Notes under the pieces: model-generated
The model's input: only the letters and a program-made list of their open reading frames with translations
What the model was told of the DNA's origin: nothing
Databases searched by the model: none
Source: an uncultured Planctomycetia bacterium
Lineage (GTDB): Bacteria; Omnitrophota; Gorgyraeia; Tantalellales; Tantalellaceae
Assembly (NCBI GenBank): GCA_964421015.1
Contig: CAYQUS010000003.1
Coordinates: 41,269-105,268, forward strand
Direction of reading: 5' to 3'
Length of the DNA stretch: 64,000 nucleotides
Made by a program: the position numbers and the translations under genes
In this document: positions 1-64,000 of the stretch, piece after piece
Layout of the letters: every line of letters starts with the position of its first letter
How positions within the stretch are numbered: position 1 is the first letter of the stretch

Positions 1-1
1 C

Positions 2-3000
2 GTGGAAACGCTTTTCAAGGCTTTCCATTATCTCTTCAAGTTCCGCGACGCCGACCTTGTGGTAAAGGACGGAATGCTTTATGCCAAGCTCAGAAAGCCT
101 TACCAGTTCTCAGAACTTGAGACGCTCAATACCGGAGACACCATAGTTATGAGCCTCGCTGACGGTAAGGTGCGGCAGATACGTATAGACACCGTTCTTT
201 CGGAGAACGCTGTTGTGTCAGAGGGCAATCTCTGGAAAGAGTTCAATTACGAGCCTTTTGCCGGAAAGGTTGACCTTGGGAATATCTCGAGTGTGCCCGC
301 GGAAGGTTTCGAATCCGGAGTAAGGTCTTACGGCGCCGGCAGCGAAAAGCTGACGGTTACGGAGTACAGCAGAGATAACTGGGAATTTCTGAAGACAAGT
401 TTCACTTTTATAAACGAGCTGGGAGAAGACAGCGTTTCCTTCACTATGGCCGAAACCGAGGATGTCCAGGGCCTCAGCGATCCCCAGAAGACGGTGTGGA
501 TAGACTTTCACGATACGGCGAGAACCACCCGCAAATACGTGGGCGAGCTTGAGATAAGTCCGGAAGGCGCGAAAATAAACCCAACGGTCACGGACAGGCC
601 CATACTCATAGAGGATGTTACGCACCCGGAAGGAAGGCATGACCTGCTTTCCATGAAGAAGTTCGGGATATTCGACGAGAAGAACCCCACTGAACAGAAA
701 TTCTTCGAAATGGACAAAGACGGCAAGATGTTCAGGGGAGTGTCTCTTGAGTTTTCTGATACTTTCGATCATGGGATAGTCGTGGTGTACGAGAGAGTAA
801 AAGACGCCGCGCCGGGAAGCGACGAAATTATGATGCGCAAAACCGAATATGTCGCCGACGGGGTTAGGGATTTTGATGAATACCTCAGAGAATACGCCTC
901 TTCGGGGAATGTCAGCGGCCTTGAATGGATATCAGAAGGAGTCTACGGCATAAGAGAAGGGCTCGACATACAAGGCAAAAAGAAAGAGATATGGGACACC
1001 TACGAGTATCGTCACATGAACGGCGAATATTACACCGTAACCGAGGTCCCCGGTGACGGCACCGATTACGGCGTTGAGACTAAGAGCTACATACAGAAGG
1101 GCCGGAACGTTTTCGGCAGGGAATACGAAAGGTCTTTCACCACGCTTGTCCGTGACAGCAAAGTGATAACCGAGCAAAGTATCCAGTTCCTCGCTCCCGG
1201 CGAAGAATATAAAGACGAGACCGGCTCGCAAAGGACGGATTTCGCGGGAAGGGTACAGACGGCCGTAAAGATGCGTCCCGATGAAGTAACGGATATCGAG
1301 GTCCTCACAGGAGCCGAAAAGGTAGCCCCGGGCGATAAAGCCGAGCTGACCAGAGGCGCTATAGAGATACCCGAAGCCAGTTTCGAAGGGATACCGGAGG
1401 AAGAGAGATTTGTTTTTAGGACAGAATCCAAAGAGATGAGGTTCATAGAGGGTATGCCGCGTGTCGTAAAAGAAGAGACACGTATAACCGACAGCCGCGG
1501 AGAGATACTTTACACGGTTACCACCAATTACCGTTTTGCCTGGGACAAAGGAACGATGGAGAAAGAGTCCACCGAGATACTTGTATACGACAATACAGCA
1601 GATGAAAATGGGGAAAATAAAGACGAGGTCAGGAAGTATGTTGTGGAGTATTCTCCGGAGTACCCCGCCGGCCGGTTCATGGAAAGAGGCCGGTACATAT
1701 CCAGGGACAAGTTCCTTTACCTGGCTTCGGAAGGCAAGGCCGTAAGGAAGATACTTAACTATGTCGACGGTTCCGAGGTGGAGAGAGAGGTGGACCTTTT
1801 CAGGTATGTGGACCGCGATCACCCCTCCATAGACGAAGTTTATGAGACTGAAAGATGGAGCGATCCCGCGGAAGACGGCGGGGCCAGGGAAACGGCTGTG
1901 ATAAGAGTTTCAAGCATGGATAAACGGGGAGTTTCTCTGGGCATGACCGCTTCGGACAGCCGGGTCATTTTTACCGACAATGACGGAAAAGAGACCGCTT
2001 CGGTGCCTTTCCCGCAGGCTGAAGAGGCGACGTTCGAAAGAATAGAAAGTTCCGGAGAGATACGTTCTCTGGACGGGGCTTTACTGGGAAATATCGATCT
2101 CGAGAACGGCATGGTAAACGTTGTTTTCGGCGGGGACCAGGCGGACGGGCCCGGCAAAGTAATAGTGCTTCCCGAAGGCGCTTATCTCGGAAGAAGCGTG
2201 GTAAGGCGCCCTGTAGGGCTTGCGAGCGACGGGAAGACCGTGGAGTTTGAGACCATAACAAGCTCTTTCGGTATATATGATATCACCGGCAAACCTTATT
2301 ACAAGCACACGACCGAGAAGTATCCCGAAGCCGAGGATAAAGCCGAAGCGCACACCATCGTGAAGTACAACGAAAACGATAAGACAATGTCGGAATGGCT
2401 CTACGTTATAGGGGTTTCGTCGGACTCTGACAAGAGGTCGGCCGAACTTAATAACCCCGTGGTTTCCTCAAGGCACGCTCTTACGAGGTATCACGGTCTT
2501 AAGGACGATTTCTACCAGATAGAACTCGAAGAGAAAGACAGGATAAAGCGCGACGCCCTCTCCGGGAGGTATTCCACAGAGGACGACTACCAGACCAGCT
2601 ATGTCTACGACAAGAACGGGTTTGCTTCACAGAGGGATTCAGGGACGCTTCCTCTGGCCAGCGAGACCAAGGTATTCGACCCGGTAACGCAAAGTATGAA
2701 GACAATAGAGGAGAACGTCTATTTTTATAACGAGGAAACCGGAGAAAGGTTCATAGTTGACGTTACGGGTATACTGCCGGCTGAAGTTGACAAGAACGAT
2801 CCCGCGGCAGTTCTAAAGTATCTTGACGAGACCGGCCAGACGGTCACGGTGTTCAGGACGCTAATGCCCATCGAGATGCAGTTCGAAGCCGAGCAGTGGA
2901 GGACAACGGTTTCCGAGAAAGAAGGTAAGATCTCGGTGAACTATACCGATCCCGGGGCTTCGCTTGAGCTTCTAAGGATAAAGCATCCCGACAGCGAACA

Positions 3001-6000
3001 CTTTGGCGGGACCTACATAACCGTTCTTCTTTCCGGTAAAGCCGGAGCCTATGAGGTAGAGGGAGTTTTCATGGGTAAAGGCGTGCATCTCTTTTACGGA
3101 GTTGCCGGTAAAAAGAGGGTAAGAGAAGGCGAAGAGCTTCCTAAAGATATAGTTACGATAGATCCCGTGACAGGACAGGTTCTCGGAGTAAGAGAAGATG
3201 TGCTTGAGGGATGGAAGGAAACAAGGAGCGTTTCGTTCGCCTATGATAAAGGCGATGAGACTGTGGTGCTTAATATTCCCGGTGTTATGAGTTCGGATGA
3301 GCTGGGTATACCCAACCCGGACAGGGGCGACGGGGTTTTCTATCTGCAGAAAAAAGTGCGCATGCCCGACGGGCAGGTGGCTTTTGTAATAGCCGAGTTC
3401 AAGGTGAAACTTAAAGAAGGCCAGACTTACGCTGAGGCTCTGGATGAGCTCGCGGCAAAAAGGAATTCTCTCACGCTCGAGATAGATTTCGAGTCGGCAG
3501 GAAACAGCCTTAAAGATCTCGGCACGCTTGAGTATCTATACTTCCCGTGCCATATGGGAGATGACAAGGCGCAGCTCTACCAGATGAAAATAGAGATGAA
3601 CCCCGACAGGACAATAGGGGACGTGGTAACCCTTAACCCGATGGAGGATTTCAAGGCCGACACGAATAGAGGATGGGAATTCGAATATAAAGAAGAATCC
3701 GCCCCAGGTCTTACGGAAATATCCAAGACAGGCACGGAGATATCTCTCCAGGATGTGGAGATACTAATGGATATAGCGCCGGCGGAACTTCTTCCCAGAG
3801 AATTTTCCATCTGGGGCGAAGAGACAATGAGATGGGTAAAGACCCCGCAGCCGGAAGGCGACGTAATGGTCGAATACTTCAAACCCGGCCAGACCAAGGC
3901 GTTTAAGGTGACGTGGGAGATAGGTGAGAATGAGGAAGCGAAAGCGCTTGTTGAAGGCGCTCTGGCAGGTCTTCCGGAAAACAGTATTTTCGGGAAAGAC
4001 GCTGATAAAAAAATAAAAGACGTGGTATACACGTTTGCCAAAGAAAACAATATAACAGATAGCGCTCTTCTTGCTCAGGGCCTTGAAAGAGCTATCGAGA
4101 TGGAAAAGGTTTTTGAAGAGGTGCTGGGCAGAGAGAGCGGGACACTGGCGTCTTCAGTATCTCCGGAGTCAAGGCCGGCTATGGCCAGCAGCGTTCTGTA
4201 CTGGACCGGTAAACTGAGTGTTCAAAAAGATGCCTCAACCGGGGCTGTTACAGGATTCAGCCGGATAGGAAGATCTCTTGGGAATAGGGCTATTCAGATG
4301 AAACCGGCCGTGGTAAAAGCCATGCAGGATCTTTACACCAAATACGGTTCTGATGCCCAGAAGGAAGGAATAGCGGCATTCACGACAGCTGGAACCGGCG
4401 AAGAATTGGTCGTGCTTGATATGGCAATATCACTCGCGGCGACAGATATAACTACGGACAGAGCAATGAAAGATCCTGCCCAGGTGATAAGCGCCGCAGA
4501 TATGCTTTTTGACGGCGAAAGTTATGATAGGGCAGAGCAGGGTATTTTATCTGATCTCAGAAAAGCCGCGGTGAAAGAGTTCCAGGGTATTCTCGATGGA
4601 ACTATAGCCCAGAGCCTTTCGGTAACGATAGAGTCTTTTATGAAGGGTAAGGTGCTGGCAGAAGCTGAAAATCTGGTGGAAGCCATACAGAACAAACCGG
4701 CGGATGCCGATGAGAGCGTAGAGAAAGGAATTGAAATATGGAAGAAGGTGGTGCGTACTTACTATGAGGCTTACGGCGATATTCTCTTTTCGGAGTTTGT
4801 CGATAATAGAAGAAAAGCGCCTAACATGTACGCTTTCCACGCGCAGGACCTTAAGAGCAAAGTGACTGAAATACTTGAAGAAGCCGGAATGGAAAACCTG
4901 GCTTCCGAAATAACGCCGGAGATAAAAGTGCCGGAAGTTAAGCCCGAAGAGGCGGCTCTCAGTATTTCTCTGGATGAGATGGGTCTTAATATACGTCCGG
5001 AGGCCCTTACTCCGAAAGTTATTTTGTCTGAAAATGAGGATTTGAACGGTAAAGGCGCCGTTTATTTCTACGCCAGTAACGAGACTTCTGAAGAAGCTCC
5101 GGGTACGCGTAACTTAGCGGGTAAAACGGTTACTGTTACCGGGAAAATGCCGTATCAGGCAGACCCCGACTCTCCGATAGTGATAGCCCTTACCGATACC
5201 AACGGCAATACCATGGCCGCCACGGCGACGGTGGGCGAGGACGGAAATCTTACGGCGGTATTTGAAAAAGTGCCGGCAAGCGAAGATTTTGACGGAACCA
5301 GCGTTGTTCTTATGGAAACAAGGTTCGCTATGGCGTCGACGACCCCGCCTGTTTGGTCGGTTATGGGAATAATGGTTGCTTATATGTTCGCCAGTTTCAT
5401 GTTCATGGTCGTTAGAAAAGTCCGAGGGTACGGTAAACTTTTGCGTTTGTCTAAAGCAGGGGCGGAGCTAAAAGCAAAAACCCCTATACCGATGACAGGC
5501 TTTATAGCCGATTTTATAAGGGACCTGGGCTATGCGTGGAGAAGCGACCGCTCTTTCACTGGGGCGGCGTTCAAGGTATTTTTTATTGGATTGTTTAATA
5601 TATTTAGAGGAAAACCTGCCGAGAAAAAAGAGGAAACTAAAAAAGTTAAGGAAGAGGAAAAAACAGAAACTACTGCAACCGACACAGCCAGGGAAAAAGC
5701 TTCACTTCAGCCGTTGGAGACAACGAAAGATGCCGAAGAAACAGCCGTACCCGCCGCTACCACCGAGGCTGTAGAAGAAGTTGCTATTGAACCGGCACCG
5801 GTAACCGAAGAAGAGATCCAAACCGAAGTCGATATGGAGTTAGTACATCTCGGTGTAAAAGAGATGGCGCATGCCATAAGGGGCTGGGTAGACGATATTA
5901 AGGTCGATTTCAGAATGATAGGGATTCAGCAGGAAGAAGCCGGCATATTTCTGCCTTTTATGAGGTCTTCCGAAATATGGGAATTCTCGGACTATGCCGC

Positions 6001-9000
6001 TAAACCAAAATATTCTCTCAGCAATATCACCCGGGGCTTGTCTATGGTAGGACTGGGCCTTGCCATCTACGGCCTTGCGGGTTTTGGCGGCGCTCTTACC
6101 TGGATATATCCGGTCGCTCTTATGCTGATACTTCCTGGGTTCTTTAACTGGCTGGCCGTGGCTAAAGTCTCCGTGCCGGGGAGTATAGGGTTTGTCTTAA
6201 TGCACACCATTCTTCCTCTTTTTGGTATGTCGCATCCGGCTATAAGTGTAGTCTTTAGCGCCATTTTTATCGCTTTGTATGTAGCAGCGCCGTTCTATAA
6301 ATATTTGCGAGCGATAAGTGATCCTAATAGCTATGTGGAAAAACAGAGGGGACAGCTTGAGACATTGCGAAGTATGGTATGGATAATGCAGAACGGAGAT
6401 GAATCGCTGCAAAGAGCCGCAGATTGGCTAAGGAGCCACGGAGACCAGGGCCAAAAACTCGAGAAAGAGGAACTTGCAAATATTGCGGACAACAAAGATC
6501 TTAATTTAAGCTCCGAAGCCATACTATACTTGAAAGCAAGAAGTGTTTGGTATTCAAAAGAACGCGGCAAGTTAGGTTTAACTAGAAAACAAGTTATAGA
6601 ACGTCTTGAACTTCTGGCGAGATTTAATAAGAATGTATTGCCCCATATAAAGGACCTTAGAAGGTGGAGACGTTCGCATGACGTGGGCGCCGGGACATCC
6701 TGGATAGGAGCGAAAGTGCCAGGCGGAGAACTGGAAGAGCTTCCTGAGTTCTCTAAAGAGCTGGAAAGTACGCTCAAAGAACTTGACGAACTGGTTGTTT
6801 CTACTCCCAATGAAGGTTCTTTTCGGAAGGATGCGCCGTTTTATCTATTGGGCGCTGGAATGGCCATGTTAGCCGGTGGTATTGGAGTGATATTTACTAC
6901 AGGTATCGTAGTGCCTATCGTAATAGGAGTTATAGCGGTAACGGTTTCATTTATGCTGTTAGTGGCGGGGCTTGGAAAAATAAGAGAGAGTGAGATGATA
7001 ATGTCGCCGGGCCGCGATATGAAAAAGCTGTGGCGCGATAATTTCAGGATCATATATTCCACATCCAGCGGACACGAGCTCAAAGCCCTTGCTTTGTGGA
7101 AAGGCCTGCAGGAAATAACCGCCGCTATAAGCAGAGAGACTTTGGTAATAAAGGCAGAAGAGACACTTTCTCGAAACAGGTTTGTTAATATTGTTCAAGG
7201 AAGTCTCAATAAGATGAAAACCGCACTTACGAATGTGCGTGATACGGCGATTGTAAGGGGCTTTTTCGATTCTTTCCATCTTTCAAGGAACGAAGAATTT
7301 GTCAGAAAAGTCCACATGCTGTTCAATGTTGTTGTTTTTGTTCTGGTGATAAGCGTTGTTCTCCAGCTTGCCACTTTCACGGGGCTTTTTGCCGTCAAAG
7401 AACTGGCAAACCTTGTACTTGCCGGAGAGTTTCTGTCTTTCTCGGAAGTCTTCGCGAAACCCTTCTATGTGCTTGAAATAGGAAAGGCCATATTTACATC
7501 CTACGAGCTCCAAAGCCCGTTTACAGCTGTGATACTGGCGTTCACTCAGACGGCTGTTTTCGGCACAACGGTCATAATGGGCCTCTGGCTTGCTCTCGGT
7601 AAGTTTGTTTTCTATTTTCTCGGTGATAATGCCAGACATTACCCCCAGGAGAAGGTGGTTACTTCCCGCCGGGTGTGGCTTAATGTCGGGATAGGCGCCG
7701 CGGCCGCTATTGCCTTTGCCGTTATCCCCGGAGGGTCATGGCTTGCTGTTATCGGCCGGGCCGTTTCGGCTGTATTTGTCGGGATTTCAGTTTTCAGGTT
7801 TTTTATAATGCGTACGGCCTCAACAAGGTTCAAAGCCATAGTCGAGCAAGACAAACTTCTCACCAAGGATTCCCCCATGCCAAGAGTTACGGCTCTCACG
7901 GAAGCTCAGTGGGATGAGATGAAGAGGGAGTCTTTTGACAATTTTGTTGATACGGTTTTAAGCCGTTATAACGCAGAGGAACAAAGAGTTATTCTTAAGG
8001 CTAACGAAGTTGGAAAAGAAAATCTGTCAGACATGGAAAAAATGGTTTACGAAAGAACCCTTGGAAGAGGAGCCGAACCATCCAGGTCTAAATATAAGAA
8101 CTTTGACAGAGCGTCTCTGGAAGAGGAATATAAAAAGCTTACTACCGAAAACCTTCTTAATCGTATGTCCGGAGCGGGTTTTGAGAACCTAAAGAGAGCT
8201 TTAGGCTTGGACTGTGAAGATCTTAAATTGTGGCATATACAGTCAGAAGATGAGAGTATTAAATTTATAGCGAATTCCATAAAAGATAACGAAACTCGCA
8301 AGAAGAATTTTGAGAATTCCCGAAATGCTATAAAGGGCCTCAGCCCGGATGTTTTGAGGGATATTATAGACGGAGATCTTCTTGAGAGACGTGTGGTTCT
8401 TATGTATGACCTTCTCCCGAAATTTACGCCCTGGATAGTTGTTGTGGACGGAGCTAAAGAGACTCCCAAACTTGTGAATTATCTTGTGGGGTACAGATAT
8501 CCTTTGCAGAGAATACGCATAGTTTTTGCCGGAGAGAACTGGGATAACGGAACGGATGATTTTGTGCAGAAAGGTAAAAGCAATAGCAGCATACCTCCGC
8601 AGCTTATTTTCCGCGGTATGCCGGTGAGGGAAGACAATCTTAACGAGGTTGATATTAAAAAACTTCCTCGTGAGGAAAGAAAGAAAATGCTTATGGCGTG
8701 GGTACAGGCCAATCATCCGTACACTAAACCCGGCGCTAATACATCGGTTCTTGACGACTCCGACGGGACAAGCGGGATAATATACGACGCTGAGAACACC
8801 CCGCACCCATTACAGCCCCTTGAGTTTATACTTGGAGTCATGGACGGGGTTGCCACTGTGCGCCGTCTTTCCGATAAATTCACAAAAGCGTATGCCTCTT
8901 CCGAGATAGGAGAAGAAGATAATGCCGCAGTTAGCGTAAAGAAAGCCTCGGCGCTGTTAGAAAAAACACTTCCTGAGTATGGAAGAGCTCTCGACGAAAA

Positions 9001-12000
9001 AGATATCTCCGATAGTTTAAGATTTAACATAAAGCAGAAAGGCATCCTTAAGCGCCAGATGCGTTATTTCGTTAAGCATAACCTTAAAACCCTGCTCGAA
9101 ATAACCGAAAAAGATCCAAAACTCTTCTCAACCGGAATGTTGTTTGAATATATAAAAGAACAGGTCAAGGCAGGAAGGTCTCTCCTTGAAGACAAAGAAA
9201 TGAGGGAGCTTCTCAATCTTTACATAGTTCTTTGTAATATGCCCGGTTATGGTGAGGCCGCGACTGAGTACATAAAGGGAACATTGACCAAAGATGCTTT
9301 CGTGAAAGAACTTATTAAAGGAGAGTTCCGAAGGGTTAATGAACCCAAGAACGGGCAGGGTCGTCTTGCTAAAATAACTAACGCTCTCGAATTTGCCGGG
9401 CCGGATAAGGGTGCGGGGTCGCAAGGTTCGGTAGCGGCTTTTATGTACGGTGAGTATGCCAGCTGGTATGATCCGGGCTGGTCCGGTTTCATGGCCTCTC
9501 AGGACACTTTTAAACCGCTTGGCGGAACCACGGGATATTTCTGTACAGAAGTTATAGAGGAAATAGACTGGCAGGACCAGGACGTACAGACAAAATTATC
9601 TTTTACGGCCGAAGAAAATGATATAGTGAAACAACATTATGTTACAAAGAATAAGCTCCTTGCCATAGGAGCATGGGACGAATTCCAGGTTGCCGAAGAC
9701 TATATGCTTGGTTTCGTAACATGGTGGTACGGCTTTAATATAGCCGGTTTTATGAGTTTAACTCCCGAGAACCCTGCGGGTTTCGAGGCCGAGGTTGGCT
9801 ATAAGTTCAGGCCCAAACAGCTTTCCCGCTGGATAAAGGGGTACAATATCGGCCTTGTTGTTCTTACGGAAAACTGGTCAAACGTAAGTGAACTCTGGGA
9901 AAGAAAGGGCTGGTGGGGTTTCTTTGTTTTTCTTGTCCCCACTCTTTCAAGCGCTGTAAACCCGCTTCTTTTTATAGCGGCAAGGTTCATAACACAGCTT
10001 TGGTGGATATTCTTCGTACCGGTAGAAACAATAAGAACGTTTCTTGTCAATATTACCTTTATGGACGCCGGCAGTTATATTCAGGGTATGCTGCAGGCTA
10101 CCCAGTTAGATACGCTTCTTCTGAATTTTCAGGATTCAGTTGTATGGTTCATAACAGAGAACCTTAACTATCTTGACTGGTCGCTTGGAGCTCCGATAGT
10201 TGTTCTTCCGTTCGCTCTTCACGCCTATTTTACCTTGCGCGGAATATTTAGAGGAGTAGATAACCGTCTGGGGATGGAGCGTATACTGGCCGAACATGAC
10301 GAGCTGCTTGAGGATGCCCAAAAAGCAGATCCAGCTGTTGTAAAAGAAGTAGAGGACAGGATCAAGGCTATAAAGGAGGGAAGTCTAGAAGAAGTTCCGG
10401 GGCTTGTTTCCCCGAAACCTTTCATTCTCGCGGCAAGCGCTCTAATAGGAGCGTTCGTTACAATAATCGCTATGCCGTTTATTGTTTCATCAGGTGTAAC
10501 ATTTCTTGCGGGTGTAGGAGTATGGGTAGCGGTTAGCCTTATTATATCACTCGGGGTAAACAAATTAACCAGATGGTATGTAGACAGCGCGGTCAAGAAG
10601 AAAGCGAATAAAACGCCCGAGGAAGAGGCTGCGGAAAAAGAAGAAAAAAGTATTCGCGCTATGGCAGTGAGAGCCGGTTCGGCCAATCTCTTTATAGCTT
10701 TTTATCATGCTACCGTGTATCTCCCCGGGAATACAATGGCGTGGTCCGAGATAATAAGCGGCGGCCGAACGGGTTATTGGTGGAGAACTCCTCGAGTTGT
10801 AGGTCAGATCGCTCAGGTCAAAAAAAGGCAAGATAGGAAGTTCGCTTTAGGCGAAGCTAAAATTGCAGAATTTCCTAAGCCGCAAAAAGAGGATAAGGTC
10901 GCAGAAGATGAGTTTATAGAAGCCTTCAAGGAAAAAATGACCAAGGATGAACTTATAGAAAGAGATTTGGAACATACGAGGCTCTGGACACGCCTTATTT
11001 ACGGCTGGGGTTTTGTGGGAGCCATGCTTCTACTTGTGGCTTACAACTTCAGGATGAATTTAAGGGACCAGTTCATAACATCTATCGTCTCGCCGTTTAT
11101 GAGCGGCAGCGCGCCGACTACTTATATCTATCAGCTGGCGTCGAGTAATCCTCTTATTGCTTTAGGGATAGTAGCCGGATCTATCGCCATGGCAGGCCTT
11201 CTTTTCGCCGTAAGTCGTTCTAGAGGCCGTTCGGCTGTGCCTGAGGCGTCAAGGCAGGAAACTTTAACTCTTGAACCGCGAACGGAAGAAGAAGTTATTC
11301 CCGAAACCGGAGAAGTTAAGTCCGAGGCGCCGGTAGCACCGAAACCAAAGGTTCCGGCTGTCGGTATAGGCATTGAAGTTTCTGAGGAAGAGGGAGCTCT
11401 TCTTGAAACATTTGAAACACTTGAAGAAATCCAGGCCAAAGTGAATATAAACACCGCCACTCTGGAAGAACTCCAGACAATACCCGGCGTAGGCCCGGTC
11501 TTGGCCGAGCGTATATTGGAATACCGCCAGACAAATGGGGATTTTGAAAGCATAGAGGATCTTCTTAAGGTCAGCGGTATAGGAGAGAAAAAGCTGGAAA
11601 GTATAAGGGAGTACGTGGACATTCCCCTTGAGCTTCCTGCCGCGAGCCACGCAGTACCGATATCCAATAAAGTAGGCATTCCTATAGGGTCTATAGCCAT
11701 GCTCTTCGGTGCCGCTATTCTCGCTTCAATGTCAGCCGGTGCCGAAATGACCGGAGATGCTCTGCCAACAAAGGGCGCACGCCTTTTTGCGTCGATATCA
11801 GGTGTAGAAATAGCTCTTGTAGCCGGGGTTATTGCTCTTCTGGTATACGGAGCGATAAAATTGCGTAATTATTCAAAGGCAAACGCTCTAAAGTTGAGTT
11901 ATAAAGGTTTTTCAGTTCCTATGTCGATAGCGATTCCGCTCAGTAAACTTGTTAGAAATTCTGAAGATAGAGCGGCAGTGATGGATATGATAAATCGGAC

Positions 12001-15000
12001 TGCCTATACGAAAATTCGTAAGGAACCGGCAACGTGGCATTTTGAGACAAAGGGTGAAATAGTGGAACAATGGCCTTCCCGTGGAGGAGACGATAATAGG
12101 TACGGTCCTTGGGTGGAGGATAGAACTTGGGAAGAAAAAGTTGTCGATAGTTACAAAGATGTTGAATACCCTGTTTTCACTAAGACTGCTGAACTCGTTT
12201 CTAACTCTGCTGAACTCGGGAAAGTCTTCGCCGAAACCAAAGCCAGTCTTGCGGTTAAAAGAGCACGTCAAAATGAATACCAGAAGATGTTTGATGTTTC
12301 AGGAGAAGATGAAAGTTTTAACGCATTAGGCAAAATATATGCGTTTTATGAGTTGTTCCCAGGGGCAGATTTTACTCTCGATAATATTTTCCATATCGAT
12401 GGATTTAGTGGACTCGAGAGCAGAGCCTTATTCTCAAAATTGGCAGGGCAAATTAACGACATTGAAAAGCTAAGAGCCATTGCTGTTCTCGTTCTTATGA
12501 GAGTTGAAGGGATAAATAGAGAACTAGTCGAAACTTTAGCGAATCAGGTTGAAGATATTGAAGACTTATATGTTTTGGAAAGCGTTCTTAGGGAGAATGT
12601 TTCCTTGTTGAGGTCGTCAGAAGTTCCTGTCTACCAGGGAATAACCGAAGAGGTTTATCTAAGAACCGATACAGTGGATGTAAAGCAGCATCTTGACTGG
12701 ATAGAGACAGCGAGTGTTCCAGTGTATGAAACTCGCCAAATCGACGATTTTGTGGGATACCGCACTGTAAACGAGTACGATTTTTCAAAACTTGAAGAAC
12801 TCGCAGCAAATACGGAAACATTGAACAGAGTCTTCGCCGAAACCAAAGTCAGGCTTGCGGATGAGAAAGGGTTACCTGCTGAAGAAGTTACAGCTCAGGC
12901 TCCTCTTACTACAGAAACAACTGGAATAGCGGAAATAGAATACACCTCTGAACAGGTTATAACTGACAAGCTTGCGGAAACCGCTCTCTCTATGGGGTAC
13001 GATTCAACTGTGGTAACAGAGCTTGTTGATAAGACGTTGCAGCGTACAGTAACGTATAACGAAGACGGCACGCCGAATTTCGGAAGGCTTGAGGCTCTTA
13101 TGGAAAACCCCATAGCTTTAGGAAGGGTTTTTGAAGTCTTGTCAGCCGACATCCACCCCATATCATGGCAGACATCGGCATGGGCGGCGGCGTTTTACGG
13201 GGCGCTTTCCGTTATTATAGGAATAGGTTCCGTTTCCGGGCTTTCGCTTGGCGGGAACTTTGTTCCGCTTATGGCCGGAGCTCTTGCTATAGTAGCGTCG
13301 ATATACGCCGTTCAGGCCGCGGATGTTTCTTACGGCGTTCTTGCCGGCGCGCCTTCGGCTCTTATATCGCCTTTTGCTAATGCCCTTCCGGCGGAAGAAG
13401 GCTACATAACATATGTAAGAAGCGGCAGGCTACATGTTAACGCCGAAGAAATGGCTAAGCGGCCCAAGGCGCTTCAGTGGCTGTACTATTCGCACGAATA
13501 TCTGCACCTTAAGGGAGTATATTCTCACGCGGCAGTTTACGGTCTTCAGGGTGTTCTAATGGCCGTTACGGCGGGCCTGGGAGTTATACTTGTTTCCACG
13601 GCCGCGGCAATGAGCCCGGCAGCGGTTTCAGGGGTAGGCATAATGGCCCTCGGGACATATTCGGCTTCGGGCCATGCCGAAACAGTCGGTAAACCCGAAA
13701 AAGTTAATGTTTTAAAGTCAAATAGCGTGCCGAACAGCGTATATAACGGTGTTGTATATAGGTATGATCCGAAAGAGGAGGCGCCTAAAGACGAAGAGTC
13801 TATGATGGCTTATCTTGAGGAAACGATGCTTGACTACGGCAGGCAGGGGATGGAAAGGTACTCAGGAAAGCTGTCCCAGGATAACATCAAGGACGAATTG
13901 ACCCATTTGAACGGTGTCAGGTCCTACATTATGAGCAGCACCGGTGATATGACGGTTGAGTATTTCATGATGATGGAAACATTCGGGAAGATCAAGACTG
14001 CCGAAGGTTCTGACATGCCGGTATATCAGCTGATGAATGTGCTGGCTGATGAGCAGAACTGGAGGGCCAGGGCTAAGATATACGCCAATAACGGTACTTA
14101 CGCCGACTTTAAGCAGATAGTTGACCTTTTCCGTAAAGCCGCGGAACAAATGGCTGAATCTTACAGGATAGATCCGTCGGACAGCGAGCTTGAAATAGAA
14201 AAACTCGCGGTAGTAGTTAGCGAACCCGGTTTTATATCTGAAGTTTCGGGCACTCCGGGCATGGCGGAACTGCTTGAGGGTGCTTTGCCGGATGTGGCAG
14301 AGATTATCAGGCAAGGGTATACGGCGAATTTCGCTTTGCGCAGGTGGCTGGAGACGCCCGGGAACGTCGATCTGACTCTTGCGGAAAAAGTTGTAAACAT
14401 GGTATCGTCCAGCCTTTCTGCGATGCATGACGAGGAGCTGGCAAGGTTCATGGAAGAGACCCTTCCCGGAGGAAAATACGCCGGCCGGCCCGTGATAATA
14501 GTAGCCGATAACTTCCTAGCTAGCGAAGAAGAGATAAGAATGCTTACCGAGAAGTTCGGCATAAAAGCGTATGTTTCGTCTAAGGGCGCCAACGAGCTTA
14601 CCGGTCATTACGCGGTAGTGGCCGGGGCGAGCGGTATGTCTATAGCCGCCGGGCTCGAAGAAAGTGTTCTTGCCGGGATAAACACCGGAGATTCATTGTC
14701 GTTCTTCGTGGAAGAACACGGTGAGGACGCGTATCTTCTTTTTACCAGGGAAGACGGCCGGGATTTCAACGAAGAGGCTAATTCCTGGATGCTCACGAGA
14801 ATGCTTAGCGTTACCGCTCTTCAGGACTACTATGCGGAGAGTTCGTCGGGTGACGTTAAACAGACCATAGACAGGGTAAAGTTCCCTGTATTCGGCAACA
14901 TAAACCTGCCTCTTTCTACGGACAGGGCGGTAGGCATGCTTGACAGCCTTATGGAGTCCGGGGCCGACGGCGTAGGGCTTGTAAGGACAGAGTATATGTA

Positions 15001-17329
15001 CGACGGTGTCTCGGCTCCCACCGAGGCTCAGCAGGTAGAGCTCTATTCCGCTCTTGCTGAAAAAGCCGGCGACAAGATAGTAACTTTCAGGACTTTCGAC
15101 AAAGTGGACGATAAAGAGTGTCCCGCTCTTCCCGTAGAGGACGGCAGACGGAGTTTTGATTATTACAGGACACCTGCCGGGAAAGAAGCTTTCACGGCGC
15201 AGTTAAGGGCGCTGTACAAAGCCGCTTTGAGACATGAAAATATCAGGATAATGTTCCCGATGGTAAAGGACATATCCGACATAGAGTTCATAGCTTCGGT
15301 AGCCAGGGAGAACGGCATGAGTCTCGACCGGGTGAGCCTGGGGATAATGATAGAGACCAGAGAACTTCTGGAAGATGGGAACGGTGATCTTTTCGGAGAG
15401 ACAGGCAGTGTTTCTCCCGTCAATATAAGCGCTCTGGCGCTTAAGGCGATACTGTCTAATCAGGCTGTTCCGATAAGTTTCGTCAGCGTGGGGAGTAACG
15501 ATCTTACCTCTGCCGTAAAAGGAAAACCGAGGACAGATATAACCGATGATGATTTCGACAAGGAGATGCTGGTGGTGCTAGAAGGTATAGCCATTGCCCT
15601 CAGACAGGAATATTACAGGAGGGTAGAGAGCGAAGATGATATGGCTGAACTTGAAGAAAGAGAGCCCAGGGCAATACAGCCTGTAACTATGGGTATATGC
15701 GGAGACGCGGCCAAGTTCGACATAACTTTCCTTTTCAGCCTGTACCTGTACAAGACCCATGGGGTGCTTCTCACACCGAGCGCCGTAAGTTCAGTTATTC
15801 CAAGAAGGAAAGCGCTTATTCCTTTTACCAACGCCGAAGGATGGGTAACGTCTTTCGACCACGGCTGGTGGAATCGTACGGAAGAAGAAATAGCCGGCAT
15901 GGTAAGAGCCAAGGTGGACAAGGTTATAGGCAAGATACGCAAGTCCCCTGGCTATATTGAGATGATAAGAAGAAAAGTCAGCGACAGGGTAGGTATGCGG
16001 AAGATGACCGGGGCTCTGGCGATGGCCGGTTTCGGCGGGGAAGGCCTGAAAGTTTTCGGAGAAAAGGTTTCCGAGCTCATGTACGGCTATGTTCCGGAGC
16101 ATCTTGATTCAGTGCTTCCGGCTATGGCCATACTTATACTTTTGGGCGCGCTTGCCTGGAAAGCTTTCTGGACCGCGGCGGATACTAAGAATGAAGCTTT
16201 GCTGGAAGAACAGCTGACGGAACTTTCCTTAAAGCCTTCCGGCCAGAGGAGATGGCCCTCTATGGTTCATGTTATAGGGGTCCAGACATCTATGACCCAG
16301 GCGGAACTTGATATGGAATTTCCGGGTTTCAAGGCCGGCGGGGTAGACATATTGGCCCTTCCGGAAGGGAAGACAAACGAAGAGAACCTGCTTTTACTCG
16401 AAGCCGCACGAAGAGAGCGCAATACCGTATGGTCAAGCTATGTGGACGCTTCGGCTCTTGAAGCCGCCGGCGGAATATCCAGTCTCGGCAGGGTGGCGCT
16501 TGATATGACGAGAGAAATAGAGAAAAGAGAGACCGAGAAGTTCCTTGAGGAAAATTCTCTTGAAGAAATAGAGTCGCTGCGGTCGGCTCTTGAAGGGATA
16601 CTGAAAGAAATGAATCTCCCGGCCATGCTTCCGGAAATCGGGCTTCTCAGCCTTTATAACCTGAGGATAACCGACAGGGCCAGATCCGGTATGCCAGGAT
16701 GGCTTGACGCGACCACGCAGTCTTACATCGAGCGTGAAGATAAGGAATCTCTCGTTCATGTTACCGTGAGTTCTCTGGCCGAAGTTAAGACGCAGGCCGA
16801 AGCTTTCAGGCTAAGAGATCCCAGGAAACTTAAGCTGAGAGTTACCCTTGCAGTCGGTGACGAAACAAGCGAAGACGAACTTGCGGCTATGAAGACCGGC
16901 AAGGCGGCTCTAATGAAGAGTATGGACGTGGACAAGCTTATAGGCGAGGGCGATCTTGAAATAGTAAGAAGGTCCGACATAAAAGCCGGTCTTACCGACG
17001 CTACAATGGCGGCCATACAGTCCGCCAGGAGCACGGGAGGCGACGTTATAAGCGTAGACAGGGTAGAGGATGCCGGCAACCAGGCTAACCAGAACCTGCC
17101 AAAAGGCGTTCTCGAAATGAGGTACAACCAGTACGCTACTGCCGACGTGTTCGACACGGCGCTTAGGGTGCTCGCAAGAGGCGGAGTGGTAGGAGATATC
17201 GCTTCAGCGATAGGCCTTGATCCGTTGACTAATGGAGTAATTATGTATCTCAGGGAGATCAAACCGGAAGATATGGGTACACTTAAAGCCGAGTTCGAAA
17301 GGTACAGAGAGATACTTACCAGAGCGTAA
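2..17329 (+). CDS. Giant (>=5775 aa, 5' end outside window) polytopic membrane multidomain protein. Beta-rich N-terminal region, acidic Thr/Glu/Lys low-complexity linker, many clustered TM helices, ComEA-like helix-hairpin-helix module, C-terminal PEP-utilizing-enzyme phospho-His-like and PEP/pyruvate-binding TIM-barrel domains
   Basis: Uninterrupted 17.3 kb ORF ending TAA 17327-17329. Translation shows 'INTATLEELQTIPGVGPVLAERILEYRQ..VSGIGEKKLESI' (HhH, nt ~11440-11625). 'GANELTGHYAVVAGASGM' lies at nt ~14585-14640. 'GLVRTEYMYDG..PTEAQQ..IVTFRTFD', 'IMFPMVKD' and 'VSVGSNDLTSAV' mark a PEP-utilizing TIM barrel (nt ~14900-15560). Hydrophobic helix clusters at nt ~6000-7800, 9890-10560, 10980-11860, 13150-13680. 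Followed by a palindromic terminator-like repeat. Confidence 0.8.
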   Translation: METLFKAFHYLFKFRDADLVVKDGMLYAKLRKPYQFSELETLNTGDTIVMSLADGKVRQIRIDTVLSENAVVSEGNLWKEFNYEPFAGKVDLGNISSVPAEGFESGVRSYGAGSEKLTVTEYSRDNWEFLKTSFTFINELGEDSVSFTMAETEDVQGLSDPQKTVWIDFHDTARTTRKYVGELEISPEGAKINPTVTDRPILIEDVTHPEGRHDLLSMKKFGIFDEKNPTEQKFFEMDKDGKMFRGVSLEFSDTFDHGIVVVYERVKDAAPGSDEIMMRKTEYVADGVRDFDEYLREYASSGNVSGLEWISEGVYGIREGLDIQGKKKEIWDTYEYRHMNGEYYTVTEVPGDGTDYGVETKSYIQKGRNVFGREYERSFTTLVRDSKVITEQSIQFLAPGEEYKDETGSQRTDFAGRVQTAVKMRPDEVTDIEVLTGAEKVAPGDKAELTRGAIEIPEASFEGIPEEERFVFRTESKEMRFIEGMPRVVKEETRITDSRGEILYTVTTNYRFAWDKGTMEKESTEILVYDNTADENGENKDEVRKYVVEYSPEYPAGRFMERGRYISRDKFLYLASEGKAVRKILNYVDGSEVEREVDLFRYVDRDHPSIDEVYETERWSDPAEDGGARETAVIRVSSMDKRGVSLGMTASDSRVIFTDNDGKETASVPFPQAEEATFERIESSGEIRSLDGALLGNIDLENGMVNVVFGGDQADGPGKVIVLPEGAYLGRSVVRRPVGLASDGKTVEFETITSSFGIYDITGKPYYKHTTEKYPEAEDKAEAHTIVKYNENDKTMSEWLYVIGVSSDSDKRSAELNNPVVSSRHALTRYHGLKDDFYQIELEEKDRIKRDALSGRYSTEDDYQTSYVYDKNGFASQRDSGTLPLASETKVFDPVTQSMKTIEENVYFYNEETGERFIVDVTGILPAEVDKNDPAAVLKYLDETGQTVTVFRTLMPIEMQFEAEQWRTTVSEKEGKISVNYTDPGASLELLRIKHPDSEHFGGTYITVLLSGKAGAYEVEGVFMGKGVHLFYGVAGKKRVREGEELPKDIVTIDPVTGQVLGVREDVLEGWKETRSVSFAYDKGDETVVLNIPGVMSSDELGIPNPDRGDGVFYLQKKVRMPDGQVAFVIAEFKVKLKEGQTYAEALDELAAKRNSLTLEIDFESAGNSLKDLGTLEYLYFPCHMGDDKAQLYQMKIEMNPDRTIGDVVTLNPMEDFKADTNRGWEFEYKEESAPGLTEISKTGTEISLQDVEILMDIAPAELLPREFSIWGEETMRWVKTPQPEGDVMVEYFKPGQTKAFKVTWEIGENEEAKALVEGALAGLPENSIFGKDADKKIKDVVYTFAKENNITDSALLAQGLERAIEMEKVFEEVLGRESGTLASSVSPESRPAMASSVLYWTGKLSVQKDASTGAVTGFSRIGRSLGNRAIQMKPAVVKAMQDLYTKYGSDAQKEGIAAFTTAGTGEELVVLDMAISLAATDITTDRAMKDPAQVISAADMLFDGESYDRAEQGILSDLRKAAVKEFQGILDGTIAQSLSVTIESFMKGKVLAEAENLVEAIQNKPADADESVEKGIEIWKKVVRTYYEAYGDILFSEFVDNRRKAPNMYAFHAQDLKSKVTEILEEAGMENLASEITPEIKVPEVKPEEAALSISLDEMGLNIRPEALTPKVILSENEDLNGKGAVYFYASNETSEEAPGTRNLAGKTVTVTGKMPYQADPDSPIVIALTDTNGNTMAATATVGEDGNLTAVFEKVPASEDFDGTSVVLMETRFAMASTTPPVWSVMGIMVAYMFASFMFMVVRKVRGYGKLLRLSKAGAELKAKTPIPMTGFIADFIRDLGYAWRSDRSFTGAAFKVFFIGLFNIFRGKPAEKKEETKKVKEEEKTETTATDTAREKASLQPLETTKDAEETAVPAATTEAVEEVAIEPAPVTEEEIQTEVDMELVHLGVKEMAHAIRGWVDDIKVDFRMIGIQQEEAGIFLPFMRSSEIWEFSDYAAKPKYSLSNITRGLSMVGLGLAIYGLAGFGGALTWIYPVALMLILPGFFNWLAVAKVSVPGSIGFVLMHTILPLFGMSHPAISVVFSAIFIALYVAAPFYKYLRAISDPNSYVEKQRGQLETLRSMVWIMQNGDESLQRAADWLRSHGDQGQKLEKEELANIADNKDLNLSSEAILYLKARSVWYSKERGKLGLTRKQVIERLELLARFNKNVLPHIKDLRRWRRSHDVGAGTSWIGAKVPGGELEELPEFSKELESTLKELDELVVSTPNEGSFRKDAPFYLLGAGMAMLAGGIGVIFTTGIVVPIVIGVIAVTVSFMLLVAGLGKIRESEMIMSPGRDMKKLWRDNFRIIYSTSSGHELKALALWKGLQEITAAISRETLVIKAEETLSRNRFVNIVQGSLNKMKTALTNVRDTAIVRGFFDSFHLSRNEEFVRKVHMLFNVVVFVLVISVVLQLATFTGLFAVKELANLVLAGEFLSFSEVFAKPFYVLEIGKAIFTSYELQSPFTAVILAFTQTAVFGTTVIMGLWLALGKFVFYFLGDNARHYPQEKVVTSRRVWLNVGIGAAAAIAFAVIPGGSWLAVIGRAVSAVFVGISVFRFFIMRTASTRFKAIVEQDKLLTKDSPMPRVTALTEAQWDEMKRESFDNFVDTVLSRYNAEEQRVILKANEVGKENLSDMEKMVYERTLGRGAEPSRSKYKNFDRASLEEEYKKLTTENLLNRMSGAGFENLKRALGLDCEDLKLWHIQSEDESIKFIANSIKDNETRKKNFENSRNAIKGLSPDVLRDIIDGDLLERRVVLMYDLLPKFTPWIVVVDGAKETPKLVNYLVGYRYPLQRIRIVFAGENWDNGTDDFVQKGKSNSSIPPQLIFRGMPVREDNLNEVDIKKLPREERKKMLMAWVQANHPYTKPGANTSVLDDSDGTSGIIYDAENTPHPLQPLEFILGVMDGVATVRRLSDKFTKAYASSEIGEEDNAAVSVKKASALLEKTLPEYGRALDEKDISDSLRFNIKQKGILKRQMRYFVKHNLKTLLEITEKDPKLFSTGMLFEYIKEQVKAGRSLLEDKEMRELLNLYIVLCNMPGYGEAATEYIKGTLTKDAFVKELIKGEFRRVNEPKNGQGRLAKITNALEFAGPDKGAGSQGSVAAFMYGEYASWYDPGWSGFMASQDTFKPLGGTTGYFCTEVIEEIDWQDQDVQTKLSFTAEENDIVKQHYVTKNKLLAIGAWDEFQVAEDYMLGFVTWWYGFNIAGFMSLTPENPAGFEAEVGYKFRPKQLSRWIKGYNIGLVVLTENWSNVSELWERKGWWGFFVFLVPTLSSAVNPLLFIAARFITQLWWIFFVPVETIRTFLVNITFMDAGSYIQGMLQATQLDTLLLNFQDSVVWFITENLNYLDWSLGAPIVVLPFALHAYFTLRGIFRGVDNRLGMERILAEHDELLEDAQKADPAVVKEVEDRIKAIKEGSLEEVPGLVSPKPFILAASALIGAFVTIIAMPFIVSSGVTFLAGVGVWVAVSLIISLGVNKLTRWYVDSAVKKKANKTPEEEAAEKEEKSIRAMAVRAGSANLFIAFYHATVYLPGNTMAWSEIISGGRTGYWWRTPRVVGQIAQVKKRQDRKFALGEAKIAEFPKPQKEDKVAEDEFIEAFKEKMTKDELIERDLEHTRLWTRLIYGWGFVGAMLLLVAYNFRMNLRDQFITSIVSPFMSGSAPTTYIYQLASSNPLIALGIVAGSIAMAGLLFAVSRSRGRSAVPEASRQETLTLEPRTEEEVIPETGEVKSEAPVAPKPKVPAVGIGIEVSEEEGALLETFETLEEIQAKVNINTATLEELQTIPGVGPVLAERILEYRQTNGDFESIEDLLKVSGIGEKKLESIREYVDIPLELPAASHAVPISNKVGIPIGSIAMLFGAAILASMSAGAEMTGDALPTKGARLFASISGVEIALVAGVIALLVYGAIKLRNYSKANALKLSYKGFSVPMSIAIPLSKLVRNSEDRAAVMDMINRTAYTKIRKEPATWHFETKGEIVEQWPSRGGDDNRYGPWVEDRTWEEKVVDSYKDVEYPVFTKTAELVSNSAELGKVFAETKASLAVKRARQNEYQKMFDVSGEDESFNALGKIYAFYELFPGADFTLDNIFHIDGFSGLESRALFSKLAGQINDIEKLRAIAVLVLMRVEGINRELVETLANQVEDIEDLYVLESVLRENVSLLRSSEVPVYQGITEEVYLRTDTVDVKQHLDWIETASVPVYETRQIDDFVGYRTVNEYDFSKLEELAANTETLNRVFAETKVRLADEKGLPAEEVTAQAPLTTETTGIAEIEYTSEQVITDKLAETALSMGYDSTVVTELVDKTLQRTVTYNEDGTPNFGRLEALMENPIALGRVFEVLSADIHPISWQTSAWAAAFYGALSVIIGIGSVSGLSLGGNFVPLMAGALAIVASIYAVQAADVSYGVLAGAPSALISPFANALPAEEGYITYVRSGRLHVNAEEMAKRPKALQWLYYSHEYLHLKGVYSHAAVYGLQGVLMAVTAGLGVILVSTAAAMSPAAVSGVGIMALGTYSASGHAETVGKPEKVNVLKSNSVPNSVYNGVVYRYDPKEEAPKDEESMMAYLEETMLDYGRQGMERYSGKLSQDNIKDELTHLNGVRSYIMSSTGDMTVEYFMMMETFGKIKTAEGSDMPVYQLMNVLADEQNWRARAKIYANNGTYADFKQIVDLFRKAAEQMAESYRIDPSDSELEIEKLAVVVSEPGFISEVSGTPGMAELLEGALPDVAEIIRQGYTANFALRRWLETPGNVDLTLAEKVVNMVSSSLSAMHDEELARFMEETLPGGKYAGRPVIIVADNFLASEEEIRMLTEKFGIKAYVSSKGANELTGHYAVVAGASGMSIAAGLEESVLAGINTGDSLSFFVEEHGEDAYLLFTREDGRDFNEEANSWMLTRMLSVTALQDYYAESSSGDVKQTIDRVKFPVFGNINLPLSTDRAVGMLDSLMESGADGVGLVRTEYMYDGVSAPTEAQQVELYSALAEKAGDKIVTFRTFDKVDDKECPALPVEDGRRSFDYYRTPAGKEAFTAQLRALYKAALRHENIRIMFPMVKDISDIEFIASVARENGMSLDRVSLGIMIETRELLEDGNGDLFGETGSVSPVNISALALKAILSNQAVPISFVSVGSNDLTSAVKGKPRTDITDDDFDKEMLVVLEGIAIALRQEYYRRVESEDDMAELEEREPRAIQPVTMGICGDAAKFDITFLFSLYLYKTHGVLLTPSAVSSVIPRRKALIPFTNAEGWVTSFDHGWWNRTEEEIAGMVRAKVDKVIGKIRKSPGYIEMIRRKVSDRVGMRKMTGALAMAGFGGEGLKVFGEKVSELMYGYVPEHLDSVLPAMAILILLGALAWKAFWTAADTKNEALLEEQLTELSLKPSGQRRWPSMVHVIGVQTSMTQAELDMEFPGFKAGGVDILALPEGKTNEENLLLLEAARRERNTVWSSYVDASALEAAGGISSLGRVALDMTREIEKRETEKFLEENSLEEIESLRSALEGILKEMNLPAMLPEIGLLSLYNLRITDRARSGMPGWLDATTQSYIEREDKESLVHVTVSSLAEVKTQAEAFRLRDPRKLKLRVTLAVGDETSEDELAAMKTGKAALMKSMDVDKLIGEGDLEIVRRSDIKAGLTDATMAAIQSARSTGGDVISVDRVEDAGNQANQNLPKGVLEMRYNQYATADVFDTALRVLARGGVVGDIASAIGLDPLTNGVIMYLREIKPEDMGTLKAEFERYREILTRA

Positions 17330-17340
17330 CGCATACGAAT

Positions 17341-17383
17341 ACACATTAGTGCCAGGCACCTATGGTGCCTGGCACTAATGTGT
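17341..17383. repeat. 43-nt perfect palindrome (REP-like / terminator-like), copy 1, 12 nt after the ORF1 stop
   Basis: acacattagtgccaggcacc-tat-ggtgcctggcactaatgtgt, with 20-bp arms. Confidence 0.9.
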
Positions 17384-17643
17384 GATAAGCGTCATTCTGA
17401 TGCCCCGATAGGGGCTGAAGAATCTAGAGGCATTAGATCCTTCACTTCGTTCAGGATGACGGAGAGAAGTCAGCTTAAAGAAGCCACCTTGCGCGCGGCA
17501 AGTATTTCCCGGCCGCCTCAGGTGGTTTCGTGGTCTCTGGGATAGAAAAAGGTTTTCAAAAAATGGATCCTGTTGAATATCAGGTACTTGTTGATCTCAA
17601 TAAAGCGCTTTTACGAGTATTGCAGGCAGCTTAATTAACGAAT

Positions 17644-17685
17644 ACACATTGGTGCCAGGCACCATAGGTGCCTGGCACCAATGTG
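17644..17685. repeat. Palindrome copy 2 (variant, loop inverted: ..caccATAggtg..)
   Basis: acacattggtgccaggcacc-ata-ggtgcctggcaccaatgtg. Shares 5' flank cgaatac with copy 1 and 3' flank aaaaagttag with copy 3. Confidence 0.85.
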
Positions 17686-17734
17686 ATAAAAAGTTAGATT
17701 CCATGTTAGTTATGAAAAATCTTGTTATTTTTCA

Positions 17735-17763
17735 TTGAACCTATGTTCGCCTGATAGTACAAT
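17735..17763 (+). promoter_or_regulatory. Sigma70-type promoter of the 4131 aa giant gene
   Basis: TTGAAC (17735-17740), 17-nt spacer, TACAAT (17758-17763), ~40 nt upstream of ATG 17802. Confidence 0.5.
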
Positions 17764-17801
17764 GTCATGTATAGCATATAAAAAGTTAGAAGGCGGAGTT
17801 C

Positions 17802-20800
17802 ATGCATAAAAATTCACCGTTTTTGCGGTTGGTGGCAGTATTTTTATCTTTGGTCTTTTTTCTTCAGGAAACAGGAGTAGCGGCTGCGGCTACGCAAGTC
17901 CCCGGCGCGTCTGTTCCAACGGTAAAAGTGTCTCCCGAGGCGTTTACCGAACCTGAAATAAAACTTCCTCTTTCCGTTGCTCAGACCGAGAGCTGTTTTT
18001 TCGGTTGCGGCGGAGAAACCATAATCAATATACAGGACGACCATTCGTCTCTTTCCAGGCAGTATTCAATAGTGAACGTTCTGGGAGAGCTTTCATCTAA
18101 CTACAATATCAACGTTGTGGCTATCGAAGGAGGAAGGGGGTATATAGACACCTCTCTACTTAAAAGCCTTCCCGACCGGACCGTAAAAGAGAAAACCGCT
18201 GATTATCTCATGAAGCAAGGGACGATATCGGCCGGCGAGTTTTTCTCGGTAATGTCAGAGGGAGATGTGGCTCTCTACGGCGCCGAAGAAAATGAGCTTT
18301 ACCAGAAGAATCTGGAGCAATTTCGGGCGATATTTTTGAATAATGCCGGAAATAGAAGGATACTGTCGGTACTCATCGAAGAGCTGAAACGAAAAGAGAA
18401 GAGAGTATATTCCGAAGATCTTTGGAGGTTCGTGTATCGCTCGCGCCTTCACGCGGAGGGCCGGCTGAGCCTGGAATCATATTGGGATTTTCTTGTTAAT
18501 GAGCTGGGCCTTGCCGGGGGAAAGATCTCGGATTATCCCGTAATATCAAGTTTTGTAGGGACAGTGGAACTTGAGCGTGAAATAGATTTCGAGAAAGCCA
18601 CAGCGGAGAGAAAACAGCTTATAGACAGGATAATGGAGACGTCTCCTGCTGAAGCGGCAGAGGAACTTGTGGCGAGATCTGTAGATTTTGAGAAAGGAAA
18701 GGTCGATGAAGCGGGGTACCACGAATGGCTCCTGAAGTTTGCCGTTTCCCGGGGAGAGGAACTTTCCGGATATGCCGAGCTTGTTAAATTTTCCAGCTAC
18801 TCTTCATCCTACAGGGAACTTGATGTAACCGCCCTCCATAGGGAACTTGCAACCGCCGAGAAAGAAATTTTTAACAGTCTTTGCGCCGCAAAAGAAGAGT
18901 ATGATCTTTTTCAGGCGGTATCTTCAGCGGAGAAGCTCAAACGGCTTTTCGAGATACGGCTTTCGGCCGATGACGTTGACTCTCTCAAGGAGCTGGCGGA
19001 GGGGCTTTCAGGTAAAAGCATGACGGCGTGGTTGGGCGAGGACGCCGCTGGAACGGCTTCCGGCAAGCTCAGGAAGATCCTTCCTGGGCTTGATAAGCTG
19101 GCGTCAGACGCCAAAGAGGCCATGAAGTTCTACGCGGTGGCCAGAGAGCGCGAGAAGAAAATGATAGCCAACACGGTAAGGGCCATGCGTAACGAGGGTA
19201 AAAGGGCCGCGGCCCTTATATCAGGAGGATACCACTCGTCGGGGCTATCCGGAATGATGAGGGAAAAAGGGCTGAGCTACCTGGTCCTTATGCCGTCCGC
19301 GCAGGGAAATGTGGACAGGTCTTACGTGGCGGTCCTTACAAGGAAAACCGGCCCGTACACGGAACTTGTTAAGAGCGGCTCTTATGAACTGGCGCTTGAA
19401 GCCTATTTCGATTCGGCGGATCTGGATTCATTCGAAAAGATGCTGGCCTTTATAGCGGCGGAGAACGTTATGTCCGGCAAGACACCCATGGACATAGAGA
19501 GGGAGAAAAAGGAGTGGATAGCCCGGCTTAAGGCTGAGCGTGAAACAATGCCCGAGAGAAGGGCCAGACTTTCCGAGCTTGTGGATATAGAGGCTCTTGA
19601 AGAAAGGCTTTCAAGCATTAAGGTGCTTCAGTCATCCGGGGATGAGTGCGAAGTTTCCATAGCCGGAAGGCTTTACCTTGTGGCGGGGGGGGAGGTCTCT
19701 CTTCTGGAAAAGGCCGCCAGGATGCCCGAAAAAAAGACAGATATGAACGTTTTTCTGCCGGCTCTGAAAAAAACTTACAAATTGCCAGGCCAGGCCGCTT
19801 TTTATTCTTCCGGAAGCCTGCTGGGAGAGATAGCCCTGAACTGGGCCGCGACAAGGGATTTCAAGAACGCCGCCGATTCCTTAAGGAAAACGGCGAGAGC
19901 CCGGAAAAAGAACCCCAGCATACTTGAGGCGGCTCTATGGAACATAAATGAGGCCGCCAAGATGATGAAAATGGCTCCTGAGATAAAGGAGATAATAGAT
20001 TCCCCCGAAAAAGTCACGGAAGTAAATTTCACGGTGGGGCTTGATGACGGCACGAGCGTGGAGATATGGGGTTTCAGGGCCTTGCATAACGGATCGCGCG
20101 GAGCGGGAAAGGGCGGGCTCAGGTGGCTTGTGGCTAAGGATGAAACTCCCGAAGACGCTATGAAGGCCGCTGTCGGGCTGGCTACTCTTATGAGCATAAA
20201 AAATTCCGGCGTAGGTATACCTTACGGCGGCGGTAAAGGCGATATTTTTGTTCCGGACAGGAAATATACCGACAGTGATAAAGCCCGGATAGTAAGAGCC
20301 TTCTCACGGGAGCTTACCCTGAAAGAAGCGGTAGGAACTTTTCAGGATGTTCCCGCGCCCGATAAAGGGACCGACGCTCGCATGATGGCCTGGTTCCTTG
20401 ACGAGCATATCCGCACACTCCTTGAGATGGGAAAGATACACGATAAGCTTCTCCAGGAAGAGCTGAGAAAAAATCTGGCGGATACCGATCCCGGTGAGCT
20501 TGTTCAGTCCGACGAGAAAACACCTTACCTGGATATTTACATCGATGTTCTTGAGAACGATGACACGGGCGTTTTGAGAGGAGTGGAGCTGGGAGTTATA
20601 ACCGGTAAGCCTTTGAGGAAGGGAAAGAAGGTTCAGCTTGGGTCTCTCGGCCGCACAAAAGCCACGGGGTTCGGCGGGTTCATAGCCTTCAGGTCAGTTC
20701 TGGAAAAGTTCTCCGCCATGAAAGATATGGACGGCGATGTAATAGCCGGAACACTTAACCCCTCAGTGAGGCGCGTACTCAAAAAGAATATAAGCGACAT

Positions 20801-23800
20801 GACGGTTGCGGTACAGGGAACGGGCAATGTAGGAGAATATAACGCGTGGGAATTTTTCAGAGCCGGCGCCAGAGTGACAATGCTGGAAGACTGGCATGAA
20901 GGGACGAATTGGACGCTGTACGGCGATAAAGGCATCGACCTCGAAAAGCTTAACTCGGCTTTGGAGCGGCTTCCCGACGGCAGATGGGCGCCCCTTGCCA
21001 CGCTGCCGGAGAAATTTCTAAGAGAGAACGGTTACGAGCTTAAAAAAGGGACAAGCGAGTTCTGGGATACTTATAGTGACGTAAAGGTTCCTGCGGCAAC
21101 GGAGAACCAGATAACCTATTCCAACGCCGAGGATATTAACTGCGCCATAGTGCTGGAACTTGCCAATAATCCCACTACTCCCGAGGCGGACGCTATACTC
21201 GCGAAAAGAGGCCTTCTTGTTATCCCGGATGTGGTCGCTAACGCGGGGGGCGTAACAGTTTCTTATTTTGAGTGGCTGCAGAACATAGAGGGGAGATACT
21301 GGAGCGACATAAGTGTCGACATGATGCTTGAAGAAAGGATGGAGACGGAGATCAGGGATGTTATGGCCGTGGCTCAGAGGTTTTCCTCGGAGTTTCGGGA
21401 AGAGGGCGGTTCCGCCGGGCGCAATGTTTTCAGGCAGGCGGCGTATATTCTGAGCCTGGCCAGGATAGCCGACGCCGAGCTCTCGAGAAAACCTGAGCTG
21501 ATGGTACAGCTGACGGGTGACAACAGGGAACCTTACAGGTTCCGCGGAAGTCTGGGGCTTGTGCCCGAGACGGTAGAGGCTCTTAATGATGTTTCTTCCG
21601 ACGTGGAAAAATTCAGGGACCTTGCGGATTTTTGCGAGGCGCGCCATGAGAGAGAGATAAGAGGCATAGTCGCGGACGTGGAAAAGAAGTTCGCCGGCGC
21701 TAAAGGCGGGTTCGTTCTGGTCTCGGGTCCGGTTACAAGCGGAAAGATGGCCGTATCCGACAGAATAACCGCGGGGCTCATCGAGAACGGGTTAAAAGCC
21801 AGGAAAATAGATATCGACGAAATGATATTCCCCAAAGAAAGGTTCTGGAGGCAGAGCGGGCTTGATGAAAGCAGGGTGCATGAACTCGCTATAGCAGAGA
21901 TAACGAATATTCTTGAAGATCTTATGTCGCGCGTTAGCTCGGAGATATTTGTTCTGGAAGGAAGTTACGTGCTGGACGAGGCGTTCCTCGACAGGGAAAA
22001 GGGCCTGCTGAAAAACGAGAATACTTACGGGATATTCACCAACATGGCCCCGGCAATGAAAATGTCGGGTAACGTTCCCCTTACATCTCTGGACATGAGG
22101 CTCATACGGCACATACTTACTTTTCAGAGGGTTTTCGGCTCTTCCCCGATAGACATAATAAGAGAATGGCCGTTGACGAGGGAAAACAATCTTAAGTACG
22201 TGTACCCGTCGTGGAAGAACGCCGACACTACGTTCAACAGCTACCTGCCGTATGAATTAGCCGTTCTTAAAAGCCCTGTTACAAGGGCCCTGCGCGACGC
22301 CATGGAAAACGCCTCTAACGACCTCGAGAAGTCCACAATAGAAAGGCTTCTTGGCATACTTTCCGGAGTTGAAGACGCGCCCGGGACAGCTGGCCTTGAC
22401 GTGAATTCGGTAATAAGGCAGTTCATAGGCGCTCCCTCGTACCTTGATGAGATGGAAGCGGATGATGTGTTGTCGATGTACCGAGGCGAATACGTGGAGA
22501 ACCACGCCAGGAGGGTCACGGATATCGGCGCCGTCCTGGCCGAAGAGATGGGAATAAGGAGAACCGACCCCGGGCTTTTTAACGATATCCTCTCGGCCTG
22601 CGCCGCCCATGATTTCGGAAGCCCCGGATCTCCCATAGACCCGGCTGATTTCGCGCGTATACGGACAAGCCTGGCTTCAAGGGGAGTAGATGTGCCAGAA
22701 AAAACATCCAGGGACGAAAACTGGCATGCCTCTCTTTTTGAGCGTTTCAGCGCGGCCAAGCCTGGGGAATTTTCCGCTGAAGAGGTTGATCTTGCTCTTG
22801 ATATGTTCCAGGGGCCGGACTCCCTGAGGCGCCTGGCCATGCGCGGCGCCGTGCCCTCCAGGCCGGTCAGGACCGCTATACTTTTTCATCACCACGCCGG
22901 AGAGTTGGAGACTTATCTTTCCGGAAAAGACTGGCCGGAGAAGGAAAAGGAAAGGACGCGCTTGATCCTTTCGGTGCTTGTAGCCGCGGATGTCATAGAG
23001 AACGGCATGAATCTGTTCAAAAAAATATTTTTCAGGAACACCTACGTCGTTGAGACCCCGGATGAGACAATGAGATTCCTGGACCCGGCAAGAAGCGGTA
23101 TCCCAAGGACAGAAGCGATAGAGGCGTACAAACGAATTGTCGCTGAAAGCCCCGAAAAGCTCCGTGGTATAAGCGAAAGGGCGTTCGATATATCACCTCA
23201 GGAAGAAGAATTCCTTCTAAAGGCCGAAAAGGTCTTGATAGATAGAGGGGAGATTCACGGAGCCGGGCCCGAGAGAGGAGGGACGACGGCCGTAATAAAA
23301 ACCCTGAAAAATATTTCGGGTAAAAAAACGCCTTTCGGGTATTATGCCGTTAGCGTGGCTCCCAGGGTGGAAGAAAGACTTTTCTTTCTTGTTCCGGCAG
23401 TTCTCGGTTTCGCGCTTGACGTTGCGTTTTCGGGAGGCGGGGTTATAACACTTTCATCAATGGTAACAGCCAGGGCGCTTTTTCTGGTTTCGCACGGCAA
23501 GTTTGCTTTTTCAGGGTTTTTAACGAGAGGCCACGCGCCCTCGAGGGTAGCTATAGCCGGGGTTTTAGGTGTTCTCCCTCTTGCCGCCGTTTCCTGGCTG
23601 GGCCTTCCTTTGTTCCTGGCGCTCGCCGCGGGCGGAGTACTGCTGCCGGTTTCATATTTTTCCGTAAAAAGGTATCACTCCTTCATGAACAATTTGGCGC
23701 TACGGAGCGGGAATCTTCCCGCTGTTATGGGGCATTCTGGCGACATCTTTCTTCTGGGCGACGCAGACGCCGATAACATAATAAAAGGCATAGCTTCACA

Positions 23801-26800
23801 TCATGTGCTTGTAAAGGCGGCATCAACCGAGGGGATAACTCCCGCTGAATATTCCAGATGGGTAGATGTAGACGATGAGGCTTCTCTGCTGAGAGGATTC
23901 AGGGCCCTGGCCGCGATGGGAGCCATGGAGAACGGCATAGAAGCGGCCGACGGAGCCAAGGCTTACCGGATCACTTCCTCCGGCATGGAACTATTGAAGG
24001 CCACCTGGAAAAATAATCTTAAAGAGTGGCTTGAGGCCATGTCGTCCCTGCCCGATAATTCGCCCGAAAAATCAAGGCTTTTCCAGGAGCTCAGAGAAAG
24101 CCGGTTTCTTGGTTTTACCAGAGGCAAAGAGTATCCGGCTGAGAGACTTGAAGTGCTGAAAGAGAACCGGACCAGGGTGCTGGACGCCATATTTATAGTC
24201 CTTACAGGCATGCTTGACGGGTCGGTTTCTTACAAAAGGAGCGATATACTTTTTTCCACCATGTACATTACAGCTCTTCTGGACATCGCCGAAACCAGCG
24301 CCGATGAGGCGTTCCTGGAAGATATACTGGAGAGGCTGATGGGGCTTCCCAACGCCACGGACGCCGAAGCCCAGGGGGAGATGCAAAAGTTTTTCATGCA
24401 TACTATATCTTCTTATCCCGGTAAAGCCAAGACGCTTGTTTTTCACCTTATGGCTGGTTTGCAGGAGAACGGGAATGTTATCAAGGAAACGGACAATCCT
24501 CTTTTTGATCTTATGGACCTTCTGCATAAAGCCGGCGGCGGCGACTTCTACTATTTTCTCCGAAGAGTATCGGGGATGTATTTCATGGACAATTCGGGCC
24601 AGGTAAACGTGGGGGTCGACCACCCCTTGAGGGTAAGGACCCGAAGCGGCAGTTACGGGCTTGATATAGACGGAGTTGTAAGGGACTCCATACACAATAA
24701 TCTCGGTGTTTATGTTCTTGGGCTTCTTGAGCGGATGCTGGAATACTACCGCACCGGGAACGTTGAGATCCTGGGGGACAAGGATTACGAGGTAGACGCT
24801 TTCAGGAACGATGCCGTGAAGGGGCTCGATGCCTGCTTTCCGGAAGAAGGAACAATAGACGTCAGAAGGAACAGGCCCTTGTACCCGGATACATGGCACG
24901 AAGCGGCCGTTCGGATATTTCACCATCTTGAGGGACGTCTGGGAGAAGATGCCGGAGCCGAAGGCGCAACGAGATATGAAAAGCTGAGGAATATATCCGA
25001 CGAAGGTCTGCAGAAGATCTATGACGCGGTAAACGAGGAGCTCGGCCCGGGGTTCCCGAAGATGGAGGTCAATGATACCGGGTACGGGTTCTCGGGATAT
25101 TTTTACGCGTACAGGGAACTTAGCCGCAGGTACAAGAGAGCGGATTCCGAAGAAGACCTTAAAGGTAACCTGAGGAGGCTCTCAGCGGTTTACCGGAACG
25201 TCAGGAATATAATCGGCCCCAGCGGCATTGCCGACGCCGGGAAAGTAGAAGGGGAAGCGTATTCCCCGGAAAAGGAGCTTTCCAGGATACTCGAGGTAAA
25301 GTCGGCTATAAGGGGAAAAATACTCGATATCGAGGCCGAGCCTTACGACAGGACCGCCGTGGAGGAAATATTTACCGAGGATTGGGGCGTGGATTACACT
25401 GGTAACGCCTACGGCGGAGCCTGGGTTAAGGATGAGCTTTTGGGGCTCTACATGGCCGATCACGGTGTCTCTCTGCTCTTGGCCAGGGTTATTGAAAAAA
25501 TGGAAAGTACCCTGGTGAAAGGTATAAATCAGGACAATATTGAAGAGGCTCTGAGATACCTGAAAGTCCTGGCCGAGATAAATAATGTTAACGGTCTCAT
25601 GCCGAGGTCTTTTGTCGATAAAGTCGATACCCTTATTGAGGAGAAGGCGATTGACGCTACGGTCGCAAGGGACCTTGTGAGCCTTCTTGAGGACGAGTAC
25701 ATAGAGAACGAGCGGTATATTACCCACAATATGAAGGTGTACATAGAGAGGATACTCGATATTAAAAAAGTGTTCGGAACGGAAGCCCGCAACAGCGAGA
25801 TCAATAGGCGCATATCTTCCTTATTAAGGTCCGAGAGAGAATACTACGCTCTTTTCAGCCTTCTAAGAAGGATAGGAGTTTATCTTGAGGGGATGGAAGG
25901 TGTTCTGGGAACGGAAAGGGCGGGTGTGGAAGAGCTGCCTTACACGCTATTCGGGCCGGGAACGGAAAAAGATGTTCTCGACAGCGCTCTGGGCCAGGGC
26001 AGGTACAGGCTTTCCGGCAAGGGGATAGAGCTTGTGAGGATGGCCAGGGAGGGGCTACCGGTGCCGGAGGGAATAATAGTCCCGGCTACGTTCGACGTTA
26101 CCCGCACGGTCAACTCTGCCGTTTCTGCCGTGTCCGCTTGGCCGCACGGGGATGAGGTTTTGGGTTCTTCCGAGCGGCCACTTGTTGTGTCGGTGCGTTC
26201 CGGAGGGTATTTTTCAATGCCGGGCCAGCTCCCGACAATAGTTAACGTAGGGCTTTCGAGAAGCACCATAGATGGATTCATGAAAGTTCTTTCGGAAAAA
26301 CACGGACTAGGCGAAGACGAGGCCGCGTGGACGGCATGGGATTCCTATGCCAGGTTCCTGAGAAGTTACGCCGGCGAGGTCATGAAAATAAGCGAGGAAG
26401 AATTTATCCGGGAAGACGAGAGAGTTTTTTCTCAGTACGGTGTTTCAGGCGGGATTGAACTGGGATGGGAAGATAAACGCGCTTTAGCGGAAAGGTACGA
26501 GAATCTTATAGAGAGACTTCGCCCGGGAGAGTTTCCCGCTTCTCCCGAAGAACAGTTCGAAAAAAGCGTTGAGGCGGTCAAGTCCGCCTGGGAAGGTACG
26601 GAAAAATACAGGGAGAACATCAGGTTGAACGGGCACTGGCCGGGTACCGCCGTTATAGTGCAAAAGATGGTCTATGGCAACATCAGAAGATCTTCAGGTG
26701 CCGGCGTAATAAATTCAAGGAACGTTAACGTCAGGGAAACCGGAATAAAGGGTGATTTTCTTTTCTCTGCCCAGGGAGAAGACATAGCCCAGCACCGCAA

Positions 26801-29800
26801 GGCGGATCTGGTAGACATAGATGATATCGAAGGTGATCCGGAGTGGAAAAGAGACCTTGTCCGGATAGCACAAGGAATAGATAACGCGATAGGAACTATC
26901 GCCGAGATAGAGTTTACGGTGGAAATGGGTAAACTCTATATACTGCAGATAAGGAACGCCAGGGTTGAAAGCGTGTCGGAAGATTACCACTTTACACCTT
27001 CCTCCCAGATGCTTCTTGCCCCGCCCGCCGAAGTAGTGCCTTCCGGAGGAGGAGCCTACCGGGGAATGGTCTTCAATATGAGATCAGGAGATATTGACGA
27101 AACTAAAATAGGCGAAATGTACAGCCTGGCACGGGCAAAAGGATGCGACGGAATAATAGTTCTGAGCGACGATCTGGACCCCAAGAAAATGGACAGCCTC
27201 ATGACCAGGGATGCCGAAGACGGGGGCCGGTACAAGATAGGCGGAATAATCACAAGTTCCGGAGGCAGGCTTTCGCACGCGGCAAGTATAGCGCGCAACA
27301 ACGGGATAACCGCGATAGTCGGGGTTAAGGGGATGACTTTTTCTCCCCGGGGAGGAGCGTCCCTCGCCGGCCGGGAGATAAATAACGGCGACATAATATC
27401 TATATCGGGTAAAAAAGGCTACATAATGAGAGGCCTTATTCCGGTCAGCGCAAGAGAGCTCATTGACGGCCGGTACGAGATGAGCATGTCTCCCATAGAT
27501 TATGTAAAACTTCTAAGGACGAGAGGCCAGGTGCTTACCGTTCTTAACGATCTTTTATGCGAGGACTGCGACGACAAGGGCCAGGAATACAAGAGCAAGG
27601 TCGCCGGGTTCATAAACCTTGTTCTTACCAACAGGCGCGAGATCCTTGAAACAAGGGCTCCGGCTGTCTTAAAAATAATGAAAGAGTATCTGGAAGAAGG
27701 CCGCAGGATAGAGGACATAAGGCGCGTTTTGAGCGAAGAATTGTCCAGAAAAACCAAAGAGGGAGGCGCGAGGGTTACTGAGGAGATGCTTTCCCTGGTG
27801 GTAAATCAGCTGACATCCAGGGACGCCTTCAGGAAAATGGGGATAAACCCGGTATCGGTGGAAAGGATAGTGCTGGCAGATCGCAAGATCGAGATACAGG
27901 AGGGAAGGGTATCTTTTGAAATAGATGTGGTTTACAGGCTTCCCGGTGATTCAGGAACTGAGAAAGTACCTTTAAGGGTTGTCCTGTATAAGAGAGGATA
28001 CGGCCTTGAGGCGCAGGGCATATTTGAAGGTACGGCCGTGGCGGAAAGGATAGTACAGCTCTACCGCGACGGTCTTCTGACCGACTCACGCAGAGAAAGT
28101 TTCGCCGGGCTCGGGCTTGGCGCGGATCTTATACACAAAGCCCATTCAGAGGCTTTAGGAGAAAAAAAGAGGTCGGCCGAGATACTGGCGGAGAGGATAA
28201 GAGAGAACAATATCCCTGAACCCGCGCTGATGGACCTTATAGCCGGTATAGATGCTCAGAATATGGAGACTTTTTTCAGAAGATGCCAGGCCATGGATAA
28301 CCCATTCTCTTTCGAGAGGATATTATTCCGGTCGGTGGACAGCGAGAAGTATGTAGCCGTAAAGATACGCCCGGTAGATTCGGCGCCGGATATAAGGAAA
28401 TTTTCCGCGGCCGATGCTGTGGTGGGCGGAAGGCTGGGCGGAGCTAGGCTAAGGTCGGAGGACGTTCTCAGGATACGAAAAGATACCATTAAAGCCCTTT
28501 TAAGCGCCTACGACAACAGGATAGAGATATACAAGACGCTCTCCAGGCATTTGGGTGTACCGGCCTATTACAGCAGCATGACTTTCGACGAGATGCGTGA
28601 AAATCTGCGCGGTATAGATGTCGCGCGTATAGACAGCTCAAAACACAGACTTCTTAACGATCTGCTGGAGCTTAAGGGAGGATTTGACTCCTCGGATATC
28701 GAAAAAAGTTTTGTGCGCGCCGGCACGGTAAAGAGGTTCCCTCTCGACGTGGAACTTAAGGACCTTATACTTGTTCCTTCAGATACGGCGGCCGGATACT
28801 CTCCAAAGATACTCAGGTTCGGTGATTTTTTCGAAAGATGCTCCGAAAATACAGTTATAGCTCATCTTCAGGAAAACCTGGGATTCAGCTACGACGATAT
28901 TTTCGAGTCTATAACGGAACTTTACAGCAGGGAAGACGCCGTAAGGTTCATGAAAGAGGCTTACAGGAGAGAACAGCCGGGTTCCGAGATGTTTTACGAA
29001 CTGCAGGAACGGATAGAGGAGACTTTGTGCGAAACAGCGCTTTCGGTCGGGCTCCCGGGAGCCGTGTTCGGGGCTCTTTCCGCCGAGGACCTTATAGAGA
29101 CCATAGAGGCGAACAACGGAGTGAACCTGGTGCCTGTTACAACGGGGGATGACGGTTATATCAAAGAGGCGCTCTCATCAGGGATAGGCCCTGGAAGAGG
29201 AGTGGCCGTTCTCATGGATTCCACGGCGTTCCCGGCGGATATTTCCTCTGAAAGCGGCATGGACGAAGCGATTTCTATCATAGATGGTTTTTGCCAAAGG
29301 GTAAAACTGGACATTACCCCAGGCCCCGGACAGCGGGAAATGGAGTTTGACTCTGTCACGGCAGTGACGGAAAGGGAAGAGTCGGTCCGCGTTGTTTTCA
29401 GGTCTCTCCCCGAGGGAAGATCCTACGATCTTGGTAACAAGAGCCTGCGTCAAATAGTTAAAAGCCAGTCCGTTATGGAAGAGCTATACGATTCTGACCA
29501 GATAGCTTCTCTTCAGCCTGTAATGCCGCGGGAAGCCGAGCAGGGTAAGGGAAGGTCATACCTTGTGCATTTTGCCGACGGCGAGGAGATAGTGGAAGGC
29601 GCAGGGCCCATCATAGTTCCTCCCGGTCTTGAGATAGCCAAAAGACGGAGGGAACAGGGGGTTATCGGCCGAAGCGACGTTCTTTGCCGGGACAAGTTCT
29701 TTGTTGTTGTACCCAAGGGCATTTCGAAGTCTGATTTTAAGAAATACCTAATGGAACTTTGGATGCTGGATGGTGTCGTGAACGATTCTGAAGTAGTAAT

Positions 29801-30197
29801 ATTGGACAGAAAAGAGGAAGGCTACTCCGTGAGCGAACTTTTCGGGTTGCTTGAGGGATCTTCCGCTAAAGTTCTTCCTCCAACAGCGCACAATACGGGG
29901 TTCAGGTATCTGGGCAGGGGTGATATGCTTAAATATGACACCAATGCCGGCGAGGAGGGGCTCTTGTGTCTCGGGCTTTCGCCCAACGCGGTGAGCAGTA
30001 TGAGCCAGTATGAGGTGCTTTACAACCTTATAGCCGCGGCGAAGTCCGGAAATGGAGATTATTCGCTGGAAGGCCTTACGAATGTAGGAGAGAGGCACTT
30101 TGTTTATGGGTTTCCAAGGGCTACTTTTATAGATATTGAGCATGAAATAAAGAGATATTACGAACTTTACAGAGAAGAAGTGCTGATAAAGGCTTAA
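17802..30197 (+). CDS. Giant 4131 aa exported/membrane multi-enzyme-domain protein. Signal peptide, Tiki/TraB-like N-domain (shared with next gene), Glu/Leu/Phe/Val dehydrogenase domain, uridine-kinase-like P-loop, HD domain, internal TM helices, PPDK/PEP-synthase-type ATP-grasp N-domain and PEP-utilizing phospho-His domain, ~1000 aa C-terminal region of unknown function
   Basis: RBS aggcggag + ATG 17802. Promoter TTGAAC-N17-TACAAT at 17735-17763. Signal peptide 'MHKNSPFLRLVAVFLSLVFFL'. GDH motifs 'GFRALHNGSRGAGKGGLRW', 'GIPYGGGKGD', 'VAVQGTGNVG', 'LANNPTTPEAD..PDVVANAGGVTVSYFEWLQN' at nt ~19990-21330. Walker A 'VLVSGPVTSGK' at 21724-21750 with uridine-kinase-like downstream motifs. 'ENHARRV..AAHDFG' HD-like at 22440-22900. 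TM helices at nt ~23380-23700. 'SGKGIELVRMAREGLPVPEG..VQKMVYGN..AQGEDIAQH' PPDK N-domain at ~25990-26990. 'GGRLSHAASIARNNGITAIVG' phospho-His domain, His codon at 27276-27278. Confidence 0.8.
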   Translation: MHKNSPFLRLVAVFLSLVFFLQETGVAAAATQVPGASVPTVKVSPEAFTEPEIKLPLSVAQTESCFFGCGGETIINIQDDHSSLSRQYSIVNVLGELSSNYNINVVAIEGGRGYIDTSLLKSLPDRTVKEKTADYLMKQGTISAGEFFSVMSEGDVALYGAEENELYQKNLEQFRAIFLNNAGNRRILSVLIEELKRKEKRVYSEDLWRFVYRSRLHAEGRLSLESYWDFLVNELGLAGGKISDYPVISSFVGTVELEREIDFEKATAERKQLIDRIMETSPAEAAEELVARSVDFEKGKVDEAGYHEWLLKFAVSRGEELSGYAELVKFSSYSSSYRELDVTALHRELATAEKEIFNSLCAAKEEYDLFQAVSSAEKLKRLFEIRLSADDVDSLKELAEGLSGKSMTAWLGEDAAGTASGKLRKILPGLDKLASDAKEAMKFYAVAREREKKMIANTVRAMRNEGKRAAALISGGYHSSGLSGMMREKGLSYLVLMPSAQGNVDRSYVAVLTRKTGPYTELVKSGSYELALEAYFDSADLDSFEKMLAFIAAENVMSGKTPMDIEREKKEWIARLKAERETMPERRARLSELVDIEALEERLSSIKVLQSSGDECEVSIAGRLYLVAGGEVSLLEKAARMPEKKTDMNVFLPALKKTYKLPGQAAFYSSGSLLGEIALNWAATRDFKNAADSLRKTARARKKNPSILEAALWNINEAAKMMKMAPEIKEIIDSPEKVTEVNFTVGLDDGTSVEIWGFRALHNGSRGAGKGGLRWLVAKDETPEDAMKAAVGLATLMSIKNSGVGIPYGGGKGDIFVPDRKYTDSDKARIVRAFSRELTLKEAVGTFQDVPAPDKGTDARMMAWFLDEHIRTLLEMGKIHDKLLQEELRKNLADTDPGELVQSDEKTPYLDIYIDVLENDDTGVLRGVELGVITGKPLRKGKKVQLGSLGRTKATGFGGFIAFRSVLEKFSAMKDMDGDVIAGTLNPSVRRVLKKNISDMTVAVQGTGNVGEYNAWEFFRAGARVTMLEDWHEGTNWTLYGDKGIDLEKLNSALERLPDGRWAPLATLPEKFLRENGYELKKGTSEFWDTYSDVKVPAATENQITYSNAEDINCAIVLELANNPTTPEADAILAKRGLLVIPDVVANAGGVTVSYFEWLQNIEGRYWSDISVDMMLEERMETEIRDVMAVAQRFSSEFREEGGSAGRNVFRQAAYILSLARIADAELSRKPELMVQLTGDNREPYRFRGSLGLVPETVEALNDVSSDVEKFRDLADFCEARHEREIRGIVADVEKKFAGAKGGFVLVSGPVTSGKMAVSDRITAGLIENGLKARKIDIDEMIFPKERFWRQSGLDESRVHELAIAEITNILEDLMSRVSSEIFVLEGSYVLDEAFLDREKGLLKNENTYGIFTNMAPAMKMSGNVPLTSLDMRLIRHILTFQRVFGSSPIDIIREWPLTRENNLKYVYPSWKNADTTFNSYLPYELAVLKSPVTRALRDAMENASNDLEKSTIERLLGILSGVEDAPGTAGLDVNSVIRQFIGAPSYLDEMEADDVLSMYRGEYVENHARRVTDIGAVLAEEMGIRRTDPGLFNDILSACAAHDFGSPGSPIDPADFARIRTSLASRGVDVPEKTSRDENWHASLFERFSAAKPGEFSAEEVDLALDMFQGPDSLRRLAMRGAVPSRPVRTAILFHHHAGELETYLSGKDWPEKEKERTRLILSVLVAADVIENGMNLFKKIFFRNTYVVETPDETMRFLDPARSGIPRTEAIEAYKRIVAESPEKLRGISERAFDISPQEEEFLLKAEKVLIDRGEIHGAGPERGGTTAVIKTLKNISGKKTPFGYYAVSVAPRVEERLFFLVPAVLGFALDVAFSGGGVITLSSMVTARALFLVSHGKFAFSGFLTRGHAPSRVAIAGVLGVLPLAAVSWLGLPLFLALAAGGVLLPVSYFSVKRYHSFMNNLALRSGNLPAVMGHSGDIFLLGDADADNIIKGIASHHVLVKAASTEGITPAEYSRWVDVDDEASLLRGFRALAAMGAMENGIEAADGAKAYRITSSGMELLKATWKNNLKEWLEAMSSLPDNSPEKSRLFQELRESRFLGFTRGKEYPAERLEVLKENRTRVLDAIFIVLTGMLDGSVSYKRSDILFSTMYITALLDIAETSADEAFLEDILERLMGLPNATDAEAQGEMQKFFMHTISSYPGKAKTLVFHLMAGLQENGNVIKETDNPLFDLMDLLHKAGGGDFYYFLRRVSGMYFMDNSGQVNVGVDHPLRVRTRSGSYGLDIDGVVRDSIHNNLGVYVLGLLERMLEYYRTGNVEILGDKDYEVDAFRNDAVKGLDACFPEEGTIDVRRNRPLYPDTWHEAAVRIFHHLEGRLGEDAGAEGATRYEKLRNISDEGLQKIYDAVNEELGPGFPKMEVNDTGYGFSGYFYAYRELSRRYKRADSEEDLKGNLRRLSAVYRNVRNIIGPSGIADAGKVEGEAYSPEKELSRILEVKSAIRGKILDIEAEPYDRTAVEEIFTEDWGVDYTGNAYGGAWVKDELLGLYMADHGVSLLLARVIEKMESTLVKGINQDNIEEALRYLKVLAEINNVNGLMPRSFVDKVDTLIEEKAIDATVARDLVSLLEDEYIENERYITHNMKVYIERILDIKKVFGTEARNSEINRRISSLLRSEREYYALFSLLRRIGVYLEGMEGVLGTERAGVEELPYTLFGPGTEKDVLDSALGQGRYRLSGKGIELVRMAREGLPVPEGIIVPATFDVTRTVNSAVSAVSAWPHGDEVLGSSERPLVVSVRSGGYFSMPGQLPTIVNVGLSRSTIDGFMKVLSEKHGLGEDEAAWTAWDSYARFLRSYAGEVMKISEEEFIREDERVFSQYGVSGGIELGWEDKRALAERYENLIERLRPGEFPASPEEQFEKSVEAVKSAWEGTEKYRENIRLNGHWPGTAVIVQKMVYGNIRRSSGAGVINSRNVNVRETGIKGDFLFSAQGEDIAQHRKADLVDIDDIEGDPEWKRDLVRIAQGIDNAIGTIAEIEFTVEMGKLYILQIRNARVESVSEDYHFTPSSQMLLAPPAEVVPSGGGAYRGMVFNMRSGDIDETKIGEMYSLARAKGCDGIIVLSDDLDPKKMDSLMTRDAEDGGRYKIGGIITSSGGRLSHAASIARNNGITAIVGVKGMTFSPRGGASLAGREINNGDIISISGKKGYIMRGLIPVSARELIDGRYEMSMSPIDYVKLLRTRGQVLTVLNDLLCEDCDDKGQEYKSKVAGFINLVLTNRREILETRAPAVLKIMKEYLEEGRRIEDIRRVLSEELSRKTKEGGARVTEEMLSLVVNQLTSRDAFRKMGINPVSVERIVLADRKIEIQEGRVSFEIDVVYRLPGDSGTEKVPLRVVLYKRGYGLEAQGIFEGTAVAERIVQLYRDGLLTDSRRESFAGLGLGADLIHKAHSEALGEKKRSAEILAERIRENNIPEPALMDLIAGIDAQNMETFFRRCQAMDNPFSFERILFRSVDSEKYVAVKIRPVDSAPDIRKFSAADAVVGGRLGGARLRSEDVLRIRKDTIKALLSAYDNRIEIYKTLSRHLGVPAYYSSMTFDEMRENLRGIDVARIDSSKHRLLNDLLELKGGFDSSDIEKSFVRAGTVKRFPLDVELKDLILVPSDTAAGYSPKILRFGDFFERCSENTVIAHLQENLGFSYDDIFESITELYSREDAVRFMKEAYRREQPGSEMFYELQERIEETLCETALSVGLPGAVFGALSAEDLIETIEANNGVNLVPVTTGDDGYIKEALSSGIGPGRGVAVLMDSTAFPADISSESGMDEAISIIDGFCQRVKLDITPGPGQREMEFDSVTAVTEREESVRVVFRSLPEGRSYDLGNKSLRQIVKSQSVMEELYDSDQIASLQPVMPREAEQGKGRSYLVHFADGEEIVEGAGPIIVPPGLEIAKRRREQGVIGRSDVLCRDKFFVVVPKGISKSDFKKYLMELWMLDGVVNDSEVVILDRKEEGYSVSELFGLLEGSSAKVLPPTAHNTGFRYLGRGDMLKYDTNAGEEGLLCLGLSPNAVSSMSQYEVLYNLIAAAKSGNGDYSLEGLTNVGERHFVYGFPRATFIDIEHEIKRYYELYREEVLIKA

Positions 30198-30389
30198 TGG
30201 GGACATTGGTGTCTCCTCTGTATTAGATCCTTCACTTCGTTCAGGATGACAAGGGGTGATGTGCAGGGATGACGAAGTGAAGAGGTGGAGAAATGACGAG
30301 AAGTGTAGGGAAGGCCAGGGTTAAAAAGCAGCAAATTATAAGGTTTCAGTAGACTTTAGTTAAGATACAAAAAATTCAGAATTGATTAG

Positions 30390-30418
30390 TTGACTACATA
30401 TTGCCGCTACTGTATAAT
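30390..30418 (+). promoter_or_regulatory. Consensus sigma70-type promoter of the 3043 aa giant gene
   Basis: TTGACT (30390-30395), 17-nt spacer, TATAAT (30413-30418), ~130 nt upstream of ATG 30547. Confidence 0.6.
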
Positions 30419-30546
30419 TTTAGGTGTAAGGTTTTAAAAAGCAAGCTTAAATATTTCGGCGCACATCTCAACAAATTAAGAAGGTTTGCGCGTTGGTATT
30501 TTGCAATCCGGGTTTTTAAAGGAATTTAAAACAAGGGGATGAAAAA

Positions 30547-33500
30547 ATGATGTCTTTAAAAATTAAGAACTCATTTTTAGGGAAAGTTTCCGCTATCTTT
30601 CTGATAGCGGCATTTTCTTTTTACAACTGCGACATAAGTTCCGCCGTTACCCAGGCGGAAATAAAGTCGCCGGGTTCCGCGTCCGATAATTCCGTTCTCT
30701 CTGTGGAGGATATCGGAATAGCCATAGACGCGGGCACGATAAGGTCGAAGTTTGCCGGCCAGACCGGCAAGACCATAGTGCACATACAGGACGCCCATTG
30801 TAATTTCGAGGCCCAGAGCAACATAAGCCGCATACTCGAACAGCTTTCCAGGGATTCAGGCATAGCGATGATATCAGTAGAAGGCGCCGAAGGAACGGTT
30901 GATACGGCCTGGTTCAGAGCCTTCCCGGACGCCGAGATCCGCAGGGAAGTAGCCACCTATTTCATGAAGAAGGGCGAAATAACCGGAGCGGAATTTTTCT
31001 CCATAAACTCGGATTATAACGGCACTATTTTCGGGGCGGAAACAAGAGACTACTACGTGCAGAACCTTAGAGCCTTCCTCGATATGTACCCCTACAAAGA
31101 AGCTATACTTTCTTATTTCAACGATCTTAAGTCCGCCGGCGAAAAACTGAAGTCTATAATATATCCTCCGAAACTCAGGGAGCTCGACAGGAACGCGCAC
31201 AATTTCGAAAGCAAGGAGATGGACCTGAGCAAGTACGCGGAATATCTGGTAAAGGCTTCCGCGGAGAACGGGGTAGATACCGCCGGTTACGCCAACTTTA
31301 AAAAACTCACAGACACTCTCGAGTATGAGAAGAAAATAGATTTCGACGTAGTGGACGGTGAAAGGGCCAGGTACATAGACGCTCTTTCCAAGATGCTTTC
31401 CAAAGAGGAAATGGCCGACCTTGTGGCAGAGAGCATAAAGTTCAAGAAGGGTTACATAAAAGCCGTTGATTTTTATTCGCATCTCAGGGACCTGGCGAAG
31501 GCCCACGATATACCGATGATGCAGGAATACCCCAACCTTTTTTATTACTACATTTACTCCAAGATATACGACGGCATAGACATAGAAGGCCTTTTCAGGG
31601 AAATAGATCTTGTGGAAAGAGCCGTGAAAAAGAAGCTTATAAAGGATGAAACGCAGGACAAGCTCGACAAACTTTCAGAGAAAGTCGAAAAACTCATAGG
31701 GCTTGTGAATATCGAACTTACCAACGACGATTACGACCGTTTCAGGAAAATAGCCGACGCTTTTACACTTGACGACGTAGTTTCTTTTTATGACGGTATG
31801 GCCGGCAGATACAACCTTGATTTCTCCCTGGGGGAAGTTCCTTCGGTTGTCAGAGAGAACATGCCCAAGATGGTGGATTTTTACGAGATAGCGATAAAAC
31901 GCGATATGGCCCTTGTTGAGAACACCCTGGCCCAGATGGAAAGGGAAGGCAAGGACAGATCGGTCCTTATAGCCGGAGGTTTCCATACAAGAGGTATGGC
32001 CGATATACTGGAAAAGAAAGGTGTTTCTTATGTGGTTGTCACCCCAAAAATAACTAAAGATGTCGAGTCTCCCTATATACAGGTACTTACCAACCAGAGA
32101 ACTTCAATTGAGGACATAATTACCGAAAGCGCCATGCCCGGGACAAAGAACGAGAATGTCTCTGCCGGCGAGAACGCTGGTGGGCTTTTGTCTCCTCTTC
32201 TCAGGTTCGGTTGGGGAATTACCATGCTTCTGGACGACAACCAGAAGGCTTTGCTGCAGTCGGTTTCGGATGAACTTGGCAAGGTGGACGGCGGGGCCAA
32301 GTTCGAGGACGCCGTAAAGGAAAGTTTTAGAACTACTGTAAGAATGATGGCCGACAGGTGGCTTTCTACCGTAAAAAGCAATATGGTGGAACGCCTTGGG
32401 ATGGATGAAGATAAAGCTGAGGAGGAATTTCTTAAATTCGCGAATGACGACAGCCTTTGGGCCATGCTTCAGTCTGTCTATGTCGGCAAATACGACGATT
32501 ACTTCAGGTCGGTCAACAGAGTAGCTTCCCCAGCGGTGAAGGCGCAGATAGTGCTGGCGTTTAGTGAATATCGCAACGGGTATCTGGCTCGCGGTGAAAT
32601 AGGTGAAGGGGATGGCGCCGCCCAGAGCCCCGGACGCCAGAAAGCGGGCGACAGGGTGCTTAAAGACAACGATGAAATAAAGAATTTTGACCAGATAATA
32701 AGGTTCAGTTTTGATTCAGGAAAAGCCAATGAGGAAGCTTTCAGGGTTTCCGGGGTTTTCGGCCCGGAAATAGACGGAAAGTTCAGGTTTTTCGCACACG
32801 ATGGCTTAAACTCGTCGCTTGAGACCGCCGGGCTTCCGGCAAACGTTCACCCGGGCCGTGGCGGCGAGGCTAAGATGCACCAGGCCTATCAGGCCCACAT
32901 GGACAAATATGTTTTCGATAATCTTACCGACGCCCAGAGAACCACTCTGGCAAGACATGAACTTGCCCATCTTGTAATAGCCAACGCCGAAGATATAGCC
33001 TACAAAGAAAGAAAGGATTACAAGACCAGGGGAGAGGTAGAGCTAACCATAGAGGGCAGGCTCGGAAGGCAGGCTTTTAACACCTGGAAAATGTGGGAGA
33101 AATTCGTGGAGAGAGAATTCTCCGGGAATTTCCAGAGGTACAAGGACCGCGCTCTTTCTGAACAGGAAATGGAAACTCTGGCGGAGCTCCAGGAAAGGTT
33201 CGTCAACAGCCTTCCAAATTCCGACGTAACCGGTGTAGTGGCCAGGATGAACGCGATATCCGAGGCGAAAAAAGCGTCGGATCAGAAGGCTCTTAGAGAA
33301 ACGCTCCGTAAACACGCCAAAGAAATGTCGACTTCCGTAGCTGACGAAAAGGGTCCGGACGTAGTCATAGTGGTGTCTTCTACCGACGACCTGGCGGATT
33401 TCTGGCAGAAAAGGCTTACCTGGGATGGTTTACATGGTTCAGGCGCGGTAGTGAAAAAAAGTTCCGTGGTGTTGTCAGTTTCCGAGACCAACTGGACAAA

Positions 33501-36500
33501 AGGCGCCGGTAACGGACTTGGCACGCTTAATGGTTTTATAAGGGCCGCCAGAAAAGCCCAGGATCTCAATATCATAGAGACAGATGTTCCTTCTGGCAAA
33601 GTTAACCTTACTCAGGACGACATAAACAAGCTCGCGGACGCTTTCAGCGCCTATCTTAAGAGGGGCAACAAGAGCGCTTTTATGTTCCATACCGCCGGAA
33701 AAGGCACACGTACGGCGCCTCTTCCCGGAGTGGAAGGCAATTCCAAACCCAATATCAAGCTTCCCGAGATGGTTGATGTAGGCGGGGTTATGCAGCCCAT
33801 GACCATACTCGAGGGTGTCATGAAGGCTATAAGCAGATATGCGGATACAAGAAAAGGCCGTCTGGGTGTTTTCTGGGGAGACCAGGTCATTATAAACCAG
33901 AACCCTGTAGGCGACGAGGCGCCCAAACATCACGTCGAGATATTCGGGCAGAACGTTCCATTGGATGAAAGCATACAGTCTTACGGTGTTCTTATAGCGG
34001 GTGACCAGCCGGGCGACGCCATGCAGAGGGAAAAGCTCCCGATGAAAGAGGTCGAGGACCTGCTCAAGGCCAGCAACAAAGGACCCGACGAGGTATATAA
34101 GAGCATAGGTTCGTTCACTATATCAAACGATTTTCTCATGGCGCTACTAAAAGACAATGTTGCGGGTTCCGAGAAGAGCCTTGAGTCCACGAAAGGCAGT
34201 CTTGATACCGACCCCGACTGGTGGCAGCCGCTTACATCGTCGCTTGACGAGTACAAGGCCATGATGGCGAAAAAGAAAAAGTCTCCGGCGGTCGCTGAAG
34301 CTCAGTGGAACAAGATGAACGCCCTTTGGAACAATTTTAACAGCCAGGGGAAGGGGAAAATAGGCGTTACCGACGTGGGTAAGGATTCGCTCTGGTGGGA
34401 TTACGGCCAGAACAAATACTACCTTAGGAACATGCAGATACTCACAGAAAAGGACACAGTCGACGGAGTTTCCTCGAGAGAATTTTTCGGTATAGACAGC
34501 TGGATAAAAGGTTCCACGCTTGGTGACGCTAACGACGTTTCCGATACAGAAAAGAGGTTCACATCCCAGGCGCTGGCGGAAGGCAGAGCTGTCGGGGCAA
34601 AAGACGGCAAGAAATATCTGGATATACAGTCTTCTGTCGTACAGAACTCTACGATAAAGAGCGGGCGCCTTAAGAACTGCGTTGTAATAGACAGCTACCT
34701 GGAGAATGTTGACGCCGAGAACGCCGTGATAATAGGAAGCACTGTGTTCAAGCTTAACGCTAAAGGCGCTCTTGTATACAATGTGGTGAATGACGAAGTT
34801 CCGGCGCTTACTGAGGGCCAGATACTGACCAACGTTTTCCATCCCACGGTCGGTCGCATACAGATGCAGATGAGGACAGATGTTTCCCGTGACGGCAGTG
34901 TCGACTGGGAACAGGAGGTTTTTGTTTACGACAATCTTTATACTTACGCCGACGTCGCAAAACTCATGGCAGAGAGCGGTATTACAATGGACGTCATAAA
35001 GATTTTAAGAGATAACGCGGCCAGGGCGCTTATTGAGAGCCGCGAAGCCAGTAATACAAGGAGCGCTAACGAACTTAAGAATGATCTGCTTACCAGCAGG
35101 AACAAAAAAGCGGGGACGCTAAAGACCAAAGCTCTTGAACTTAAATCAAAGGCCGAAGGCGTTCTCAGGGAAGACCCGAAAGGCAATGTAAGGTCCATAC
35201 TGAGGGAAGCGGGGCTTAACGAACTTTGGGCCGCCAGGGCGGAGCTCGACGAACCCGAGGCCAGAAAGATAGTAGCTTACAGCATTATGGTCACCGAGGG
35301 CAGGACCTCGATGGACGTAGCCGAATACATGGAGATGTTCGCTATGGTGCCTAACCCGGCAAACATCCGCGCGGCCGAAGAGGAACTGGTCGCCGTGAGA
35401 AAACTGGTGGAGCTCTCAAAGGTGGACCGCCGCAAGTACTACGCCCAGCAGGAACCTCTGGCTTTCGGTACAAGCGGCCTTAGGGACACAGTTGAAAGAC
35501 TTACCGATATGGAAGTTTACATAAACGCCCGTGGCTTTATCAGATATCTTATCGAGCAGGGAGAGATAGTTGACGGTGACTCTGTTGCCATAGCGGGAGA
35601 CTTGAGGCCGAGCACACCAAGGCTTATGACGGCTGTGGCCAGGGCTATAGAGGACGAGGGTCTTGCTAACGGATATTCGCTTGGAGTGGATCTTAGGGGA
35701 TTCCTGCCGTCGCCCAGCGTGGCTCTTGACGGTTTTATCGGCAAGAAACCCAGCGTTATGGTGACCGGCAGCCACATACCGGCCGACAGGAACGGAATAA
35801 AGTTCAACAAGAAGAGCGGAGAAGTTCTTAAACAGGACGAGAAAGGCATACTTTCTAAAGTCAAGGAGGCAAGGGCCGAAGAGACCGCGCTTGACTGGCA
35901 GGTAACATTGTTCGATCAGGCCGGGAAGTTTAAGGACGCCCCGGTTTATGCGCTTCAATCCGGGCAGGATGAAAGTATAGAGGTTTTCGTCAATAGGTAT
36001 ACCAGCGTTTTTGGTACGGAAGCTCTTAAGGACAAAAAAGTGTTCATATACCAGCATTCAGCTGTCGGAAGGGACATAATTTCCGACATATACAGAAAGC
36101 TGGGAGCTACTGTGATAACTCCCGGAGTAGATGAATTTGGCGGGTACATAGAAGGTAAAGAAGAAGACAACATAATACAGGTTACGTATACCGACGAAAA
36201 AACCGGTAAGGAAGTAACAGAGAATGTGAATCTTCGCAGCGAGGAGTTTGTCCCGGTGGATACGGAGAAAGTATCCAATAAGACAAAGGCCATACTCAAA
36301 GCTGTTGCCGCGAAGTACGCTCCGGACGTTATAATATCCACTGACGGAGATTCTGACAGGCCGCTTTTTGTGGACGAAGAAGGTAACTTCCTTGTTGGTG
36401 ACAAACTTGGTCTTCTTGCTGTTAAATTCATGGTGGAAAATGCTCAGAAACCCGCCATGGTGGCTTTACCGGAAAGCACTAATGAGGGAGTAGTAGCCGA

Positions 36501-39500
36501 GCTTGAAAGTATGGGGATAAAGGTGATCAAGACCAAGATAGGTTCGCCGCATGTCATAAAGGCCATGAACGACTGGACACGTCCCGGCAGGGGGCATGAG
36601 AACGACATAGTATGCGGTTGGGAAGCCAACGGAGGTTTTCTCCTGGGCAGCGACATAAAGTTGTTTGACAAAGATTTAAGGTCTCTTCCGACACGCGACG
36701 CGGTGTTCCCGACACTTTCCGGTATACTTTTGTCCGGGATAAAAGGGGTGTCAGTGAAGGAGCTTATAGAGAAGGAGACCCCGGCCGTGTATAACGGCGC
36801 CGGTGTTTTTGACGATTTCCGTGATAAGGACGGCAAGAAACTTACGGGTAACGCCGGGTTCGGGCTTATGAAGGAAACCATGGCGAAGTTCTCTCCCAAA
36901 CTCGAGGATCAGACGATCGTAAGGGTTAATTTTGATAAGAACACTGTTATTCGGAGAGTACGGGACGAAGAGGCAGGAGAAGAAATAGCCGACAAGTATT
37001 TCTTTGAGACAGTGGAACAGAATATAGACACTCTTAGTCCGGCGGATCTTGCTGAAATAACAAGGGTCAAGGACCTTTTTGGTAAAAACATCCTTACTAA
37101 GGAAAGAGGGTTCGAGCCTATAGCGTCCATAAGTGTTCTTGACGGTATCAAGATATTTTTCAGTAACGGCGAAATATCGCATTTCAGGCCTTCCGGGAAC
37201 GCTCCTGAGTTCAGAAATTACACGACAGCGGCGACACAGGAAAGAGCCGACGCGATGCTGGCCGTAGGACTGAAGGAGTTGGTGCCCTCTATGGTCACAG
37301 AGACATTAAACTCGCCTTCGGGAAGCACCGAGTTGCCGATATGGTCGCCCGGAAGACAGGCCGCGACGGCGACGCCGGCCTCTCCTGAAGTACAGGAAGT
37401 GGCCGATCTTTTGAGGCAGGGCTACCCGGCCATGATAAAGCCGCACAAGGAAGCCAAGGTATGGGGTGTTAATGGCATAGGAGAATATTGGTACGGCGCC
37501 GAAGCGGGAGACAAGACTTCAGTTGTTTCCGTGCGCGACGCCAATGGTAAAACGGTCGAAGCTCCGCTCAATGAGGTTTTAAGCTACGCTCCGGATGTTT
37601 TGGGCAAGGACGCGCTTGATAATTTCGGACAGATGCTGCCGCTTGTAAAGATACTTACGCCCCAGGGCAGGTTGTCGGCCCAGTTCCACGATGCCAAGAA
37701 CGAGCTATGGATAGTTACCGGGATAGATCCCAAGGTCCAGAACCCCTCTATAATACTCGGGTTCAGCAAGGCTTCTGTGGACAGGTTCGGCAGCGCGGTC
37801 AATTCTGAATATAAGAAAGCTCTGGAAAATTACGGCGAGAAGCTTAACGCTCTTATAGACGCCGCTGAAGATATTGGTATCACGCAGGCTTTCCAGGGGG
37901 ACATACTCGAAAAGGCTAAGGATTACCCCGCCATGGGAAGTTATGTGGCGGAACTCGAGTCGGCGAAAGGTGAGCTGGAATGGTTCTATAACTACAGGCC
38001 TGTTAAGGTTGGAGAGGTTATACCTGTTCCGGCCGGCACTTTACACGCTCTTGGAACAGGTGTGGAGGTAGTAGAACCGCAGATAGCCGGTCTTACGCAG
38101 TCTCTGGAAGACGGAGCTACTTATCCGGTGAGGTACTATTTCCCGGGGCATGAAAGGCCCGGCGCTCAGAAACAGCTGGATATAGACAGGGTAGGAGAGA
38201 TGATACCCGCTGTGGCGGTAGAGACCAGCCCGGAAATTATTTCCGAACAGCCGAACGGTGAAAAGGTCGAGAGGCTTCCGGGAAATTTCGAGTCCAAGGG
38301 GCTTGAGGTTAACAGGATAACGGTAAGAAAAGACGCCGCCTCGACCGGGACCTTCAGGATAGGCAGCATGGAGAGCATACACAATCTGGTAGTGGTCAAG
38401 GGTGAAGCTTCGGTGCTTGTGGCCGGTCAGAGGATCAAAATACCCGCCGCCAGGGCCGGAGAGCCAATGATGATGATACCGCCGACGGCGGGACAGTACA
38501 CCATAGTAGCCGATGCCGACGGTGACAGCGAGATCATTCTTACGCTGACCCCGAAAGCCGAGAAGTGGAATCTTGAGACTCCTGTTGAGAAGGGTTCCGG
38601 AGTGAGCATAAACGGCGAGATGGAGTACGGATATGAGGTGACACCCAGATTCCTGGAGTTTGAGACAATGGTCGATGTCAGGGACGAGGTGAACATACAT
38701 GCCGGGCAGAAGGCTGAAAGTTCTCCGATCATAGCCGGAAGAGCCCATAAAATAAAGGTTCTGGACGGAACGGTAGTAGTGACGCGTTCTACTGGCGAGG
38801 AAGTTGTGGTGGCCGCGGGAGAAGAGTTCCTTGTTGATGAAAACTATTCCAACGTAAGCCTTCTTGATCCGGGCCGTTATGAGATAGTCAATAGAGCCGA
38901 TCTTCCCGCGAAAGTTGAGGTTTCTTACAGCCTCACACAGGAAGAAAAAGTGGCATACGAGACCATCTCTACGCTTAAAAAACATATACCTGTCATAAAA
39001 GGCAAGAAGATAAGGGCGCATGTTCCAAACGAGATCTTCCCGAGCGGCGGTAAAACAGTGGTAGGGTCACGCCTTTGGACGCAGGAGATAATGCAGAATC
39101 TTCTTGGCCCCGACATAATTCTCGCCGGATACGATTCCGCGCTTGGTTTCAGCAGGCTCAAGACCAGCAGCGAGGACGATGTAGTGGAGATCCTTATAGC
39201 CGACAACAAGAAACTGGAAGCCGAGAAGGAAGTTAAGGGGTCGGAAGAGTTCCTCAAGAGCGTAAGGGTCCTGCCGATACCGGAGAACGCCCTTAGCCAG
39301 AAAGGCGGATGGGATTTCTGCCTCGAGGTGGTGGGTTGGTCCATGATACTTGGCGCCGTGGGTCCGGAACAGATACGCGATAAGGCCGATCTTACAAGCC
39401 CTGCCGCGGATATGCATAAGTTCCTGACGAAAGTCCTCAAGCGCCAGGTGGAAAGGGAACACCTTTTCCTCATGCTTTCTTTCAACGAAGCCAACACGTA

Positions 39501-39678
39501 TCTCAGCGGTCTTTCTGAGGACGAAAGGACAGCCATACAGGAGAAGATAGGCGATGTCAGCGATGTCGTGACATGGATGAAGAACCTTGTTAAGAACATA
39601 TTGTTCCAGATGCCGATAAGGCCGTTTGACCCTGCGGACACGCTCCGTCAGAGGCTCAAAGTAATGTGGTCGGCATAA
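30547..39678 (+). CDS. Giant 3043 aa exported protein. Signal peptide, Tiki/TraB-like N-domain paralogous to previous gene, HExxH motif, then fused sugar-1-phosphate nucleotidyltransferase (fucose/mannose-1-P guanylyltransferase-like with left-handed beta-helix) + phosphoglucomutase/phosphomannomutase + type-I phosphomannose isomerase (cupin), ~330 aa C-terminal unknown region
   Basis: RBS aagggga + ATG 30547. Consensus promoter TTGACT-N17-TATAAT at 30390-30418. 'TIVHIQDAH' (30772-30798) and 'GGFHTRG' (~31975-31995) parallel the previous gene. 'HELAH' at ~32950-32975. 'DVVIVVSS', 'FMFHTAGKGTRTAPL' (33680-33725), LbH 'RLKNCVVIDSYLENVDAENAVIIGS' (34660-34800). 'FGTSGLRD' (35464), 'TGSHIPADRNGIKF' (35761), 'DGDSDRPL' (36343) mark a phosphohexomutase. 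'QFHDAKNELWIVT' (37681) and 'PVPAGTLHALGTGVEVVEPQ' (38041) mark PMI type I. Confidence 0.8.
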   Translation: MMSLKIKNSFLGKVSAIFLIAAFSFYNCDISSAVTQAEIKSPGSASDNSVLSVEDIGIAIDAGTIRSKFAGQTGKTIVHIQDAHCNFEAQSNISRILEQLSRDSGIAMISVEGAEGTVDTAWFRAFPDAEIRREVATYFMKKGEITGAEFFSINSDYNGTIFGAETRDYYVQNLRAFLDMYPYKEAILSYFNDLKSAGEKLKSIIYPPKLRELDRNAHNFESKEMDLSKYAEYLVKASAENGVDTAGYANFKKLTDTLEYEKKIDFDVVDGERARYIDALSKMLSKEEMADLVAESIKFKKGYIKAVDFYSHLRDLAKAHDIPMMQEYPNLFYYYIYSKIYDGIDIEGLFREIDLVERAVKKKLIKDETQDKLDKLSEKVEKLIGLVNIELTNDDYDRFRKIADAFTLDDVVSFYDGMAGRYNLDFSLGEVPSVVRENMPKMVDFYEIAIKRDMALVENTLAQMEREGKDRSVLIAGGFHTRGMADILEKKGVSYVVVTPKITKDVESPYIQVLTNQRTSIEDIITESAMPGTKNENVSAGENAGGLLSPLLRFGWGITMLLDDNQKALLQSVSDELGKVDGGAKFEDAVKESFRTTVRMMADRWLSTVKSNMVERLGMDEDKAEEEFLKFANDDSLWAMLQSVYVGKYDDYFRSVNRVASPAVKAQIVLAFSEYRNGYLARGEIGEGDGAAQSPGRQKAGDRVLKDNDEIKNFDQIIRFSFDSGKANEEAFRVSGVFGPEIDGKFRFFAHDGLNSSLETAGLPANVHPGRGGEAKMHQAYQAHMDKYVFDNLTDAQRTTLARHELAHLVIANAEDIAYKERKDYKTRGEVELTIEGRLGRQAFNTWKMWEKFVEREFSGNFQRYKDRALSEQEMETLAELQERFVNSLPNSDVTGVVARMNAISEAKKASDQKALRETLRKHAKEMSTSVADEKGPDVVIVVSSTDDLADFWQKRLTWDGLHGSGAVVKKSSVVLSVSETNWTKGAGNGLGTLNGFIRAARKAQDLNIIETDVPSGKVNLTQDDINKLADAFSAYLKRGNKSAFMFHTAGKGTRTAPLPGVEGNSKPNIKLPEMVDVGGVMQPMTILEGVMKAISRYADTRKGRLGVFWGDQVIINQNPVGDEAPKHHVEIFGQNVPLDESIQSYGVLIAGDQPGDAMQREKLPMKEVEDLLKASNKGPDEVYKSIGSFTISNDFLMALLKDNVAGSEKSLESTKGSLDTDPDWWQPLTSSLDEYKAMMAKKKKSPAVAEAQWNKMNALWNNFNSQGKGKIGVTDVGKDSLWWDYGQNKYYLRNMQILTEKDTVDGVSSREFFGIDSWIKGSTLGDANDVSDTEKRFTSQALAEGRAVGAKDGKKYLDIQSSVVQNSTIKSGRLKNCVVIDSYLENVDAENAVIIGSTVFKLNAKGALVYNVVNDEVPALTEGQILTNVFHPTVGRIQMQMRTDVSRDGSVDWEQEVFVYDNLYTYADVAKLMAESGITMDVIKILRDNAARALIESREASNTRSANELKNDLLTSRNKKAGTLKTKALELKSKAEGVLREDPKGNVRSILREAGLNELWAARAELDEPEARKIVAYSIMVTEGRTSMDVAEYMEMFAMVPNPANIRAAEEELVAVRKLVELSKVDRRKYYAQQEPLAFGTSGLRDTVERLTDMEVYINARGFIRYLIEQGEIVDGDSVAIAGDLRPSTPRLMTAVARAIEDEGLANGYSLGVDLRGFLPSPSVALDGFIGKKPSVMVTGSHIPADRNGIKFNKKSGEVLKQDEKGILSKVKEARAEETALDWQVTLFDQAGKFKDAPVYALQSGQDESIEVFVNRYTSVFGTEALKDKKVFIYQHSAVGRDIISDIYRKLGATVITPGVDEFGGYIEGKEEDNIIQVTYTDEKTGKEVTENVNLRSEEFVPVDTEKVSNKTKAILKAVAAKYAPDVIISTDGDSDRPLFVDEEGNFLVGDKLGLLAVKFMVENAQKPAMVALPESTNEGVVAELESMGIKVIKTKIGSPHVIKAMNDWTRPGRGHENDIVCGWEANGGFLLGSDIKLFDKDLRSLPTRDAVFPTLSGILLSGIKGVSVKELIEKETPAVYNGAGVFDDFRDKDGKKLTGNAGFGLMKETMAKFSPKLEDQTIVRVNFDKNTVIRRVRDEEAGEEIADKYFFETVEQNIDTLSPADLAEITRVKDLFGKNILTKERGFEPIASISVLDGIKIFFSNGEISHFRPSGNAPEFRNYTTAATQERADAMLAVGLKELVPSMVTETLNSPSGSTELPIWSPGRQAATATPASPEVQEVADLLRQGYPAMIKPHKEAKVWGVNGIGEYWYGAEAGDKTSVVSVRDANGKTVEAPLNEVLSYAPDVLGKDALDNFGQMLPLVKILTPQGRLSAQFHDAKNELWIVTGIDPKVQNPSIILGFSKASVDRFGSAVNSEYKKALENYGEKLNALIDAAEDIGITQAFQGDILEKAKDYPAMGSYVAELESAKGELEWFYNYRPVKVGEVIPVPAGTLHALGTGVEVVEPQIAGLTQSLEDGATYPVRYYFPGHERPGAQKQLDIDRVGEMIPAVAVETSPEIISEQPNGEKVERLPGNFESKGLEVNRITVRKDAASTGTFRIGSMESIHNLVVVKGEASVLVAGQRIKIPAARAGEPMMMIPPTAGQYTIVADADGDSEIILTLTPKAEKWNLETPVEKGSGVSINGEMEYGYEVTPRFLEFETMVDVRDEVNIHAGQKAESSPIIAGRAHKIKVLDGTVVVTRSTGEEVVVAAGEEFLVDENYSNVSLLDPGRYEIVNRADLPAKVEVSYSLTQEEKVAYETISTLKKHIPVIKGKKIRAHVPNEIFPSGGKTVVGSRLWTQEIMQNLLGPDIILAGYDSALGFSRLKTSSEDDVVEILIADNKKLEAEKEVKGSEEFLKSVRVLPIPENALSQKGGWDFCLEVVGWSMILGAVGPEQIRDKADLTSPAADMHKFLTKVLKRQVEREHLFLMLSFNEANTYLSGLSEDERTAIQEKIGDVSDVVTWMKNLVKNILFQMPIRPFDPADTLRQRLKVMWSA

Positions 39679-39687
39679 GGATATAAA

Positions 39688-39730
39688 ACACATTAGTGCC
39701 AGGCACCTATGGTGCCTGGCACTAATGTGT
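39688..39730. repeat. Palindrome copy 3, identical to copy 1, 10 nt after the ORF3 stop
   Basis: acacattagtgccaggcacctatggtgcctggcactaatgtgt followed by aaaaaagttag. Confidence 0.9.
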
Positions 39731-39844
39731 AAAAAAGTTAGTTGGTTCCGGTCCCGTAAAAAGGTCCGGACATACAGAGAGAGCGTTAAGCCAAACCACC
39801 TCCCCCTCGGCAAGGCAAGCTCTCTCTGTTTTTTTTGATAAGAG

Positions 39845-39957
39845 TTTACTTTTGTCGTTCTGAGCCGAATCCACTTTTGTCATCCTGAGCCGAATCCACT
39901 TTTGTCATCCTGAGCCGAATCCACTTTTGTCATCCTGAGCCGGCAGGCGAAGGATCT
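39845..39957. repeat. Tandem repeat, 25-bp unit x ~4 (tccacttttgtcatcctgagccgaa)
   Basis: Units at 39845, 39870, 39895 and 39920. The last unit degenerates into gtcatcctgagccggcaggcgaaggatc, a member of the dispersed 'gtcatcctga..gaaggatc' motif family. Confidence 0.85.
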
Positions 39958-40040
39958 GGTCAATTATTGCCTGGCGTTATTGTCTTTCACCCGGCACAAA
40001 ATGGTTGGAAAAATCGGGGGGTTGTCGTACAATTAGCGGG

Positions 40041-41699
40041 ATGGAAGCTGAAAAAAATATTAAAAAAGCCGATTTTGGCGTTCTTGCCGGTATAGAGGAG
40101 ATGTTAAGCGCTCCGGACCTGGGTATAGGGCCTGATGTTGTAATAGTGGTCAGTTCCTGCGAGGACGGCGCGTCTTTCTGGCAAAAGAGGCTCACCGGGG
40201 CGGACGGAGTGCATGGTTCGGGAGGCATAGTAAAGCCTTCCGCCGTAGTCCTTTCCGTGAGCGAGTCCAACTGGCATGGGTCCGCCGGCAACGCTCTTGG
40301 GACGATAAACGCCTTTTATGAAGCCGGTCGTATGGCCATGGAGCTCGGCCTTGTGCGGCCCTCAGGCGACGACATAGACCGGATCTTCAGTATTTTCTCG
40401 AATTTTTTAAAGGATAAAAGCGCTTTCATGTTCCATACCGCAGGCAAAGGAACAAGGTTGTCACCTCTTACGGCTGCGGAACATAATTCCAAGTCCAGAA
40501 TAAAGCTTCCTGGCATGGTACACACAAGAGAAGGGCAGGAGCCCATAACAGTGCTTGAGGCCGCCATCAGGGCCGCGGGAATATGCGCGCCCACAAGAGA
40601 AGGCCGCCTTTCGGTTTTCTGGGGAGACCAGATACTCCTCAACGAGCGCAATGTGAGGTCGGACAATACACACCATATAGAAATATTCGCTCAGCCTACG
40701 GAACTCGACGAAAGTATTAGGTCTTACGGGGTCATAATACCCTCTGGCGCTGGAGAGTGCAGACTTCGCGAAAAACTGCGCCCGGCTCTGATAAAGAAAT
40801 TATTCCCTGACGCGGCAGGAAATATATACAGGAGCATAGGATCATTCAGCATCACGCTTGAGGCCTTTGGAGCTTTCGCCGCGTCCGAGAAGAAAGCCGC
40901 TATTATGAGAAGCGGAGAGCTTAATACCGACAGCGGCTGGTGGCAGGCCCTTACTTCGGAGATGGAAGAGTATGTGGATCTACTTTCCGACAAGGGGCTT
41001 TCCCGGGCTAAGGCCGAGAAAAGATGGAAAAAGACCAGGAAAGTCAGAGATCAGCTCGTATCTGCCGGTAAAAACGTTTCGCCCAGAAAAGAGTTGATAG
41101 GATTCGTAGATACCGGGGCAGGTTCTCTCTGGATAGACTGCGGCCGATCTTCCAGTCTTTTTGAAAATATGCTTCTTTTGACCAAAAACACGCCCGAGGC
41201 CGTAGCGGCCAGGAAATTTTTCGGCCTTGACCGGGAATTTCAGGTTTCGTCGGATGCGCGCGGATTAATTTCGGAGAATTCGGCGGTAATAGCTTCCAAG
41301 GTAGGACGAGGCCGTCTCAAGAACTGCGTGGTGGTGGCCAGCGACATAGCGGAAGCGGAAGCCGAGGATTCGGTGATAATAGGGAGCGTTGTAACAAGGC
41401 TTAATGCCGGTTCCGCGCTGTGTTACAATGTTGTTTCCTCCCGGGAAAAACTGGGCAAAGGTGATGTGGCAGTTAATGTTTTCCATCCCGACAGGGGGCG
41501 GATAGTAATGAAGACCCACGTAACAAGGGACGGACAGGAGGATTGGGCCAAAAAGGTCAGGATCGGGGAGAACAGTTTTTCTTACCCGGAACTATCCGAT
41601 CTTGTAGGGGGAGTTTCCGAGGAAGATATAAAAAAAGCCAGGATGTCGGCCGTTAAGGCCGTTAAAAAGGAAAGGAAGAACAATGCAGAACACTCTTAA
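40041..41699 (+). CDS. Sugar-1-phosphate nucleotidyltransferase-like protein (fucose/mannose-1-P guanylyltransferase family). Stand-alone paralog of the nucleotidyltransferase segment of the 3043 aa giant protein
   Basis: Aligns residue-by-residue with ORF3 ('PDVVIVVSSCEDGASFWQKRL', 'AFMFHTAGKGTRLSPLT', 'RLSVFWGDQ', 'RLKNCVVVASD'). ATG 40041 (MEAEKNIKK) preferred over the ORF-track TTG 40005 (no RBS). Stop TAA 41697-41699 overlaps the next gene. Confidence 0.65.
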   Translation: MEAEKNIKKADFGVLAGIEEMLSAPDLGIGPDVVIVVSSCEDGASFWQKRLTGADGVHGSGGIVKPSAVVLSVSESNWHGSAGNALGTINAFYEAGRMAMELGLVRPSGDDIDRIFSIFSNFLKDKSAFMFHTAGKGTRLSPLTAAEHNSKSRIKLPGMVHTREGQEPITVLEAAIRAAGICAPTREGRLSVFWGDQILLNERNVRSDNTHHIEIFAQPTELDESIRSYGVIIPSGAGECRLREKLRPALIKKLFPDAAGNIYRSIGSFSITLEAFGAFAASEKKAAIMRSGELNTDSGWWQALTSEMEEYVDLLSDKGLSRAKAEKRWKKTRKVRDQLVSAGKNVSPRKELIGFVDTGAGSLWIDCGRSSSLFENMLLLTKNTPEAVAARKFFGLDREFQVSSDARGLISENSAVIASKVGRGRLKNCVVVASDIAEAEAEDSVIIGSVVTRLNAGSALCYNVVSSREKLGKGDVAVNVFHPDRGRIVMKTHVTRDGQEDWAKKVRIGENSFSYPELSDLVGGVSEEDIKKARMSAVKAVKKERKNNAEHS

Positions 41700-44529
41700 A
41701 TTCGGCACAAGCGGACTGAGGGATACCGTGACAAATATGACCGACCGCGAATGCTACATAAACACGGCCGGTTTCATAAGTTTTCTTAAAGAAAGAGGGG
41801 AGATCTCCGGAGAGAAATCCGCTATCGCTATAGCGGGTGACCTGAGAAGTTCGACTCCCAGGATAATGGCCGCGGTAGCCGCGGCCGCGAGGGATTCCGG
41901 ATGCGCGGTAGTTTCGTGCGGCAACCTTCCTTCCCCGGCGCTTGCCTATTTTGCCATGAGCAGAGATCTGCCCAGTGTGATGGTTACCGGCAGTCATATA
42001 CCGGATGACCGCAACGGGATAAAATTCACGAAGGTTTCCGGAGAGGTGCTAAAGACCGACGAACAGGATATATTGCGGAATGTTTCAGCTGTCAGGCAGA
42101 GAGCGGAAAAAGATCCCCGCGTTAAAGCCCTTTTCGGCGCGACAGGCATGTTCATCTCATCGCCTGAACCGGCAGGCAGGGAAGCGGAGAAAGAAGCCTT
42201 GAAGCTTTACCGTGAAAGGTACACCGGGGTTTTCCCGGCAGACAGTCTTAAGGGGCTAAAAGTTGTTTTTTATGAACATTCGGCGGTAGGCCGGGACATT
42301 ATCGCGGAGATACTCGAGAAACTGGGGGCGACACTTATTCGTGTGTCGAGATCCGACAAGTTCGTTCCGGTGGATACCGAAAAAATATCAAAAGAGACCC
42401 TGGAGCTTCTTAAGAAATGGTCTTCGGAGCACAGGCCTTTCGCTATAGTTTCTACCGACGGAGATTCCGACAGGCCCCTTGTCGCAGATGAGAAGGGGGC
42501 GTTCATACCAGGTGATAAACTGGGCGCTCTGGCAGCCATGTACCTTAACCCTGATTTCGCGGCGGTGCCGGTGAGCGCCAATGACGCCGTGGTAAGCGCT
42601 CTTACCTCCAGAGGAGTTAAAGTTAAACAGACGCGGATAGGTTCCCCATATGTGGTAAAAGCCATGATAGACGAGATGGCTACTTCTCCATCCTCCAAAA
42701 CAGTAAGCTGGGAATCCAATGGCGGATTTCTTCTGGGTAGCGCCTGGGTTTTCGCCGGGAAAAAACTGAAGGAACTTCCGACAAGGGACGCGGTATTGCC
42801 GATAGTGACTCTTCTTATGATGGCAAAAAAACGGGGGAAGGCAATATCTGAGATAGTAAGCGAGGATATGCCCGCAAGATATACCGACGCCGGAGTGGCC
42901 GACAACGGAACTCCGGGATGTGAGAAATATACCGCAGAGATGGGGACGCGTATAATAAACGCTTTTTCGCCGGCGAGAAAAGATATCTTGGAGGCCGTGT
43001 TCTCCAAGGGTGAAGTAAAGGTCCCGGGAGCGGATATAAGCCAGGCGGACAAAGAGAACCTAAAGGCGATAAAAGACAGGTTGTCGTCATATTTTGACCG
43101 GTCGAAAGGGTTTGGAGAAATAAAGAACATTAACTTCGTGGACGGGATAAGGGTCTATTTCGAGGGAGGGGATGTGGTGCACCTGCGCCCTTCGGGCAAC
43201 GCCCCGGAATTCAGGTTATATGCCACGGCGGACACCACCGAAAGGGCCGGCGCGATAGTTTCTCTTAAGGACAAGATCCTTCCTCTCGTAATAAAGGACA
43301 TTTCTGTTCCCGGTGCAAGGTCGGTAGGGGCCATGGCGTCTTCCGAATGCGAACTCGACGAGGAAATAGTCTCTTCGGTTTCAAGAGGCGAACCTTTCCT
43401 GATAGAGCCGTACAGGGAGCCCAAGGTATGGGGAGTTGGCGGCATCGGGGAGTACTGGTATGGTCCGGGGGACGAGGAAAAAAGTTCGCTGGCCGTAATA
43501 GCCGGTAAAAAAGTCCTTATGGGGGTGCTTGTTTCTTCTTTGCCGGAAGATGTTCTCGGAGGGAAGGTCATAGAGAAATTCGGGGTTATGGCTCCGCTTG
43601 TAAAGATACTGACCCCTAAAGGGAGGCTCTCGGTACAGTTCCATGACGCCAAGAACGAACTTTGGATAGTGACCTCATGCGACAACTCTCTGGTTGAAGG
43701 CGGCAAGAATTGGATAATACTGGGATTCAGCGCCGCATCGGTGGAAAAGTACGGAAATAAGGTCACGGAACATTACGGCAAAGCTCTGGGGGTTTACGGA
43801 AAAACTCTCAACGCGATGATATCCGCCATCGAAGCCTGCGGACAGGAGAAAAAAGATCTTTTGAAAGAGACCAGAGATGTTCTCTCCGCCGCCGAAAAGG
43901 TCAAATCGGAAAGTCCCGCCGTGGCCGGGGCGCTCAAGGATTTTTTAAAGGCAAAAAGTGACGTGGAGTATTTTTACTCCTATAGGCAGGTTAACGCTGG
44001 TGACGTTATCCCGGTACCGTCAGGTACTTTGCATGCCATGGGTCCGGGTGTTTATGTTATAGAACCCCAGATAGCCGGTCCTACCCAGTCGCTCGAAGAC
44101 GGGACCACGTATCCGGTAAGGTATTATTTCCCGGGGTATCAGAGAGAGGACGCCGTGAAAAGACTGGATATAGACAGAGTAGGGGAAATGCGGCCCGAAG
44201 TTACCACGGACATACGTCCCGAGACAGTCGAAAAGGGCGAGGGTTACATCGTTGACAGGCTACCCGGAGACTTTGCCGACAAGGGGCTTGAAGCCCACAG
44301 AATAAAGTTTGTAACTAAAGCCTTTATAAGGAGATGCAACAACGACAGCATGCACAGTTTTTCCGCCACAATGGGGGAAGCTTTCGTGGATTTCTCAGGT
44401 AAAAGCTACGCTATACCAAAAGCCGCTCCGGGCGCTTCGATGCTTATAGTCCCGGCCTCTTGCGGAGAATATGTCTTAAGAGCCGGTACCGGAGCCGAAA
44501 TAATAGATACTTTTACCCCGGTTTCTTAG
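41683..44529 (+). CDS. Bifunctional phosphomannomutase/phosphoglucomutase fused to a type-I phosphomannose-isomerase (cupin) domain. Paralog of the C-terminal half of the 3043 aa giant protein
   Basis: RBS aaggaaagga + ATG 41683, 17-nt overlap with the upstream gene. 'FGTSGLRDTV' (41698), 'TGSHIPDDRNGIKF' (41984), 'DGDSDRPL' (42457), 'RPSGNAPEFR'. PMI-like 'VQFHDAKNELWIVT' (43636), 'PVPSGTLHAMGPGVYVIEPQ' (~44000), 'YPVRYYFPGY'. Confidence 0.8.
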   Translation: MQNTLKFGTSGLRDTVTNMTDRECYINTAGFISFLKERGEISGEKSAIAIAGDLRSSTPRIMAAVAAAARDSGCAVVSCGNLPSPALAYFAMSRDLPSVMVTGSHIPDDRNGIKFTKVSGEVLKTDEQDILRNVSAVRQRAEKDPRVKALFGATGMFISSPEPAGREAEKEALKLYRERYTGVFPADSLKGLKVVFYEHSAVGRDIIAEILEKLGATLIRVSRSDKFVPVDTEKISKETLELLKKWSSEHRPFAIVSTDGDSDRPLVADEKGAFIPGDKLGALAAMYLNPDFAAVPVSANDAVVSALTSRGVKVKQTRIGSPYVVKAMIDEMATSPSSKTVSWESNGGFLLGSAWVFAGKKLKELPTRDAVLPIVTLLMMAKKRGKAISEIVSEDMPARYTDAGVADNGTPGCEKYTAEMGTRIINAFSPARKDILEAVFSKGEVKVPGADISQADKENLKAIKDRLSSYFDRSKGFGEIKNINFVDGIRVYFEGGDVVHLRPSGNAPEFRLYATADTTERAGAIVSLKDKILPLVIKDISVPGARSVGAMASSECELDEEIVSSVSRGEPFLIEPYREPKVWGVGGIGEYWYGPGDEEKSSLAVIAGKKVLMGVLVSSLPEDVLGGKVIEKFGVMAPLVKILTPKGRLSVQFHDAKNELWIVTSCDNSLVEGGKNWIILGFSAASVEKYGNKVTEHYGKALGVYGKTLNAMISAIEACGQEKKDLLKETRDVLSAAEKVKSESPAVAGALKDFLKAKSDVEYFYSYRQVNAGDVIPVPSGTLHAMGPGVYVIEPQIAGPTQSLEDGTTYPVRYYFPGYQREDAVKRLDIDRVGEMRPEVTTDIRPETVEKGEGYIVDRLPGDFADKGLEAHRIKFVTKAFIRRCNNDSMHSFSATMGEAFVDFSGKSYAIPKAAPGASMLIVPASCGEYVLRAGTGAEIIDTFTPVS

Positions 44530-44574
44530 GCGCTCCGCCCCTTCACAGGTCCTGAGGAAAAGGCATAAGTCGTG

Positions 44575-44603
44575 TTGACACCGTTATATAAATCCGTTAA
44601 AAT
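44575..44603 (+). promoter_or_regulatory. Sigma70-type promoter of the ABC-permease/glycosidase operon
   Basis: TTGACA (44575-44580), 17-nt spacer, TAAAAT (44598-44603). Confidence 0.55.
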
Positions 44604-44651
44604 AATAGGGCTAACTATCATACATTTGAAAAGCGTAAAAGAAGGTAGTTG

Positions 44652-45560
44652 ATGGCCGGTAATAATTTTTTGAAGAAGCTCAATCAGCAGAAGATGTCCT
44701 ATCTTTTTATAGCGGTTCCATTTACGCTTTTTTTCGTATTCCAGGTGGCTCCGGTCGCGATATCTTTTCTGTGGTCCTTCACTGAGTACAATGTCATACA
44801 ACCACCCAAATTCATAGGTCTCAGCAATTACAGGCAGCTTCTTTTCAGCGATCCTCTTTTTTGGAAGGCTCTCAAGAATACGGCGATATATGTGGCGGGT
44901 GTTGTGCCTCTGGGGGTTTCTCTTTCCCTTCTTCTTGCAGTGGCCATAGACCAGAAGATCAAGTTCAAGAACTTTTTTAAATCGGTGTTCTTTCTGCCCA
45001 CAGTCACGGCCATAGTGGCTGTTTCGGTCATATGGAAATGGCTTTATGCGGGGGAGAAGTACGGTCTTTTGAATTTTTTTCTGATAAAGCTCGGGTTTGA
45101 ACCTTTGGACTGGCTGACAAGCCCGGAATGGATACTGCCCGCCATAATGATAATGTCCATATGGGCCGGGCTTGGGTACAGCATGATACTGTTTCTTGCC
45201 GGTCTGCAGACTATTCCACACTCGATGTACGAGGCGGCCGAGATAGACGGAGCCGGGTTCTGGCACAGGTTTGGTCACATAACGCTGCCGCTTCTAAGGC
45301 CCACTATAGTTTTCGTTTCCATAATGAGCTTTATCTCCAGTTTTCAGGTTTTTGAACAGGTGTACATAATGACGGGAGGACAGGGCGGGGTAGGTGGGGT
45401 GCTCAATTCCGCGCTCACGATCGTTTCATATCTTTACGACAAAGGTTTTGTGAAATTTCAGATGGGCTACGCTTCGGCTATCGCTTATGTCATCTTCGCG
45501 GTGGTTTTTGCCGTCACGGTGATGAACAAACGTTTTATGAGAGCTAACTTTGACTACTGA
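44652..45560 (+). CDS. ABC sugar transporter permease (MalF/UgpA-type, binding-protein-dependent inner-membrane component)
   Basis: EAA-like motif 'EAAEIDGAGFWHRFGHITLPLLRPT' with 6 predicted TM helices. RBS gaagg. The ORF track begins at TTG 44649 but the adjacent ATG 44652 is preferred. Promoter TTGACA-N17-TAAAAT at 44575-44603. Confidence 0.8.
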   Translation: MAGNNFLKKLNQQKMSYLFIAVPFTLFFVFQVAPVAISFLWSFTEYNVIQPPKFIGLSNYRQLLFSDPLFWKALKNTAIYVAGVVPLGVSLSLLLAVAIDQKIKFKNFFKSVFFLPTVTAIVAVSVIWKWLYAGEKYGLLNFFLIKLGFEPLDWLTSPEWILPAIMIMSIWAGLGYSMILFLAGLQTIPHSMYEAAEIDGAGFWHRFGHITLPLLRPTIVFVSIMSFISSFQVFEQVYIMTGGQGGVGGVLNSALTIVSYLYDKGFVKFQMGYASAIAYVIFAVVFAVTVMNKRFMRANFDY

Positions 45561-45573
45561 TTGATGGAGAGTT

Positions 45574-46422
45574 ATGCTGCCTAATGCCATAGAACACAAA
45601 GAGACCTGGGGAGTAAAAGCGATGATATACGCTTTTCTTATAGCCGGAGCCGTTACCATGGCTCTGCCCTATGTCTGGATGTTCGTAACTTCCATAAAAC
45701 CGCTCGATGAGATACAGGCTTACCCTCCAAGTTTTCTGGTAAAGAACCCGACCTTGGAGCCGTATAAGGACCTTTTCAAAATGATCCCAATGGGAAGGTA
45801 TATACTGAATAGCCTCTTTGTGGCCGGGGCTATAACGCTTTTCAATGTGTTCGCGACATCGCTTGCCGGGTACGCTTTCGCCAAACACAATTTCTGGGGC
45901 AGGGACAATCTGTTCCTGCTTCTCATAGGGTCTCTTATGGTGCCATGGCAGGTCAACGTGATACCAGGTTTTATCATCGCCAAACATCTGGGATGGCTGA
46001 ACAGTTACCTGGGCCTTATAATACCTCCTATGGCGTGCTGCGCTTTCGGTATTTTCCTGAGCCGGCAGTACATATACAGCATACCCAACGACCTTATAGA
46101 CGCGGCCCGGATAGACGGCTGCGGGGAGTTCACTATATACCTCAGGGTGGTCCTTCCCCTGATTAAGCCGGTAATAGCCACCATAGCCATATTCACTTTT
46201 CTTCAGCAGTGGAACAATTTCGTCTGGCCGCTTGTCATAATACACGCGGGCGAGATGAGGACCCTGCCTCTTGCCCTGGCGGTCCTTACGGGGCAGTTCG
46301 GAGCGAATTTCGGTATGGTCATGGCCGGAGCGGTCGTGGCTACGCTGCCTATACTGGCGGTGTACCTGGCTTTCCAGAAATATGTGATAAGAGGTATTGC
46401 AATGATCGGGATAAAAGGGTAA
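45574..46422 (+). CDS. ABC sugar transporter permease (MalG/UgpE-type)
   Basis: 'DAARIDGCGEFTIYLRVVLPLIKPV' EAA motif, multiple TM helices. Starts 13 nt after the previous stop with RBS gatggagag. Confidence 0.8.
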   Translation: MLPNAIEHKETWGVKAMIYAFLIAGAVTMALPYVWMFVTSIKPLDEIQAYPPSFLVKNPTLEPYKDLFKMIPMGRYILNSLFVAGAITLFNVFATSLAGYAFAKHNFWGRDNLFLLLIGSLMVPWQVNVIPGFIIAKHLGWLNSYLGLIIPPMACCAFGIFLSRQYIYSIPNDLIDAARIDGCGEFTIYLRVVLPLIKPVIATIAIFTFLQQWNNFVWPLVIIHAGEMRTLPLALAVLTGQFGANFGMVMAGAVVATLPILAVYLAFQKYVIRGIAMIGIKG

Positions 46423-46462
46423 AATTCGCTAACGCTCGTCTAACGGAACGGAAGGAAGGATA

Positions 46463-48142
46463 ATGTCGAAAAAGATGCGAAGGAACACCGGTGTTTTTCT
46501 CGGGTTTTTGTTTATGTGTTTTTTAGCGGTTTCCGGTTGCGGCGGAGCCAAGGGGACAGATAGCGCCAAAGACGCTAAAACGGTTCCCGCGCAGGTTTCA
46601 CAGCCGGCAAGGCAAACCGCCAAAGAAGCCGACATAAAGACCGTTCAGGTAGCCGCGGATGATACTTTGGCCTATATAAAGGCCGTTGCGGCCGAGGCTT
46701 CGAGTTTCGACCAGACCCCGGACTGGGCCCCTGATCCCAATCCGATGAACGCTTACGACGGAGACATGCTTACCAGGTGGTCAAGCGATTACCACGAAGG
46801 GCCCCAGTGGATATATTTCGATCTTGGGAAAGAAAGCGTAGTGTCGAACGTCATCATAAGATGGGAAAGGGCTTACGCTACCGACTACAAGATATTGGCC
46901 TCCAATGACGGCGAATCGTGGAAAGAGGTCTATCACGAGACTGCCGGCAACGGCGGCTCGGACGATATAAGTTTCGCTCCTGTAAAATGCCGTTACATCA
47001 AGATGCTGGGGCTTGGCCGTGTCAACGAGGACTGGGGTATTTCCGTATGGGAAACCGAGATATACGGGCCCGGTTCCCACAATCCCCATGCCGTAAAAAC
47101 AAAAGAAGAATATCTGGGGGCGGCCGACGATACCAACAAAAGAAAAGAAGCCGATGAGGCTCTCGAGGCTATCGCCCAGGAGCCCGTGGCTTTGTCGGTC
47201 AACCCTTTCCAGAAGGGCCTGGTTTATACTTCCTGGATGGGGGAGGAGTTCCTCTCTCCCGCCTCGGACATAACCCTCGTGTATCTTAAGAACGCCGGGT
47301 ACGACTCCATAGCCATAATGGTGCCGGCATATCAGGACAGCATAGAATCAAAGGTTGTTTTTACCAACGATACCTCCGACGGAGACACTCCCACCGACGA
47401 GGCTTTGAAACACGTTATAGCTTCCTGCAGGAAGATCGGGCTTAGAGTGATGGTGAAACCCCACGTGGACCCCAGGACCAACGAGGCCAGGATAAACATA
47501 ATGCCCTCCGAAGAATGGTTCGACAGTTTTGAGGCGTTCACTCTGAGGTACGCTCGCCTTGCGGCCGAAACCGGAGCGGAAATGTTCTGCATAGGCACAG
47601 AGCTTGAAGCCACCACTTTCGAGGCCTGGACGCACAGGTGGGAAAGGCTGATAGACAAGGTAAGAGAGGTTTATAAAGGAACTCTTACTTACGCCGCCAA
47701 CTGGACAGAGTACAAAGAGGTTCCTTTCTGGAACAAACTGGACTTTGTAGGTATAGACGCGTATTTTCCCCTTTCGGGAAGTGAAGATCCATCCCAGGAA
47801 GATCTTATTTCGGCTTGGGAAAGGATAGCCGATGAGATAGGAGCCTGGAGAGAGTCCATGAAACTTACCGACAAAGGAGTGGTGCTCACGGAGATAGGAT
47901 ATCCGTCCGCCAGGGGAGCGGCTATACAGCCCTGGGCGGCTATTTCCGCGACGGAAGATCAGAAAGCCCAGGCGGAGAGCCTTAACGCTGTCTTTACGGT
48001 GTTAAGCAAGCGGCCATGGTTCCAGGGGTACTATGTGTGGCAGTATTTTCCTCAGGAAAGATGGAGCCCGCTGGGGTTCACGGTAAAAGGGAAACAGGCA
48101 GAAGGAATAATGACAAAATGGCTTAAAGGTACAGAACAATAA
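46463..48142 (+). CDS. Lipoprotein glycoside hydrolase: F5/8 type C (discoidin) carbohydrate-binding domain + clan GH-A TIM-barrel glycosidase (GH113/GH5-like, possible beta-mannanase)
   Basis: Lipobox 'LAVSGC'. Discoidin motifs 'DGDMLTRWSS..WIYFDLG..YKILASNDGESW' (46700-47080). Catalytic domain paralogous to 49721..50806 ('MVKPHVDP', 'FCIGTELE', 'VLTEIGYPSA'). Confidence 0.6.
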   Translation: MSKKMRRNTGVFLGFLFMCFLAVSGCGGAKGTDSAKDAKTVPAQVSQPARQTAKEADIKTVQVAADDTLAYIKAVAAEASSFDQTPDWAPDPNPMNAYDGDMLTRWSSDYHEGPQWIYFDLGKESVVSNVIIRWERAYATDYKILASNDGESWKEVYHETAGNGGSDDISFAPVKCRYIKMLGLGRVNEDWGISVWETEIYGPGSHNPHAVKTKEEYLGAADDTNKRKEADEALEAIAQEPVALSVNPFQKGLVYTSWMGEEFLSPASDITLVYLKNAGYDSIAIMVPAYQDSIESKVVFTNDTSDGDTPTDEALKHVIASCRKIGLRVMVKPHVDPRTNEARINIMPSEEWFDSFEAFTLRYARLAAETGAEMFCIGTELEATTFEAWTHRWERLIDKVREVYKGTLTYAANWTEYKEVPFWNKLDFVGIDAYFPLSGSEDPSQEDLISAWERIADEIGAWRESMKLTDKGVVLTEIGYPSARGAAIQPWAAISATEDQKAQAESLNAVFTVLSKRPWFQGYYVWQYFPQERWSPLGFTVKGKQAEGIMTKWLKGTEQ

Positions 48143-48162
48143 TCCAAAAGGAGGGACAAAAA

Positions 48163-48747
48163 ATGAAAAAGAGTATGTTGGTTGCGGTGATACTGTGTTT
48201 CTTTGCCGCGGGACTCTCGTTCGCGGGAGAGGATGTTCTTTTTAGTTTCGAAGGCGGCACGGAAGGATGGGAGATCCCGGATTGGGCCTATGAAAAACCG
48301 GACCATGTCCAGGAAGCCATAAACATTTCGGAAGAGTTCGCTTCTAACGGGGCCAACAGCCTTGAGGTAGAGGCTGTTTTTCCGGGCGGCAGATGGGCCG
48401 GAGCCATAGTTGAGACCATGCAGTATTTCGACTGGTCGGAATACAACAAGCTGGCCTGCGATATCTATCTTCCTGCTGACGCGCCTCTCGGGCTCAAGGC
48501 CAAGTTCATACTTACTGTGGGCGACAACTGGCAGTGGGTTGAGATGTCACGTTCCTACGATCTTAAGCCGGGCGAGTGGGTGACCGTAGAGGCGGACATA
48601 GCTCCGGGCAGTATAGACTGGCGCAGAGTCGAGGTAGGAGAGGCTTTCAGGCAGGATATCAGAAAGATAGACATAAGGGTTGAGTCTAACAATAAACCCG
48701 CTTATTCCGGACCTTTCTACATAGACAACGTAAGGGTCATAAAGTAA
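48163..48747 (+). CDS. Secreted beta-sandwich protein, putative carbohydrate-binding (CBM-like) module
   Basis: Signal peptide 'MKKSMLVAVILCFFAAGLSFA', RBS aaaggaggg. Paralog of 48776..49513 ('FPGG.W...VE..QY.D.S.Y......D.YLPADAP.GL.AK.ILTVGDNW..VEM.RS..L.PGEWVT'). Confidence 0.6.
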   Translation: MKKSMLVAVILCFFAAGLSFAGEDVLFSFEGGTEGWEIPDWAYEKPDHVQEAINISEEFASNGANSLEVEAVFPGGRWAGAIVETMQYFDWSEYNKLACDIYLPADAPLGLKAKFILTVGDNWQWVEMSRSYDLKPGEWVTVEADIAPGSIDWRRVEVGEAFRQDIRKIDIRVESNNKPAYSGPFYIDNVRVIK

Positions 48748-48775
48748 AAAATCAACGTATCAGGGAGAGGTCTTT

Positions 48776-49513
48776 ATGGAAAAGACGAAAAAGTGTGTTT
48801 TATGCGGGGCCGGCGGGCTTTTTTTGGCCGCGATAGTGTTTCTTTCGGGATGCGCTCAGGAAGACGCGACAAAACCCATGGCCATGAAGCAGGCCGAGAC
48901 CGGAGTGAAGTCGGACTCGCTTCAGCTAGCCGATAAAACCCAGACGGCCAAGGAAGAGGTTCCCGTGCCTTCAACGGCGCCTATAACCGAAGAGAGGTCC
49001 TACTACGATTTCGAAAGAGGCGACCTTGCCGGATGGGAAGTTCCGCAATGGGCCGAGGGTAAGAACGACTACGTGGCTAAAAAAGCGGAGATCTCCCAGG
49101 ATTTCGCTTCCAAGGGGACGAGCAGTATGAAGGTTACGGCGGATTTCCCCGGAGGGTACTGGACAGCGGCCCTTGTGGAAATACAGCAGTATCTTGATCT
49201 CAGCAAGTACAGGGTCATAAGCGTTGACGTTTACCTGCCGGCAGACGCGCCTGTGGGTCTCAACGCCAAGCTCATACTGACAGTCGGCGACAACTGGCGT
49301 TTTGTGGAAATGAACAGAAGTTTCCCGCTTATGCCGGGCGAATGGGTCACCATAACGGCCAGTCTTGAGCCCGGAAGTTACGACTGGAAAAGAGTGGTTC
49401 CGGACGAGAAGTTCGCGGAAGACGTAAGGAAGATAGCCGTAAGGATAGAGTCGAACAACAAGCCCAAGTACACGGGCGTAGTATACATAGACAACGTGAG
49501 AGTCGGAAGGTAA
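48776..49513 (+). CDS. Lipoprotein paralog of the preceding secreted beta-sandwich (CBM-like) protein, with a longer Ser/Thr-rich N-terminal tether
   Basis: Lipobox 'FLSGC'. ~45% identity to 48163..48747 over the C-terminal 160 aa. RBS gggagagg. Confidence 0.6.
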   Translation: MEKTKKCVLCGAGGLFLAAIVFLSGCAQEDATKPMAMKQAETGVKSDSLQLADKTQTAKEEVPVPSTAPITEERSYYDFERGDLAGWEVPQWAEGKNDYVAKKAEISQDFASKGTSSMKVTADFPGGYWTAALVEIQQYLDLSKYRVISVDVYLPADAPVGLNAKLILTVGDNWRFVEMNRSFPLMPGEWVTITASLEPGSYDWKRVVPDEKFAEDVRKIAVRIESNNKPKYTGVVYIDNVRVGR

Positions 49514-49720
49514 AGCGTTCCGGAATATCTTTCCTTCCGCGAGTGAGAGCGGCGCGATATAAGCTGAGTTCACCCGCGGAAGGAAAGAGGGTTTTTATTA
49601 TGCGGTTTTGTCCCGAAATTTCTCCGAATACGAATGAAACACCGCGGGTGAACACCGCGGTTTCAGATAGATGAAATAAAACTTAAAAGAAAACGGCTCG
49701 AGCTGAAAAGGGAGAAGGCT

Positions 49721-59046: not shown

Positions 59047-59505
59047 ATGGCGGAACACATAAAACCTATCATAACCAATAGAGAAGCTTCCCGGGATTTT
59101 CACCTTGAAAAGGCCTACGAGGCCGGAATACAGCTTAGAGGAGACGAGGTAAAATCCATAAGGGCCGGCAAGGCCAATCTTAAGGGAAGTTTTGCCAGGG
59201 TCGAGGGTAACGAGATATTTGTTTACGGTATGCATGTTACCCCTTATAAGTTCGCCAGGGAAGAACATGATCCCGTAAGGCCCAGAAAACTTCTCCTTAA
59301 CGGTTACGAGATAAAGCATATAGCCGCTAAGCTGACGCGTGAGGGGTATACGCTTGTCCCCACTAAAGTTTACTTCAGGAGAAGCTACGCCAAGATGGAG
59401 ATAGCTTTGGCGAAAGGCAAAAAGCTTCACGACAAAAGGGCCGCCATAAAAGAAAGACAGGCCAACAGGGAAATACAGAAAGCCCTAAGGCATAAAAACA
59501 GATAG
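59047..59505 (+). CDS. smpB: SsrA-binding protein SmpB
   Basis: 152 aa. 'RDFHLEKAYEAGIQLRGDEVKSIRAGKANLKGSFARVEGNEIFVYGMHVTPY', a typical SmpB sequence. RBS gaggg. Immediately upstream of tmRNA. Confidence 0.9.
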   Translation: MAEHIKPIITNREASRDFHLEKAYEAGIQLRGDEVKSIRAGKANLKGSFARVEGNEIFVYGMHVTPYKFAREEHDPVRPRKLLLNGYEIKHIAAKLTREGYTLVPTKVYFRRSYAKMEIALAKGKKLHDKRAAIKERQANREIQKALRHKNR

Positions 59506-59608
59506 CGTTCTTTGAAATATAAGTTCCGGATCAAAAACATGAATACAAAGGTCGAGGGCGAGCGGTAATACCGATGGAGCGAGCCCGAAGACCTTTTGCG
59601 TACTAGAG

Positions 59609-59989
59609 GGGGGTGACAGGCCTCGACATGTTCTTTTGGTCAAGGGGCAGCATGCAGAGGTTTCAGGAGGCCTCTTTAAACACCTGAAACAAAATAAACG
59701 CAGACTACGATCCAGTAGCCGAAGCCGAGTCTATCTTGGCTGAGGGAGCGTTAAATGTTCCTGCTTTAGCGGGGACTGGTTCCTTAGTAAGCGCCTTGGC
59801 GTACTAAGAGAACCCAACTAACAAGGACTCCCGGGGGGATGTCTCCTAATCCCGGGAGTATCAGGAGACCGCTCCGGGCGGGGCCCAGTTTACCGGACTC
59901 TCCCGGCTAAGACTAAAGGTAAGCTAAGCATGTAGATACTCCTCGGTCAGGGTTCATGGACCCGGGTTCGAATCCCGGCACCTCCACCA
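59609..59989 (+). ncRNA. ssrA: tmRNA (ssrA), one-piece
   Basis: 5' GGGGGUGACAGGCCUCGAC pairs with the 3' end to give an acceptor stem with the G3:U wobble (Ala identity). 3' end ..GGGUUCGAAUCCCGGCACCUCCACCA (T-arm + CCA). Internal 'GCUAAGCAUGUAGAUACUCCUCGG' matches the conserved tRNA-like domain. Immediately follows smpB. Candidate tag frame resumes at GCA 59700 and stops at TAA 59805-59807. Confidence 0.85.
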
Positions 59990-59998
59990 CAATTGGCC

Positions 59999-60037
59999 AA
60001 AAAGCAGGATTCCGAAGGAATCCTGCTTTTTGTTCTT
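59999..60037 (+). terminator. Rho-independent terminator after tmRNA
   Basis: 'aaaaagcaggattcc' gaa 'ggaatcctgcttttt' followed by gttctt. Confidence 0.75.
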
Positions 60038-60130
60038 ATAGGTTCCCTCGAGGCCAAATGTGTCCCCCTTCCCCTGTTAGTTTTGTTCTATTCAACAGCG
60101 TCACAGGACAAAACAAGGGGGGACTAAATC

Positions 60131-60323
60131 AAAACACTTTGGTGCCAGGCACTTTGTCCGGGTTTTTGTGCCAGGCACCTCGCTTTATACTTTCCTCTTG
60201 AGGCCAAATGTGTCCCCCTTCCCCTGATTTACTCGCTGCCCCCTCGCGGTGCTCGGGGACAGTTCGACCAAGCTGTTTCATTTCACTTCGTTCATGAAAC
60301 AGCGGTCTCACTGCCAGGCACCC
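60131..60323 (-). repeat. MITE-like ~190-bp element, copy B (inverted relative to copy A)
   Basis: Reverse complement aligns end-to-end with 57859-58049. Partial extra copies of its core lie at 58838-58912 and 60048-60100. Confidence 0.85.
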
Positions 60324-60468
60324 CGCTTTAAACTTTTCTCTTGAGGCTGAATCAATCCCCCCCTTTATTTACTCACTATGTTCGTAAATCAATCCAGGGG
60401 GGATTGCCCAAAATTTGCCTTTTCCTGTTGTGGGGGGTATGCTTTTGGGATAATAAAGAGAGGAAACG

Positions 60469-61179
60469 ATGAAAAAGAGTATCACGGCAGCAATTTTATT
60501 GGTGTTTTATATGTCTTTATGCTCGGTTGTTTGCGGCCAAGATCCCGACAAAAGCGCCGAAGCGGACGAAAATAGTGCCGGGATAATTTCAGCGATAAAT
60601 GACAAGGCCGATAGCATAAACACTTTTAAAGCAAACGTTATTACAACGGTTACTAAGGGAGCGGAAAAAACCGTCACAGAAGCTAAAATCATCTTTGAAA
60701 AACCAGGCAGATCCAATATGCAGGGATCGACATCGGCGTTCATTAACGGCACGTTAGTAAGGAAAGACATCGAACAGGCTATAATCTCGAACGGGGAAAT
60801 ACTCTGGCACTATATTCCGGCAATGAGAATGGCGGCAAAAGTATCTTTAAACGCGAATAGTTCGGCGCCCATAGGGAACGAGCTTGCGGCTCCATTTTAT
60901 GGGCTCGATAAGAACTCCCTTGTTTTCATCGGCATGGACATAGCGGATGATCAGGTGTGTTATGTCATCGAAGGAGAGAGAAAAGACTTTGTCAGGCCGT
61001 TTAAAAAAATGTATTTTAACGTCAGAACCAATTTGTTATGCAAACAAATAAGCCGGGATATAGCCTCTACGAATGTAGAAGAAATCACATATAAGGGCGT
61101 GGATATAAACGTGCCGGTTTCTGATGAAGATTTCACATTTGTCGTGCCGGCCGGGGTACAGGTCAGAGAGGCCCGCTGA
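60469..61179 (+). CDS. Secreted protein, LolA/outer-membrane-lipoprotein-carrier-like fold (function uncertain)
   Basis: Signal peptide 'MKKSITAAILLVFYMSLCSVVCGQ'. RBS agagagga. Beta-rich ~210 aa mature region. Confidence 0.4.
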   Translation: MKKSITAAILLVFYMSLCSVVCGQDPDKSAEADENSAGIISAINDKADSINTFKANVITTVTKGAEKTVTEAKIIFEKPGRSNMQGSTSAFINGTLVRKDIEQAIISNGEILWHYIPAMRMAAKVSLNANSSAPIGNELAAPFYGLDKNSLVFIGMDIADDQVCYVIEGERKDFVRPFKKMYFNVRTNLLCKQISRDIASTNVEEITYKGVDINVPVSDEDFTFVVPAGVQVREAR

Positions 61180-61287
61180 AAATTTACAGGTTTGGGATGA
61201 AAACCAGAAACGTTGATAGACTTAGAGCGATTTTTTAATTATGATAGGGAGTTAAGCAAGGCTTTTTAAGGGGCAAGGAGGAATGCC

Positions 61288-62094
61288 ATGCAAGAAATTT
61301 ACGGCAAAGTTCATGTGTACATAATGACGTACGGGCTAAACGCCATAGCGGCAGTACTGATATTCTTTGTGGGTAAGTGGCTGGCCGGTCACGCGGCCAA
61401 TCTGCTGGAGATACTGATGCATAAAGCCAAGGTAGACCGCATACTTTCGTCTTTCGCCAAGAACATGACCTACATGATGCTTCTGGCATTCGTGGCGATA
61501 GCGGCTCTTAGTAAGCTTGGCGTCCAGACAACGTCTCTTGTCGCTCTGGTAGGCGCGGCGGGGTTGGCTGTAGGTCTTGCTCTTCAGGGATCTTTGGCTA
61601 ATTTCTCGGCGGGCGTGATACTGATAATATTCAAACCTTTCAGCGTGGGGGATTTTGTGGAAGCCGGCGGATCGGCCGGTACGGTGGAAGAAGTGCAGAT
61701 ATTCAACACCATACTTACGGCTCCGGATAACCGGAGGATAGTAGTGCCTAATTCCAAAGTAACCGGGGACTCGATAACTAATTTCACCGGGATAGGAAAA
61801 AGAAGGATAGACCTTGTATTTGGCATTTCCTACGGGGACGACATGAAGAAGGCGAAAGAAACCCTTCTGGCGCTTGTGAATTCAGATCCCAGGGTGCTTA
61901 AGGACCCGCTTCCTGTAGTTGCAGTCGCGGAACTTGGCGACAGCAGCGTTAACCTTGTGTGCCGTCCGTGGGTCAAGCCGGCCGATTACTGGGATGTGCG
62001 TTTTAGTATGATAGAACAAGGAAAAACAAAACTTGAGGCAGCGGGCATTACCATACCTTTTCCGCAAAGAGATGTCTATGTCCACCAGAGGTAA
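61288..62094 (+). CDS. mscS: Small-conductance mechanosensitive channel (MscS family)
   Basis: Three N-terminal TM helices then 'IIFKPFSVGDFVEAGGSAGTVEEVQIFNTILTAPDNRRIVVPNSKV', the conserved MscS beta-domain. RBS aaggagg. Confidence 0.8.
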   Translation: MQEIYGKVHVYIMTYGLNAIAAVLIFFVGKWLAGHAANLLEILMHKAKVDRILSSFAKNMTYMMLLAFVAIAALSKLGVQTTSLVALVGAAGLAVGLALQGSLANFSAGVILIIFKPFSVGDFVEAGGSAGTVEEVQIFNTILTAPDNRRIVVPNSKVTGDSITNFTGIGKRRIDLVFGISYGDDMKKAKETLLALVNSDPRVLKDPLPVVAVAELGDSSVNLVCRPWVKPADYWDVRFSMIEQGKTKLEAAGITIPFPQRDVYVHQR

Positions 62095-62127
62095 TTCAAA
62101 GCCACAAAGGCCCGTCGTTAAAGTATC

Positions 62128-64000
62128 ATGGCATTAGTAGGTTTATACGAGATCTCACTGTCTTTCGGTTCTACGCTTATTTTTGATGAGCTGAGCCTTG
62201 AGCTGGAAGACGGTCAGAGGGTAGCCTTGCTTGGGCGTAACGGCGCCGGGAAGACCACTATGATGAAGGTCATCGCCGGAGAGGCCGAGGTCGATAAAGG
62301 CAAGGTGGTCTATCAGAAAGGCGTAAAGGTAGCCCTTCTTCCGCAGGAAGTCCCTACAGGTATGAAAGGCAGTGTTTTTGACATTGTCCTTTCAGGACTC
62401 GGAGGGGAAGTGAAGCTTCTGGCGGATTATCATCAGATAGCTCGCCGTTTAGAGACCGAACAATCTTCGGAACTAATGCGTCAGTTGGGGATCCTGCAGG
62501 CCCAGATAGATCATATGGGCGGGTGGGACCTGAACAGCCGCGTCGAGTACGTGATCTCTCGGATGAAGCTCGATCCGGAAAGCGATTTTGATGAGTTATC
62601 CGGCGGGCAGAAAAGGCGGGCTCTTCTGGCCCGGGCGCTTGTTATCCAGCCCGATATCCTTCTTTTGGATGAACCCACAAATCATCTGGATATAGATTCC
62701 ATAGAGTGGCTTGAAGGTTTTTTAAGAGAATATCCCGGAACGGTTTTTTTTGTAACGCATGACCGCGCGTTCATGACCCGTCTTGCCAATCGTATTGTGG
62801 AGCTCGACCGGGGCAAAATATACAGCTGGGAATGTGATTACAGGACTTTTCTTGAGAGAAAGAAGGCTCTGGAGGAAAATGAGGCCGCCCAGTGGGCCAA
62901 TTTTGACAAAAAACTCGCCAAAGAAGAGATATGGATAAGACAGGGGGTTAAAGCCCGGAGATGCCGTGAGGAGGGTAGGGTTAAGGCCCTGGAACGGTTG
63001 AGGGAAGAGAAGAAGAACCAGCGCAAGGCTTTGGGACTGGTTCAGATGAAACTTCAGGAAACCGGCATGTCTGGGCATATAGTGGTAAAGGCGGTAAAAT
63101 TAAATTTCAGCTACGGCGGCAAAACTATAATCCGCGATTTTTCCACAAAAATAATGCGGCGGGATAAAATCGGTCTTATAGGTCCTAATGGCAGCGGAAA
63201 AACAACCCTGATCAAAATACTTTTAGGCGAACTGGTTCCTCTTTCCGGCAAGGTCAGGCAGGGGACCAACCTTGAGATAGCTTATTACGACCAGCTGAGG
63301 GAACAGCTTGATGAGGAAAAGACTATCGCCGAAAATATTTCCAGCGTAAATGATACCGTTATGTTCAACGGCAAGCCCCGGCACATAATAGGATATCTTC
63401 AGGGGTTTCTTTTTTCTCCTGAGAGGATCCGAACACAGGTGAAATTGCTTTCCGGAGGAGAGAGGAATCGGCTCCTTCTCGCCAAGCTTTTCTCTAAGCC
63501 TTCAAATTTTCTGGCAATGGACGAACCCACTAATGATCTGGATATAGAGACGCTCGAACTTTTAGAAGAGGTCCTTCTGGATTATCCCGGAACGCTTATC
63601 CTTGTCAGCCACGACAGGACTTTCCTTAATAACGTGGTCACTTCGACTATGGTGATAGAAAAGAATGGAGAGATAAACGAATACCCGGGAGGGTATGATG
63701 ATTGGCTCAATCTACGGCCTGTCCCTGTAACAGAGATCAAGTCGAAAGTTACCGCCGAAAAAAAGAATACTAAGTCCGTTAAGAAAGAGTCTCACCGCAA
63801 AATGACCTTTAACGAGAAAAAAGAATTAACAGAGATCGCCTCAAAGATAGAACACCTTGAAGAAGAACAGAAGAGAGTCTTCGCTAAGCTAGCTGACGGC
63901 AGTTTCTATCAAAAATTCCCCGAAGAGGTGGCTAAAACCAAGGCAAGGGCCGCGGAACTGGAAAAGGAGATACTTGCCGCTTGCGACCGGTGGGAATATC
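62128..64000 (+). CDS. ABC-F family ATPase (Uup/YheS/EttA-like, two ABC domains + coiled-coil), 3' end beyond window
   Basis: Walker A 'GRNGAGKTT' (62230) and second 'GPNGSGKTT' (~63185). Signatures 'LSGGQKRRALLARAL' and 'LSGGERNRLLLAKL'. No TM domain. The ORF is open to the window edge, so it is absent from the ORF track. Confidence 0.7.
   Translation, partial: MALVGLYEISLSFGSTLIFDELSLELEDGQRVALLGRNGAGKTTMMKVIAGEAEVDKGKVVYQKGVKVALLPQEVPTGMKGSVFDIVLSGLGGEVKLLADYHQIARRLETEQSSELMRQLGILQAQIDHMGGWDLNSRVEYVISRMKLDPESDFDELSGGQKRRALLARALVIQPDILLLDEPTNHLDIDSIEWLEGFLREYPGTVFFVTHDRAFMTRLANRIVELDRGKIYSWECDYRTFLERKKALEENEAAQWANFDKKLAKEEIWIRQGVKARRCREEGRVKALERLREEKKNQRKALGLVQMKLQETGMSGHIVVKAVKLNFSYGGKTIIRDFSTKIMRRDKIGLIGPNGSGKTTLIKILLGELVPLSGKVRQGTNLEIAYYDQLREQLDEEKTIAENISSVNDTVMFNGKPRHIIGYLQGFLFSPERIRTQVKLLSGGERNRLLLAKLFSKPSNFLAMDEPTNDLDIETLELLEEVLLDYPGTLILVSHDRTFLNNVVTSTMVIEKNGEINEYPGGYDDWLNLRPVPVTEIKSKVTAEKKNTKSVKKESHRKMTFNEKKELTEIASKIEHLEEEQKRVFAKLADGSFYQKFPEEVAKTKARAAELEKEILAACDRWEY

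Follow-up and report, generated by a model that had tools for sequence, protein, structure and literature searches.

We have identified a complete glutamate dehydrogenase (GDH) domain inside a long, leader-bearing protein, and our searches show that in Omnitrophota this arrangement is standard and not a one-off. The protein, giant B, is one of three giants encoded in tandem in the window (the whole stretch of DNA analysed, 64,000 nucleotides), which have in common a leader and an Ala-terminated C-terminal tail. It belongs to the recently described giant multi-enzyme proteins of this phylum.

2..17329, + strand: giant gene A, more than 5,775 aa, 5' end off the window; many transmembrane (TM) segments and a ComEA-like HhH domain
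17802..30197, + strand: giant gene B, a single uninterrupted ORF of 4,131 aa, host protein of the GDH domain
30547..39678, + strand: giant gene C, 3,043 aa, with a leader and N-module of the B type

Giant A carries PEP-utilizers_C, the third domain of pyruvate phosphate dikinase (PPDK), which is missing from B, and giant C has phosphoglucomutase (PGM) domains I-III at aa 1639-2076. In both B and C the leader region consists of a signal peptide and a ChaN/TIKI-fold domain. The start codon of B is confirmed by alignment of its N-terminus with nine Omnitrophota homologues, and GGAG lies 4-8 nt 5' of the ATG. B comprises, in order, the leader, the ChaN/TIKI-fold N-module, a cassette of GDH and a kinase-like domain, an HD-like region, a four-helix cluster, the PPDK ATP-grasp and His domains, and a conserved C-terminal domain.

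17802..17891, + strand: Sec-type signal-peptide-like leader, aa 1-30 (n-region MHKNSPFLR; h-region LVAVFLSLVFFL; c-region QETGVAAAA)
17967..19706, + strand: N-module, aa ~56-635, ChaN / TraB / erythromycin-esterase (TIKI-type) fold with a large helical insert
19965..21515, + strand: GDH domain, aa ~722-1238, with Pfam, NCBIfam and PDB matches
20004-20405, + strand: Pfam N-domain of GDH, ELFV_dehydrog_N, aa 735-868, E 3.2e-26
20406-20639, + strand: lineage-specific insertion of ~80 residues between the two Pfam domains
20640-21482, + strand: NAD(P) domain of GDH, ELFV_dehydrog, aa 947-1227, E 5.9e-50
21609..22466, + strand: P-loop nucleoside-kinase-like domain (PRK/uridine-kinase fold), aa 1270-1555
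22497..22637, + strand: weak HD-domain match, aa 1566-1612, AAHDFG motif at aa 1601, Pfam HD E 0.029 (below the gathering score, a lead only)
23370..23693, + strand: internal hydrophobic cluster, aa 1857-1964, ~4 helices, Kyte-Doolittle (KD) peaks 1.98, 1.48 and 2.10
25977..27419, + strand: PPDK N-terminal ATP-grasp and phospho-His swivel domain, aa 2726-3206, GGRLSHAASIAR

The PPDK region matches PPDK_N (2.5e-12) and PEP-utilizers (5.2e-12) in Pfam and TIGR01828 over aa 2736-3055 (1e-66), and the His motif of its swivel domain is present. The Pfam search of B found no SecA_DEAD, HEAT, C39 or S8 domain. That an assembly chimera or a sequencing error joined an ordinary gdh to a neighbouring ORF is scarcely credible: the frame runs for 12.4 kb without a stop codon, genomes and metagenomes that were assembled independently show the same fusion, another public assembly holds a fragment 100% identical to B (P0145), and genes of the window lie on Logan contigs from two separate runs. 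We found nothing that speaks for such an artefact.

It is almost certain that aa ~722-1238 of B form a true NAD(P)-type dehydrogenase, specific for glutamate and belonging to the small hexameric ELFV class, and that they make up the first half of a recurrent GDH and kinase-like cassette. The sequence-only reading had called a complete dehydrogenase at 19990-21330 (aa 730-1176); the domain is indeed complete, and that span holds all but its last 50-60 residues (the Pfam matches cover nt 20004-21482). All the motifs quoted there were recovered in the right order, in the N-terminal part (GAGKGGLRW 767-775, GGGKGD 809-814, PAPDKGT 851-857) and in the C-terminal part (GTGNVG 1006-1011, ANNPTT 1121-1126, VANAGG 1145-1150, VSYFEW 1153-1158). 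Alignment, motifs and a comparison of 36 embedded copies agree that neither the catalytic Lys and Asp nor the NAD(P) glycine motif has been lost in B; K770, K800, K812, D854, S1154, N1122, N1147 and GxGNVG are invariant in 36/36. The closest solved structure is Thermotoga maritima GDH (2tmg, E 1.2e-59), which aligns in two blocks flanking the ~80-residue insertion. With all catalytic and glutamate-specificity residues intact, the domain is apparently an active enzyme.

It is conceivable that the GDH fold is put to a non-catalytic use, either as a sensor of glutamate/2-oxoglutarate or NAD(P) or as a hexamerisation hub joining six giant chains. Small GDHs are hexamers, and the Walker-A Ser/Thr is gone from the kinase-like domain next to the GDH, which indicates that degenerate, regulatory use of enzyme folds occurs in the cassette. 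However, invariance of the catalytic and substrate-binding residues and of the dinucleotide motif in 36 divergent copies is the pattern of an enzyme rather than of a binding-only domain, and we consider a non-catalytic use improbable. Nothing favours the amino-acid-sensing role proposed earlier over catalysis, every catalytic residue being kept in all of the embedded copies.

The cassette as a whole spans aa 693-1551 of B, and its second half, a P-loop domain of uridine-kinase/PRK fold, had been missed in the sequence-only reading. This span matches the stand-alone protein P0001 from end to end (34% identity, E 6e-131), and the kinase-like domain is colinear with the C-terminal half of that 800-aa protein. 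An AF2 model of the kinase-like domain (pLDDT 89.9) retrieved adenylate kinase (2e-4) and UCK2 (8e-4, TM 0.56) with Foldseek, and a Thermosipho 'nucleoside kinase' (PF00485) matches it at E 3e-12 in a database search and 3e-22 pairwise. Its Walker A reads GPVTSGKM and has no Ser/Thr, as in 34 of the 40 members of the kinase-like family. Because this motif is degenerate, the kinase-like half is probably a nucleotide-binding or regulatory module and not a kinase. The stand-alone nucleoside kinases of Thermotogae and Bacillota (PF00485 PRK family, e.g. Thermosipho P0283) have the same P-loop kinase fold, the C-terminal 290 residues being 28% identical (E 3e-22) in an alignment that extends to a common ..IRQFIG end motif. 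They differ in that P0283 has a canonical GKT in Walker A where B, like most of the cassette family, reads GK[M/I/Q/A/P], and in that no GDH was found upstream of them.

Long proteins of Omnitrophota use the cassette again and again as a building block, and it is found in dozens of giants related to B. In an exhaustive HMMER search the top matches were proteins of 1,113-6,804 aa with 46-54% identity, named by NCBI as Omnitrophota proteins, and among the matches the full cassette lies at positions ranging from 55 to 3,526. When matches in species-representative genomes were checked, GDH lay immediately upstream of the kinase-like domain at all 16 GDH-positive loci, in reading frames of 865 to more than 6,899 aa; nine of these loci are labelled Omnitrophota and none as any group with a stand-alone kinase. 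Carrier proteins overall range from 1,100 to more than 7,800 aa, and a neighbour-joining tree places the GDH of B in a clade with 11 other giant-protein GDHs (bootstrap 60/60). The cassette is a stand-alone 800-aa protein in Verrucomicrobiae that in Omnitrophota is built, at varying positions, into many long multi-enzyme proteins, where it stays under selection for catalysis.

On which side of the membrane the embedded GDH works is a separate question. The earlier description of B as signal-peptide-bearing agrees with its first residues, MHKNSPFLR-LVAVFLSLVFFL-QETGVAAAA/TQ, which are laid out like a Sec signal, first basic, then hydrophobic, then small-x-small (KD peak 1.94 at aa 10-28). The position of the leader is conserved in all homologues of the N-terminal region, and nearly all carriers share this layout, their small-x-small sites being VWA, AWA, LWA, ALA and others; a conserved motif comes after the leader. 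P0151, which seems to be an exception, results from a truncated gene call; the full protein, P0284, has a lipobox leader. The AF2 model shows the leader of B as a helix standing by itself (aa 5-29), with a disordered linker after it (aa 30-55). The N-module behind it matches in fold both the exported ChaN/TraB proteins and the toxin effector domains HopBA1 and RRSP.

In a simple Kyte-Doolittle scan with 19-residue windows (not a trained predictor), which underlies all our TM calls, no window reaches KD 1.1 within aa 31-788 of B, nor 1.6 within aa 31-1857. The absence of a hydrophobic segment between leader and GDH, seen likewise in at least 12 homologues, gives no support to the earlier suggestion of cytoplasmic loops in a complex topology and leaves the GDH on whichever side the first residue past the leader occupies.

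If the leader is a Sec signal, the first ~1,830 residues of B, GDH included, would pass through the cytoplasmic membrane, with the internal helix cluster keeping them in place. The GDH would then catalyse glutamate + NAD(P)+ <-> 2-oxoglutarate + NH4+ + NAD(P)H outside the producer's cytoplasm, and B with A and C would be an exported multi-enzyme protein handling prey-derived metabolites, with the TIKI-fold and CPBP-like parts of B as candidate proteases should the chain later be cut. Since the periplasm has no NAD(P) pool, an exported GDH would make sense only where the cytosol of a prey or host is accessible; Omnitrophota have been reported as predators or epibionts. We see an even balance of probability for this reading, in which a working Sec signal with a predicted cleavage site, an extracytoplasmic GDH and the processing of prey-derived metabolites go together. 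The conserved leader, the lack of a hydrophobic segment before the GDH and the exclusion of cysteine speak for it. Cysteine makes up 0.10% of A, 0.16% of C, 0.41% of B and 0.04-0.12% of some cassette carriers; for 17 ordinary window proteins the figure is mostly 0.7-1.7%, with the stand-alone PGM among them at 0.95%. The ordinary secreted proteins of the window are not cysteine-poor either, so the exclusion in the giants may reflect something besides export. A recent preprint reads the topology of multi-enzyme giants in the same way (10.64898/2026.06.07.730766).

Several observations speak against export. Related carriers seem to have radical-SAM-type CxxxCxxC and histidine-kinase-like ATPase motifs (read by eye from the sequences), and chains that pass through Sec are unfolded and carry no Fe-S cluster. 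A GDH depends on NAD(P), ATP is the ligand of the kinase-like and PPDK domains, and no pool of these cofactors is known to exist beyond the cytoplasm. This cofactor logic, which is general knowledge, favours a tentative alternative to which we give somewhat less than even probability: the N-terminal hydrophobic segment may merely anchor or target the protein, leaving the GDH cassette, HD and PPDK parts on the cytoplasmic face with NAD(P), ATP and PEP at hand, and B may be a membrane-bound multi-enzyme scaffold acting with A and C. If it has four helices, the internal cluster leaves all recognisable nucleotide-dependent domains of B on one side. Its K/R-rich segments (the N flank, the central loop KFAFSGFLTRGHAPSR and the C flank KRYH..R) are all flank-side and its two short turns are uncharged, so that the positive-inside rule puts both large flanks in the cytoplasm. 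The cluster has no Pfam match; its motifs EERLFF, FLVSH and HSFMN may resemble those of CPBP/Abi.

Two homologues, P0147 and P0157, carry a cell-wall hydrolase domain (Pfam Hydrolase_2 confirmed in P0147 only, by sequence resemblance in P0157) that is set apart from the cassette by three strong hydrophobic helices (KD 1.8-2.4); such a hydrolase is expected outside, which would put their GDH inside. P0157 also has an internal Tat/lipobox-like signal past its N-module, which is sensible only with a cytoplasmic N-module, and the rest of the protein is then consistent, with a beta-sandwich outside, GDH inside and hydrolase outside. The same cassette occurs without a leader in P0001, P0002, P0156 and P0160, and West-Roberts et al. 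(10.1101/2023.11.21.568195) doubt extracellular calls for glycolytic domains. However, a basic n-region, an h-region of 10-14 residues and a conserved small-x-small site mark a cleaved Sec signal rather than an N-out anchor, and positive charge in an N-tail prevents its translocation. The retention of the leader in nearly all carriers, the lack of any segment to bring the chain back to the cytoplasm ahead of the GDH, and the cysteine exclusion also count against a cytoplasmic face.

Either localisation could be modified, rather than challenged, if B is a polyprotein, translated once and then cut by the TIKI-fold N-module, the CPBP-like intramembrane module or a protease of the host. The product would be a free ~800-aa GDH and kinase-like enzyme comparable to the stand-alone Verrucomicrobiae protein. 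We think it rather unlikely, although the cassette boundaries in B equal the full length of P0001, the cassette moves between architectures as one unit, the N-module fold is common to the Tiki, TraB and RRSP proteases, and some homologues contain internal segments resembling signal peptides and lipoboxes, as though complete pre-proteins had been joined. Cleavage of giant proteins has been proposed by West-Roberts et al. (10.1101/2023.11.21.568195).

Among the closest known systems are P0001 (from the Verrucomicrobiae MAG GCA_028687435.1) and P0002, 800-aa GDH and nucleoside-kinase-like proteins colinear with B throughout the cassette; they too have the insertion and a degenerate Walker A (GKQ, where B has GKM). 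Unlike B, they are stand-alone, have neither leader nor TM segment, lie amid ordinary cytoplasmic genes and are only 34-39% identical to its cassette. The small hexameric GDHs (Thermotoga maritima 2tmg, Pyrococcus 1gtm; PF02812 and PF00208) share with B, by sequence (E 1e-59), the two-domain fold, the catalytic Lys/Asp, the glutamate-binding Lys/Ser pair and the GxGxxG dinucleotide motif. Identity is only 33-35%, they lack the ~80-residue insertion, and they are free cytoplasmic proteins of ~415 aa, whereas the GDH of B is fused to a kinase-like domain inside a leader-bearing protein. After GGGKG, B and 14 of 36 embedded copies have Asp instead of Gly, as does none of 222 short GDHs. MARTX-type multi-effector toxins are an analogy only, with no homology to B beyond one fold match; their type I secretion without an N-terminal signal peptide, glycine-rich repeats and cysteine protease domain have no counterpart seen in B.

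Close systems are also the 'Archaeovorins' (West-Roberts et al. 2023 bioRxiv 10.1101/2023.11.21.568195) and the 'multi-enzyme metabolic clusters' (2026 bioRxiv 10.64898/2026.06.07.730766), from the phylum to which homologue taxonomy assigns B. Calling B 'giant' is relative: its two neighbours measure more than 5,775 aa and 3,043 aa, and it falls short of the published thresholds of at least 10,000 aa (10.64898/2026.06.07.730766) and genes of more than 90 kb (the West-Roberts catalogue). The class itself is already described; GDH as its cargo is not mentioned in the texts of these two preprints or in the one supplement examined. Both preprints met the same inside/outside paradox of topology. 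Like A-C, the published giants combine a signal peptide and/or TM helices with metabolic domains of the cytoplasmic type, PGM/PMM and pyruvate phosphate dikinase included.

The glutamate dehydrogenase (GDH) domain under study lies in the second of three tandem giant genes, A, B and C, which with the regions recognised in protein B are laid out as follows.

Gene A, 2-17329, forward strand: more than 5,775 aa, running past the edge of the window
Gene B, 17802-30197, forward strand: 4,131 aa, bearing the GDH
Gene C, 30547-39678, forward strand: 3,043 aa
B aa 1-30: leader
B aa 30-55: disordered linker
B aa 693-1551: cassette, the GDH followed by a kinase-like P-loop domain
B aa 1566-1612: HD match, sub-threshold in Pfam
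B aa 1857-1964: hydrophobic cluster, some four helices; FxxxH and HxxxN motifs resemble CPBP, without Pfam support
B aa 2726-3206 (25977-27419): PPDK ATP-grasp and phospho-His domains, with the catalytic His motif present
B C-terminal region: common to homologues

Judged by its residues, the domain in B is an intact, real GDH of the ELFV superfamily with specificity for glutamate. The substrate/dimerisation part (ELFV_dehydrog_N, PF02812) occupies B aa 735-868 (E 3.2e-26, 92.0 bits against a cut-off of 25.3) and the NAD(P) part (ELFV_dehydrog, PF00208) aa 947-1227 (E 5.9e-50, 170.6 bits against a cut-off of 23.4). The closest solved structure is the Thermotoga maritima GDH 2tmg (E 1.2e-59), to which the alignment falls into two blocks because about 80 extra residues separate the two domains of B. 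Identity of the domain to ordinary GDHs, which have about 415 aa, is no higher than 33-35%, and the best NCBIfam models, the archaeal and halobacterial GdhA/GdhB, reach 234 bits against an equivalog cut-off of 750. The sequence-only reading had claimed a complete domain with its hallmark motifs in order, and this held: every quoted motif was found in that order, and the Lys, the Asp and the glycine motif, checked for loss, are all kept. In our alignment of 258 GDH domains, 36 from long proteins and 222 short, K812 in GGGKGD and D854 in PAPDKGT are invariant throughout, and the 36 copies from long proteins share K770, G771, G772, R774, K800, K812, D854, N1122, N1147 and S1154 without exception. 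The Rossmann GxGxxG pattern is present in B as G1006-T-G-N-V-G1011, and the corresponding GxGNVG loop is kept in 36/36 long copies, changing only from Gly to Ala or Gly to Ser at two of its glycines. Two places after K812, B carries Asp instead of the usual Gly, and this Asp after GGGKG recurs in 14 of the 36 long copies, as against 0 of the 222 short GDHs. Aligned to solved GDHs, K770, K800, K812, D854 and S1154 correspond to K89, K113, the catalytic K125, D165 and S380 of C. symbiosum GDH, in which K89 and S380 bind the substrate gamma-carboxylate; K770 and S1154 are the mark of an enzyme specific for glutamate rather than Leu, Phe or Val.

The enzyme does not stand alone in B. The two best word-index matches to the B GDH are 800-aa proteins, and the whole of P0001, a stand-alone cassette protein of that length from a Verrucomicrobiae MAG, is colinear with B aa 693-1551 (34% identity, E 6e-131), in an alignment that takes in both the insertion of B and its C-terminal P-loop domain. 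The latter (B aa 1270-1555) aligns with the last 290 residues of a 'nucleoside kinase' from Thermosipho that bears PF00485 (E 3e-12 database-wide, 3e-22 pairwise). AlphaFold, run on an alignment of ten family members, gives a confident model (pLDDT 89.9), and the Foldseek matches of this model are adenylate kinase, uridine-cytidine kinase 2 (UCK2), pantothenate kinase (PanK) and zeta toxin. PF00485 itself is matched directly in one of the ten aligned family members (8.8e-4) and not in B. The Walker A pattern GxxxxGK[ST] reads GPVTSGKM in B, with the Lys kept and the Ser/Thr changed to Met; this Ser/Thr is replaced (by M, I, Q, A or P) in 34 of 40 members of the cassette family. We infer that the P-loop half is a nucleotide-binding, probably regulatory, pseudo-kinase, which should not be classed as an active kinase.

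How widely the cassette is embedded emerges when B aa 693-1551 is searched with HMMER, exhaustively, against 1.84 billion representatives. The top eleven matches are 46-54% identical and all lie within proteins of 1,113-6,804 aa; about 25 more long carriers follow, the largest of 7,823 aa, and across carriers the full cassette begins anywhere from residue 55 to residue 3,526. (A word-index search with the kinase-like domain gave one match; the embedded family came from the exhaustive search.) The best public matches are 48-54% identical and none is conspecific, while Logan assemblies hold a fragment of 227 aa at 100% identity, along with two short contigs. Carriers named at NCBI are called Candidatus Omnitrophota 'Glu/Leu/Phe/Val dehydrogenase dimerization domain-containing protein' or 'HEAT repeat' proteins, and are already deposited and automatically annotated. 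In a scan for the kinase-like domain over one genome per GTDB species, the GDH lies immediately upstream of it at 16 of the 16 GDH-positive loci checked (nine labelled Omnitrophota, two 'uncultured Planctomycetia' and five 'uncultured bacterium'), in frames of 865 to more than 6,899 aa; at the three loci checked in Bacilli and Kiritimatiellae the kinase stands by itself. The closest cassette loci sit in Omnitrophota genomes, and the 13 homologues of the N-terminal 700 aa of B all come from Omnitrophota MAGs where the source names them, which assigns the window to an Omnitrophota genome. The setting is unusual for biology at large and normal for Omnitrophota.

Neighbour-joining trees place the B GDH with 11 other giant-protein GDHs in one clade in 60/60 bootstrap replicates. 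More widely, 34 cassette GDHs, those of P0001 and a second stand-alone protein, P0002, included, group together with at most eight outsiders in 49/60 replicates. Strict monophyly of the 34, seen in one BLOSUM62 tree, was not robust (14/60, usually with zero to eight outsiders), and the core clade of 12 alone is solid. This clade and the wider clustering of cassette enzymes argue that the embedded GDH is not a recent capture of a housekeeping gdhA; by these comparisons its lineage is one at home in giant architectures.

Elsewhere in B, Pfam searches of six sub-segments yielded the sub-threshold HD match alone; the N-module (aa ~56-635) and the helix cluster had no match, nor did aa 1965-2740 or the final 930 aa. 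The N-module has the fold of the TIKI / TraB / ChaN / erythromycin-esterase superfamily; its family alignment keeps E162 and H478 in every member and H81 in nearly all, and some of its homologues bear HEAT repeats. CPBP / Abi intramembrane proteases carry EExxxR, FxxxH and HxxxN in successive helices. In the helix cluster of B the latter two are present as FLVSH and HSFMN, the first motif reads EERLFF with no Arg in register, and CPBP/Abi (PF02517) gave no Pfam match at E ≤ 1. PPDK is split over two giants, with the ATP-grasp and phospho-His swivel in B and the PEP/pyruvate TIM-barrel in A (14860-15700, aa ~4953-5240), where RTEYM, GSNDL and CGDAA motifs are found near the C-terminus; for the enzyme to be active, the two giant proteins would need to come together on one membrane face. 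A also holds, between transmembrane segments at aa ~3800-3875 (window 12000-12200), a ComEA-like helix-hairpin-helix DNA-binding domain (HHH_3, E 1e-23).

On which side of the membrane the cassette acts is the central question, and we put the chance that B is exported at about even. By inspection, B and about 28 homologues open with a Sec type I layout of a basic n-region, a hydrophobic core of 7-15 residues and small residues at -1 and -3; in B the core has 12 residues, and AAA then T stands at the predicted cleavage site. The same layout, with VWA, AWA, LWA, ALA, ACA or VTA sites, is found in all N-module homologues and nearly all cassette carriers; the sole long carrier that looks 'leaderless', P0151, proves to be a cut-short gene call of P0284, and P0284 opens with a lipobox leader. 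A short conserved motif follows the leader, xLQVP or TLAP, and ATQVP in B. Across B aa 31-788 no 19-residue window rises above 1.07 on the Kyte-Doolittle scale, none reaches 1.6 before aa 1858, and at least 12 homologues likewise run from leader to GDH without a hydrophobic segment. The 'overlooked helix' explanation offered in the literature therefore fails for this cassette family. Cysteine content offers a further clue: A, B and C contain 0.10%, 0.41% and 0.16% (together 28 Cys in 12,949 residues, 0.22%) and some carriers have 2-7 Cys in 4,000-7,800 residues, as against 0.7-1.7% for most of the 17 ordinary proteins encoded there. One of these, the stand-alone PGM (41683-44529; 0.95%), contrasts in this respect with the PGM domains inside Cys-poor C. 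The ordinary secreted proteins of the window are not Cys-poor, which speaks against export.

The rival reading, that the cassette stays on the cytoplasmic face, we hold to be somewhat improbable. Several further observations count against export. The cargo of B depends on NAD(P), ATP and PEP, and related carriers bear what we read as radical-SAM-type and ATPase-type motifs. In the giant carriers P0147 and P0157, three strongly hydrophobic helices intervene between the cassette and a cell-wall hydrolase domain (Pfam Hydrolase_2, confirmed in P0147 only), which would set cassette and hydrolase on opposite sides, and P0157 has a textbook internal signal, SRRSFLKG...LLGC, after its N-module. The helix cluster of B itself has three K/R-rich segments on the flank side and two tight turns without charge, a pattern that, under the positive-inside rule, would leave both large flanks in the cytoplasm. 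Over about 40 carriers, the number of hydrophobic segments ahead of the GDH was odd in some and even in others; with these counts and the clashing signals in P0147 and P0157, parity from a hydropathy scan is no guide to sidedness. A bacterial-microcompartment encapsulation peptide was considered for the N-terminal helix and ruled out because the helix is uniformly hydrophobic and not amphipathic. The known orientation of Rce1 was weighed as a guide to that of the CPBP-like cluster and set aside, homology between the two being unproven. Processing into smaller proteins is compatible with export and with a cytoplasmic face alike, and non-catalytic or other readings take the small share that these two leave.

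It is tempting to speculate that Omnitrophota export NAD(P)-, ATP- and PEP-dependent enzymes, here a working GDH cassette, as Sec-targeted cargo of giant proteins that act in or on the cytosol of prey, 'metabolic effector' polyproteins built on a common chassis, but we regard this as unlikely. Such a chassis would open with a signal peptide and a short conserved motif behind it, in many cases followed by a TIKI-fold N-module; enzyme cargo that varies and a conserved C-terminal domain ending in Ala would complete it.

Gene C starts (30547-30900) with a signal-peptide-like segment and a ChaN/TIKI-fold N-module (IVHIQDAHCNFEAQ...ISVEGAEGTVDT), the arrangement seen in B, and the same leader heads many other Omnitrophota long proteins with different cargo (P0147, P0153, P0157, P0161, P0166, P0167 and P0170). 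The three giants end in RYREILTRA (A, 17297-17329), YREEVLIKA (B, 30150-30194) and RLKVMWSA (C, 39640-39675), and most carriers have a strand-Pro-acidic-RY...L motif ahead of the final Ala. An Ala-ended terminus (xSA, xAA, xKA, xRA or xFA) is found in 23 of 35 long proteins (A, B, C and 32 carriers) as against 17 of 231 short GDHs; the tail looks like a conserved C-terminal signal for sorting, assembly or degradation. Internal signal-peptide-like segments occur in P0147 (aa 1870-1990) and P0157 (aa 655-685), as SLRRGAIASVFAIAFLGLKESAWA, the lipobox LLLLVSLSPLASC and the Tat-like SRRSFLKGILLFFGLGGLFSLLGC, and the homologous giants look like fusions of whole pre-protein genes, signal sequences and all, into a single ORF.

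The intergenic DNA carries its own repeats. A near-perfect palindrome with a 21-bp stem, ACACATTrGTGCCAGGCACC-TAT/ATA-GGTGCCTGGCACyAATGTGT, occurs three times, 12 nt past the stop of A (17341-17385), upstream of B (17644-17690) and 18 nt past the stop of C (39688-39730). No copies are expected by chance, the RNA folds at -40 kcal/mol (z = -8.3), and the element looks like a terminator or a REP-type element bracketing the giant genes. A second short repeat, TTAGATCCTTCACTTCGTTCAGGATGAC, lies after A (~17433-17461) and after B (~30223-30250). Downstream of the giants, 41683-53366 is an ordinary-looking locus for mannan/mannose utilisation, with a second, stand-alone PGM/PMM (948 aa), two ABC sugar permeases, a ROK protein, a solute-binding protein, two GH113 mannanases (one with an F5/8 type C domain) and two mannan-binding CBM proteins.

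Enzymes of cytoplasmic type behind signal peptides are the central puzzle of Omnitrophota giant proteins, one that both preprints on the subject leave unexplained. In West-Roberts et al. (bioRxiv 10.1101/2023.11.21.568195), Omnitrophota 'Archaeovorins' carry PGM/PMM, glycolytic and PPDK domains for which an extracellular location is predicted; the authors doubt that call and suggest cleavage. A 2026 preprint (10.64898/2026.06.07.730766) defines 'multi-enzyme metabolic clusters', finds 39% with SP+TM and 9% with SP only among 916 long proteins, and from DeepTMHMM has the metabolic content facing outward. The domain types of this giant class overlap with those seen here, and the combination of a signal peptide and/or TM helices with a number of metabolic enzyme domains (PGM, PPDK and others) is found here as well. 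B, at 4,131 aa, is shorter than the published thresholds, which are at least 10,000 aa in the 2026 preprint and, for West-Roberts et al., genes over 90 kb. SecA_DEAD-like domains and HEAT repeats are said to be common in Archaeovorins; SecA_DEAD and HEAT are absent from the Pfam matches for B and A and from those of C listed at E ≤ 0.001. A GDH domain in a giant-protein context is not mentioned in either preprint, the supplement searched or the other papers searched. What is new here is the definition of a GDH and pseudo-kinase cassette and the map of its distribution, the lack of a hidden helix before it, the leader and tail of a shared 'chassis', and Cys exclusion as a clue. At stake is whether such giants are membrane-tethered cytoplasmic metabolons or new exported metabolic machinery for predation, and the shared leader and C-terminal tail suggest an undescribed, dedicated route of sorting or assembly. 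The cassette offers a handle on this choice: it has about 860 residues, its enzyme is easily assayed by spectrophotometry, it follows a leader in at least a dozen divergent proteins with no hydrophobic segment between, and a leaderless stand-alone relative can serve as control. Set beside the systems described so far, B works like a small member of the Omnitrophota class of giant multi-enzyme proteins.

Follow-up and report, generated by a model that had tools for sequence, protein, structure and literature searches.

Organisation of the giant gene and its product

The window (the whole stretch of DNA analysed, 64,000 nt) contains an ORF for a giant protein, followed on the same strand by a stand-alone nucleotidyltransferase gene (o4), a mutase-isomerase fusion gene (o5) and genes for the utilisation of beta-mannan (Table 1). 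The sigma-70-like promoter upstream of the giant ORF is a consensus match only, and the two hairpins beyond its stop codon likely mark the end of the transcription unit.

Table 1. Positions in the window of the giant gene, the parts of its product and the neighbouring features (strand in brackets).
Feature	Position	Protein part	Details
Sigma-70-like promoter	30390..30418 (+)		TTGACT-17-TATAAT, 11/12 match, ~130 nt 5′ of the giant's start codon
Giant protein ORF	30547..39678 (+)	3043 aa	uncultured Omnitrophota bacterium
Predicted Sec signal peptide	30547..30645 (+)	aa 1-33
Family-defining N-terminal module	30646..32226 (+)	aa 34-560	invariant IQDxH (aa 80-84) and GGxH (aa 477-480)
Middle module, putative zincin-like metallopeptidase	32614..33336 (+)	aa 690-930	HELAH (aa 804-808)
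Sugar-1-phosphate nucleotidyltransferase-like module	33361..34881 (+)	aa 939-1445	alpha/beta catalytic domain and beta-helix
Linker, charged, mostly helical	34882..35451 (+)	aa 1446-1635	composition; low-confidence helices at end of nucleotidyltransferase model
Alpha-D-phosphohexomutase (PGM/PMM) module	35452..37281 (+)	aa 1636-2245	Pfam PGM_PMM I-III
Inter-module linker, Pro/Ser/Thr-rich	37282..37428 (+)	aa 2246-2294	composition
Type I phosphomannose isomerase module	37429..38547 (+)	aa 2295-2667	zinc ligands Q2379, H2381, E2386, H2500
Extra all-beta, cupin-like domain	38560..38928 (+)	aa 2672-2794	AF2 model residues 398-520
C-terminal alpha/beta and helical module	38938..39675 (+)	aa 2798-3043	conserved tail ...MPIxPFD...RRKVMWS(A/V)
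Hairpin, perfect 20-bp stem	39688..39730 (.)		10 nt 3′ of the giant's stop codon
Second hairpin with T-run	~39774-39838		after the 20-bp-stem hairpin
o4, stand-alone nucleotidyltransferase paralog	40005..41699 (+)		42% identity to giant aa 936-1500; no signal peptide
o5, stand-alone mutase-isomerase fusion	41683..44529 (+)	948 aa	42% identity to giant aa 1635-2669
Beta-mannan utilisation genes	44649..53366 (+)		directly after o4/o5

The predicted signal peptide has three lysines (K5, K7 and K13), a hydrophobic core (VSAIFLIAAFSFY) and the sequence SSA|V. The residue before the predicted cleavage point, A33, is invariant across the family, in which the consensus ends ...SNIAFA. The best 13-residue Kyte-Doolittle window (2.15) lies at aa 14-26; no 19-residue window of ≥1.6 was found anywhere in the protein, and beyond the signal peptide a whole-protein scan gave no hydrophobic segment or transmembrane helix. 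These sequence features suggest that the giant protein is exported.

The N-terminal module is common to all 120 homologs listed, and a profile of it matched 9626 cluster representatives, at the protein N-terminus every time. The ChaN/Tiki model (PF04187) matches this module in seven of ten members, weakly (best E-value 0.02), and a PDB search found no match to it. The C-terminal module occurs in 53 of 120 homologs (among the matches listed) and gave a confident AF2 model, with no match in Pfam, NCBIfam or PDB searches. The extra beta domain shows weak profile matches to TM1112 cupins, and the linker at aa 1446-1635 is kept only in the closest relatives of the giant.

The HExxH motif was found in 41 of 42 homologous middle modules, and H115, E116 and H119 are invariant in their alignment (A4). 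Pfam matches were weak (PhageMetallopep, M56, SprT-like), with no significant match to a peptidase family, and there was no PDB match. The retention of the motif would suit a polyprotein, exported or made as a precursor, that cuts itself at its linkers into separate enzymes, using the HExxH module, the N-terminal module or both, the fusion being a delivery format and not a channelling machine. The linkers between modules are long, one of them Pro/Ser/Thr-rich, and proteolytic processing of Omnitrophota giants was proposed by West-Roberts et al. (10.1101/2023.11.21.568195). Such cutting is compatible with the chemistry favoured below, but the lack of a significant peptidase-family match counts against it, and we regard it as unlikely.

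Three sugar-phosphate enzyme modules

An earlier note on this DNA had read three enzymes, in the order nucleotidyltransferase, mutase and isomerase, inside the 3043-aa protein. The analysis bears out both the order and all three domain assignments, and nothing that the earlier note had named as refuting them was found. Conservation extends to the phosphoserine and metal loop of the mutase, the four zinc ligands of the isomerase and the Arg/Lys/Asp/Lys set of the nucleotidyltransferase.

The catalytic set of the nucleotidyltransferase module comprises G1051-K-G-T-R1055, K1067, D1112 and K1163. The motifs AGKGTR (aa 1050-1055), K1067, WGD1112 and E-K1163 are invariant in the module alignment (A1) and reach 93-100% conservation among 118 stand-alone relatives. 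No Pfam (E ≤10) or NCBIfam (E ≤1) model matched the module or o4, PF00483, PF07959 and PF01704 all failing to recognise the module, and a PDB sequence search with the module found nothing. Its AF2 model (pLDDT 72, pTM 0.75) indicates a nucleotidyltransferase fold with a C-terminal beta-helix. All 26 Foldseek matches at E ≤0.001 are pyrophosphorylases, although TM-scores are modest (0.42-0.44); a pentapeptide-repeat helix is a further match for the beta-helix region (E 0.006). The best match (E 2.3e-09, probability 1.00) is the GDP-fucose pyrophosphorylase part of FKP, followed by ADP-glucose pyrophosphorylases, the mannose-1-phosphate guanylyltransferase of Thermus (2cu2), GlmU and RmlA.

FKP is the L-fucokinase/GDP-fucose pyrophosphorylase of Bacteroides fragilis (PDB 9iis; PMC11982464). 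In both proteins an alpha/beta domain and short beta-helix lead through a helical linker into another sugar-phosphate enzyme, and the spacing of the Arg/Lys/Asp/Lys set equals that of FKP R80/K89/D136/K187. However, sequence identity is only ~13%, with no match at the sequence level, and FKP carries a GHMP kinase as its fused partner where the giant has a phosphohexomutase. The GDP specificity named in the earlier note was not upheld, as the module belongs to an uncharacterised family without a Pfam or NCBIfam model. Possible use of GTP and mannose-1-phosphate is suggested by the context, as in every fusion state the enzyme is joined or adjacent to a mutase and a type I phosphomannose isomerase (PMI), beside a mannan locus.

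The second module falls, by its sequence, within the alpha-D-phosphohexomutase superfamily (PGM/PMM/GlmM). Searched with PF02878, PF02879, PF02880 and PF00408, domains I-III score above the Pfam gathering cut-offs (52.2, 32.2 and 31.6 bits), while domain IV is weak (E 0.07); in the paralog o5 it clears the cut-off (26.9 bits). The four loops are the phosphoserine loop (S1742), the DxDxDR metal loop (D1933-x-D1935-x-D1937-R1938), the sugar-binding Glu (E2026) and the RxSG phosphate loop (R2214-x-S2216...R2223). Across 57 copies embedded in giants and 60 stand-alone ones, their conservation is 96-100%. Mean identity is 40% among the embedded copies and 58% among the stand-alone ones, a difference that could reflect relaxed constraint.

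The mutase lies far below every NCBIfam equivalog cut-off (ManB/CpsG, AlgC-type PMM/PGM, GlmM), so these models give no substrate preference. The best match is to archaeal GlmM (TIGR03990, 120.6 bits; cut-off 439), and PMM/PGM models reach 20-34 bits against cut-offs of 600-800. That GlmM models rank first would agree with a glucose or glucosamine pathway, in which the mutase is a PGM or GlmM, glycogen or envelope synthesis is fed by a nucleotidyltransferase that makes ADP-/UDP-glucose or UDP-GlcNAc, and the cupin module has another isomerase role. Foldseek ranks 2-22 of the nucleotidyltransferase are ADP-glucose pyrophosphorylases, with GlmU at ranks 24 and 26, and we take its AGKGTR loop and beta-helix to resemble those of GlmU. 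PGI, PFK and UDPGP modules in sibling proteins of the giant point the same way. We nevertheless consider this pathway improbable.

The third module has the fold of a type I PMI, with a catalytic cupin, a helical domain and a second cupin. Its zinc ligands are invariant in 15 sequences; in an alignment with 1qwr they coincide with the motifs QxH...E and TLHAL of that protein. PF20511 scores 15.2 bits, under its gathering score of 22 (relatives reach 20-22 bits), and TIGR00218 gives 36.2 bits against a cut-off of 116.2, covering profile positions 35-352 of 359. The module is a divergent member of ManA class I.

If the modules had lost catalysis and now served a surface protein in a structural role, or by binding sugar phosphates or glycans, then the faster evolution of embedded than of stand-alone copies, and a predicted extracytoplasmic site without the modules' substrates, might be expected. 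Yet all catalytic residues tested are kept across dozens of divergent embedded copies, which would not be expected without selection for catalysis, making loss of function highly improbable.

Paralogs, family members and known systems

The comparison with stand-alone genes that the earlier note had proposed finds the same three enzymes directly 3′ of the giant gene, at ~42% identity. Like o4, o5 lacks a signal peptide; it matches Pfam PGM_PMM I-IV and manA class I, and orthologs of ~945 aa are common in Omnitrophota. Judged by sequence, the three-enzyme set of the giant is an extra copy, behind a predicted export signal, of the o4/o5 enzymes.

The genes after o5 encode two ABC permeases, a GH113 protein with an F5/8C domain, a CBM27/mannanase-binding protein, a second GH113, a ROK-family protein and a solute-binding protein. 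The conserved beta-mannan locus that begins with o4 and o5 therefore combines GH113 mannanases and mannan-binding modules with an ABC importer, and this context lends independent support to the mannose-centred chemistry read from the giant itself. The order of giant, three-enzyme set and mannan genes is kept in three related genomes (L001, L002 and L003), where the number of genes for the stand-alone enzymes is three, two or, as a 1521-aa fusion, one.

The mannan-degrading context fits a catabolic direction as well as the biosynthetic one, from fructose-6-P to an NDP-sugar, that the earlier note had assumed. Both the mutase and the isomerase reaction run readily in either direction, and the modules might pass mannan- or prey-derived mannose-1-P or NDP-mannose via mannose-6-P to fructose-6-P, toward glycolysis, without making any activated sugar. 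Position at the head of a mannan degradation and import locus agrees with this, as does the suggestion by West-Roberts et al. (10.1101/2023.11.21.568195) that such domains pre-process sugars for glycolysis. Against it, catabolism needs no pyrophosphorylase, neither a mannoside phosphorylase nor a mannokinase was found in the mannan locus, and the ROK protein looks like a regulator, given its weak N-terminal HTH match. PMT_2 and GT2 genes also lie downstream and would consume activated mannose. This catabolic role is considered rather unlikely.

The fusion is not a one-off, the giant being one member of a very large, modular Omnitrophota family in which the sugar-phosphate enzymes are interchangeable from member to member. 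Homologs P0005 and P0006 contain the same three modules, and in P0004 the nucleotidyltransferase match is only partial. The triad can be incomplete, since the isomerase module is absent from P0002 and P0003, the closest two relatives of the giant. Fusions of ~1500 aa are also found, unannotated, in Omnitrophota MAGs (e.g., P0136, a 'hypothetical protein' of Ca. Tantalella remota), and the uniqueness implied in the earlier note could not be maintained. These occupy the same locus position and, like the giant, have the mutase before the isomerase, after an N-terminal region of ~565 aa, but lack the signal peptide and the N-terminal, HExxH and C-terminal modules. They are orthologous to o4 plus o5, not to the giant. 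Their N-terminal region matches only the C-terminal half of o4 (~aa 303-568; four of the 120 matches listed), and is thus taken as divergent nucleotidyltransferase-like.

Type II PMI/GDP-mannose pyrophosphorylases (AlgA, XanB, ManC/CpsB, Pyrococcus PMI/GMP) are cytoplasmic proteins of ~480 aa that join a PF00483 nucleotidyltransferase to a PF01050 type II cupin, without a mutase. The giant likewise has pyrophosphorylase-type and PMI domains in one polypeptide, but with an FKP-like transferase, a mutase in the middle, a type I isomerase, 3043 aa and a signal peptide. As PF00483 and PF01050 were undetected and the isomerase is type I by fold, assignment to this group (AlgA/ManC) was ruled out. 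Diatoms reportedly possess a UGPase/PGM fusion protein, which resembles the giant in joining a phosphohexomutase to a sugar-1-P nucleotidyltransferase; its nucleotidyltransferase is a UDP-glucose pyrophosphorylase of the canonical PF01704 type, its sugar is glucose, and it lacks an isomerase.

Giants of Omnitrophota have been described as 'Archaeovorins' (10.1101/2023.11.21.568195) and 'multi-enzyme metabolic clusters' (10.64898/2026.06.07.730766). Both reports include PGM/PMM, so sugar-phosphate enzymes in such giants are not new. The likeness lies in the placing of cytoplasmic-type sugar-phosphate enzymes in very long, predicted exported or membrane-bound proteins. The published giants have at least 10,000 aa, many transmembrane helices and SecA-like domains, whereas the present protein is 3 kaa long, lacks a transmembrane helix and has its own N- and C-terminal modules. 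The Archaeovorin/Dockerin type (West-Roberts et al. 2023) was ruled out, there being no SecA or dockerin Pfam match and no transmembrane segment. Text searches found no mention of mannan in either report and, in the second (10.64898/2026.06.07.730766), none of GH113; 'isomerase' occurs there once, for glucose-6-phosphate isomerase.

Possible role of the embedded enzymes

From the observed domain identities, catalytic-residue conservation, modularity, paralogy and synteny, we consider it moderately probable that the giant is a modular multi-enzyme protein, of a family specific to Omnitrophota, with a mannose-phosphate/NDP-mannose enzyme set paralogous to o4/o5. A predicted Sec signal peptide, the ~530-aa family module and the HExxH module are followed by an FKP-like nucleotidyltransferase, a phosphomannomutase-type mutase and a type I PMI, and then by the extra beta domain and the conserved C-terminal module. 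The embedded set is, on this reading, an old, faster-evolving paralog of the signal-less o4/o5. As the three modules retain their catalytic residues, each is presumably active, and the most likely outcome would be interconversion of fructose-6-P, mannose-6-P, mannose-1-P and NDP-mannose on one polypeptide; mannose as the sugar is suggested by the context and the isomerase type.

A nucleotide-sugar pathway depends on sugar phosphates and on NTP or PPi. None of these would be expected beyond the cytoplasm, and the predicted export and the predicted chemistry therefore fit poorly.

A broader reading, which we think distinctly unlikely, is that thousands of Omnitrophota proteins use one N-terminal leader, made up of a signal peptide and the ~530-aa module, to place whole blocks of cytoplasmic-type sugar-phosphate/nucleotide-sugar metabolism extracytoplasmically, with an enlarged PVC-type periplasm, the surface of the cell and a prey cell as possible sites. 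Each cell would then have two mannose routes, one cytoplasmic (o4/o5) and one exported (the giant), and the link by fusion would give the uncharacterised FKP-like family a first function, as an NDP-mannose pyrophosphorylase. This family occurs in PVC bacteria, diatoms, brown algae and Euglena.

The giant ORF and its modular homologs

The region singled out by the earlier note lies entirely within a single ORF, which encodes a giant protein of 3043 aa. Its end was set too early, as the isomerase module runs ~380 nt further. All six of the motifs quoted in support were found (at aa 1051, 1641, 1740, 1933, 2379 and 2495), and the reading of three domains in the order nucleotidyltransferase, mutase and isomerase is correct: the mutase by Pfam, the isomerase by profile search and AF2/Foldseek, and the nucleotidyltransferase by AF2/Foldseek and motifs. 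An assembly artefact or a pseudogene is rejected, and the ORF taken as real, because an independently assembled protein (P0001) is of equal length and 99% identical, and many other homologs are full-length. In total, 322 homologs of the giant were found, and all those with a source name belong to Candidatus Omnitrophota or to a MAG closely associated with it. The Omnitrophota are a phylum known chiefly through metagenomes, and are believed to be predatory or parasitic.

The three enzyme modules are not always present together. Of the 120 homologs listed, 28 have the nucleotidyltransferase, 59 the mutase and 19 the isomerase. Other homologs instead bear PFK, PGK, class II aldolase, FBPase, two kinds of PGI or UDPGP, and further alternatives include canonical PF00483 transferases, CofD/YvcK, epimerases and ROK/HAD domains. 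The closest relative among the matches listed (P0002, 69% identity) aligns with aa 1–2277 of the giant and then passes straight to aa 2668–3042, lacking exactly the isomerase module, a clean case of presence and absence between close relatives. The full three-module set is found again in P0005 and P0006, while in P0004 the nucleotidyltransferase match is partial. The fusion had been implied to be unique; given its recurrence in P0005 and P0006, it is an instance of a widespread modular system and not a singular invention. A literature search for a trifunctional fusion of phosphomannose isomerase (PMI), phosphomannomutase (PMM) and pyrophosphorylase returned nothing relevant. Proteins of the AlgA/ManC type are bifunctional PMI/GDP-mannose pyrophosphorylases, with two of the three activities fused. 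They belong to other protein families, undetected in the giant, and lack a mutase; the building blocks of the giant's route are unlike theirs.

The three enzyme modules

Pfam domains PGM_PMM I, II and III score above their gathering cut-offs in the mutase module (aa 1636–2245), while domain IV is weak. In an alignment of 57 giant-embedded and 60 stand-alone mutases, the phosphoserine, the sugar-loop Glu and the phosphate loop (RxSG...R) are conserved in 100%, and the DxDxDR metal loop in at least 96%. The Ser-His-Ile-Pro variant of the phosphoserine loop, noted earlier as a feature of this protein, is present but marks the entire subfamily and is not peculiar to the giant. None of the NCBIfam equivalog cut-offs is approached by the mutase, the best match being archaeal GlmM (120 bits versus 439), and the sequence models therefore leave its substrate unfixed. 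The top NCBIfam matches, together with the AGKGTR loop and beta-helix of the nucleotidyltransferase, prompted a reading as GlmM/GlmU (UDP-GlcNAc synthesis), but the mannan context and a type I PMI led to its rejection as the primary one; the mannose reading is preferred. Mean identity among embedded mutases is 40%, versus 58% among stand-alone copies, and the mutases of the giant and of its neighbouring paralog o5 are 46% identical, indicating that the duplication is old.

The isomerase module (aa 2295–2667) as a single sequence gave a sub-threshold match to PF20511 (15.2 bits versus 22) and no match in a PDB search. A profile of 15 sequences matches the type I PMIs of Bacillus, Salmonella and Candida (E down to 1.7e-11), with the active-site alignment covering both halves. 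TIGR00218 (manA class I) gives a near full-length match at E 3.8e-09, under its cut-off. The AF2 model (pLDDT 85.5) reaches a Foldseek E of about 1e-15, and the four zinc ligands (Q2379, H2381, E2386 and H2500) are all invariant.

No match to the nucleotidyltransferase module (aa 939–1445) was obtained as a single sequence in Pfam, NCBIfam or PDB (phmmer), and a 17-sequence profile retrieved just a beta-helix repeat protein from PDB. Because sequence searches missed the module, its assignment comes from structure prediction and motif spacing. Foldseek searches of PDB with the AF2 model (pLDDT 72, pTM 0.75) gave 26 matches at E 0.001 or better, every one a sugar-nucleotide pyrophosphorylase. 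The top match is to FKP (L-fucokinase/GDP-fucose pyrophosphorylase), in its GDP-fucose pyrophosphorylase half (9iis, E 2.3e-09, TM 0.42–0.44), followed by ADP-glucose pyrophosphorylases and then Thermus 2cu2 (a mannose-1-phosphate guanylyltransferase), GlmU and RmlA. In FKP, R80 acts on pyrophosphate, K89 the beta-phosphate, D136 Mg and the alpha-phosphate, and K187 the sugar phosphate (PMC11982464). Their counterparts in the giant are R1055, K1067, D1112 and K1163, with R-to-D and D-to-K spacings of 57 and 51 residues (56 and 51 in FKP); the four are invariant in 17 giant-embedded copies and 93–100% conserved in 118 stand-alone relatives. The description 'fucose/mannose-1-P guanylyltransferase-like' thus holds for the fold and the catalytic machinery, and does not extend to the nucleotide or the sugar. 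FKP is a structural relative of the giant's transferase, but its partner is a kinase.

Stand-alone paralogs, surrounding genes and the proposed route

Features of the giant gene and its surroundings (coordinates of the window)
Feature	Position	Strand	Description
Partial ORF	2-17329		>5775 aa; many hydrophobic segments, helix-hairpin-helix motifs, PEP-utilizers_C domain
Upstream neighbour	17802..30197		4131 aa; N-terminal module as in the giant, 26% identity
Giant gene	30547..39678	+	3043 aa
Segment absent from P0002	37384-38550		isomerase module
C-terminal tail of the giant	39601-39675		...LFQMPIRPFDPADTLRQRLKVMWSA; family consensus MPIKPFDxxDQLxQRRKVMWSV
First hairpin	from 39688		perfect 20-bp stem; 10 nt past the giant stop codon
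Second hairpin	about 39774-39838		T8 run; downstream of the first hairpin
Tandem repeat	39848-39942		25-bp unit ACTTTTGTCATCCTGAGCCGAATCC; 3.8 copies, 97% matches
o4	40005..41699		stand-alone nucleotidyltransferase paralog; 42% identity to the giant's module; no signal peptide
o5	41683..44529		stand-alone mutase-isomerase fusion; 42% identity to the giant's module; no signal peptide
Beta-mannan utilisation locus	44649-53366		after o4/o5
318-aa ORF	53435-54391	-	no Pfam match
PMT_2-type (GT39-like) glycosyltransferase, GT2 and YdjC-like genes	54602-57856		after the mannan locus; PMT_2 and GT2 at 54602..57014

Directly downstream of the giant gene, the three enzymes are encoded a second time by o4 and o5. 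A fragment 100% identical to o4 (P0241) is annotated as Candidatus Omnitrophota bacterium; the source of the window is an uncultured member of this phylum. The order of mutase-bearing giant, three-enzyme set and mannan locus is kept in three other Omnitrophota genomes (L001, L002 and L003), and the state of fusion of the set differs between them. It consists of three genes in L002 (629, 564 and 399 aa; the 399-aa product and the isomerase module of the giant share 48% identity), of two in L003 as in the window, and of one 1521-aa protein in L001 (Ca. Tantalella remota). For the 1521-aa protein and the related ~1500-aa proteins, similarity to o4 was detected in 4 of the 120 matches listed, and only within the second half of their N-terminal region, which is a divergent nucleotidyltransferase-like domain. 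Fusions of an o4-like region with a mutase (~1110 aa) also exist, for example in an Anammoxibacter MAG.

The o4 family is annotated as 'hypothetical' everywhere and has no Pfam or NCBIfam model. Homologs with roughly 30% identity across roughly 90% of the length of o4 occur in diatoms (Thalassiosira, Chaetoceros, Skeletonema), Ectocarpus, Euglena, Chlamydiae and Lentisphaerae, and the family has the motifs HTAGKGTRLAPLP, VFWGDQ, DTDPxxWxPLT and WWDYGQ in common. Gene fusion and synteny give a testable function to this Pfam-less family, whose members come from Chlamydiae and Lentisphaerae as well as Omnitrophota, and from diatoms, brown algae and Euglena. That the eukaryotic homologs account for a GDP-mannose pyrophosphorylase 'missing' from brown algae remains speculation, because that activity has been attributed to a characterised bifunctional MPI/MPG (PMC11468063).

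The genes following o5 encode two ABC permeases, a GH113 protein with an F5/8C domain, a CBM27/mannanase-binding protein, a second GH113 protein, a ROK protein with a weak HTH match at its N-terminus, and a solute-binding protein. Neither a GH130 phosphorylase nor an obvious mannokinase was found in this locus. In L001 and L003, genes close in size to the 318-aa ORF (303 and 305 aa) share its orientation and its position after the solute-binding protein gene. The giant gene is preceded by a strong promoter-like site and followed by two hairpins, one with a T-run, and so appears to form its own transcription unit. Further upstream, the 4131-aa neighbour contains glutamate dehydrogenase, PPDK_N (pyruvate-phosphate-dikinase-type) and PEP-utiliser mobile domains, with hydrophobic segments at aa 1858–1955; the partial ORF beyond it has no Pfam match within its first 3000 aa.

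The three enzymes are read as one pathway because they co-occur in every fusion state beside mannan-degrading genes, and the type I PMI fold concurs. Such a pathway would link fructose-6-P, mannose-6-P, mannose-1-P and an NDP-mannose and, if all three modules are active, the giant represents a complete route from fructose-6-P to NDP-mannose in one chain. The mannan locus suggests a catabolic direction, and the pyrophosphorylase and the PMT_2/GT2 genes suggest synthesis of activated mannose, which these glycosyltransferases possibly consume. The giant would then carry a second, faster-evolving copy of the mannose route behind a predicted export signal, its three-enzyme set flanked by modules that may be common to the whole family.

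Export signal and flanking modules

Basic residues, a hydrophobic core of 13 residues and a small-x-Ala site in which A33 is invariant mark the N-terminus of the giant, and no further hydrophobic stretch occurs across the 3043 residues. The N-terminus is predicted to be a Sec-type signal peptide and not a membrane anchor. An extracytoplasmic location is a prediction only, and the supply of NTP there has no obvious source, a paradox already noted for other Omnitrophota giants. Omnitrophota giants contain PGM/PMM, PGI, FBPase, TPI and aldolase domains according to West-Roberts et al., who remark on the odd predicted extracellular location of such enzyme domains (10.1101/2023.11.21.568195). PGM/PMM domains are also part of the 'multi-enzyme metabolic cluster' class defined in a 2026 preprint (10.64898/2026.06.07.730766). 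By term search, 'mannan' is absent from both preprints; in the 2026 preprint 'GH113' is also absent and 'isomerase' occurs once, for glucose-6-phosphate isomerase. The predicted export signal challenges the view of nucleotide-sugar metabolism as strictly cytoplasmic, and the adjacent paralogs, one set predicted to be cytoplasmic and the other signal-bearing, offer a natural comparison for what the giant format adds. The main interest lies in this export paradox, in an N-terminal family that is both very large and uncharacterised, and in the lead to a function for unannotated enzymes whose family reaches eukaryotic algae.

The N-terminal module (aa 34–560) is common to all 120 homologs listed; together with the signal peptide it spans positions 30547-32226 of the window. 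Its profile matches 9626 representatives of 50%-identity clusters in a set of 1.84 billion, with 6238 reaching E 1e-30 or better. The matched proteins range from about 520 aa to over 6000 aa in length, and the match invariably lies at their N-terminus. With about 9600 clusters, the family offers a practical way to catalogue the modular multi-enzyme proteins of Omnitrophota. The profile has no match in PDB, and the Pfam matches to ChaN/Tiki are all sub-threshold. These weak matches and the invariant IQDxH and GGxH motifs are only a lead. The module at aa 690–930 has an HExxH motif in 41 of 42 homologs; its profile found nothing in PDB, and in Pfam only scattered weak peptidase matches with no significant family, making a putative metallopeptidase a lead and not a finding.

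Downstream of the isomerase are an extra beta domain and then an alpha/beta plus helical C-terminal module, confidently modelled. The C-terminal module is present in 53 of the 120 homologs listed, and its tail is strongly conserved. The tail could act as a signal for sorting or docking.

Follow-up and report, generated by a model that had tools for sequence, protein, structure and literature searches.

Free and embedded copies of a predicted mannose-activating gene set in an Omnitrophota genome

Organisation of the locus

The window analysed here is a 64,000-nucleotide stretch of DNA from an uncultured bacterium, which a 100% match to P0001 assigns to the phylum Omnitrophota; the features given with coordinates below lie on its plus strand. 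It contains the giant gene ORF3 (30547..39678, 3043 aa), whose product has a signal-peptide-like N-terminus, and two genes of ordinary size, A (40041..41699, 552 aa) and B (41683..44529, 948 aa). The mechanically delimited reading frame around gene A (40005..41699) opens with TTG, ATG at position 40041 being the likelier start. In the same window ORF1 carries PEP-utilizers_C, ORF2 carries GDH and PPDK, and ORF3 itself carries NTase, PMM and PMI.

By consensus matching several elements were found in the intergenic region between ORF3 and gene A (39688..40033). A hairpin with a perfect stem of 20 bp occupies 39688-39730, and a stem with T8 after it spans about 39776-39837; further on come four 25-nt repeats in tandem (39848-39945) and, at 40005-40033, a promoter-like TTGGAA-17-TACAAT. 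An Rfam scan gave no match in this region, which is predicted from the consensus elements to separate the transcription units of ORF3 and A. Downstream of the pair Pfam matches delineate an operon (44649..53366) encoding two ABC permeases, a GH113 mannanase with an F5/8 type C domain, two mannan-binding CBM proteins, a second GH113 protein, a ROK kinase/regulator and a solute-binding protein. The same order of mannanase, ABC and ROK genes follows A and B in at least two relatives (L001 and L002). Judged by this gene content, A and B head a predicted beta-mannan utilisation operon.

The two genes overlap by 17 nt (41683..41699), from the ATG of B at 41683 to the TAA of A at 41697-41699, as read from the sequence, and the frame of gene B is +1 relative to that of gene A. 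A purine-rich Shine-Dalgarno-like stretch (AAAGGAAAGGAAG, 41664-41679) lies within the coding region of A upstream of this ATG, and GGAAAGGAAG, located 4-13 nt 5' of it, takes the Shine-Dalgarno position inside gene A. The ATG placed by the preliminary description 17 nt upstream of the gene A stop can be read directly, and so can a candidate for the separate ribosome-binding site. This arrangement of an overlap with an internal Shine-Dalgarno is kept in five related loci (L001, L002, L006, L007 and L004). Orthologous junctions overlap by 8 nt in L001, L002 and L007 and by 11 nt in L006; in L004 a gene of the distant A' subfamily overlaps B by 19 nt, and the junctions of L010 and L011 are gaps of 4 and 47 nt, respectively. 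The ATG of B in the relatives follows a purine-rich stretch and precedes the conserved LKFGTSGLRD by 4-6 codons. Altogether A and B are separate in six independent assemblies, this one and five others with junctions of differing length (five overlaps of 8-17 nt and one gap of 47 nt). The recurrence of the overlap and the internal Shine-Dalgarno in orthologues fits translational coupling, and the two genes are probably coupled in this way.

Predicted enzymes of the gene pair

Gene A probably encodes a sugar-1-phosphate nucleotidylyltransferase of an uncharacterised family; the product has an NTase domain at its N-terminus and a left-handed beta-helix at its C-terminus, and lacks a signal peptide. 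Profile searches returned for it zero Pfam families even at E<=10 and zero NCBIfam families even at E<=1; neither PF00483 nor the Pfam Fucokinase family matched, PF01050 did not rise above threshold, and a sequence search of the PDB was also without a match. Its AF2 model (pLDDT 92.9) has a beta-strand ladder at residues 409-493. In the PDB Foldseek ranks the GDP-fucose pyrophosphorylase part of FKP first (9iit/9iis, E 1e-11); ADP-glucose pyrophosphorylases, GMPPA/B and RmlA come next. At E<=1e-3 there were 66 PDB matches to the fold, and the 50 listed are almost all sugar-1-phosphate nucleotidylyltransferases; TM-scores are low (0.3-0.48), and fucose-, glucose- and mannose-specific enzymes occur among them. 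The signature loop G-x-G-T-R-L-x-P-L-T is present as AGKGTRLSPLT at residues 134-144. G135, G137, R139 and P142 are invariant in 45 homologues, the ORF3 copy included, and both this loop and FWGDQ are unchanged across them. The label “NTP-transferase” given to this gene earlier therefore draws its support from HTAGKGTRLSPLT, VFWGDQ and the predicted fold, and not from any Pfam or NCBIfam match. The family comprises 1222 representatives at the 50% cluster level and is spread over PVC bacteria, some archaea and protists. Around its homologue in Chlamydiae the order htrA - A - amino-acid permease is conserved, with no sugar genes nearby, and this neighbourhood gives no pointer to the substrate of A.

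Gene B is predicted to be a bifunctional fusion, residues ~1-545 forming a phosphomannomutase (PMM) and residues ~560-948 a type I phosphomannose isomerase (PMI), and has no signal peptide. All four PGM_PMM domains (I-IV) exceed the Pfam gathering thresholds in gene B and domains I-III do so in ORF3. Among solved structures Brucella PMM (4hjh, E 5.5e-94) is the nearest in sequence. The loops TGSHIP, DGDSDR, WE(S/A)NGG and RPSGNAPEFR, that is the phosphoserine, DxDxDR metal, sugar-binding and phosphate-binding loops, are found in gene B and ORF3 alike, and the phosphoserine loop aligns to that of 4hjh. The PMI part stays under the profile cut-offs (PF20511 E 0.16, 12.5 bits against 22; TIGR00218 28.3 against 116.2), PF01050 reaches only E 0.08 on it, and a precomputed PF20511 match exists for the orthologues P0090, P0102 and P0118. 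Although sub-threshold by profile, the PMI label of the preliminary description was confirmed by the predicted fold (AF2 pLDDT 92.4), which has two cupin-type beta-barrels with a helical domain. The 17 top Foldseek matches of this domain are without exception PMIs (B. subtilis, Salmonella, A. fulgidus, Candida), the best being 1qwr of B. subtilis (E 2.8e-19, TM 0.58/0.73). The candidate metal ligands Q103, H105, E110 and H235 (domain numbering) are invariant in 32 homologues including ORF3. The block VQFHDAKNELWIVT of gene B corresponds to AQFHDAKNELWIVT in ORF3, and its Q, F, H, K, N, E, L and W are likewise invariant across 32 homologues.

It is well known that type II bifunctional PMI/GDP-mannose pyrophosphorylases (AlgA, XanB, ManC-type) unite two steps of the route from Fru-6-P to GDP-mannose on one polypeptide, and that manB/algC partner genes often adjoin their genes. 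In the AlgA/XanB type a small C-terminal cupin (PF01050) is fused to the PF00483 nucleotidyltransferase. The system described here differs from it in domain order and partners: the isomerase is by fold a type I PMI and has the mutase instead of the transferase as its fusion partner, and gene A matches neither of these two profiles above threshold. With B. fragilis FKP gene A shares the combination of NTase and beta-helix and a length of about 550 aa (580 aligned columns), but is just 10-11% identical to it, with a TM-score of about 0.47; the fusion partner of FKP is a fucokinase, neither a mutase nor an isomerase. Gene B has the four PGM_PMM domains and the TGSHIPDDRNG loop of Brucella 4hjh and other alpha-D-phosphohexomutases, but is extended at the C-terminus by a PMI domain of about 390 aa. 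A literature search for a trifunctional PMI/PMM/GMP enzyme found nothing relevant.

The giant protein and the history of its cassette

ORF3 is built of a head (O3N, residues ~1-900), an enzyme cassette (936-2669) and a tail (O3C, ~2690-3043). The cassette includes a paralogue of gene A (residues 936-1500, 33352..35046), a linker unaligned to either gene (1501-1634, 35047..35448) and a paralogue of gene B with both PMM and PMI (1635-2669, 35449..38553), the latter having insertions of roughly 20-40 aa. BLASTP identity to the free genes is 42% for A (E 3e-124) and 42% over 1052 columns for B (E 0), reaching 47-48% over aligned ungapped codons. The two overlapping genes are therefore indeed a colinear, un-fused copy of the ORF3 module, as the preliminary description proposed, though the 45-60% identity given there is slightly high and the block ends at residue ~2669, not 2560. 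ORF3 was also described as continuous where the pair is split. The split itself stands, but the gene pair has nothing that corresponds to the ORF3 linker of about 134 aa, so that ORF3 is not simply the two genes read through. This linker shares 51% identity with its equivalent in L014 and matches neither the linkers of 1232-aa A-PMM fusions nor the other fused proteins.

In other Omnitrophota the head and the tail are conserved and the part between them varies, and the cassette begins at about residue 850-950 in all giants. N-termini of the giant family resemble Sec signal peptides, which A and B lack. The head (~520 aa) has further fusion partners, namely phosphofructokinase, UDP-glucose pyrophosphorylase, a metallophosphatase domain and a GDH/PPDK set. 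A profile search of the head domain against the PDB gave no match; weak sub-threshold Pfam matches to ChaN/Tiki in 10 of 29 head members may serve as a lead only. In L002 (a single assembly, GCA_041667545.1) the giant orthologue has head and tail without the cassette and branches within the cassette-bearers (86-100% bootstrap); P0212, P0214 and P0221 are further cassette-less proteins of this kind. Embedded A is degenerate in L006, L010 and L011 (53-71 bits versus about 600 bits elsewhere), and embedded PMM and PMI lie on long branches. In the genome studied here all 38 invariant columns of alignment A1 are retained in the embedded A, as are the PMI invariants. The free genes are kept in all loci that reach beyond the end of the giant, L008 excepted. 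On this comparative evidence the giant's cassette can be regarded as the labile one of the two copies, later changes having hit the embedded copy and not the free one.

Synonymous divergence (pS, NG86) is 0.71-0.82 between paralogues and orthologues alike, i.e. synonymous sites are saturated. Since dS was saturated or undefined, the Ka/Ks comparison of ORF3 with the gene pair proved uninformative, and only the qualitative relation pN << pS can be used. It agrees with the earlier statement that both copies are under selection: all family-invariant residues are kept in both, and pN is far below pS (for embedded A against L014, 73% identity, pN 0.18 versus pS 0.82). Orthologues of the embedded copy in L001 and L014 are 62-73% identical and those of the free copy in L001, L002, L006 and L007 53-70%; embedded A is 73% identical to the embedded domain of L014 and just 42-47% to its own neighbour, gene A. 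The corresponding value for free A against L007 is 53%, so the assumption that the embedded copy is less constrained fails for some domains and lineages.

In neighbour-joining trees based on BLOSUM62 distances the free A genes form a clade with 100% bootstrap and a clade with 92% bootstrap holds all embedded A domains, internal nodes of the latter being weak (14-48%). Two free A genes, those of L010 and L011, group inside this “embedded” clade, leaving room for at least one event of fission or replacement. The tandem order, giant and then pair, is kept in L001, L002, L004, L006, L010, L011 and L083. The duplication is genuine, though ancient. The “snapshot” of ongoing accretion or fission seen in this locus by the preliminary description is not upheld: pS is saturated, orthologues are closer than the paralogue and the clades are separate.

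In Omnitrophota and other phyla the triad is arranged as A|PMM|PMI, A|PMM-PMI, A-PMM|PMI, A-PMM-PMI and reversed PMM-A. Among the best 120 homologues of B, 64 are PMM alone, 26 PMM-PMI, 20 A-PMM and 10 A-PMM-PMI. The reversed PMM-A was found in Lentisphaeria, Verrucomicrobia and Phycisphaerales, where a PMI-like ORF adjoins. Fully fused A-PMM-PMI proteins of about 1510-1620 aa exist in other Omnitrophota and bear the distant A' subfamily, which scores 33-148 bits on the A profile versus ~640 for A.

Origin and possible role of the two copies

Based on these data we consider it likely that A and B are real genes with separately translated, cytoplasmic products and form a free mannose-activating pair, which is an ancient paralogue of the once-captured cassette of the giant. 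The type I PMI would interconvert Fru-6-P and Man-6-P, the PMM would interconvert Man-6-P and Man-1-P, and the product of gene A would turn Man-1-P into NDP-mannose. The three-enzyme cassette may have been captured once, at a fixed position between the head and the tail of signal-peptide-bearing Omnitrophota proteins. The free genes would then have been retained, and the embedded cassette would have diverged faster in most lineages, with domains lost or degraded in some of them and the whole cassette deleted in at least one. Capture into the giant, i.e. accretion, is favoured over fission because outgroup phyla have stand-alone A and the giants share one cassette position.

The split itself might be attributed to a one-base sequencing or assembly error within 41629-41699 that broke a fused A-PMM-PMI gene. 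Fused proteins of this kind do exist in other Omnitrophota, and a single indel would join A and B, which overlap in different frames. However, the fused 1.5-kaa proteins carry A' and not orthologues of A, and the split recurs, in data from different samples and assemblers, in L001, L002/L003, L006, L007 and L011. Their junctions vary (overlaps of 8, 8, 11 and 8 nt and a gap of 47 nt), each with an ATG and a purine-rich stretch. With five other related assemblies keeping A and B apart, an error was rejected as extremely improbable. Very unlikely, too, is a recent event in which the pair would be a fresh fission product of the adjacent giant gene or its donor. The copies are adjacent and colinear, and the clustering of free A from L010 and L011 with embedded domains could be read in this way, but amino-acid identity of only 42-48%, saturated synonymous sites, closer orthologues in other genomes (62-73% embedded, 53-70% free), separate clades and conservation of the giant-then-pair tandem itself in seven loci led us to reject it.

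Less readily dismissed, though still improbable, is another chemistry, in which A would be an ADP-/UDP-glucose or GDP-fucose pyrophosphorylase and the mutase a phosphoglucomutase, feeding glycogen or another glycan. PGM/PMM enzymes of the alpha-D-phosphohexomutase superfamily are often bispecific, and the top fold matches of A are GDP-fucose and ADP-glucose pyrophosphorylases. Pairing of PGM/PMM with starch-synthase and GT1 domains in Omnitrophota giants, reported in 10.64898/2026.06.07.730766, points the same way. Against it stand the type I phosphomannose isomerase repeatedly fused or adjacent, the conserved place at the head of an operon with GH113 mannanases and mannan-CBM proteins, and the phosphomannomutase annotation of the nearest solved mutase. 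About as doubtful is the idea that the embedded cassette is a non-catalytic relic or a sugar-phosphate-binding module, the free pair alone being active. Loss of the cassette in L002, degenerate embedded A in L006, L010 and L011 and the long branches of embedded PMM and PMI agree with it, as does the Sec-type signal peptide of the giant, since neither NTPs nor sugar phosphates would be expected beyond the cytoplasm; cytoplasm-type enzymes in signal-peptide proteins are a puzzle already raised in 10.1101/2023.11.21.568195. Yet the embedded domains of this genome keep all A1/A2 invariants and the four PMM active-site loops, and embedded A combines 73% identity to L014 with pN far below pS.

Under the favoured explanation of a free pair beside a once-captured cassette, the two copies could be kept for different compartments, the pair making or using mannose phosphates and NDP-mannose in the cytoplasm of the bacterium itself and the ORF3 cassette being exported by Sec, an option to which we give rather little credence. 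The exported cassette on its head-cassette-tail carrier would then act outside the producer, for instance on or inside a host or prey cell, or within an assembly that processes sugars in the periplasm. If so, the head would be a general delivery or anchoring platform with swappable metabolic-enzyme cargo.

Fusion and fission of sugar-nucleotide genes and multi-enzyme giants in Omnitrophota are already known, and current understanding is not overturned by the data presented. In the passages on Omnitrophota giants consulted for comparison, domains of metabolic enzymes, PGM/PMM and PPDK among them, are described from proteins of very great length that appear to be exported (West-Roberts et al. 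2023, 10.1101/2023.11.21.568195; 10.64898/2026.06.07.730766). ORF3 comes from the same phylum and answers to the description of a multi-enzyme giant, but at 3 kaa it is under the 10-kaa cut-off of 10.64898/2026.06.07.730766. A free paralogous set beside a giant, the head-cassette-tail organisation and the series of fusion states are not described in those passages of either source.

For a single pathway of three steps the locus offers a natural series of unusual completeness, with free and embedded copies in one genome and with relatives in which the genes are fully separate, fused in pairs, fully fused, reversed, degraded or deleted. A functional link is indicated where proteins encoded separately in one genome are fused in another, the so-called Rosetta-stone pairs. 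As in such pairs, A-PMM, PMM-A, PMM-PMI and A-PMM-PMI all occur here; unlike them, both states stand side by side in one genome, one of them inside a larger signal-peptide-bearing protein. By this logic fusions with PMM and PMI give a probable function to the gene A family, for which no Pfam model exists. The enzyme content of Omnitrophota giants appears to change by gain and loss of cassettes between conserved head and tail, and the cytoplasmic control copy next door makes the puzzle of enzymes with signal peptides testable.

Gene boundaries, junction and operon context

Three very long ORFs of the forward strand, ORF1 (2..17329), ORF2 (17802..30197) and ORF3 (30547..39678, 3043 aa), precede gene A (40041..41699, 552 aa) and gene B (41683..44529, 948 aa) of the same strand. 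The mechanical ORF of gene A (40005..41699) opens with TTG at 40005, but this codon is an unlikely start, since alignments with orthologues begin at residues 5-13 of the product initiated at ATG 40041, and since the segment 40005-40033 fits a promoter-like element TTGGAA-17-TACAAT with resemblance to the consensus. Position 40005, where the region given in the preliminary description begins, thus falls in the −35 hexamer of this element. Its end is separated from the ATG of gene A by 8 nt, so that transcripts of gene A might have no leader or almost none.

The ATG of gene B is located 17 nt upstream of the stop codon TAA of gene A (41697-41699), which gives a 17-nt overlap with gene B in frame +1 relative to gene A, and a purine-rich stretch AAAGGAAAGGAAG precedes this ATG. 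A sequencing error producing an artificial stop within a continuous gene is contradicted by the same split in independent assemblies: A and B are separate in homologous loci L001, L002/L003, L006, L007 and L011, whose assemblies derive from different samples and different assembly programs. The overlap is 8 nt in L001, L002 and L007 (ATGAATAA or ATGGATAA) and 11 nt in L006, while in L011 there is a 47-nt gap. At every junction the ATG of B lies 4-6 codons before LKFGTSGLRD, behind a purine-rich stretch.

The stop codon of ORF3 is directly followed by an inverted repeat (39688-39730; 20 bp without mismatch, 3-nt loop) and then by a second stem CAGAGAGAGC...GCTCTCTCTG with a T8 run (~39776-39837), both of which are probably terminators between ORF3 and the operon of A and B. 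Just 5' of the promoter-like site a 25-nt unit ACTTTTGTCATCCTGAGCCGAATCC is repeated four times in tandem (39848-39945), and it is absent from the rest of the window (0 copies expected by chance); no occurrence of its core motif was seen in the interval from the giant gene to A in L001, L002, L004, L006, L010 and L011. Based on the two stems, the repeats and the promoter-like site, the pair appears to open a transcription unit separate from that of ORF3. Genes for two ABC permeases and for a GH113 mannanase that carries an F5/8 type C domain lie 3' of B; they are followed by genes for two proteins with mannan-binding CBM, another GH113 protein, a ROK protein and a solute-binding protein. The entire order from A and B onward recurs in L001 and L002. 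The region 54602-57856, 3' of this mannan operon, encodes a PMT_2/GT39-type mannosyltransferase-like protein, a GT2 glycosyltransferase and a YdjC-family protein, possible consumers of activated mannose; in L004, YdjC and GT2 genes are directly 3' of the pair. A tRNA gene (58558-58641, reverse strand) and a tmRNA gene (59609-59989, forward strand; Rfam RF00023, 158.7 bits) were also registered.

Predicted functions and fusion states

Gene A has no match in Pfam, NCBIfam or PDB sequences. Its motifs AGKGTRLSPLT and FWGDQ are akin to signature loops of sugar-1-phosphate nucleotidylyltransferases, and for its AlphaFold model (pLDDT 92.9) Foldseek returned the GDP-fucose pyrophosphorylase part of FKP as the nearest fold, followed by ADP-glucose pyrophosphorylases, GMPPA/B and RmlA. 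The family counts 1222 representatives at the 50% cluster level (E<=1e-3) from Omnitrophota, Chlamydiota, Lentisphaeria, Verrucomicrobia, some archaea and protist transcriptomes. In Chlamydiae (L085, 6001-7620; L086, 6001-7554) its neighborhood is conserved but unrelated (M16 peptidase, HtrA-like protease, A, amino-acid permease), with no mutase or isomerase near the homologue. Gene B carries all four PGM_PMM Pfam domains, its closest solved sequence relative being Brucella phosphomannomutase 4hjh (E 5.5e-94), with which it shares the loop TGSHIPDDRNG. Its last ~390 residues only graze PMI profiles (TIGR00218, 28 bits; PF20511, E 0.16), but are modelled with pLDDT 92.4, and the 17 best Foldseek matches in PDB are type I phosphomannose isomerases (top 1qwr, E 2.8e-19). 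The labels NTP-transferase, PMM and PMI proposed previously therefore appear correct, two of the three by predicted fold instead of profile match.

Fusions are well known in the GDP-mannose pathway, as exemplified by type II PMI-GMP, and gene fusions are the basis of Rosetta-stone reasoning. The 120 best homologues of B divide into 64 with PMM alone, 26 PMM-PMI, 20 A-PMM and 10 A-PMM-PMI. Three separate genes, A, PMM and PMI, are present in L010 and, with the distant subfamily A' in place of A, in L083; L013 combines A-PMM with separate PMI, and L004 A' with PMM-PMI. The reverse fusion PMM-A was found in five loci from Lentisphaeria, Verrucomicrobia and Phycisphaerales, in three of which it adjoins a PMI-like ORF. 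That gene A would act on the mutase product is suggested above all by these independent fusions in both orders. The 855-aa “A-PMM” protein P0021 was rejected as a natural fusion, being a fragment of the broken ORF3 orthologue of L004. That orthologue (5067-16424) is called as five genes in different frames on a low-coverage long-read contig (name tag 2.27x) and most likely is disrupted by frameshift errors.

Embedded cassette of the giant proteins and its history

Paralogy of the pair to the module inside ORF3 is real: gene A aligns with ORF3 residues 936-1500 (42% identity, E 3e-124) and gene B with residues 1635-2669 (42% over 1052 columns) in BLASTP. The identity of 45-60% given in the preliminary description is slightly generous, since ungapped aligned codons yield 47% and 48% for A and B, and the homologous block extends to residue 2669 rather than ~2560. 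Between both blocks ORF3 has ~134 residues (1501-1634) without counterpart in the pair, so that reading through from A into B would not by itself give ORF3.

ORF3-type proteins have a common head and tail and a variable middle, which is A-PMM-PMI in the window and P0297 (in L006 with degenerate A), A-PMM in L008, L015, L018 and L083, A only in L009 and Ca. Omnitrophus magneticus, PMI-like only in P0208, P0213 and P0223, and absent in L002, P0212, P0214 and P0221. Cassette-bearing orthologues surround L002 in the head-domain tree (86-100% bootstrap), which indicates secondary deletion. Embedded A of L006, L010 and L011 scores 53-71 bits versus ~600 bits elsewhere; free genes accompany nearly all ORF3-type loci reaching far enough. 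The ~520-aa head is homologous in ORF3 (30547-32100) and ORF2 (17802-19380; 26% identity, E 2e-58), has invariant D82 and H84 (in QDAHCN), E112-G113, R452, G477, G478 and H480 (in AGGFH), and gives weak sub-threshold matches to the ChaN/Tiki superfamily in 10 of 29 family members. Elsewhere it is joined to PFK, UDPGP or metallophosphatase domains, and Omnitrophota, Ratteibacteria and Elusimicrobia also have it as a predicted secreted protein of ~520 aa on its own. A complete Glu/Leu/Phe/Val dehydrogenase is built into ORF2 (4131 aa) together with PPDK N-terminal and PEP-utiliser mobile domains, and ORF1 (>5775 aa, cut by the window start) contains helix-hairpin-helix motifs, PEP-utilizers_C and ~20 hydrophobic segments; PPDK-type domains thus seem to be divided between them.

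Saturation of synonymous sites throughout the comparisons (pS 0.71-0.82) leaves the Ka/Ks ratio without a usable value, but pN (0.18-0.37) remains below pS, which shows both copies to be under purifying selection. Identity between orthologues (73% for embedded A versus that of L014, 62% for embedded PMI versus L001, 53-70% for the free genes) always exceeds the 42-48% between copies of one genome. In NJ trees free A of the window, L001, L002, L006 and L007 forms one clade (100% support), another clade (92%) comprises every embedded A domain together with L013 and free A of L010 and L011, and embedded PMM and PMI are long branches outside the free clade. A is stand-alone in outgroup phyla, and the cassette starts ~850-950 residues into all giants. 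The pair had been regarded as a snapshot of either domain accretion or fission; judging from sequence comparison, the simplest history would be one old capture into the giant gene, and later fission may have occurred in the L010/L011 lineage.

Multi-enzyme giants of Omnitrophota with PGM/PMM among the commonest domains are described in the preprints 10.1101/2023.11.21.568195 and 10.64898/2026.06.07.730766, in the available parts of which we found no description of paralogous free genes next to the giant gene, of the head-cassette-tail layout with cassette gain and loss, of the full series of fusion states or of the gene A family. Signal-like N-termini (basic n-region, hydrophobic stretch of 12-15 residues and A-x-A-like end, e.g. 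...NVSFA|A) are present in ORF3, ORF2 and 71 of 84 head-domain homologues; ORF3 has no further hydrophobic segment, and A and B lack an N-terminus of this kind. ORF3-type giants would therefore carry signal peptides, while A and B would not, and the former agrees with West-Roberts et al. (10.1101/2023.11.21.568195), who remark that an extracellular location is predicted for glycolytic and PGM/PMM domains of Omnitrophota giants.
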